DNA from: Candidatus Saccharimonadota bacterium
GTDB lineage: Bacteria > Patescibacteriota > Gracilibacteria > UBA4473
Length of the DNA: 32,000 bases
Reading direction: 5' to 3'
Assembly (NCBI GenBank): GCA_963677105.1
Contig: OY781871.1
Location: 240,001-272,000 of the forward strand
The notes below the pieces were generated by a model. It made no database searches. It was not told the origin of the DNA and was given only the letters and a program-made list of their open reading frames with translations. Numbering within the stretch: the first letter of the stretch is position 1; every line of letters begins with the position of its first letter. The position numbers and the translations under genes were made by a program. Positions 1 to 32,000 of this stretch are shown piece by piece.

Positions 1-1
1 G

Positions 2-2368
2 GTAATTTCGTGGGTTGTAGTAACGGCACTTTTTGTTGAAGAATTTGGCTTAAAAAACCTTTTATACTTATTTTCTATCGAAGCAGTATTACTTATCATA
101 AGTACAATATTTTCACATAAATTTTTGCGCGGAATATCGACAAATAAAATTATAAATTGTTCTGTAGGAGCTATTATCGCACTATTAATTGGATCTTTTT
201 GGATTAGTAAATCTGAAAATATTTATCTTTTGTTTGGATTTGCTCTGATTGCAAAAGATGTGTTTTATCCGCGATTACGCATGGGATTACTGAAAAACAC
301 AGAAGAACTTTTTACTCCAAAACAAGCAGAACGCGCCATTCCTATTACAGAATCTGCTCTTACTATTGGAACCGTAGCCGGAGCTGGATTTTTATTAACA
401 ATGATTCGATTTTGGCCAGAAGCAACAACACAAAATCTCTTTGCATGGTGGATTTTTCCACTTCTTTTAATTGTGACACTTTTAACACTTGAGCCTCGTC
501 TTTTATCTGAATTACCTGAACTTCATGAAAATCCTGAAGAAAAATATTATGAATCAAAAGACAGCACTTTTAAAAATGCTATTGACCTTTTTAAGAAAAT
601 ACCATTTTTACGAACACTCGCCATTCTTATTACTCTTCAATCCGCAGTATTTGCTATTGTTGAATTTGAAACGGTTTCTCATTTAGAACAGGAACTCCGT
701 CATACGGTAACGACTACTGAAATTTCGTTTTCACCATCCCATCTTTCTGCATCTCTTTTTCAAGATGTCAGCAAGGTTTCTAAAAAAATAATTCAAGTAA
801 CAAATAAAGAAATTCATGAAATTTCAAGTAAAGTTATTGCACACAATACGCTACTTCACGATTTATCAGCATTGAATCTCCTTTTTGGATTCATTGCATT
901 ATTTGTACATTTTATCATTTCTCCTTTGCTTCTTCGAAAACAAGGAATTATTCGCACTATGTTTAGTTATTTTGTAGGACTTTTCTTTATTCTCCCTGCA
1001 TTACTTATTGGTGGAAGTTGGTCAATTGCGGCTGTTCGTTCTTATGAACACGGATTTCATTCGCTTTTTTCTTCTGGATATCATCTCAGCTTTTACTCTA
1101 CTTTTTCAAAACAACGAGAATTCTTACGTCATTTTCTTGAAGGAATTATCGCTCCTTTAGGAGTACTTTTGGGAGTAGGTATTATTCTTTGTATAAATAT
1201 GTCTCATGGAACATTAATCCTTCCTCTCGTACTAACTATTCTTGTTGGAACACTTCTATTGATTACTCGACATATGGCTCCACAATATACAGAACTTGCT
1301 ATTAAAAATCTAAAACATTCAACTTCTCTTCGTGAAAAAATGCACGCCATAGAGATTCTTGGACAACGCGGACATAATTTACAGAACACAACTTCCGCTC
1401 TTTGTAACGTATTAAAAGACTCAGAAACACATCATATTCTTCGTGAAAAAATTATTCTCACATTACAAAAATCTCAATCAAAACATGTAATTCCTGAGTT
1501 TTCAAAAATTCTAGAACGAAAAAACGAAAACGATTCTATCAAGATAAATATTCTTGAAGCAATGCTTGAGTTTGAATCTCTGAAAAAATTTTGGGAATCA
1601 AATATGTTTTCTCAACATAAATTTCTCCAAGTACTCAATGCATTATTTGAACGAACTGAACATGAACATTTAAAGAAATTGATTGTTATGAATATATTTT
1701 CACATCTTCCTGCAGATAAAGTTGTACCGTTTTTCTTGAAAACAATGGAAACTGCTGATGATCATATCAAATCAATCTGTCTTCGTTCATGTGGAATGTT
1801 CAATGATCCAGATATTGTTTCATATGTAGAACCATATCTTCAAGACAAAAATGCTCGTATTCGAAGTCATGCACTTATTACTTTATGGAAATTTCAAGAG
1901 AAAAATTCTCTCCGAAAACATTTACATCAATTATTAGAACAAGACGATCATGAATCGATTATTGCTGGTATTTATACAATAGGAGAAGTCGGCGACCAGG
2001 AAAGTCACTCTTTTGCTTTGAATTTTTCAAATCACGAAAATATCGAATTACGATTACATGCACTTATCGCTCGAGCAAAACTAGAAGATAAAAACTCTTT
2101 TGAACCACTCATGAAAATATTATTTAGTGAAGATGAACTCATTGCACAGAAAGTATTCGGAATGTTAAAACGTATTCCAAATAAACTACGTGAAGAACTC
2201 TTCACTTATATGCAACGTGAAATAGCGCAACAAGTATGGAATATTGTTGGACATCACCCAAGGCTAGAAACCATTCAACAACTTTCTCCAAAAAAACGAA
2301 CGTATCTCCGTCGATTATATCTTTTCGCAAACAAACACGACGATATATTGGTATTAGAACAAGCATGA
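2..2368 (+). CDS. Polytopic membrane protein (MFS / nucleotide-transporter-like membrane region) fused to a C-terminal HEAT-type repeat domain; 5' end outside the window
   Basis: The frame of the 125..2368 ORF stays open back to base 2 (VISWVVVTALFVEEFGLKNLLYLFSIEAVLLIIS...), so the TTG at 125 is probably internal. The N-terminal two-thirds is a series of hydrophobic helices (AIIALLIGSFWI, LFAWWIFPLLLIVTLLTL, IRTMFSYFVGLFFILPALLIGG, IIAPLGVLLGVGIILCI, LILPLVLTILVGTLLLI). The C-terminal ~330 aa has repeated HEAT/PBS-lyase-like helical units (HAIEILGQRGH, DKNARIRSHALITLWKF, ELRLHALIARAKL). The family assignment is from pattern memory, not a search. Confidence 0.6.
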   Translation, partial: VISWVVVTALFVEEFGLKNLLYLFSIEAVLLIISTIFSHKFLRGISTNKIINCSVGAIIALLIGSFWISKSENIYLLFGFALIAKDVFYPRLRMGLLKNTEELFTPKQAERAIPITESALTIGTVAGAGFLLTMIRFWPEATTQNLFAWWIFPLLLIVTLLTLEPRLLSELPELHENPEEKYYESKDSTFKNAIDLFKKIPFLRTLAILITLQSAVFAIVEFETVSHLEQELRHTVTTTEISFSPSHLSASLFQDVSKVSKKIIQVTNKEIHEISSKVIAHNTLLHDLSALNLLFGFIALFVHFIISPLLLRKQGIIRTMFSYFVGLFFILPALLIGGSWSIAAVRSYEHGFHSLFSSGYHLSFYSTFSKQREFLRHFLEGIIAPLGVLLGVGIILCINMSHGTLILPLVLTILVGTLLLITRHMAPQYTELAIKNLKHSTSLREKMHAIEILGQRGHNLQNTTSALCNVLKDSETHHILREKIILTLQKSQSKHVIPEFSKILERKNENDSIKINILEAMLEFESLKKFWESNMFSQHKFLQVLNALFERTEHEHLKKLIVMNIFSHLPADKVVPFFLKTMETADDHIKSICLRSCGMFNDPDIVSYVEPYLQDKNARIRSHALITLWKFQEKNSLRKHLHQLLEQDDHESIIAGIYTIGEVGDQESHSFALNFSNHENIELRLHALIARAKLEDKNSFEPLMKILFSEDELIAQKVFGMLKRIPNKLREELFTYMQREIAQQVWNIVGHHPRLETIQQLSPKKRTYLRRLYLFANKHDDILVLEQA

Positions 2369-2467
2369 TTCAAATAACAACGTACAATTATCAAAGTTCA
2401 AACCATTAAACACTAAATACAAACTACAAAAAACATTTGTTCTTTGCACATTGAAATTTCACATTAG
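2369..2467. repeat. Intergenic repeat family, degenerate copy lacking the GC head
   Basis: It lies between convergent genes. It contains CAAATAACAA (2371..2380), TCAAAGTTCAAA, AAATACAAACTACAAA and TTGAAATTTCAC. Confidence 0.5.
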
Positions 2468-4942
2468 TTAGCTTCCGAACACTTCCATAGAAACCCACGC
2501 AAAACTGTCGTCTTCTGTTTCTTTACATCCATAATAATTTCCCCGTCCATTTGATCGAATTGAATATGTCATATCTCCAACATTGCTCGACGTACAAGTA
2601 ACACTACTTGGATATCCTGTCGTATCATTCGCTGTGGAAGCAACCAATCGAAGTTGTTTTACAATTGTATTTCCGTCTACGTCAACGACTAACGCATCAT
2701 CTGTTCCATCATTAATCACTAATGCATTCCCCAATCCTGAATTAATCAATTCAAATACATCTCCTGTTGCTGAGGCATTTGTTTGTGTCAATTGAAACAC
2801 ATCATTCGTTGCATGTGACCCATTAAATTTAATTGCATCCCCATCAATAGCAACCGTTCGTGAAGCTGCATCTGCATCTCCTGCATCATATGCCACATCT
2901 AATATCTGAGCTGTTGATGCAACCAAATCTGCACATATCCATTCACTACCATTCCATTTCATCACATCTCCATTAACACATCCTTTATCTGGCACTACAT
3001 TCGTCCATGACATCACTCCAGCATGTGTCGCTGTTAACGTCTGATATTTTCCCGTTCCATCTACTGCTGCATCATCTGGAAAATAAAGATTATAGCTCGA
3101 TGTAATAGAACTCGCTGGACGTAATCCAAGTTGTTTTCCATTCCCATCCATGAGTGTTATTGTTCCTGCATCATCAGCATCACCCAATATTAAATCTCCA
3201 TCTGAAACAGTTAAATCTCCTGCAATAGTAGAAACACCTGTTCCACTCGTAGTTAACGTTCCCGAAACAGTCAAATCTCCTGATGAAACAGCTAAATCTC
3301 CCGCTGACACCGTTAATCCTCCTGTAGTAACCGTGATTCCTGTGGCAACTGTTAAGTTTCCATCCATTGTCACATTTCCTGTAGAATCAGCTACCGAAAT
3401 ACCATTTGTACCCGTTGTTCCATGAATAATTTTGTTTCCATTTAATTTTAAAGCTTCTGTTGCCGTATGATCTCCTAAGTTATCTCCTGTAACAGTCAAA
3501 CTTCCTGGACTCATCCATGTTGGAACTCCTCCAGAAACTCCCAACACATACCCATCTGTTCCTCCTCCTGTACGCAAATCCGCACTTCCAATAAATCCCG
3601 CTGTAATTCTACCCGTATTATCTACTTCAAATTCAGGCAAATCCTTTTCTATCGCCGCTGTCCCATTCGTCGTTGTAATATCTTCTGTCACAACCACCGT
3701 TGTTCCTGATACTGATTTAACTACTCTAATTTCATCATCATCACTATTTAATCGAATTCTATCTCCAGGCTTAAGTTTTGCTGCCATAGTTCCACTCGCT
3801 GTAAATGTGTCTGAACCATTTGTAATATTTGCTGTTTCTGTAAATGGCGTATCCCAATCATCAGTTGAATCTGTCATTTGAATTAAAATCCCTGATCCTG
3901 TTTGTTGCCCCCAAAGTAAAGGGTTGGTTGTGTCAAACGATGCTATGTCCGCAGTATAAGCACCATCAGAATCAACAAATCCTCCTGTAGCAAATTCTGG
4001 AATTGCTGTTTCTGAACAAGCACATGTTCCTCCTCCAGACGCCGTTCCTGTAGAACCGTCTCCTGTACAAGTACCTGGAAAACCTGTCACATTCATAGAA
4101 CAAGATTCTCCTATTACTCCGTTACATCCTTCAGCTTCTTCTGTTTCAGTTGAACGAACAAAATAACCACTGTCACAAGCTAGCACTGCACAATTACTCG
4201 TTCGGTGAGTGTTTGTATTATTTCCTCCTCCCGTCAAATTATCTGTATCCTGACTTGTTGTTGATTCACATCCGCTTGCATCATCATCTGGAGTAGAAGT
4301 TGTTAACCCATTACAAGAAATATATCCCGAATCACAAACATAAGTACTACATGAAGTTCCGAAATGAGTATTCCCATGAATAGAATCCGTGTCAGTTACA
4401 TTCTTTTGAGATTCACAAGTATCATTATCACTATCCCCTCCACCATTCGCAACAGAACAGTTCATATACCCTGATAAACAGTTTGTGTCTGTATTCGCCA
4501 CTGAAGTAGCTGCCTCAGAACTTCCCGTACCCAAACATCTCGTTCCAATGTGATTTGTAGTATTGGCTGTATCCTGCATACAGTTCCAGTTATCTGGCGT
4601 GGTACCACTGTCCGACCCAATACAATCAAAATAATAACCTCCTCCTGCAACAGCATCCGTTGTATCTGTAGTTATTTGACCACTTGACGGAGCTGCTGCT
4701 CCGGAAACTCTACATGGATCATTGGAACCTGTATATGCAGTCAACACATTATTGGGAGCACAATCAAAACTTCCACCTGTTCCATAGTTCGCAAAACATT
4801 GATCTGTATCTGTAACGTACCTATATCCAGTTGTATAATATTGACCACCATATGTACCTGGATCACCATAATCAGCAAATACCGCATACGTTGGAACCAA
4901 CATTCCAACTAATGCAATAAATGATAATAGGCGTTTTTTCAT
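2468..4942 (-). CDS. Secreted Cys-rich / Thr-Gly-rich fibrous surface protein (tail-fibre-like), unknown function
   Basis: 824-aa ORF with a Sec-type signal peptide (MKKRLLSFIALVGMLVPTYAVFA). The N-terminal ~300 aa is Cys-rich with a recurring C-x-SGY-x-x-C motif (NCLSGYMNCS, VCDSGYISCNG, ACDSGYFVRS). The central region has short G-D-L-T-V-S type repeats (GLTVSAGDLAVSSGDLTVSGTLTTSGTGVSTIAGDLTVSDGDLILGD) typical of beta-helical fibres. Three copies of a hydrophobic-x-W motif are present (GYVLGVSGGVPTWMSP, AGVMSWTN, GDVMKWNGSEWICA). It starts 9 nt downstream of the stop of the 4952..5812 gene. Confidence 0.65.
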   Translation of the reverse strand: MKKRLLSFIALVGMLVPTYAVFADYGDPGTYGGQYYTTGYRYVTDTDQCFANYGTGGSFDCAPNNVLTAYTGSNDPCRVSGAAAPSSGQITTDTTDAVAGGGYYFDCIGSDSGTTPDNWNCMQDTANTTNHIGTRCLGTGSSEAATSVANTDTNCLSGYMNCSVANGGGDSDNDTCESQKNVTDTDSIHGNTHFGTSCSTYVCDSGYISCNGLTTSTPDDDASGCESTTSQDTDNLTGGGNNTNTHRTSNCAVLACDSGYFVRSTETEEAEGCNGVIGESCSMNVTGFPGTCTGDGSTGTASGGGTCACSETAIPEFATGGFVDSDGAYTADIASFDTTNPLLWGQQTGSGILIQMTDSTDDWDTPFTETANITNGSDTFTASGTMAAKLKPGDRIRLNSDDDEIRVVKSVSGTTVVVTEDITTTNGTAAIEKDLPEFEVDNTGRITAGFIGSADLRTGGGTDGYVLGVSGGVPTWMSPGSLTVTGDNLGDHTATEALKLNGNKIIHGTTGTNGISVADSTGNVTMDGNLTVATGITVTTGGLTVSAGDLAVSSGDLTVSGTLTTSGTGVSTIAGDLTVSDGDLILGDADDAGTITLMDGNGKQLGLRPASSITSSYNLYFPDDAAVDGTGKYQTLTATHAGVMSWTNVVPDKGCVNGDVMKWNGSEWICADLVASTAQILDVAYDAGDADAASRTVAIDGDAIKFNGSHATNDVFQLTQTNASATGDVFELINSGLGNALVINDGTDDALVVDVDGNTIVKQLRLVASTANDTTGYPSSVTCTSSNVGDMTYSIRSNGRGNYYGCKETEDDSFAWVSMEVFGS

Positions 4943-4951
4943 TATTTAGTA

Positions 4952-5812
4952 TTAAATACAACAAGAAATTTTAGTAAATGTAATACACGGTTGAGCAGAT
5001 CCAGAACCTCCGTCTGTAGTCAATTTCCAAATATTACCAACATAATGTGGGGATCCACTTCCTGCATTATACTTAAATCCATTACAATCGTTCACTAACT
5101 CAGTGGCAACATATTTTGCTCCTCCACCAGTAACCCATGCTTGTGTAACAACTGTAAAGGGATCAAATGCCGTTGGATTCGAACGAATTGTTAATACTAT
5201 TTCATCTTCACTACAAACATGTGCTCTCAAGTCACCTGTATCAACCTGACAAATAGCATTTGCTGCCTTATACCCCGTTAATGCTGGTCCACCATCTGCT
5301 TGATATGTTATTGATCCTTTTGTTTTTCCTGTCACATCAAGTGAAGATGTTCCCGATGCCCCTGTAATTGTTGTATATGTATCGCCATCAGTAACTCCAA
5401 CAAATCTCCCAACTCCCCCTCGTTCTACCTCGTTTAATATGTCCTCAGTATCTGTACAAGTAGCATCATCACAAATTTTATCCGTTGCAAGGATTCCTGG
5501 CGTACCAGAACCTCCAAGATCAAATGTAACATCATTGGTATCAACTGTACGAGGTGCTGCTCCCATACCGATACGATCTCCATTCATAAACATCCCTTTT
5601 ATGTATTTCCATATGTCATTAAAATCTAAAATAGAAAATCTGTCTCCTACTACTTTCGCCGTAGTAACATGATCTAACAACTGTTCTTGCGCAAAAACTG
5701 ACTCAACACTTATCACTGAAAAAAGAAGCGCAAAAGACATAAGTCCAATCACGTATCGTTTTTTACATTGTTTCATTTCGGGGGATTTTAAACTTTTCCT
5801 GTCACAGCACAT
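4952..5812 (-). CDS. Secreted protein of unknown function with a Cys-containing, possibly lectin-like C-terminal domain
   Basis: 286-aa ORF. A more likely start is the ATG at 5776, which gives MKQCKKRYVIGLMSFALLFSVISVESVFA, a classic signal peptide. The C-terminal ~120 aa (GYKAANAICQ...RAHVCSEDE...AWVTGGG...NDCNGF...PCITFTKISCCI) has conserved-looking Cys/Trp spacing. It is co-oriented and nearly contiguous with the 824-aa fibre gene. Confidence 0.6.
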   Translation of the reverse strand: MCCDRKSLKSPEMKQCKKRYVIGLMSFALLFSVISVESVFAQEQLLDHVTTAKVVGDRFSILDFNDIWKYIKGMFMNGDRIGMGAAPRTVDTNDVTFDLGGSGTPGILATDKICDDATCTDTEDILNEVERGGVGRFVGVTDGDTYTTITGASGTSSLDVTGKTKGSITYQADGGPALTGYKAANAICQVDTGDLRAHVCSEDEIVLTIRSNPTAFDPFTVVTQAWVTGGGAKYVATELVNDCNGFKYNAGSGSPHYVGNIWKLTTDGGSGSAQPCITFTKISCCI

Positions 5813-5936
5813 GATAAGTTTTAAACAAACACTTTGACAAGTAATTCAATAGAAAAGGACTTGCACTTTTATATACTAATTTCAATATATATATTTTTTA
5901 ACAAATTGTGCACAAATACAGGAAAGTTTTGCACAT

Positions 5937-5985
5937 TCGCTTTGCTCAAAACTTCAAATCACAAAGTACAAAGAACAAATAATTA
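5937..5985 (+). repeat. Intergenic repeat family copy (head TCGCTTTGCTC + A-rich tail)
   Basis: TCGCTTTGCTCAAAACTTCAAATCACAAAGTACAAAGAACAAATAATTA. It contains the core AAAGTACAAA at 5963..5972. Confidence 0.7.
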
Positions 5986-6110
5986 AATCAAAATTTCTAA
6001 TACGCACACAATAAAAAAAGAGACTCGAGCAAAATTCCCAAAAAGCAAGATACAATGTGTTTTGCGAGAAAGAGGAGCAATAGCGAAGCAGTGAAATTTT
6101 TTTGCCATGC

Positions 6111-6139
6111 AAAAAACGCAACAAGCAAAGCTTATTGCG
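6111..6139 (-). terminator. Intrinsic terminator immediately 3' of the tmRNA
   Basis: The minus strand reads CGCAA-T-AAGC-TTT-GCTT-G-TTGCG followed by TTTTTT. This is a 5+4 bp stem with one internal mismatch and a 3-nt loop, then a 6-T run, starting 3 nt after the CCA end. Confidence 0.6.
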
Positions 6140-6142
6140 ACG

Positions 6143-6547
6143 TGGTGGAGGTGGCGAGAATCGAACTCGCGTCCGAAGAGGAAATCAACAACCATCTACG
6201 TTCATAGTTTGATTTGAATACTGAGAAACTGAAAACCAAACAAAAACGAATCTCAGATGACGAAAAATGTCTGCTATTTGATCGTCAAGCAAATAACATG
6301 AGTCTCGGAAAGTTGGATGTGATATCCTTGAGACATTCAATCACACCACATACGAGCGAATCGCTCAAGTACGATTTGTTAAGTTAGGCGTAAGCATACG
6401 CAGGTCGCGCGAAGCGAGTTGCGAATAAACGTCCTAGTTTTCGAGTGTTTGCACTTGAAATTTACTGATCGGATCTACCGGCGGATTCAGCACGCCGTGA
6501 ACGCAAGTTGAGAATTTCGGGTCTCCCCGTCAAAACCTGGCACCCCC
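6143..6547 (-). ncRNA. ssrA: tmRNA (SsrA), one-piece, about 405 nt
   Basis: The minus strand begins GGGGGTGCCAGGTTTTGACGGGGAGACCCGAAA. It ends GCGAGTTCGATTCTCGCCACCTCCACCA, a T-arm with a TTCGATT loop. The 7-bp acceptor stem GGGGGTG/CACCTCC contains the G3:U70 alanine identity pair, followed by discriminator A and CCA. A candidate tag ORF starts at the GCA AAC resume codon, about 96 nt from the 5' end. Confidence 0.9.
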
Positions 6548-6600
6548 GTTTTGTTGAAGAACGTTGACACTCTGACCAAAATCAACATCTACGTCAACTC

Positions 6601-6647
6601 CATATTTGAACTTTGATATTTGAAAATTGAAGTTTTGAGCAAAGCGA
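6601..6647 (-). repeat. Intergenic repeat family copy, directly 3' of the rel stop codon
   Basis: The minus strand reads TCGCTTTGCTCAAAACTTCAATTTTCAAATATCAAAGTTCAAATATG. Its first 21 nt are identical to 5937..5957. Confidence 0.7.
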
Positions 6648-6653
6648 CTCAAC

Positions 6654-8669
6654 CTATGCCAAAAGTTCTGCATTTTTAACTCCTGATACTTCTAAAACCA
6701 AACTTAGTGCCTTTTCTAAAATAAACAAATCATTGGCTCCTAATTCAAAATGTAGAATAGCTCCATTTCCCCTTACTTTCTGAATCCGAACATCTAAGAC
6801 GTCAATATCTTTTTTATCAAAAATATCTGAACAATCATGAAGAATTCCTACCTGATGAGCGATATGTATTTTCATTTTTTGAACCACAAGAAAACGTGCT
6901 TCAAATATACGTGATGGATCTAGTCGAGATAATTCATCACACTGTGCATCATGAACCACGAACTGCAATCCTCGAGATTTATATGCCAATAACCGCTTTC
7001 CTTTGTCCGGATTACAGCATACAGCAAAACGATGCGCTAAATTAGATTCTCCTCCAATAATAAGTATCGGCACATTTTTTTTCGGTTTACGCGCTAAAAC
7101 AGACCTAATATTTTGTACTATTGAAGAGGATTTTTCTTTCTTCTCCTGTTTTTCAACAGGAAGCATTCCTTTTTTGCCTGATTTCCGTAATGCGATTAAA
7201 ATTTTGTGACGAGTAGCTGGAGACCGAACAAATGAGAGCCATTGCTCACTCGGAGATTTTCCCGGTTTTGTTAATATTTCAACAACATCCCCATTTTGTA
7301 ATAATTTACTAATAGGACGAATCACTCCATTTACTATTGCTCCATTACAAGTATTTCCTATATTCGTGTGAATAGCATAGGCAAAATCAACGGCCGTTGC
7401 TCCATGAGGTAACAATTTCACATCTCCTTTAGGAGTAAAAACATACACTCGTTCAGAAAAAATTGCTTGTGACACTTCCTCAAAAAATTTCTCTGCCTCT
7501 AATGGTTTATGACTTTGTAATTTTCGCGGCAACCATGAAGTTTTTGCCAAATATTCTTCATCAAAATCTGATTCTCCTTTCTTTTTATACGCCCAATGTG
7601 CAGCCGGTCCTGATTCAGCGTCAATATTCATTTGTTCCGTGCGAATCTGAACTTCCATAGGAATTCGTGATTGTCCCAGTCCTAAAACAGTGGTGTGTAA
7701 AGATTGATATCCATTTGGTTTTGGAATAGAAATATAATCTTTAAATCTTCCTAAAATCGGACGCCAATGTCCATGCACCATTCCCAGAACTCGATAACAA
7801 TCTTCTTTTGTTCGCACTAAAATACGGATTCCTAATATATCAAAAACTTCATCCACTCTTGCTAAATGCTTTCGTTTCATTTTACGATACACGGAATAAA
7901 TATTTTTTTCTCTTCCTGAAACGGAGATAATCTCATCTGAAATTCCTTCTTGCTGTACTACTTTTAAAATTTCACGACGCGACTGTTCTATATATTTAAT
8001 GCGAGTACGCTTTGTTTCACGGAATTCTGCTAATAACTGATTATGCTTTTCTGGCTCAAGCGCACGAAAACTCAAATCTTCTATTTCACTTTTAAAATTA
8101 AACAATCCCATTTGTTCTGCGATTGGCGCATATACTTCCAATGATTCTCGAGCAATACGTTCTTGTTTCTCTTTTCTTACGTAATCCAATGTACGAAGAT
8201 TGTGAATACGATCTGCAAGTTTTACAAAAATAACACGTATATCTTGCGCCATTGCTACGAAAAGTTTTTGAAAATTTTCGAACTTTTTCTGTTGAAAATC
8301 TCCTATTGACAGTTTAACTTTGGCAACTTTCTCTACTCCTTCACAAAGAAATCGAACACGATTTCCAAATATTGTTTCTATTTCATCTGCTGTTACCTCT
8401 GTATCTTCTATTACATCATGTAGCAAACATGCAACAATCGTTTCTACATCTGGTTTTATGGTAAGAAGTATTTTTGTAGCTTCAACCGGATGAACAAAAT
8501 ATTTTTCACCAGAAAATCGAAATTGATTTTTATGTGCGGATTTCGCAAATTCATATGCTTTGCGCACAATCTCCTCATCCGTTTTCAATAAACGAGGATG
8601 ATAATAGCTTGAAATCTGAGAAATAATATCCTCAAGATTCTTATCAAAGTCATAAGTCGGAGCACTCAT
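6654..8669 (-). CDS. rel: Bifunctional RelA/SpoT-family (p)ppGpp synthetase/hydrolase
   Basis: 671 aa. HD hydrolase motif: HPVEATKILL...LLHDVIEDT. Synthetase motifs: GREKNIYSVYRKMKRK, ILGIRILV, YQSLHTTV, EVQIRTEQM. TGS domain: VYVFTPKGDVKLLPHGATAVDFAYAIHTNIG. C-terminal ACT-like region. Confidence 0.92.
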   Translation of the reverse strand: MSAPTYDFDKNLEDIISQISSYYHPRLLKTDEEIVRKAYEFAKSAHKNQFRFSGEKYFVHPVEATKILLTIKPDVETIVACLLHDVIEDTEVTADEIETIFGNRVRFLCEGVEKVAKVKLSIGDFQQKKFENFQKLFVAMAQDIRVIFVKLADRIHNLRTLDYVRKEKQERIARESLEVYAPIAEQMGLFNFKSEIEDLSFRALEPEKHNQLLAEFRETKRTRIKYIEQSRREILKVVQQEGISDEIISVSGREKNIYSVYRKMKRKHLARVDEVFDILGIRILVRTKEDCYRVLGMVHGHWRPILGRFKDYISIPKPNGYQSLHTTVLGLGQSRIPMEVQIRTEQMNIDAESGPAAHWAYKKKGESDFDEEYLAKTSWLPRKLQSHKPLEAEKFFEEVSQAIFSERVYVFTPKGDVKLLPHGATAVDFAYAIHTNIGNTCNGAIVNGVIRPISKLLQNGDVVEILTKPGKSPSEQWLSFVRSPATRHKILIALRKSGKKGMLPVEKQEKKEKSSSIVQNIRSVLARKPKKNVPILIIGGESNLAHRFAVCCNPDKGKRLLAYKSRGLQFVVHDAQCDELSRLDPSRIFEARFLVVQKMKIHIAHQVGILHDCSDIFDKKDIDVLDVRIQKVRGNGAILHFELGANDLFILEKALSLVLEVSGVKNAELLA

Positions 8670-8739
8670 TGTGGAATTATTTTTGCAAATTTAACCACAA
8701 CTGTCGAGTTTTAAAACTATTAATATAATTATATATTTA

Positions 8740-8783
8740 TTTGTACTTTGTTATTTGTATTTTGATATTTGGAGCGTTAGCGA
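8740..8783 (-). repeat. Intergenic repeat family copy in the divergent rel / PBP promoter region
   Basis: The plus strand reads TTTGTACTTTGTTATTTGTATTTTGATATTTGGAGCGTTAGCGA. The 20-mer TTTGTACTTTGTTATTTGTA is identical to 11045..11064. Confidence 0.7.
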
Positions 8784-8798
8784 TTAAACTTTCACAGA

Positions 8799-10988
8799 AT
8801 GAATTCCGATTTCCCTCAGCGCATAAAAATTTTGAAAATAGTGTTTTCCACTATATTTCTTGTTTTTACGGTGCGATTATTTAATCTTCAGGTTTTACAA
8901 CACGATGAATATGAAGCGATTGCGAGAGCCCAACATGAAAAACGTTCTATTCTTACTGCTCGAAGAGGAAAAATTTTAGTGAAAAAAAATAGATACTCAG
9001 AGGACCTCATGCCAATTGCAACGAATCACACATTAAAAATGTTATTTGTTGATCCCCTTCTTTTAGTATATCCAAATTTTGGATCAAAAGATGAGGTAAA
9101 AGCGCAAGAACGAGGAAATCCACAATTGGTTGCAGAAATGATCGCTCCTCTTCTTTTAAATGCTCACTGTGAAGAACTCGACAGTTGTCCTCTTGAAAAC
9201 GATCCACAAAAATTATCTGAACAAGAACGCGTAATTATCCGTGCATATCAACAAGAATTAAGTGCCATTTTTTCTGAAACTGAACGTCGTCGAATTGTCT
9301 TAAATACTGACGTTGATCCTTTGCGACAAGAAACAATTCGGGCGCTCAATCTCCCCGGAATTAAGATTGCAAATAACATGATTATTGCTGATCCTGTGCA
9401 AATTAGTAATCCCGAACAAGTTGCACAAGATTTAGCTCCATTAGTAGGAAGTACTTCTGTTGAACTTACTCCTCTTCTTGAAAAAAGAAAACGACGATAC
9501 GTAGAAATATCACGAAAAATTTCTCCCAAAATTTCTGAAAAAATCCTAGAGCTAAAATATAATCCTGAATTCAAAAAACTCTTTCGTGGAGTACAACTCA
9601 CAGATGAATATTGGCGATATTATCCAGAAAAAAATCTTGCCGCACAAACCATTGGATTTTTGGATAGAAATGGAAGCGGACAATATGGAATTGAAGGACG
9701 ATTTGATGATATTCTCAAAGGAATTGAAGGAGAAATTTCTGGAGCCACTACCACTTCTGGACAACAAATTTTGAAACAAGGAAGTGGATTTCGACGCGCA
9801 CAAGATGGATCTGATATTGTTTTGTCTATTGATCGTGTCATTCAAAATGCTGTAGAAAAAATTATAGAAACAGATACACGTAAGTTTGATGCAGACGCTA
9901 TTCAAGCAATTGTCATTGAGCCCAAAACGGGACGAATTCTTGCGATGGCTCACTCCCCTACGTTTGATCCGAATAATTTTGGTGAAGTATTTTCTACTTT
10001 CAAAATTCCGGCAGAACAAGAAGCACTCGATCGCGAAGACGAAAAATTCAATCAACGAATTCCAACTATTGATTCCGATAATGGTGAATTGTTTCGTTAT
10101 TTTAATATTTGGGGACCACGTGTTTTCCGAAACAAAATTGTATTAGATGAATATGAGCCAGGATCAGTGATTAAATCATTCACTATGGCAGCAGCATTGA
10201 ATTCTGATGAAGTAACTCCACAAACAAAATATGATGATGAGGGTCCGGTAGAAGTAGATGAGTTTCTTATTCGAAATTCTGACGAAGAATATAATGGGCC
10301 AACCACTATGATTGAAGTCATTAATCGTTCACTCAATACAGGAATTGCTTTTATTGCACGAAAAATGGGATCTCAAATGTTATATGAATATTTAAAACGT
10401 TTTGGATTTGGACAATTCACGGATATTCAAATTGATGGAGAAGCTAAAGGACGAATGGAATTTTGGCAAGATTGGGAAGAATCTGAGCTCGTTACTCGAG
10501 GATTTGGACAAGGATTTACTGCAAGTCCATTACAAGTTGCAATGGCTTATGGAGCACTTGCGAATGGAGGATATTTGATGAAACCGCTTTTAGTTGAAAA
10601 AATAATATCTCCCGACGGAAAAGAAGAAAATTTTGAACCAGAACGTATTCACCGAGTTATTTCTGAAACTACATATCAAACGATCAAAGCAATGCTTTTA
10701 AATTCTGTGGAAAATGGTGTAGCGCGTGGCGCAGGAGTTCGTGGACATAGCGTCATGGGAAAAACGGGAACTTCTCAAACATATAGAAATGGAAAAGCGC
10801 TTACTGGACTGGGAACAACGATTGCTTCGTTTGCAGGATTCGGTCCATACGAAGATCCGCAATTCGTAATTCTTGTGAAAATCGATTATCCAAAAGTATC
10901 TCAATGGGGATCAGAAACCGCTGCTGGAACTTTCCGCCGAATTGCCACATTTTTGTTTGATTACTATCAAATTCCACCGGAAAACTAG
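8799..10988 (+). CDS. Class B penicillin-binding protein (peptidoglycan D,D-transpeptidase, FtsI/PBP2 type)
   Basis: 729 aa with an N-terminal membrane anchor (ILKIVFSTIFLVFTVRLFNL). Transpeptidase triad motifs are present: SxxK (PGSVIKSF), SxN (RSLNTG) and KTG (GKTGTS). Confidence 0.9.
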   Translation: MNSDFPQRIKILKIVFSTIFLVFTVRLFNLQVLQHDEYEAIARAQHEKRSILTARRGKILVKKNRYSEDLMPIATNHTLKMLFVDPLLLVYPNFGSKDEVKAQERGNPQLVAEMIAPLLLNAHCEELDSCPLENDPQKLSEQERVIIRAYQQELSAIFSETERRRIVLNTDVDPLRQETIRALNLPGIKIANNMIIADPVQISNPEQVAQDLAPLVGSTSVELTPLLEKRKRRYVEISRKISPKISEKILELKYNPEFKKLFRGVQLTDEYWRYYPEKNLAAQTIGFLDRNGSGQYGIEGRFDDILKGIEGEISGATTTSGQQILKQGSGFRRAQDGSDIVLSIDRVIQNAVEKIIETDTRKFDADAIQAIVIEPKTGRILAMAHSPTFDPNNFGEVFSTFKIPAEQEALDREDEKFNQRIPTIDSDNGELFRYFNIWGPRVFRNKIVLDEYEPGSVIKSFTMAAALNSDEVTPQTKYDDEGPVEVDEFLIRNSDEEYNGPTTMIEVINRSLNTGIAFIARKMGSQMLYEYLKRFGFGQFTDIQIDGEAKGRMEFWQDWEESELVTRGFGQGFTASPLQVAMAYGALANGGYLMKPLLVEKIISPDGKEENFEPERIHRVISETTYQTIKAMLLNSVENGVARGAGVRGHSVMGKTGTSQTYRNGKALTGLGTTIASFAGFGPYEDPQFVILVKIDYPKVSQWGSETAAGTFRRIATFLFDYYQIPPEN

Positions 10989-11065
10989 TCGCTACGCTTT
11001 CGCTCACGCTCCAAATAACAAATTGCAAACTACAAAGTTCAAATTTTGTACTTTGTTATTTGTAC
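10989..11065 (+). repeat. Intergenic repeat family, fullest copy (tandem heads plus an internally palindromic tail)
   Basis: It starts 1 nt after the PBP stop: TCGCTACGCTTTCGCTCACGCTCCAAATAACAAATTGCAAACTACAAAGTTCAAATTTTGTACTTTGTTATTTGTAC. CAAATAACAAA and TTTGTTATTTG form imperfect inverted arms. Confidence 0.7.
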
Positions 11066-11115
11066 ATTGAAAACTGCTACTTGAAATTCACAGGGAAATT
11101 GCTACTCTGCAGGCG

Positions 11116-13026
11116 ATGGATTTTTCGACTCTTGATCTCGGCCAAAAACTCGATACAGACCGTATTAAATTCTTAGAAACATTTAGTAAAAGTTGCCGAA
11201 GAACTATTGTTGAAATGGTAAAACAGTCGCAATCAGGACATCCTGGCGGATCTTTATCTATGATTGATTTTCTTGCGACTTTGTACGCTTTCCGTATTAC
11301 AAAAACTGATGAAAAAATTGTCATATCAAACGGACACACTTCCCCGGCAATGTATTCTATTCTTGCAGAATGTGGCGCTGTAGATAAAAAAGAAGTGATC
11401 GAAACATTTCGAAAATTTGGAAGTAAATTCGAAGGACACGTTACACGACACATCGACGGAATTCATTATGGAACTGGACCACTTGGATGTGGATTTTCTG
11501 CTGCGGCGGGAATGGCGTGGAGTGAGAAAAAAAACAATCCAGACAAACGAGTTTGGTGTACGATCGGAGACGGAGAAATGCAAGAAGGACAAGTTCACGA
11601 AGCGGCACTTTGGGCAGCTCAACAAAAGCTTGGAAATTTCACAACAATCGTTGATTACAATAATCTACAAATCTCTGGAACATTGGCGCAAGTATGTGGT
11701 CTTGATGTGACAGAGTTTTTTAAATCAAAAGGCTGGAAAGTCGTAGAAATCGATGGACATAATTATGAAAAAATTTGGGACGCACTTAATACAAGTTGTA
11801 AACGTGGTCGCCCAATGGCAATCATTGCTCGAACTGTTATGGGAAAAGGTGTTCCAGGAATGGAAGAAGATGGAAAAAACTTGAAACCAACATGGCACGG
11901 AGCAACACCAAAACCTGATATAGCAGACGAAATGCTTGCTTCAAAAGAATTAACAATTTCAACAGAAGAACAAATGGTTCTCGATAAATTTCGAGTAGAA
12001 CGAAAATTTGTACCAACGAAAAATAAACACATCGCGTGGGGAACACCAATGAAAAATGTAAATCTTGGAGAAGCGATTGAATACGCAGCAGACAAAGTTA
12101 CAGATTGTCGTGGAGCATACGGAGCAGCGCTGCAAAGTTTGGCAGAAAATAACAAAGAAATTGTAGCAATGTCGGCGGATTTATCAGGAAGTGTAAAAAC
12201 TTCACTCACACAAAAAGCGTGTCCAGATCAATATGTTGAATTTGGAATCGCAGAACAAAACATGATTTCTGCGGCAGGAGGAATGTCTTTTTCAAATATT
12301 ATTCCATTCGCAAGTACATTCGGAGCATTTATTTCCAGTCGAGCAAAAGACCAAGCACGAGTAAACGACATCAATAATGGAAACGTAAAAATGGTTGCCA
12401 CTCACTGCGGATTATCTGTAGGAGAAGACGGACCAACACATCAAGCAATTGACGATGCTGGAAGTTTCTTAGGAATGTTTAACACAGGAGTTTGTGAACC
12501 AGCTGATCCAAATCACTGCGATCGAATCGTACGATGGTCTGCATCAATTTGGGGAAACATGTATGTACGAATGGGACGAGCAAAATTGCCAACACTTACA
12601 AAAGAAGACGGAAGTGTTTTCTTCGACAAGAATTACAAATATGAATACGGAAAATGCGACATTCTCCGTTCTGGAAAAAAAGTAACCATTATCGCTTCTG
12701 GTCCATGTGTTCATGAAGCATTGAAAGCACGAGAAGAATTAGGAATTGATGCTGAAATTGTAATTGTAAGTAGCATCAAAAAACTCGACGAAACGGTTGC
12801 AAAATCACTCGAAAAAACGGGGAAATTCATCACCGTTGAAGACCACAATCCTTATTCTGGACTTGCAGCAAAAATTGCAAAAGAAATTCAGGACAAAAAC
12901 ATTGACGCAAAATGTATCGCGAATTTAGCGGTTACAGAATATGAACTTTCTGGAAAACCTGCAGAACTCTACGCTCATGGAAAAATTGATTCCACTGCGA
13001 TTGTTGAGGTTTTGAAAAAGGTATAA
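11116..13026 (+). CDS. tkt: Transketolase (single-chain, N- and C-terminal halves fused)
   Basis: 636 aa. ThDP-binding motifs: SGHPGGSLS and GDGEMQEGQVHEAALWAAQQKLGNFTTIVDYNNLQISG. Pyrimidine-binding half: EFGIAEQNMISAAGGMS and GEDGPTHQAIDD. Confidence 0.9.
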   Translation: MDFSTLDLGQKLDTDRIKFLETFSKSCRRTIVEMVKQSQSGHPGGSLSMIDFLATLYAFRITKTDEKIVISNGHTSPAMYSILAECGAVDKKEVIETFRKFGSKFEGHVTRHIDGIHYGTGPLGCGFSAAAGMAWSEKKNNPDKRVWCTIGDGEMQEGQVHEAALWAAQQKLGNFTTIVDYNNLQISGTLAQVCGLDVTEFFKSKGWKVVEIDGHNYEKIWDALNTSCKRGRPMAIIARTVMGKGVPGMEEDGKNLKPTWHGATPKPDIADEMLASKELTISTEEQMVLDKFRVERKFVPTKNKHIAWGTPMKNVNLGEAIEYAADKVTDCRGAYGAALQSLAENNKEIVAMSADLSGSVKTSLTQKACPDQYVEFGIAEQNMISAAGGMSFSNIIPFASTFGAFISSRAKDQARVNDINNGNVKMVATHCGLSVGEDGPTHQAIDDAGSFLGMFNTGVCEPADPNHCDRIVRWSASIWGNMYVRMGRAKLPTLTKEDGSVFFDKNYKYEYGKCDILRSGKKVTIIASGPCVHEALKAREELGIDAEIVIVSSIKKLDETVAKSLEKTGKFITVEDHNPYSGLAAKIAKEIQDKNIDAKCIANLAVTEYELSGKPAELYAHGKIDSTAIVEVLKKV

Positions 13027-13074
13027 ATACACAGAAAATTTGTTCGGGCGAGAAAGTAAAAAGTGTTCTCTTTT

Positions 13075-14160
13075 TTAAAAATCAACATTTTCTAAGCTTT
13101 TTGCTTCAGATTCATCTGTAAAAACAAAATCTCCTTCTTCTAAAAAATTCAAAAGTTTCTTCTTCTGATCTTTTCCTATCGCCCTAGAAATTATTTCTGA
13201 TTTTTCCTCAAGAAACTCTCTCATTCTCTCTTTTACAAAAGAGGACTCCCTAATATAAATATTTCTCAATATCCCTGCAATTAAATAGGACCAATCCTCT
13301 TCTTCTAATCCATCAATAAATTTTTCTAATCGTTTAAAATAAATATTAGCCAATTTTAGTGAATCAGATTTTGTAAATCTTAACACTGCACGCATTTTTT
13401 CAACAGCATAATATCTAGCTCTGCGCTCTTTTTCCTCTTCTTCAATCTCTCCTTGCTCTTGTTGGGTTAGCTCTGGAATTTTAGACAAAGAGCTTTCAAA
13501 AATTATTTTATTTGTTTTGTGAGTATTTTTCGCCCATTCTTTTTTCAACCAATTATTAAATTCGCTTTTCCCCCAAGCCCTATCATCAGCCGCAATAAAA
13601 ATTAATTCTGTATCTGTTTTATTGGAAAATTCTTTCAATAAGCTCTCCCAAATTAAACAATCCCCAAAAGACGATTTTTCTTGCTTATCTGCAGGAGGAT
13701 TTCCCTTTGCTACTCTCAAATGTGTATCAGCTATTATGGCTTCCGTTTCATCTATCACAGTTGCAAGTTCAAAAATTTTCGCAATGGCTTTATTGGCATC
13801 ACTTTTTTCACATTTATATCGCTTTTCGACAATCTCCTTCTCTTTTTCCAATTTTTTAATTTTCATTTCAATAGCTCTCCTTAAGCCCTTTTCTCCACTA
13901 AGTCCTTTAAAGTTTTTTTCAAGAATATCTAACTTATTTGTATTGTCTGTAATTTTTGACGACAAACTATTCAACTTCGAATAACACCATGAATGACAAC
14001 TATTCCTTTCCACTTCATCAATAACTTGTTGAGGAACACATAATTTTATTTTCTTACTCTCCAGTAGTCTACTTAAAGGAACTGCAACCTTATTTAAAGC
14101 ATCTTCATTAGAATCATAAAAATGGCGGTAGACATTGGAATCCAGAAATACATACTTCAT
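13075..14160 (-). CDS. PIN-like nuclease domain protein (DUF4935-type) with a coiled-coil insert and helical C-terminal domain
   Basis: The ORF track starts at TTG 14169, but the ATG at 14160 gives MKYVFLDSNVY. Candidate PIN acidic residues are FLDSN, IDEVERN, FGDCLIWE and IAADDR, with a long K/E-rich coiled-coil insert between them. It is the only minus-strand gene between two plus-strand housekeeping genes and looks more AT-rich than its neighbours. Confidence 0.6.
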   Translation of the reverse strand: MKYVFLDSNVYRHFYDSNEDALNKVAVPLSRLLESKKIKLCVPQQVIDEVERNSCHSWCYSKLNSLSSKITDNTNKLDILEKNFKGLSGEKGLRRAIEMKIKKLEKEKEIVEKRYKCEKSDANKAIAKIFELATVIDETEAIIADTHLRVAKGNPPADKQEKSSFGDCLIWESLLKEFSNKTDTELIFIAADDRAWGKSEFNNWLKKEWAKNTHKTNKIIFESSLSKIPELTQQEQGEIEEEEKERRARYYAVEKMRAVLRFTKSDSLKLANIYFKRLEKFIDGLEEEDWSYLIAGILRNIYIRESSFVKERMREFLEEKSEIISRAIGKDQKKKLLNFLEEGDFVFTDESEAKSLENVDF

Positions 14161-14170
14161 CCTAAACAAT

Positions 14171-14197
14171 ATTATAACTACGTAATTCTACTCTCAA
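14171..14197 (-). promoter_or_regulatory. Candidate sigma70-type promoter of the PIN-like gene (short or leaderless 5' UTR)
   Basis: The minus strand reads TTGAGA-N15-TATAAT. The perfect -10 (14176..14171) lies only 10 nt upstream of the ATG at 14160. The -35 spacing is short at 15 nt. Confidence 0.35.
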
Positions 14198-14316
14198 AAA
14201 AGATAAACCACAAATGAAGATTCTCTTCTTACGGTGTTGTATACAATCTTAATCAAAACTTGACCAAAATTTGTATTCAAACTATCCTTTCAACGACAAA
14301 TTGAAACACAAAAACA

Positions 14317-16863
14317 ATGTTTGAAAGTTTAATTCTCGGAGCTGTTGCACTTCTACACGAAACACCAACTCCTTTTTTCGAACAAGAAATCGATATTCCT
14401 GCTGCGACATTTGAAATTTCTACTGAGTTGCCATGGAATTCTGTAACACTTTTTACACCTCGCGGAAGAGCACTTCCCGAACTCAGTTATAAAGATTCAA
14501 ACGGAGAGTGGAAATCGTGGGAAACAGAAGATGATCGTGATGATTTAACGGAATTGCTTTTCTTTGATACAACTCGAAAAACTCTTCAAATTCGGTCTAA
14601 AGAAACCGCGCACGTTATTGCACATTTTTTCAACACAAAAATCCCTGGAGAGCGTCTAATAGCACAATTCAGCGAAAACACTTCTGATTTTTTGGAAACG
14701 TCTGATGATTCGAAAAAATTACTGAAAAAAATTCCAAAATATTTTTTGCGTGCCGATTGGGGCGCAGATGAATCTTTGCGACTTTTGGGAAATTTTCGAA
14801 AGAAATCACTAAAATGGTTTCCTATTGAACAAAAACTCGTCGAAGCGAAATTTCGTCCTGTAAATATTGTAAACGAAAATGATGATGGCGAAACGCTCTT
14901 TTGGCCGATTGCAGAAAATCAACTCGTTGCAAAATTCGTCATTCATCATACGGCTGAGAATCTGAAAAAAGAACGAAATAGAACGCCTGAAGAACTCATG
15001 CGAGCCATTTATTCGTATCACACGATTACTCGTGGCTGGGGAGATATTGGATATAATTTCGTAATTGATCGCGCTGGAAATGTGTATGAAGGTCGCGCTG
15101 GATATGAAAGAAATAAAAGAATTCCCGTTGGAGCACATGTTGCGTATCGTAATATTGGAACCGTCGGAATTGCTCTCATGGGAAACTTCCAAGAAGAAGA
15201 ACCAACCGAAGCACAACTCGATGTTCTCGCGCTTTTGATTGCAGATTTATCAGAACAAATCGGATCGAATCCTCTTGAGAAAACAAAGTTTTGGGGAAAA
15301 ACGACACCAAATATTTTAGGGCATCAGGATTTAGCTGTTCGTGGACATGGAACGGCTTGTCCCGGACTGAATATGATAAAAAAACTTCCGGAACTACGCA
15401 AAAAAGTTGCCAGTGTTTTGGAAATTCTGAAAGAGTTTGAAGATTACGGTGTCCCAAAAGGAAAAGATTTTCTGACCAAAAGTTCTGTTGCTCCAAAAGT
15501 ACAAAAAGTAAAAAATCTTACGCCTGAACGAAAAGGAGCTCCTCTCGAAATGTCGATTGTGACGGATGTTCCGCAACTTCGTCGTCATGAAAGAAAAGGG
15601 GCAAGCATTCGAGTAAAAAATACCAGTTCTATGGATTGGCCAGCAGGAACGGCGTTTCGTGTAAAAAATATTCCAGACGGAACAATAGTCGAACCATTTC
15701 GAACAAATGATGTGATTCGGAGCGGACGTACTGGAAACTTCAGTACAAATATTAATGTAAAATCGACACCAAACGGCACATATCATCTGCAACTTTCTCC
15801 TCAATTTTTAGAGAAAAAATATTTCCCAGAACAAATTGAACGATCCGAACTTACGTTTACATTCCGTGTTTCTGGAGACAAAAATCTGCTTCACGCTCGA
15901 TTAGATGAAGGTCTTTTTACGAGAAGCCTTCAAACAAGTGTTATCAAGCCTATTTCTCCTCCGAAACCTACCGTAAAAAAAGTAACCGCAACAATAACTC
16001 CACCAGAAGTTCCGCATGTAAAAGTGAAGCTCGCTGGATTTAATGCATTTTTTGCAGAAATCGTTGGAACGCGAGCAACGGACATTTGGCATCGTGATAA
16101 AAAGCTTGCAAACATTGCTGCCGGAACTCCTATTCAAGTGAGTTATGAGAAAGGAACTCGAATGTTGAAAGTTCAAAGTGGAGAAAAAGAATGGCACTGG
16201 AATGACGCGATTCCAGGAAATATTTCATTAAAAACAAATGGAATTCTGAAAATCAACAACTATAGAAATCCTCGTTTCGGACAAGGAAAAGTGTTGTATA
16301 ACTCTTTCCGTGGAATGCTCCATTTCTATCCACAACGCGACACGTTCTTGGTCGTGAATGAGCTTCCGATAGAAGAATATTTATGGGGATTGGGAGAAGA
16401 ACCTTCTACTGAACCAGAAACAAAACGTCACATTATTCACATTCTCGCTCGATCCTACGCAAAGGTATATTCAGGAACAAAACGAAAATTCCGAACGCCG
16501 TTGTACGATCTCGAAGACGATCCTCGAACAAGCCAACTCTATCTCGGATATGATTGGGAACGATATCACACAGAACAAAAATCGCTGATTGCTGAAACAA
16601 ATGGCCAAGTTTTGACGAAAGATGGAGAAACGGTCATTGGTCCTTATTTCACACAATCTGCTGGAAAAAGTATAAATCCGTGGGCATCACAATATCCTTG
16701 GTGTCGTGTTCGTGATCTTCCATATGACGAAGGATTAGAACAACGAGGACACGGAGTTGGTTTATCAGGAAATACTGCGCGCATACTCGCCGAACAAGGA
16801 AAATCTATACAAGAAATTATTGATTATTTCTTCGAAGGATTATCCGTCAAAAAGATGTACTGA
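14317..16863 (+). CDS. Cell-wall hydrolase fusion: N-acetylmuramoyl-L-alanine amidase (Amidase_2/PGRP type) + Ig-like spacer + SpoIID/LytB-like domain
   Basis: 848 aa. Amidase_2 motifs (about 14740-15370): FVIHHTAE, YHTITRGWGDIGYNFVIDRAGNVYEGR, GAHVAYRNIGTVGIALMGNF, ILGHQD...GTACPG. SpoIID-like C-terminus (about 16340-16863): VNELPIEEYLWGLGEEP, HILARSYA, SQLYLGYDWE, GPYFTQSAGKS, GHGVGLSGNTARILAEQG. Confidence 0.8.
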   Translation: MFESLILGAVALLHETPTPFFEQEIDIPAATFEISTELPWNSVTLFTPRGRALPELSYKDSNGEWKSWETEDDRDDLTELLFFDTTRKTLQIRSKETAHVIAHFFNTKIPGERLIAQFSENTSDFLETSDDSKKLLKKIPKYFLRADWGADESLRLLGNFRKKSLKWFPIEQKLVEAKFRPVNIVNENDDGETLFWPIAENQLVAKFVIHHTAENLKKERNRTPEELMRAIYSYHTITRGWGDIGYNFVIDRAGNVYEGRAGYERNKRIPVGAHVAYRNIGTVGIALMGNFQEEEPTEAQLDVLALLIADLSEQIGSNPLEKTKFWGKTTPNILGHQDLAVRGHGTACPGLNMIKKLPELRKKVASVLEILKEFEDYGVPKGKDFLTKSSVAPKVQKVKNLTPERKGAPLEMSIVTDVPQLRRHERKGASIRVKNTSSMDWPAGTAFRVKNIPDGTIVEPFRTNDVIRSGRTGNFSTNINVKSTPNGTYHLQLSPQFLEKKYFPEQIERSELTFTFRVSGDKNLLHARLDEGLFTRSLQTSVIKPISPPKPTVKKVTATITPPEVPHVKVKLAGFNAFFAEIVGTRATDIWHRDKKLANIAAGTPIQVSYEKGTRMLKVQSGEKEWHWNDAIPGNISLKTNGILKINNYRNPRFGQGKVLYNSFRGMLHFYPQRDTFLVVNELPIEEYLWGLGEEPSTEPETKRHIIHILARSYAKVYSGTKRKFRTPLYDLEDDPRTSQLYLGYDWERYHTEQKSLIAETNGQVLTKDGETVIGPYFTQSAGKSINPWASQYPWCRVRDLPYDEGLEQRGHGVGLSGNTARILAEQGKSIQEIIDYFFEGLSVKKMY

Positions 16864-16867
16864 AAAT

Positions 16868-16895
16868 TTGACAAGTAATAAGGAAAATCTACACT
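16868..16895 (+). promoter_or_regulatory. Candidate sigma70-type promoter (TTGACA-N16-TACACT)
   Basis: TTGACA at 16868..16873, a 16-nt spacer, then TACACT at 16890..16895, about 30 nt upstream of the ATG at 16926. Confidence 0.4.
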
Positions 16896-16925
16896 GCGCG
16901 AGCAATTTATTGAATTTTATTCAAA

Positions 16926-17069
16926 ATGACAAACAAAGGAGGCGCAAAACAGCATGGTGGACACGAGATCAATGAACGTCGACGTAAATCGACAATGAAT
17001 TCTCGTAATAACAAGGCAAAAGCACGAACACGACGTGAAGAATTGCGTGAAAAAGGATTGAACTGCTAG
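16926..17069 (+). CDS. Candidate small, highly basic protein (47 aa), unknown function
   Basis: It is absent from the ORF track because it is under 60 aa. ATG..TAG encodes MTNKGGAKQHGGHEINERRRKSTMNSRNNKAKARTRREELREKGLNC. A promoter-like site precedes it and a hairpin plus T-run follows. It fills an otherwise empty 350-nt gap. Confidence 0.35.
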   Translation: MTNKGGAKQHGGHEINERRRKSTMNSRNNKAKARTRREELREKGLNC

Positions 17070-17094
17070 TTCGTTTCTTATTTATTATGAAATT

Positions 17095-17128
17095 AAAATC
17101 TGTCTGAAAAGATGGATTTTTTATTTTT
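17095..17128 (+). terminator. Candidate intrinsic terminator after the small ORF
   Basis: AAAATC-TG-TC TGAAAA GA-TG-GATTTT, a 6+2 bp stem with a 2x2 internal loop, followed by TTTTTTATTTTT. Confidence 0.4.
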
Positions 17129-17179
17129 ATGTCAAAAGTCATTCTGGATTAAATTCAGAATAACAAAAAACAATTTCTT

Positions 17180-17216
17180 CTTTGTAATTTGTACTTTGTA
17201 GTTTTAAGCGAAGCGA
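17180..17216 (-). repeat. Intergenic repeat family copy, directly 3' of the dnaJ stop codon
   Basis: The minus strand reads TCGCTTCGCTTAAAACTACAAAGTACAAATTACAAAG and abuts the TAG stop at 17217..17219. Confidence 0.7.
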
Positions 17217-18248
17217 CTATTTGATAGATTCCAACGCGTCCCGTTCTTTCTTGGAAAGTTTTTTCGGTAAATCGTATATAATTTTCACTAAATGATCTCC
17301 TTGACGACCACTTCTCTTTACTCCTTTTCCACGAATGCGAAGTAACGATCCATCCTGTGTACATTCTGGAATAACAAGTTCCACTTTCCCCCAAAACGTC
17401 TCAACTGGAAATTTTCCACCGAGCAAAATCTGCCATACGGGTAATCTTAATTCTGATAAAATATCCATTCCATGACGTTCAAATTTTCGAGAAGAACGCA
17501 CTTGAATATGTACAAATAAATCTCCTGGATTTCCTCCACGACGCCCCGCCTCTCCTTCTCCTTGAACTCGCAACGTTTCTCCTGTTTGAACTCCAGCGGG
17601 AACTTTTATCGTAATTTTTTTTGATTTTCGCACTCGTCCTTCTCCAGAACATTCTGAACATTTTGAATCAAACACCTTTCCTGTTCCTTCACAATCAGGA
17701 CACACTACTTGTTGTTGAATTATTCCAAATGGAGTACGTGTTTGTTGAGATATTCGACCACTCCCTGAACAAGTTGAACAAGTTTTTTGTCCAGAACCAC
17801 CTTTCCCTTTACATGCTTCACAAAAAACAAATTGTGTAGTAGAGAATTTTTTTGTTATTCCATTCATTGCATCCTCAAAATCTAAAACGACTTCTACCTC
17901 CAAATCTGATCCTCTCATATTTACTTGTCTACCACGACTCGATCCACCTCCACCAAAAAATGAAGAAAAAATATCTTCCATTCCTCCTCCAAAATCAAAA
18001 TTGGATGCGTTAAATCCTCCACCACCAAATCCGCTGCTCGAAGACCCTGCTGAACCAAATTGATCATATTGTGTTCGTTTATTTTCATCACCTAAAACCT
18101 CATATGCTTCGTTTATTTTTTTGAATTCTTCTGCATCCCCTCCTTTATCTGGATGGTGTTTTTTTGCTGCAGCACGAAACGCTTTCTTGATATCCGCTTG
18201 TGAAGCAGACTTTTCAACACCTAGAATTTTATATGGATCATTTTTCAT
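17217..18248 (-). CDS. dnaJ: Molecular chaperone DnaJ (type I: J domain, G/F region, four CxxCxGxG zinc-finger repeats)
   Basis: J domain KNDPYKILGV...HHPDKGG. G/F-rich linker. Zinc-finger repeats CEACKGKG, CSTCSGSG, CPDCEGTG, CSECSGEG. The track start at 18275 is a TTG; the ATG at 18248 (MKNDPYKILGV) fits the family N-terminus. Confidence 0.92.
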   Translation of the reverse strand: MKNDPYKILGVEKSASQADIKKAFRAAAKKHHPDKGGDAEEFKKINEAYEVLGDENKRTQYDQFGSAGSSSSGFGGGGFNASNFDFGGGMEDIFSSFFGGGGSSRGRQVNMRGSDLEVEVVLDFEDAMNGITKKFSTTQFVFCEACKGKGGSGQKTCSTCSGSGRISQQTRTPFGIIQQQVVCPDCEGTGKVFDSKCSECSGEGRVRKSKKITIKVPAGVQTGETLRVQGEGEAGRRGGNPGDLFVHIQVRSSRKFERHGMDILSELRLPVWQILLGGKFPVETFWGKVELVIPECTQDGSLLRIRGKGVKRSGRQGDHLVKIIYDLPKKLSKKERDALESIK

Positions 18249-18268
18249 CGCGAAGAGTGTACAATTTT

Positions 18269-18295
18269 TTAGCAACCTGTCCAGCTGACTGCCAA
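18269..18295. promoter_or_regulatory. Degenerate CIRCE-like inverted repeat (possible HrcA operator) upstream of dnaJ
   Basis: TTAGCAACC-N9-GACTGCCAA versus the CIRCE consensus TTAGCACTC-N9-GAGTGCTAA. It matches 14 of 18 positions with the correct 9-nt spacer, 21-47 nt upstream of the dnaJ ATG. Confidence 0.3.
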
Positions 18296-18378
18296 ATATT
18301 TAAGAATTGAGTCAAAAAAATTTGGTTTTTCCCTGAAAATCCTCGACAATTTTAGTTGACAGATTCTCACTAAAACAC

Positions 18379-21300
18379 ATGAAACTTCGATCCCTCGGCT
18401 TTCTTCTTGTAGGACTTTCTTCGTTCTTCCTTGTTAATAGTGCAAATGCTACTTGCACTTGGGCAAGATTCTCTTGTAGTCAGCCAGTCGGAACCGACTC
18501 CACTGTGACATTTAACACAATGGAATATTCTCGAAGTAAATATTTCTGGAATACAAATACGTGTGTTTCTGATGATGATCTTGGATCTTTGGACTTTGAT
18601 ATAATTAATGGATCTGCTGTCAGTGCACCAAATGATTGTCTTTTATGGCGAGGAGAATCAATTAACGGAGAAACAAATACGCTTACTGATGATGAATGTT
18701 TTGCTGCTGGATTGATTGCAACAAATATTGGAGGGACTTCTTATGGATGTCCATGTCTTGCATCAGCATGTGTAAATAATTTCGTGAACAATAATGATCG
18801 AATGAAAGAATCTCATTTCACAAGTGTTCGAACATGTACCGGAACAAGCTGTGATTCTCGAGATCCTCTTGGATATGTTCCTGGAACACCAAACTATGAA
18901 GCTGTTCCTGCGTATGATTTTCAGTTAAATGGAGCTGCTGTTCTCGGCGACAAAGTACGTGTTCAAGTGTATTCACACAATAATGCAAAAGAACAATTCC
19001 CTGGGGATGATGACTATGACAATTACATGGCTCATGCCACAAATATTCAATTATCGTGGGATAATGGCGCACACACAGCACAAGGGATCATAACCAGTAA
19101 CGACGCAACACCTACAACGAAAACTTCTCCAACAGTAATATTGCCAACACTTCCTGCGGGAAAACAATATGAACTCGTTGGAGTATGGCACCATTACAAC
19201 AACGCAACTGTTGCAGGATCTCCTTCATATGTAGCAGATCATTTCACACTGAATGATGCCGAACTTTCTGTAAATGGAACTACGGCAACCTTTGATCTGG
19301 GGGATCACGCTTCTTGTTTTGGAAATATTCACCGTGTGTATTTTGATCTACAAGTAACAGATATTCCTGATCCGAGTTTCACTATGACGAAAACAGCGAA
19401 TCCAGATATAAATACTATTTTGTATCCTGGAGATTCTCTTTCTTATTCCATCATGGTAAATAACACTGGAAATACTGTTTTACCTAATTTCAACGCCACA
19501 GACACACTTGATACAAATCTTACTTTCGTTTCTGGTGACAATGGTGTTTCTCATGTAAATGGAGTTGTTACTTTAGATTTTAACAACATTGTTGTTGGAG
19601 AAAGTATAACAAAATCCTTTGTCGTTACAGTAAATGATAATACTCCGTCAGGAACTGATGTTTGCAATCAAGCGAATGCTACAAATTCTGGTTTAGTAAA
19701 TGAATCGAATATTATTTGTCACAATGTGGGAGAGATCCTTACTCCAGATTTTTCTTTAGTTAAATCTGCAAATCCGCCACATCAATCAACTGTTCTTCCA
19801 GGAGAAACTATTACGTACACTGTTACTGCAAACAACGAAGGAAATACTGTTTTATCGAACTTTATTGCAACTGATAACCTCATTCCGAGTGTTTCTTTCG
19901 TTTCTGGTGACACGGGAGTTTCCCATTCAAATGGAATTGTTACATTAAATTTTGGGGATATTTCTATTGGAGGAAATGCAACAAAATCGTTTCAAGTAAC
20001 AGTAAACGATGATGTTTCTGTAGGAGATCAGATTAGTAATCGAGCTTCTGCAACATATGAAAATATTACACATCATTCGAATATTATTCACCATATTGTT
20101 GGAGAAACACTTGTCCCAGATTTCACAATAACGAAATCTGCAAATCCGCCTCATTTATCAACTCTCCTTCCTGAAGAAACACTCACGTACACAATTTCTA
20201 CGGAAAATACCGGGAATACTGATTTATCAAATATTGTAATCACAGATGTATTAAATTCTAACTTAATACCTTCAGGAACTATGCCAAATAATATGTCATA
20301 TGATCCGAATACACACACTATAACTATTACTATTGCAACACTTGAACCTGGTGCTTCTCAAGAAACATCTTTTTCAACAATGGTAATCGAGAATCCGCAA
20401 ACAAATATTAGCTTTTGTAACATCGCTACAGGAATTAATTCTACTGGACTGAATCGTCAATCAAATGAAGTTTGCCATCAAATCGAAGCAGAACCATTTA
20501 CAGACTTTTCAATAACAAAATCTGCAAATCCACCTCATCAGTCGTTACTTAATCCTGGAAATATTCTGGACTATACAATCTCTACGGAAAACACTGGAGA
20601 TACGACTTTATCAAATATTGTTATAACAGATGTATTAAATTCAAACCTGAGTTTTACAGATATTATTCTTCCAAATTATCTATCATACGATCCGAATACA
20701 CACACTGTAACTATTACTATTGCAACACTTGAACCTGGTGCTTCTCAAGAAACATCTTTTTCAACAATGGTAATCGAGAATCCACAAACAAATATTAGCT
20801 TTTGTAACATCGCTACGGGAATTGATTCTACTGGACTGAATCGTCAATCAAATGAAGTTTGTCATCAAATCGAAGCAGAACCATTTACAGACTTTTCAAT
20901 AACAAAGTCTGCAAATCCGCCGCACTTAGCAACTCTCCTTCCCGGAGACATGCTCACATACACGATTTCTACAGAAAACACTGGAAATACTGCTTTATCA
21001 AATATTGTAATTACAGATGTACTGAGTCCATACGTAACATTTTCAGAAATAATGCCGAGTAATGTGTCATATGATCCTGATACACATACGTTAACTATTA
21101 CCATTGCAACACTTGAACCTGGAGAAACTCAGTCGCTAAGTTTTTCTGTAACAATTAACGAAGATTCTCCAACAAATATTAGCTTCTGTAATAAAGCTTC
21201 TGGAGTTGATTCAACAGGAATGTTACGATCGTCTGAAGACATATGTCATTCGGTTGTAGAAGAATTTGTAACTCTTCATAAAACAGCAAATATTCCTGAA

Positions 21301-24264
21301 GATCAAATTGTTACTCCTGGAGAAACTCTCACTTATACCGTTTCTGCTACGAATAATACTTCTGAAAATCTCGATATAATTATAACGGATCCACTTGATG
21401 ATAATCTTTCTTTTGTGGGATTTAGTAATTCAAGTAACATCGAATACGATCCCCAAACACATTCTGTACAAATCACATTACTGAATGTACCCGGATTTAG
21501 TACGGTTCCGGTAAGTTTTTCTGTAATGGTTCTTCATCCTGGACAAGAAAATGTCAAAGTTTGTAATCAATCAAAAGTTCTTTCATACGCCATAAATAAT
21601 GGTTCCATTCCAGATGATAACACTGAGCCAGAAATTTATGGAAACAATGGAAATACTGGTAATACAGAAAATAGAAATGTTTGGGATAATATAATATATG
21701 GAGTTCAAAATTTCTTCGGAGCAATCTCTACGATATTTGGTAATTTAACCGACTCGGTATTCGATATTCAAACGCTTAACCAACTCGTTGCAAGTTCTGT
21801 GGAAATGCCTATTGAAGATCAAAATGACAATAATGAATCTTACTCTGAACGAATTTGTCATTTAGTGGACATCTCTGCTGGAGAAGCCATTGAAATAGTG
21901 AAAACATCTGATCCAATACCATCTACACCAGAATTGGAAACTATCGTACATTTCGGAGACTCAATTATTTATTCTGTCCGTGTTACGAATCATTATGGAA
22001 TCGCTATTTCTGAATCATTAGTAGATGAAATTGATCTCGGACTTTCTTTTGTTGAAGCAGGAAATATATCAAGTACTGATCCAAACGCATCAGGAGAAAT
22101 TATTCGCGTAGATGATCAAACATTACATCTTAATATAATGAATCTTGGAAATGATGAAACAATTATTTTTAATTTTACTACAGAAGTAATTGCAACGGTT
22201 GACTCTGAAATTTGTAATCAAGCTCAATTATTTAATTTTCACTCCAATGATTATACAAGTGAAAACATTTGTGTAACTTTTTCTGATGGAAGTTCTGAAA
22301 ACACTTTTATTGAAAAATCCGTATCTCCTGCCGCTGGACCAATCGCAAATGGAGACACTCTTTCCTATACTGTTCGTTTTGTTTCTGATGAAATAATGCC
22401 TATTACCACAGTATTACTTGATACTCTCGATAATACTGTTTTCGTAGAAAATAGTGGAAGTATTACGAGTTCAGATTCATCAATTACTGGATCTATTACA
22501 TATGAAACTCTCACAAAAACTCTTTCTTTATATGTAAATGATTTAACTCAGGGAGGATGGATTGAATTTCGATTTGATGCACTTGTTACCAGTGACTCAC
22601 TGCCAAGTGAAATTTGTAACCAAGCGTATGATATTAATGAAAATTGGTATTCAAATATTGTCTGTGTTTCTACCGATACTGGTGGCGGACCTGGACCTGG
22701 GGGCGGAGAAGTAATTAGTACTATTGGAATCTGTACAGATCTCGCAAGCGGAAGTGTTACTTGCCGAAAACACACACCACATAGATCTTTTGGCGAAAGC
22801 GAATATTTAGACTGGAAAGAATGTAAACGAAATAATCCGACTATTGCTGGAATTGAACTTTGTACACGAGAATGGGCAAGATCGGTTGGACTTCTTGCGC
22901 TTGGAGAATGTCATCCTGATAATATCGCTGCAGCTGGTACATGGTGGCAATGGAATGGATCGGATAATCTATATACATGGCCTGGTGATTTTAATAATGA
23001 ATGTAATACGGAAATTATTCCACCTGGTCCTTGTATGGAATCATGTGCAGAAATGACTGCTCTAATAGAAAAAACAACTTCAACCCCAGTTGTAGCGAAA
23101 GAAGAAGAGGCTATATATAATCTAAAACTAACACTTACTCCTGATATTACTGACCAAAATACCGAAATAAATATTACGGGAATGAAAGTATATGACCTTA
23201 CTATTCCTGCAAATTCTGGATGGCTCTTTGATCATGCTCTTCAAAATCCATCATCTAATTGGGAATGGAAAGGAATGAATGATGATCCTGCTTCCAATTA
23301 CTTTGAATGGCGTGGTTCTGATTTTTTATTAGAAACAGAGCAAACGATGGATATTGACTATGAAATGAATACAGCACTTACTATTAAAGCTGATACAGCC
23401 CAAGTAAATAATGTTGCATTTGCCGTTGTGGAATATGAAATACAAACATTCGATCCTTTTTCTGGGCTCACTGCACTGTCTGGTCCAAGACATCTTCATG
23501 TTGGAAATGCATTAAATTTATGTGACAACAGATCTGTCTTAGAAATTATTGATGCGAGTACTTCATCTCCTGGATCTTCCGAAACAGTAGAAATTATTCG
23601 TCCATATATAGAGGTGCGAGGAGGAGGAAATGTGGGAGTACAAAAACTTGATGACAATACAGAAAATCCATTCGGTGGATTGGAAACTGGTTTCTCCGAA
23701 GACATTACAACCGGAGAAATTTTAACCGGAACTGAAACAGATGACCTTACTGAAACTATAGACCTATGGAGTGAATACGAAGATCAATCAACTACCACTG
23801 AAAATATCTTCGGTGTAAACTGGATCACAACTTCTGATAATGCTGGAGTATATTTTCATGAAGGAGACATAACTCTTTCCGCTAGTGATAATTTTGTGGG
23901 TTCAAAAACATTCGTCATAGATGGAAAACTTCAGATTGAAGGAAATTTTGAACCAGACGGATTTGGTGCATTTATTGCAGACAGAATTGCTATACAACAA
24001 GACGTAACGAATATGACAGGAGTTTTTATTGCCGATGGTGGCGACATCGTTTCTCTCGGTGAATCTGATAAACAGCTTGTCATTTCTGGAGCGCTTATGG
24101 GAGATGCAACCGATCTTCTTGATCGACGAAAATTCATTGGAGTTGATCCAGAGAACACTCTCGAACCAAGTATAAAAATCAATTACGATTTACGTCTTCT
24201 CGATGCAACACCACCCGCTCTTGAGTTATTCTTGAGTGAAGACTGGACACAAACTATAGAATGA
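18379..24264 (+). CDS. Giant secreted surface protein with about 9 DUF11-type repeat modules, a Gly/Pro hinge, a Cys-rich insert and a beta-helix-like C-terminal domain
   Basis: 1961 aa with signal peptide MKLRSLGFLLVGLSSFFLVNSANA and a Cys-rich N-terminal ~330 aa. Repeated modules of the form (D/E)F-x-(I/L)-x-K-(S/T)-A-N-P...PG-(D/E)-x-(I/L)-x-Y-T-(I/V)...N-x-G-N-T...(I/A)-T-D-x-L resemble the DUF11 / 'conserved repeat domain' family. No LPXTG motif or C-terminal TM anchor was seen. Confidence 0.8.
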   Translation: MKLRSLGFLLVGLSSFFLVNSANATCTWARFSCSQPVGTDSTVTFNTMEYSRSKYFWNTNTCVSDDDLGSLDFDIINGSAVSAPNDCLLWRGESINGETNTLTDDECFAAGLIATNIGGTSYGCPCLASACVNNFVNNNDRMKESHFTSVRTCTGTSCDSRDPLGYVPGTPNYEAVPAYDFQLNGAAVLGDKVRVQVYSHNNAKEQFPGDDDYDNYMAHATNIQLSWDNGAHTAQGIITSNDATPTTKTSPTVILPTLPAGKQYELVGVWHHYNNATVAGSPSYVADHFTLNDAELSVNGTTATFDLGDHASCFGNIHRVYFDLQVTDIPDPSFTMTKTANPDINTILYPGDSLSYSIMVNNTGNTVLPNFNATDTLDTNLTFVSGDNGVSHVNGVVTLDFNNIVVGESITKSFVVTVNDNTPSGTDVCNQANATNSGLVNESNIICHNVGEILTPDFSLVKSANPPHQSTVLPGETITYTVTANNEGNTVLSNFIATDNLIPSVSFVSGDTGVSHSNGIVTLNFGDISIGGNATKSFQVTVNDDVSVGDQISNRASATYENITHHSNIIHHIVGETLVPDFTITKSANPPHLSTLLPEETLTYTISTENTGNTDLSNIVITDVLNSNLIPSGTMPNNMSYDPNTHTITITIATLEPGASQETSFSTMVIENPQTNISFCNIATGINSTGLNRQSNEVCHQIEAEPFTDFSITKSANPPHQSLLNPGNILDYTISTENTGDTTLSNIVITDVLNSNLSFTDIILPNYLSYDPNTHTVTITIATLEPGASQETSFSTMVIENPQTNISFCNIATGIDSTGLNRQSNEVCHQIEAEPFTDFSITKSANPPHLATLLPGDMLTYTISTENTGNTALSNIVITDVLSPYVTFSEIMPSNVSYDPDTHTLTITIATLEPGETQSLSFSVTINEDSPTNISFCNKASGVDSTGMLRSSEDICHSVVEEFVTLHKTANIPEDQIVTPGETLTYTVSATNNTSENLDIIITDPLDDNLSFVGFSNSSNIEYDPQTHSVQITLLNVPGFSTVPVSFSVMVLHPGQENVKVCNQSKVLSYAINNGSIPDDNTEPEIYGNNGNTGNTENRNVWDNIIYGVQNFFGAISTIFGNLTDSVFDIQTLNQLVASSVEMPIEDQNDNNESYSERICHLVDISAGEAIEIVKTSDPIPSTPELETIVHFGDSIIYSVRVTNHYGIAISESLVDEIDLGLSFVEAGNISSTDPNASGEIIRVDDQTLHLNIMNLGNDETIIFNFTTEVIATVDSEICNQAQLFNFHSNDYTSENICVTFSDGSSENTFIEKSVSPAAGPIANGDTLSYTVRFVSDEIMPITTVLLDTLDNTVFVENSGSITSSDSSITGSITYETLTKTLSLYVNDLTQGGWIEFRFDALVTSDSLPSEICNQAYDINENWYSNIVCVSTDTGGGPGPGGGEVISTIGICTDLASGSVTCRKHTPHRSFGESEYLDWKECKRNNPTIAGIELCTREWARSVGLLALGECHPDNIAAAGTWWQWNGSDNLYTWPGDFNNECNTEIIPPGPCMESCAEMTALIEKTTSTPVVAKEEEAIYNLKLTLTPDITDQNTEINITGMKVYDLTIPANSGWLFDHALQNPSSNWEWKGMNDDPASNYFEWRGSDFLLETEQTMDIDYEMNTALTIKADTAQVNNVAFAVVEYEIQTFDPFSGLTALSGPRHLHVGNALNLCDNRSVLEIIDASTSSPGSSETVEIIRPYIEVRGGGNVGVQKLDDNTENPFGGLETGFSEDITTGEILTGTETDDLTETIDLWSEYEDQSTTTENIFGVNWITTSDNAGVYFHEGDITLSASDNFVGSKTFVIDGKLQIEGNFEPDGFGAFIADRIAIQQDVTNMTGVFIADGGDIVSLGESDKQLVISGALMGDATDLLDRRKFIGVDPENTLEPSIKINYDLRLLDATPPALELFLSEDWTQTIE
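19378..21600 (+). repeat. Tandem array of six consecutive DUF11-type coding modules (period 366-387 nt)
   Basis: Module starts lie near 19378, 19744, 20116, 20503, 20887 and 21268, each opening with ...TK(T/S)ANP.... Further diverged modules start near 21885, 22303 and 23068. Confidence 0.7.
20296..20927 (+). repeat. Near-identical ~245-nt direct repeat pair inside the giant gene (20296-20540 and 20683-20927, offset 387 nt)
   Basis: Both copies encode SYDPNTHT(I/V)TITIATLEPGASQETSFSTMVIENPQTNISFCNIATGI(N/D)STGLNRQSNEVCHQIEAEPFTDFSITKSANPPH. By eye there are about 10 nucleotide differences over ~245 nt, far fewer than between other modules. Confidence 0.8.
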
Positions 24265-27068
24265 ATATTGATTGGACTTATATCGGACTCTGGCTCCAGG
24301 CATACTGGATACAAGGAATCTTCATCACTATTGGAGGAATCTTTGGGATCAAATTAATTGTATGGCTTACACGAATTTTTCATCATAAATGGACTGCGAA
24401 AAAACTGGTTCATTTGCAAATTTCTCTCCCCAGAAATGATTCCAAACTTGATGCCGAACATCGAACAGAAAAAGATTTTCGTGAAACAATTGGGAAAATG
24501 GAACAATTGTTTCGTTCATTACACGAGACGCGAGATTTAAATCTTTACAATATCGTGTTTCATCGCATGCTCTGGCAAGAGCCACGATTTTCTTTTGAAT
24601 TACAGTTTGAAAAACGAGAACTTTCTTTTGTGATTTGTTGCGCACCATACTATCAAAACATAGTAATGAAACAGGTTACAACATTTTACCCTGATGCAGA
24701 TGTAGTTCCACTTACTCCTGATAAACGATTTAATTTAACCGAAAATAAGGCCGTTCATAATGGGTATTTTTTCTATACAAAAAGAGCTTTTTGGTTTCCG
24801 ATTAATACATATAAAAAAGTTGAAGATGATCCATTAAATGGTCTTGCTAATTCGTTTGCAAAGTTAAACGATGACGAAAAAGCTTGTATTCAGATAATTC
24901 TCCATCCGCAAGGAGGAAAATGGCAAAAGGCAGCAAAATCACAAGGGGATTCTCTCTTCAAAGGAAAAAAAGATTCTGGAAAAGGAATTCCCTTTCTTGG
25001 TCCTATTTTAAATATTTTATGGCTTCCAATAAAAATTCTGATTCGTGGATATAATCCTGAAACAGATACTATTTCAAATGCTCCTGGTGCCAAAAGTGGA
25101 GATTCCTATGTACGAATGTTGCAGTCTGAAGAAGAACTTTATAAATCTGTAGGAGAAAAATCTGTACAATCTGGATTTAATACCACAATACGAATTGTGG
25201 CGAGCGCTCCAAATAAAGATAGAGTATCACAAATTCTCAATGGTATTTTCGTCGCTTTTAATATTTTCAAAAGTAAAGGAGGAAATAAAATGGAAAATCG
25301 TCGTATTGTTCCATTTAATATAATTAATACTCCGTTTATTTACCATAATTATAAATATAGATTACCCGCATTTTTTGAAAAAAAATCACTGCTGTGCTCT
25401 GAAGAAGTCGCTTCTCTTTTTCATTTCCCAGATGCTCGATATAATCGTATTCCCACAATTAAATGGCTTCCATATAAAGTGCTTCCACCGCCAATTAATA
25501 TGCCAGAAGAAGGTATTATTTTAGGAGAATCTATTTATCGTGGAATTTCAAAATCAGTTCGATTTAAACGAAATGATCGAACTCGTCATCAATACATAAT
25601 CGGGAAATCTGGTTCAGGAAAATCTGTTTTACTGTGGAACCAAGCAGTACAAGATATTGAAAATGGCGAAGGAGTATGTGTTGTAGATCCTCATGGAGAT
25701 CTAATAGATGATATTGCAGCATGTGTCCCAAAACATCGAGCAAAAGACGTTGTCATGTTTGATCCAGGTGACAAAGAACGCCCAATGGGGTTAAATATTC
25801 TAGAAACAACAAGCGCAGAACAATGGGATCGAGCTTCTCTCGACGCAATGGAAATTTTCATTAAATTATTTGGAAATGAGATTTTTGGACCACGTATCCA
25901 ACACTATTTCCGAAATGCATGTCTCAGCCTCATGGAAGATACTGAAGAGGGAGCAACGTTAATTGATATTCCACGAATGTTTATTGATGAAGAATTTCAA
26001 AAATATAAAGTATCAAAGGTGAAGAATGTCGTAGTACGAAACTTTTGGGAAAATGAAATGGCTAACACTGGAGATCGGGAAAAACAAGAAATGATTCCCT
26101 ATTTTACATCAAAATTTGGTCCATTTGTTACGAATACGACAATGCGTAATATTATCGGTCAGACAAAGTCTGCATTTAATGTTCGTGAAGTAATGGATAA
26201 TCAAAAAATATTATTAATTAATCTCTCTAAAGGAAAAATTGGAGGAATTAACTCCCAACTTCTTGGGTTGGTTGTTGTGTCAAAAATAAATATGGCAGCA
26301 ATGTCACGTGCCGATATGGCCGCCGAAGATCGAAAAGATTTTTACCTTTATGTAGATGAGTTTCAAAACTTTGCCTCAGACACGTTCGCTACAATTTTGT
26401 CTGAAGCTCGTAAATATAGACTGAATTTAATTATGGCTCACCAGTATATTGCACAATTATCTGAAGGTGCTGGAGGAGTGACTCAAGGTGGAGCAAATTC
26501 AAAAATAAAAGATGCTGTATTTGGAAATGTAGGAACAATGATGAACTTTAAGGTGGGAGCAGAAGATGCTGAATACTTTGAGAAAGAATATTCTCCTCTT
26601 TTATCGGCGCAAGATATTCTCTCTATTGCGAACTATAAGGCTTACGTAAAATTGAATATAAATAACACAACAAGTCGTGTCTTTTCAATGGATACTCTCT
26701 ATGATCCAAGTAAAAAGAATGACAAAGTATTAGAAATTATGAAAAAATATTCACGAATGAAATACGGACGAAAAAAAGAATTTGTTGATGCAGAAATTGA
26801 AGCACGAATGGGAATAGATAGCCTTTCATCCATTGACGAAGCAGCTAAAAAAGATAAGACTGTGAATGATAATCTCCTTGGCGACACACCAATACCAACA
26901 ATAAATGAGGAATCTATTGCCGCAAGCTCTGAAAATCTTCAAGCACAAGTTGCTACAGACAAAGGTGCTGGAAATTTTGCCCCAAATAAGATTCCAAAAT
27001 CATTACAAAAAATTATTTCCACATCTCCTTCGCAAGCCATTGCAAACGAGGCTCTTAATAATACATAA
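24261..27068 (+). CDS. Membrane-anchored P-loop ATPase of the FtsK/HerA/VirD4 (TraD/TraG coupling-protein-like) superfamily with a ~430-aa uncharacterised N-terminal domain
   Basis: 935 aa. The start ATG overlaps the upstream stop (ATGA at 24261..24264). N-terminal hydrophobic segment: IGLWLQAYWIQGIFITIGGIFGIKLIVWL. Walker A GKSGSGKS at 25602..25625. Walker B FYLYVDEFQNF with DE at 26355..26360. The C-terminal tail is low-complexity. Confidence 0.75.
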   Translation: MNIDWTYIGLWLQAYWIQGIFITIGGIFGIKLIVWLTRIFHHKWTAKKLVHLQISLPRNDSKLDAEHRTEKDFRETIGKMEQLFRSLHETRDLNLYNIVFHRMLWQEPRFSFELQFEKRELSFVICCAPYYQNIVMKQVTTFYPDADVVPLTPDKRFNLTENKAVHNGYFFYTKRAFWFPINTYKKVEDDPLNGLANSFAKLNDDEKACIQIILHPQGGKWQKAAKSQGDSLFKGKKDSGKGIPFLGPILNILWLPIKILIRGYNPETDTISNAPGAKSGDSYVRMLQSEEELYKSVGEKSVQSGFNTTIRIVASAPNKDRVSQILNGIFVAFNIFKSKGGNKMENRRIVPFNIINTPFIYHNYKYRLPAFFEKKSLLCSEEVASLFHFPDARYNRIPTIKWLPYKVLPPPINMPEEGIILGESIYRGISKSVRFKRNDRTRHQYIIGKSGSGKSVLLWNQAVQDIENGEGVCVVDPHGDLIDDIAACVPKHRAKDVVMFDPGDKERPMGLNILETTSAEQWDRASLDAMEIFIKLFGNEIFGPRIQHYFRNACLSLMEDTEEGATLIDIPRMFIDEEFQKYKVSKVKNVVVRNFWENEMANTGDREKQEMIPYFTSKFGPFVTNTTMRNIIGQTKSAFNVREVMDNQKILLINLSKGKIGGINSQLLGLVVVSKINMAAMSRADMAAEDRKDFYLYVDEFQNFASDTFATILSEARKYRLNLIMAHQYIAQLSEGAGGVTQGGANSKIKDAVFGNVGTMMNFKVGAEDAEYFEKEYSPLLSAQDILSIANYKAYVKLNINNTTSRVFSMDTLYDPSKKNDKVLEIMKKYSRMKYGRKKEFVDAEIEARMGIDSLSSIDEAAKKDKTVNDNLLGDTPIPTINEESIAASSENLQAQVATDKGAGNFAPNKIPKSLQKIISTSPSQAIANEALNNT

Positions 27069-28877
27069 ATGAAAAAAATATCCATCGGCTGTCTTTGTCT
27101 TATGCTTCTTACAGGAAATGTACACGCAAAACTAATTGGACATTGGCCTCTCAGACCAAAAACTCCTTTACGTGTAGAATGGAATGCCGAAAATACTGAT
27201 AATACTTGGAAAAATGGATACGATATTGCTGATTTAGCGACAACTGTTCCTCAAGTTGTAACTATTGATGATAAAACACAAGTATGGGAACAAGTTGGTC
27301 CCAATAATATTTTTTCAAGTTCTCTTATTCCGGTAGATCCGAGTAAAGAATATAGACTTTCTGGAAAATTCCGCAGCACAGGAAAAACTCTTTCAAAAAT
27401 ATATTTTGGATTTGTGCCAATGTTAAACAATGAGGCAAAAAGTGAACAAGCATCTCAAGTCTCCTTTCGAAAAGGAAATGATGGAATATTTATGGAGTTA
27501 GATAAAGGAACCATTGTCGTAAAGTATGATTTAACAGATTGGAACAGCGATAAAGACCCATTTACCTCTCGTTTCATGGGATTTTATTATGATGGAGACA
27601 CAAATAAGCCGGCTGATTTTATAATGGCTTCGCCTACATATGGAAAAGATCAAGGAGCTTTTACGAGTATAGAAAAAAATATCATCAATCTTTCTGCTGA
27701 TCCTCCAGAAGAAGTTATGAATCAATTAATTCCAGGACGTTCTGTTATAAAAAATCACTATACAGGTGCTGGAAGTTATCTCTATTCTGCCGCTGAAAAT
27801 GAGACTGTTACAGAAAAGTGGACCACTTATTCGGCTATATCAACTGGAGATGGTTGGACTCAATCAGCTAGCACAAATTTTCGTCCTTTTACTCGATACG
27901 TACGACTTGTACTATTGCTAAATTATGATCAAGACAAGGAATCGGTTATTCAATTTGATGATCTTGTCCTTGAAGAAGTAAACGAACTAGGACTAACTGT
28001 ATATGATGAATCTCCTATTGAAGATCTCGCCATAGATTCTCATAATCATGGAAGAAAAATTGGAAGAACTTCTACAATAAATCGAGATGTCTACACTGCT
28101 GGTGTGAATAATATTCCTAATGGAGCAATGCAATTTGATGGAGCGAGTGATTATATTTCTTTACCAGATGACATAGGATATTCCACTGAGGTTTCTGCTT
28201 TTGCCTGGTTCAAATCAAAAGGTGAACCCAAAGGCGGATATCACGTAATATTTGGTGGACAAGAACTTGAAATAAGTATCGATTCCAAGCAAGTTCTTCG
28301 AACAGGTATTTTTACTGATAAAAGATATATTTCAAATTATTCCACGAAATTATTAGACGGAGAATGGCATCATATCGGATTCACTTTCAATGGAAAGCAA
28401 AAAATAACGTACATCGATGGAAAAAATATTGGTACCAAATCTATCTATGGACATCTCACCTCTTCGTTTAAAGACCGAACCATTGGAAGGTTTGGAAATA
28501 GTGATGACTATTATTTAAATGGAGCACTTGCTGATATACGAATTTATGATCACGCACTTTCTCTTCAAGAAGTAAATAATATTGCTTACAAAGAAGATAC
28601 TTTCGCTTCAGATACCGATATCGAAACAATAAATGATAAAAAATTAGCAAGACATAATTTATTGTACTGGGATATTATAAATAAAAAATATTGGATAGGA
28701 CTTTTCGATAAAACTGCTCAAACAATAAAACCATCAAAAGACACTTTTAAAGATACTGCTGAATTATCTACACTTCAAAGTGAAAATAAGGCAACAAACA
28801 AGTTGTTATATTGGGACACGGATAAAAAGAAATATTTCATCGGACAACCCGACGGCACAATGCGTCCTCTGCGATGA
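27069..28877 (+). CDS. Secreted protein with an N-terminal CBM-like jelly-roll region, a LamG/concanavalin-A-like lectin domain and two C-terminal LLYWD...KKY-x-IG repeats
   Basis: 602 aa. The ATG directly abuts the upstream TAA. Signal peptide MKKISIGCLCLMLLTGNVHA. LamG-like region at about 28120-28590: GAMQFDGASDYISLPDD, FAWFKSKG, DGEWHHIGFTFNG, LNGALADIRIYDHALSLQEVNNI. The N-terminal half ends VIQFDDLVLEEV, as in CBM4/9-type modules. Confidence 0.75.
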   Translation: MKKISIGCLCLMLLTGNVHAKLIGHWPLRPKTPLRVEWNAENTDNTWKNGYDIADLATTVPQVVTIDDKTQVWEQVGPNNIFSSSLIPVDPSKEYRLSGKFRSTGKTLSKIYFGFVPMLNNEAKSEQASQVSFRKGNDGIFMELDKGTIVVKYDLTDWNSDKDPFTSRFMGFYYDGDTNKPADFIMASPTYGKDQGAFTSIEKNIINLSADPPEEVMNQLIPGRSVIKNHYTGAGSYLYSAAENETVTEKWTTYSAISTGDGWTQSASTNFRPFTRYVRLVLLLNYDQDKESVIQFDDLVLEEVNELGLTVYDESPIEDLAIDSHNHGRKIGRTSTINRDVYTAGVNNIPNGAMQFDGASDYISLPDDIGYSTEVSAFAWFKSKGEPKGGYHVIFGGQELEISIDSKQVLRTGIFTDKRYISNYSTKLLDGEWHHIGFTFNGKQKITYIDGKNIGTKSIYGHLTSSFKDRTIGRFGNSDDYYLNGALADIRIYDHALSLQEVNNIAYKEDTFASDTDIETINDKKLARHNLLYWDIINKKYWIGLFDKTAQTIKPSKDTFKDTAELSTLQSENKATNKLLYWDTDKKKYFIGQPDGTMRPLR

Positions 28878-28936
28878 ATATTTGATAGCTTTTAAATCTT
28901 CCGATACACTGCGTTAGAACTTTATCCATATATTTT

Positions 28937-29560
28937 ATGAAATCTATTGCAAACATTCTCGTAAAACACGATATCGTGCGTACAAACTTCAGTAATCCTT
29001 TTGTTTGGGCAAGTGGTATTCATTCTCCAATTTATTGTGATTGTCGAGAATTAATGAGTCTCACGGAAGCGAGAAATGAAATTGTCGATGGATTTATTGA
29101 ATTAATTAAAACTAAAAATCTTCCTACTGATACAATTGCCGGAACAGCAACTGCCGGAATTCCATGGGCTGCATTTGTAGCAGAACGATTAGCGAAACCA
29201 ATGCTTTATGTCCGAGCAAAACCAAAAGATCATGGAGCTGGAAAAATGGTAGAAGGACGAGGAGAACAAAATAAAAATATTCTTGTAGTTGAAGATGCGA
29301 TTAGTACTGGAGGAAGTAGTATTACTTCTGCAATTGCACTCCGAAATGAATTAAATGCAACTGTCGAACATATTTTGGGAATATTTACTTGGAGTACTCC
29401 AAAAATTTCTGAAAATGAAAAAGAACACCATATAAAATTTCATTCTCTCACTAATTTTTCTGAAATTGTAGAAGCACTTGAATCCGCAGGAAAAATTACA
29501 ACTGAAGAACAAGCTTCATTAAGTCGATTTCACGAAAATCCTCGTAAATGGTGGAAGTAG
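28937..29560 (+). CDS. pyrE: Orotate phosphoribosyltransferase
   Basis: 207 aa. FVWASGIHSPIYCDCR N-terminal motif and PRPP-binding loop ILVVEDAISTGGS. Confidence 0.88.
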   Translation: MKSIANILVKHDIVRTNFSNPFVWASGIHSPIYCDCRELMSLTEARNEIVDGFIELIKTKNLPTDTIAGTATAGIPWAAFVAERLAKPMLYVRAKPKDHGAGKMVEGRGEQNKNILVVEDAISTGGSSITSAIALRNELNATVEHILGIFTWSTPKISENEKEHHIKFHSLTNFSEIVEALESAGKITTEEQASLSRFHENPRKWWK

Positions 29561-29650
29561 GCGCTTCGCGCTTCGAATATAAAAGTACAAAGATCAAAAT
29601 AGAGATATTTGAATTTTGTTATTTGCTATCTGTACCTTGGAGCGAAGCGA
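29561..29650. repeat. Inverted pair of intergenic-repeat copies forming a ~90-nt imperfect palindrome between convergent genes
   Basis: The left arm GCGCTTCGCGCTTCG starts 1 nt after the pyrE stop. The right arm is GGAGCGAAGCGA (29639..29650). CGCTTCGC (29562..29569) is perfectly complementary to GCGAAGCG (29642..29649). The interior contains AAAGTACAAA (29582..29591) and TTGTTATTTG (29616..29625). Confidence 0.7.
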
Positions 29651-32000
29651 TTAATTTTGCTGCTTCTGCGCGAGATAATGCTGCATGTGGATGAAATAAT
29701 CCATCAGTATATCCTTGAACCATTCCTCGACGTACAGCTTCTTCCACCCAAACACGTTCCCATCCAACAGTGTCTGAAAAAATTGGAGTACTCAATAAAT
29801 CTAATTTTTGAGGAATAATCTTTTCTATAGCAAGTAATATTTTCACCGCTTCAGCACGCGATAAATCTTGTTTTGGTCGAAATGTACCATCTATATATCC
29901 TCCAATTATTTTTTTTGCTGCTAAAAACTGAACAGCATCAAATGTTTCATCTTCTCGTAATAAATCTGTAAATTGAGGAATAAGTGGGGCTCTGCTAAAA
30001 TTTTCTCCATATCTATCTAGAACAAGCATTTGAACAAAGTCTCCTCTCGAAACAGCTCTTTCTAAATGGAGTTTCCCATTCAATTCTGGCTGGAGAATAT
30101 TTTTTTCAACCAAATCCAAGACAAATGGCATTGCCCAGTGATTCGGATCAAAATCACGAACAAATGCTCTGTCACTTGGTAAAGCATTTTCTCTTCCTCC
30201 AGAAATAATTGAAAAACAACGAAATAAAGTACAAAACTCAACTTCTGTCGCAACACCAAATGGTTCTGCAAATACTTCAGGGAAAAGAACAAATAATTGT
30301 CGTTGTGCTGCAGAAAAAGGTGCAATTTTTATCCATCGATCTGGTGTCACTCGATCGTGGAAATCAAATGATCTCCAAATATTTTTCATATCTTTCCACA
30401 AAGGAACTCCGTTTACAAGCTTAATCCCAGTGTCTTGCAACTCCGTATTTATTTTCCACAATTTATCAACAACAAGCCAAATATCTGTAGACGTAATCAG
30501 TACTTTTTCTAACTCAGTACGCGTTGTGTTTTCAGTGAAAAACAAAGTTTTAATTCCAAATCTTCGTGAAATAGAAAGAATCGCATCCAAAGATTCTGTA
30601 GAAAATATATGTTGCTTCTTTTCTCCCGTTTCTAATATTGTTGCTATACGCGAAGCAGCCCATTGTCGCGGAAGCCAATCAAACCAAGTCCGATCCTCAT
30701 TTGATTGCAAAACAGAATCAATTCTTCCAACGAATACTGGTGAAAGCGAAGTAGATTGAGGAATCAATTCTGTCGGGAGAATTTCTTTTTCATTCTCTTG
30801 CAAAAGAACATCTGATGCATACAAAGGATGACGACGATTTTCTACTGAAGAAAGTAATTCTTCTGCTTCTCTTGTTCCTAAAACACTTCTAAATGCTCGT
30901 TGTACAACTCCTTTCGTCGCTACAGCAATCTTTTTCCATACAGAAGATTGTTCCGGTGAAAAAAACTGTAATACCGCAATCGGAGCTCCTCCAGAAACTG
31001 CTGAAATATCTTTCGCATCAGAAAAAATCATAAGAATATGATCTGTCACTGGTTGACTCACTCGAGAAAGAATCTCTGATATATCACATTTTCCTAATGG
31101 ATTTCTCCACGCAGTAGATTCAATGATTTTTTTTCTCAACGCAAGAGTATTTGGTTCAAAACTCTCATCATCTCCCACGAGCCATTCAATTCCTTCTGTT
31201 CCAATAAATGCTACTCGAAAAGATCTTTCCTCTTGGTGTTCTAATAAAAAACGAAGCAATTCCTGTACATGTGCCCATACATCTGACATTGATCCTGATG
31301 TGTCTAATAAAAGCGTAACATTATGAAACTCTTGCACTGGTGGCAACGAACGAAAATGCGCTACATATTCATGATCCCCTGTAAAAAATCGCGCTTCTGG
31401 ATCATTTTCTTTTGACCAAATAATTCGTAAATTTTTTGTTGGAAGAAATGAGGCAATTTGACGCAACGCAACAATTCCTGTTTCTGAACGATCCATTATT
31501 GCCTCCGATAAAAATGGCGACCAAAAATGTTGAATTGGGTCCATTTGTGCCACAGAAAATTCTATATGAAATAATTCATCTTCTATTCCGTCATTTAAAA
31601 AGATTTCTATCCCATCAAATCCTCCTTGATGAGAAACCGGAATATTGTATTCCAGAACCACTTCTACTGATTCATTCGGGAGAATAGAAAATTCTGTTGT
31701 TCGAAATACGCGCGTCCATGGATTTTCTGCCAGTCTAAAAAAACGAATATCTTTTTTTTCTTCTGCTGCGTCCGCTAGAGCGTCTAATCGAGCTCTATCT
31801 TGAAATTCTACAAGTGAAATTCCATTCGCATTTATAAAACATTTAATGTCTTTTGTTCCTAAGGAAGCTGGCCACCAAGAATGAGTTTTTAAGAGCTTTA
31901 ATGTTGGATTGAAAAAAACAGATCGTATTCGCACATGAGCGTCTTTTTCTATAACTGAAATTTCCACAGTCCTTTCCTTACGAATAAGCCCAGAATCCGG
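29619..32000 (-). CDS. VIT-like + von Willebrand factor A domain protein with two C-terminal SLH (S-layer homology) repeats; 5' end probably outside the window
   Basis: The track starts at GTG 31967, but the frame stays open to base 32000 (PDSGLIRKERTVEISVIEKDAHVRIRSVFFNPT, VIT-like). vWA MIDAS motif: VTLLLDTSGSMSD. SLH repeats: FTDL...DAVQFLAAKKIIGGYIDGTFRPKQDLSRAEAVKILL and FSDTVGWERVWVEEAVRRGMVQGYTDGLFHPHAALSRAEAAKLIASL. Confidence 0.75.
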   Translation of the reverse strand, partial: PDSGLIRKERTVEISVIEKDAHVRIRSVFFNPTLKLLKTHSWWPASLGTKDIKCFINANGISLVEFQDRARLDALADAAEEKKDIRFFRLAENPWTRVFRTTEFSILPNESVEVVLEYNIPVSHQGGFDGIEIFLNDGIEDELFHIEFSVAQMDPIQHFWSPFLSEAIMDRSETGIVALRQIASFLPTKNLRIIWSKENDPEARFFTGDHEYVAHFRSLPPVQEFHNVTLLLDTSGSMSDVWAHVQELLRFLLEHQEERSFRVAFIGTEGIEWLVGDDESFEPNTLALRKKIIESTAWRNPLGKCDISEILSRVSQPVTDHILMIFSDAKDISAVSGGAPIAVLQFFSPEQSSVWKKIAVATKGVVQRAFRSVLGTREAEELLSSVENRRHPLYASDVLLQENEKEILPTELIPQSTSLSPVFVGRIDSVLQSNEDRTWFDWLPRQWAASRIATILETGEKKQHIFSTESLDAILSISRRFGIKTLFFTENTTRTELEKVLITSTDIWLVVDKLWKINTELQDTGIKLVNGVPLWKDMKNIWRSFDFHDRVTPDRWIKIAPFSAAQRQLFVLFPEVFAEPFGVATEVEFCTLFRCFSIISGGRENALPSDRAFVRDFDPNHWAMPFVLDLVEKNILQPELNGKLHLERAVSRGDFVQMLVLDRYGENFSRAPLIPQFTDLLREDETFDAVQFLAAKKIIGGYIDGTFRPKQDLSRAEAVKILLAIEKIIPQKLDLLSTPIFSDTVGWERVWVEEAVRRGMVQGYTDGLFHPHAALSRAEAAKLIASLQGTDSK

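Follow-up and report, generated by a model that had tools for sequence, protein, structure and literature searches.

An orphan T4CP-like ATPase gene among surface-protein genes in the dnaJ–pyrE backbone of a Patescibacteria genome

The window, by which we mean the whole stretch of 32,000 nucleotides analyzed here, carries on its forward strand three tightly packed genes. They encode a giant secreted fibrillar-adhesin-like protein (18379–24264, 1961 aa), a membrane-anchored T4CP-like ATPase (24261–27068, 935 aa), and a secreted LamG-domain protein (27069–28877, 602 aa). The coordinates and lengths given for these open reading frames in the first-pass annotation were verified, as were its two gene junctions, namely the ATGA stop/start overlap of the giant gene and the ATPase gene at 24261–24264 and the TAA stop codon of the ATPase gene at 27066–27068, which directly abuts the ATG of the LamG gene at 27069. 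The overlapping junctions suggest that the three genes are co-transcribed here. The conserved left flank is a divergently oriented dnaJ (17217–18275, reverse strand; Pfam and synteny in relatives), and the conserved right flank is pyrE, encoding orotate phosphoribosyltransferase (28937–29560, forward strand; NCBIfam, Pfam, and synteny), followed by a gene for an SLH-domain surface protein (29619–31967, reverse strand; Pfam SLH, 1e-20). An amidase/SpoIID gene also belongs to the neighbors of the ATPase gene in the window (Pfam). Because TGA closes four of 14 long open reading frames and was never seen in frame, it is a true stop codon, so that translation follows genetic code 11 instead of code 25 of the Gracilibacteria. 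The GC content is even over the whole locus and thus does not point to a recently acquired island. The window contains no integrase, relaxase, repeat boundary, or tRNA target, and a tmRNA at a distance of 12 kb is its sole RNA gene. The reported absence of relaxase, VirB4, and channel genes nearby was borne out.

The giant protein consists of a predicted Sec signal peptide (18379–18450, forward strand; MKLRSLGFLLVGLSSFFLVNSANA, cleaved before T), a Cys-rich head without annotation (approximately residues 25–330), a CLIPPER/DUF11 repeat stalk (19369–21700, forward strand), Ig-like regions, a Cys-rich linker, and a conserved C-terminal module. The signal peptides of this protein and of the LamG protein were read by eye from the translated N-termini; in the giant protein, n-, h-, and c-regions and an A-x-A site are visible, in agreement with the Sec-type signal assigned to it earlier. 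The DUF11-type repeats of the first-pass annotation were recovered by Pfam as DUF11/CLIPPER in six stretches (E 4e-47), with further matches to DUF7507 and DUF7927 (Pfam) and to TIGR01451 and the isopeptide domain TIGR04226 (NCBIfam). According to the repeat alignment, the CLIPPER repeats retain Lys, Asp, and Asn positions (ITK...VITD...FCN), the pattern expected for an intramolecular isopeptide bond, and each repeat contains one Cys pair. Part of the stalk (20126–21122, forward strand) is made up of recently duplicated tandem units (Tandem Repeats Finder: period 387 nt, 2.6 copies, 82% matches). The 165-aa C-terminal module (23767–24261, forward strand; invariants in alignment A2) is the best-conserved stretch of the protein, with 43–63% identity in relatives. 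A tblastn search against all loci found it in a single copy per locus, always finishing just 5′ of the ATPase gene. Its structure model was of poor quality, and no fold could be assigned. Neither hydropathy nor domain searches revealed a transmembrane, LPXTG, or SLH anchor in the giant protein.

The CLIPPER domain and its crystal structure, as well as the fibrillar-adhesin architecture, have been described recently (Costa et al. 2025, Protein Sci, PMC12617251). The giant protein shares with these CLIPPER/DUF11 adhesins the signal peptide, the N-terminal non-repeat head, the tandem stalk containing disulfides and a Lys/Asp/Asn triad, and a size of ~2000 aa. In contrast to them, it lacks a recognizable anchoring or sorting domain and ends in the clade-specific C-terminal module instead. 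We infer from this architecture that it is an ordinary fibrillar adhesin with a role in adhesion.

The ATPase begins with a transmembrane helix and a DUF8128 domain, continues with a P-loop motor of the TrwB/VirD4 type that carries an all-alpha insert, and ends in a low-complexity tail. The N-terminal membrane segment noticed in the first pass corresponds to a hydrophobic helix at residues 16–40 (24306–24380, forward strand), modeled by AF2 as a helix of residues 16–46. Positive residues follow this helix, and the positive-inside rule predicts a cytoplasmic location for DUF8128 and the motor; only ~15 residues of the protein would be extracellular. DUF8128 (PF26449, residues ~45–400; 24393–25460, forward strand; precomputed Pfam matches on homologues) was modeled with confidence as an alpha/beta fold (AF2, pLDDT 80–90). 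The domain comprises 756 clusters at 50% identity and is invariably N-terminal in proteins of ~800–930 aa. The coupling-protein-type core proposed earlier was confirmed by Pfam matches within residues 420–780 to T4SS-DNA_transf (8e-9), TrwB_AAD_bind (2.5e-6), TraG-D_C, and DUF87. NCBIfam gave matches to TraD and VirD4-like CD1115, with scores far below the equivalog cut-offs. Walker A (GKSGSGKS, residues 448–455; 25602–25625, forward strand) is invariant in the family (alignment A1) and aligns to the TrwB P-loop. In Walker B (YLYVDE, residues 695–700; 26343–26360, forward strand), D699 and E700 are invariant (alignment A1; TrwB alignment, domain 2), as is an AHQ motif C-terminal of it (residues 726–728; alignment A1). 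The best solved relative by sequence is TrwB, followed by DotL, and the fold matches obtained with Foldseek were VirB4, Cag-beta, DotL, and TrwB. Since Foldseek ranked full-length two-domain VirB4 ahead of the T4CPs, the protein departs in architecture from a textbook T4CP. The ATPase shares the N-terminal membrane anchor and the P-loop motor with all-alpha insertion with TrwB (R388), VirD4, and DotL, but has an additional 350-aa DUF8128 between anchor and motor and one predicted transmembrane helix instead of two.

The third gene encodes a signal peptide, a 330-aa unannotated region, a Laminin_G_3 (concanavalin-A-like) domain (residues 357–503; 28137–28577, forward strand; Pfam E 1.6e-21), and, at the C-terminus, two short LLYWD..KKY.IG repeats. 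Its earlier description as a secreted lectin with CBM-like and LamG parts thus holds for the signal-peptide-like N-terminus and the Laminin_G_3 domain, but not for the CBM-like N-terminal part, which had no Pfam match at E ≤ 1.

Homologues of the ATPase are widespread, with 2306 matches among the scored candidates (58–84% identity) and occurrence in at least 448 species of Peri-/Peregrinibacteria and Gracilibacteria (53–84% identity); their public annotation shows the same Pfam matches, T4SS-DNA_transf and TrwB_AAD_bind. A recent survey listed 5,713 VirD4-type homologues in 2,918 Patescibacteria genomes, 148 of them near virB4, and reported relaxases to be nearly absent from these genomes (Quinonero-Coronel et al. 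2025, Microb Genom, PMC12102498). Like its orphan VirD4-type T4CPs, the ATPase analyzed here is a chromosomal VirD4/TrwB-like protein without a relaxase, encoded far from virB4 in a genome of the Gracilibacteria/Peregrinibacteria type. The protein belongs to a very large orphan family that has already been catalogued (PMC12102498) and whose members are routinely found beside unrelated housekeeping genes. The survey describes neither the DUF8128 N-terminal domain nor an adhesin neighbor and reports that PrgB-like adhesins were not detected; the clade-specific adjacency to a CLIPPER adhesin adds to it without contradicting it.

Full-length homologues, including part of the N-terminal domain, also occur on plasmids of Bacillus, Staphylococcus, and Embleya, where they adjoin Replic_Relax and conjugal-transfer genes and are separate from the AAA_10 VirB4 encoded there. 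These coupling-position ATPases of monoderm plasmids (B. subtilis, S. aureus, Embleya) are labeled 'DUF87 domain-containing protein' or 'type IV secretory system conjugative DNA transfer family protein' and share merely 23–28% identity with the ATPase. The relaxase-adjacent ATPase of a B. subtilis plasmid matched with E 7e-40 (26% over 550 aa), whereas the VirB4 of the same plasmid showed no similarity. Around the plasmid genes, the transfer clusters are complete and include relaxase-like, VirB4, PrgI, and hydrolase genes, none of which is near the ATPase gene in the window. Further homologues are located on Sulfolobus and haloarchaeal plasmids.

In relatives, the recurrent gene order is dnaJ-[giant]-ATPase-[LamG]-pyrE, and the flanking position of dnaJ and pyrE is kept across relatives with 65–83% ATPase identity. 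A giant homologue lies upstream of the ATPase gene in 10 of 14 informative lineages, confined to the subclade with at least 65% ATPase identity. It is missing in the other four (L017, L020, L024, L026), two of which have a DnaJ-ATPase-PyrE arrangement without room for it. The giant gene was found in no locus of the clade with 53–60% ATPase identity, and the giant-ATPase pair in none of ~60 loci in the wider family. The distance from the giant gene to the ATPase gene ranges from −4 to +185 nt, the 4-nt overlap being shared by the window, L001, and L102 as the three closest lineages. A LamG gene follows the ATPase gene in only three lineages (the window, L102, and L003), and a homologue of the lectin occurs elsewhere without the ATPase nearby. 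The trio, checked as a set of conserved neighbors, is hence limited to these three lineages. Neighbors in the wider family, judged by eye from sequence and in part verified by profile, include GlyRS, Dtd, RecJ, CarA, and LCP-, RlpA-, MltG-, and DsbA-like genes; in 15 loci, the stop codon of the ATPase gene is overlapped by the LCP-like gene. No complete canonical T4SS borders the locus in relatives, where VirB4, VirB6, and relaxase genes were absent close to the ATPase gene. Downstream, relatives retain the SLH gene and, after it, PKD and T4SS_pilin-PKD genes. The sole T4SS-type gene that they carry there is a VirB2-like pilin-PKD fusion, at a distance of a few kb.

These data do not support the proposal that the three genes form an undescribed system with coupled functions, as the ATPase family is known and the trio is not conserved. 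Rather than a novel machine of three conserved genes, the locus is a lineage-specific arrangement of known parts: a stand-alone T4CP-like ATPase widespread in Patescibacteria, with a fibrillar adhesin of ordinary type on one side and a protein with a lectin domain on the other. We consider it probable that an orphan T4CP-like ATPase in a dnaJ–pyrE backbone acquired surface-protein genes as clade-specific neighbors. Pulling in another direction are the retention of the giant-ATPase pair over a fairly deep subclade (10 of the 14 lineages, ATPase identity down to 65%), the C-terminal module always abutting the ATPase gene, and the stop/start overlaps of the closest lineages, each of which would fit a functional partnership too. 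In the Gram-positive conjugation operon of pCF10, the adhesin PrgB is co-encoded with a T4SS and the coupling protein PcfC. By analogy, the CLIPPER adhesin, alone or together with the lectin, could have been selected for co-expression and joint work with the ATPase. The adhesin would hold a host or partner cell in place, after which the ATPase would drive DNA or effector transfer through a T4SS channel. The pilin-PKD fusion and the other PKD and SLH surface proteins clustering a few kb away in relatives are consistent with this idea, as is the use of adhesins by monoderm T4SSs, in whose Gram-positive operons they are known (PMC12102498). The likeness to pCF10 lies in the concept of a Sec-exported adhesin that stabilizes cell-cell contact and is encoded in the transcription unit of a T4SS ATPase. 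However, the giant protein has neither PrgB homology nor an LPXTG anchor, the locus lacks a mobile element, relaxase, and adjacent channel genes, and the pairing is limited to one subclade. Adjacency in these small genomes is weak evidence, because dnaJ and pyrE, which have unrelated functions, show just as much synteny with the ATPase gene. Together with the absence of the giant gene from ATPase-keeping lineages and the entire 53–60% clade, gaps of up to 185 nt, the patchy lectin, and the use of Sec by both flanking proteins, which with so few extracellular ATPase residues makes direct contact improbable, this renders such joint selection unlikely.

Quite unlikely, too, is an exaptation of the ATPase from secretion to a housekeeping DNA translocase or an envelope process, for example DNA import by analogy to the archaeal Ced/Ted systems, with the surface-protein genes as unrelated neighbors. 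Very high conservation across orders, the vertical, housekeeping gene context, frequent cell-envelope neighbors, and the archaeal plasmid homologues would agree with it. So would the non-essentiality of the T4CP homologue for epibiotic growth in S. epibionticum, the one Patescibacterium with genetics, in which other T4SS genes are essential, and the suggestion that t4cp of Patescibacteria was possibly exapted (PMC12102498). The match to the archaeal DNA-translocating ATPase CedD (NCBIfam) is weak, however, being restricted to the P-loop with E 1e-4 far below the cut-off; not all neighbor identities are profile-based, and, where the context of the nearest homologues can be interpreted, they are T4CPs within conjugation clusters. 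Strongly disfavored and very improbable is an origin of the three genes as the remainder of an integrated element, conjugative or mobile, whose relaxase and channel genes were lost. T4CP homologues are normally part of mobile elements and are plasmid-borne in Firmicutes, Actinobacteria, and archaea, but the uniform GC content, the absence of element hallmarks from the window, the identical chromosomal slot across relatives, the intact, invariant catalytic motifs, and the near-universal presence of the family in these lineages speak against this origin.

Under the favored explanation of an orphan ATPase with clade-specific neighbors, the ATPase would be a stand-alone homologue of a T4CP of the monoderm type, encoded on the chromosome, inherited vertically, and equipped with a presumably hexameric motor. 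Within the window, which was the part of this genome covered, no VirB4, VirB3, VirB6, or TrsD came to light. Judging from family membership, the ATPase most likely energizes or gates the transfer of DNA or protein via a dispersed, relaxase-less, MPF-FATA-derived T4SS, whose other parts would be encoded elsewhere. The family may do something other than T4SS coupling, given the dispensable T4CP homologue of S. epibionticum (PMC12102498). The dnaJ-ATPase-pyrE backbone would have served as a landing site for fast-evolving surface-protein genes in a Gracilibacteria/Peribacteria-related subclade, receiving upstream a Sec-exported, probably isopeptide-stabilized CLIPPER-stalk adhesin and downstream, in some lineages only, a Sec-exported LamG lectin-like protein. 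As both carry Sec signal peptides, they are implausible substrates of a cytoplasmic coupling ATPase, which would not export them. Adhesin and lectin would act outside the cell, presumably binding a host or partner cell, and their functional link to the ATPase would at most be a co-expression of contact and transfer functions.

The three co-oriented, closely packed ORFs on the forward strand have exactly the coordinates and lengths reported in the first-pass annotation: a giant protein of 1961 aa (18379-24264), an ATPase of 935 aa (24261-27068), and a LamG protein of 602 aa (27069-28877). Both junctions also agree with it, as the giant protein and ATPase genes share an ATGA stop/start overlap (24261-24264) and the TAA of the ATPase gene is followed without a gap by the ATG of the LamG protein gene (27066-27071). 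Some Gracilibacteria read TGA as glycine, and the closest relatives of the window carry the label Gracilibacteria. Genetic code 25 (TGA = Gly), which would remove the ATGA overlap, was ruled out: TGA is the stop codon of 4 of the 14 long ORFs in the window and never occurs in-frame in ~11,000 codons, so that the window uses code 11 and the overlap is real. With no space left for signals at the junctions, the three genes are probably co-transcribed here; a promoter and terminator scan of the locus yielded nothing above chance. The GC content (0.33-0.41) is even over the whole locus. The surroundings are of housekeeping type, with RelA/SpoT, PBP2, transketolase, a PIN protein, amidase/SpoIID, and DnaJ encoded on the left side and PyrE followed by an SLH protein on the right. 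A tmRNA (6143-6547, reverse strand; Rfam RF00023, 99.6 bits; ARAGORN tag peptide ANTRKLGRLFATRFARPAYAYA) occupies the seemingly ORF-free gap at 5813-6653. Unannotated surface proteins are abundant in the region overall. Adjacent ORFs on the reverse strand at 2468-4942 and 4952-5812 encode predicted secreted proteins of 824 and 286 aa, which are rich in Gly, Thr, and Cys, have signal-peptide-like N-termini, and gave no Pfam or NCBIfam matches.

The description of the giant protein as a signal-peptide-bearing array of DUF11-type repeats with no visible anchor was borne out by Pfam and NCBIfam profiles, hydropathy, and inspection of the C-terminus. Its translation begins with a Sec-type signal peptide (MKLRSLGFLLVGLSSFFLVNSANA, followed by T), and the protein contains at least six CLIPPER/DUF11 units, three of which are recently duplicated with a period of 387 nt. 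The Cys-rich head (aa 1-330) had no significant Pfam match, and no hydrophobic or transmembrane segment, C-terminal LPXTG motif, SLH, OmpA-like or other Pfam anchor was found in the protein. Lys/Asp/Asn positions and a Cys pair are kept in the CLIPPER repeats (pattern in five repeats; TIGR04226, 4.9e-28). In the CLIPPER stalks of fibrillar adhesins, these features form an intramolecular isopeptide bond, as determined by crystallography (PMC12617251); the repeats of the giant protein show the isopeptide-type Lys/Asp/Asn pattern, and formation of the bond is predicted. The giant protein is a CLIPPER fibrillar adhesin of the typical kind, although no anchor is recognisable. Relatives of the protein measure ~1,100 to 2,328 aa, a spread that fits a rapidly evolving adhesin. 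Conservation is highest in the last 165 aa, with 43-63% identity in relatives vs. 24-44% for the repeats. This C-terminal module occurs in one copy per locus, which rules out a sorting or anchor domain common to other surface proteins, and it always ends just upstream of the ATPase gene. Three homologues of it were retrieved from the database, its AF2 model reached a pLDDT of only 47.7, and the Foldseek matches were generic Ig-like folds.

The LamG protein had been proposed to be a secreted lectin with a CBM-like and a LamG part. A signal peptide and a Laminin_G_3 domain (aa 357-503; Pfam, E = 1.6e-21) support the secreted LamG portion, but the CBM part did not stand, as neither PF02018 (CBM_4_9) nor any other Pfam family matched aa 1-350 at E ≤ 1. 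Few relatives are full-length, and most matches are limited to the LamG domain. Counted from the ATG that directly follows the ATPase stop codon, the public gene call (P0274, 591 aa) starts 11 codons further in. Since this shorter call cuts off most of the signal peptide, the longer ORF is to be preferred. At the C-terminus (28581-28874, forward strand), a short motif that matches no family occurs twice, as NLLYWDIINKKYWIGLFD and as KLLYWDTDKKKYFIGQPDG, and may represent a small binding or anchoring repeat.

For the ATPase, hydropathy, Pfam profiles, and invariant motifs confirmed an N-terminal membrane segment and a coupling-protein-type Walker A/B core. The region at aa ~420-780 matched T4SS-DNA_transf (PF02534, 8e-9) and TrwB_AAD_bind (PF10412, 2.5e-6; aa 433-736), both above the gathering score, as well as TraG-D_C and, more weakly, DUF87. 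The top NCBIfam matches were TraD and VirD4-like models with scores far below the equivalog cut-offs, and the nearest solved structure by sequence was TrwB of R388 (1.7e-6, PDB profile search), followed by DotL. Walker A (GKSGSGKS), Walker B (DE), and an AHQ motif were invariant among 21 ATPase homologues. Whereas type IV coupling proteins (T4CPs) usually possess two N-terminal membrane helices, the ATPase has a single hydrophobic segment (aa 16-40; AF2 helix 16-46). It is directly followed by the 350-aa domain DUF8128 (PF26449, public annotation), which in complete proteins (~800-930 aa) is always N-terminal, right after the membrane segment, and which alone comprises 756 clusters at 50% identity. 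According to the positive-inside rule, DUF8128 and the motor would both be cytoplasmic. Within DUF8128, a second hydrophobic segment, IPFLGPILNILWLPIKILI (aa 243-261; 24987-25043, forward strand), may form an amphipathic helix or one that dips into the membrane; the loops on either side of it were modelled with low confidence.

Sequence and structure comparisons pointed to different relatives of the ATPase. In the AlphaFold model (mean pLDDT 61.6; DUF8128 80-90, motor 50-80), helices at aa 519-632 lie between Walker A and Walker B in a region with a pLDDT of only 55-80; they are a candidate for the all-alpha domain inserted in the motor of T4CPs. Foldseek placed full-length VirB4/TrwK first (E ~1e-9 over ~800 columns, with a TM of only ~0.2) and Cag-beta, DotL, and TrwB after it, so that the ATPase appears to have a two-domain, VirB4-like build, unlike a textbook T4CP. 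From this ranking, DUF8128 (24393-25460, forward strand) may be structurally equivalent to the N-terminal domain of VirB4. However, the VirB4 signature AAA_10 / CagE_TrbE_VirB had no Pfam match in the ATPase. A plasmid search retrieved full-length homologues (23-28% identity, query aa ~70-860) from Bacillus, Staphylococcus, Clostridium, the Streptomyces group, Sulfolobus, and haloarchaea. In all three plasmids examined (Bacillus, Staphylococcus, Embleya), the homologue directly adjoins a Replic_Relax (PF13814) gene and is surrounded by 'conjugal transfer' genes, with AAA_10 VirB4 encoded by a separate gene. The ATPase matched the relaxase-adjacent ATPase of the B. subtilis plasmid with E = 7e-40 and showed no similarity to the VirB4 of the same plasmid (BLASTP). 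It was therefore assigned as a coupling-protein paralogue of a monoderm-type conjugation system; judged by sequence and plasmid context, the DUF8128 ATPase is a T4CP paralogue despite the Foldseek preference for VirB4.

This ATPase belongs to a kind that has already been catalogued, the orphan T4CP homologues of Patescibacteria. A 2025 survey counted 5,713 VirD4-type T4CP homologues in 2,918 Patescibacteria genomes, only 148 of these homologues close to virB4, and found hardly any relaxases; the homologue of S. epibionticum was dispensable for epibiotic growth and perhaps exapted (PMC12102498). In the chromosomal MPF-FATA-like T4SS of Patescibacteria, the T4CP lies far from virB4 and there is no relaxase (PMC12102498), and the ATPase in the window likewise has neither gene nearby. 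Among scored candidates, we obtained 2306 significant matches that covered at least 90% of the length and were 58-84% identical. The species-representative genomes that carry the family number at least 448 and bear the labels Peribacteria/Peregrinibacteria, Gracilibacteria, 'Altimarinota', or Patescibacteria.

The gene neighbourhood was compared across 80 genome loci and further loci from a protein look-up. A giant-protein homologue directly upstream of the ATPase gene was found only in the subclade with an ATPase identity of ≥65% to the window, where it is present in 10 lineages: the window itself and the loci L102 (81%), L001 (83%), L003 (70%), L018 (70%), L005 (68%), L025, L027, L077 (67%), and L009 (65%). 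The gap between the two genes varies from −4 to +185 nt across relatives. Four subclade lineages (L020, L024, L017, L026) lack the giant gene, and two of them (L020 and L024) retain DnaJ-ATPase-PyrE with no space for it. No giant or LamG homologue was found in ~60 loci of the wider family (53-60% identity). In the 59% clade (L007), a gene for a 333-aa protein precedes that of the ATPase; a remnant of the giant protein was considered and rejected, as the two proteins showed no similarity. The LamG gene lies downstream of the ATPase gene in three lineages only (the window, L102, L003). Beyond these lineages, the neighbours of its best homologue are PyrE and a small T4SS_pilin gene, and neither the ATPase nor the giant gene occurs within 10 kb. 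At locus L100 (10001-14172, forward strand), a LamG homologue occurs as a tandem duplicate whose second copy is fused to a Fibrinogen_C domain, and this pair adjoins pyrE and a 164-aa T4SS_pilin gene.

The undescribed three-gene system postulated in the first-pass annotation was thus not upheld: the trio is limited to three lineages, the giant-ATPase pair is confined to one subclade, and the giant gene is missing from four lineages even there and from the ~60 wider-family loci. The ATPase family also proved to have routine unrelated neighbours, namely housekeeping and cell-envelope genes. Judged by sequence, those recurring in the wider family are GlyRS-, D-Tyr-tRNA deacylase-, RecJ-, and CarA-like genes as well as genes for LCP-like, RlpA-, MltG-, and DsbA-like proteins. 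An LCP-like (LytR/CpsA/Psr) protein of ~392 aa, identified from its sequence alone, is encoded 3' of the ATPase in 15 loci of the 53-60% clade (e.g., L054, 12615-13793), and its gene often overlaps the ATPase stop codon by 14 nt. The ATPase is more widely associated with this gene than with the adhesin gene.

Canonical T4CPs are encoded with relaxase and/or mating-pair-formation genes, whereas the ATPase and its relatives lack such neighbours. As already noted from the sequence, there are no relaxase, VirB4, or channel genes by the ATPase, and its neighbours in the window and in relatives are housekeeping and surface-protein genes only. A complete canonical T4SS just outside the window, which had been named as evidence against a new system, did not adjoin the locus in any of the relatives examined. 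In L001, L005, and L009, PyrE is followed by an SLH protein, a PKD protein, and then a T4SS_pilin-PKD fusion (L001 18306-22817, L005 18829-22829, L009 20944-23111; (-); PF18895 match), whose gene is 6-8 kb downstream of the ATPase. This protein of ~1,540-1,640 aa combines an N-terminal VirB2-like T4SS_pilin domain (PF18895) with many PKD repeats. It is unusual for a pilin domain to be joined to so large a PKD array; a second PKD protein is encoded next to the fusion. Based on these relatives, one T4SS-related gene is probably located a few kb past the window end (>32000). Beyond the pilin-PKD gene in L010 (62% identity), no VirB4, VirB6, or relaxase gene was found among the genes there (GuaA, sigma factor, Fe-hydrogenase, NuoF, HAD, EamA). 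In the distant genome locus L016, two tandem pilin genes lie amid LysRS, FolP, and RelA, all housekeeping genes. The gene content of L010 and L016 agrees with the dispersed T4SS organisation described previously (PMC12102498).

The ATPase would be a membrane-anchored, probably hexameric motor and would most likely serve the chromosomal relaxase-less T4SS of Patescibacteria with the other parts encoded elsewhere in the genome. The giant and LamG proteins would be Sec-exported and act outside the cell, where they may bind a host or partner. The main rival explanation is an attach-and-translocate module, conceptually like the PrgB adhesin and the pCF10 T4SS. Retention of the pair across the 65-83% identity subclade and the conserved tail of the giant protein abutting the ATPase gene speak for such a module. 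However, DnaJ and PyrE, whose functions are unrelated to the ATPase, are as syntenic with it as the giant gene, so that adjacency in this clade is weak evidence for function, and we consider the module unlikely. A cytoplasmic coupling ATPase has no obvious means of handling Sec substrates, and only ~15 residues of this one would be extracellular. On balance, conserved synteny is better supported than a machine, and the simplest reading is that dnaJ-ATPase-pyrE is a conserved backbone that gathered variable surface-protein genes.

Exaptation of the ATPase family to a role such as DNA import or an envelope process would fit its housekeeping and cell-wall neighbours and the non-essential homologue in S. 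epibionticum (PMC12102498), and appears rather improbable to us. A decayed mobile element or integrated-element remnant is very unlikely given the even GC content, the fixed chromosomal position, and the intact motifs. A further alternative assigns the operon of the subclade, here code-11 Gracilibacteria/Peribacteria-related Patescibacteria, to a dedicated host-attachment-plus-transfer device of an episymbiont, in which the recruited DUF8128 coupling ATPase would act with a giant anchorless CLIPPER adhesin whose conserved C-terminal module would dock to the T4SS or pilus, including the pilin-PKD protein; we give this a low probability.

Patescibacteria are regarded as host-dependent. In their sole genetically tractable species, a relaxase-less T4SS is essential for epibiotic growth (PMC12102498). 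The proteins of the locus are of known kinds, an orphan T4CP homologue, a CLIPPER adhesin, and a secreted LamG-domain protein. New are the clade-restricted arrangement and the full-length link between DUF8128 ATPases and relaxase-adjacent ATPases of monoderm and archaeal plasmids, together with the VirB4-like overall fold signal of the ATPase and the nearby pilin-PKD fusion; all four are useful as annotations and do not amount to a categorically new system. Orphan T4CP-like ATPases are abundant in Patescibacteria, and the locus adds three modest but usable facts: an N-terminal DUF8128 defines these ATPases, whose full-length homologues are the relaxase-adjacent plasmid ATPases and not VirB4; their family-wide context consists of housekeeping and cell-envelope genes; and fast-evolving adhesin and lectin genes flank the ATPase in one subclade. 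If the link between adhesin and ATPase is functional, it would offer a concrete handle on how episymbionts couple attachment to transfer.
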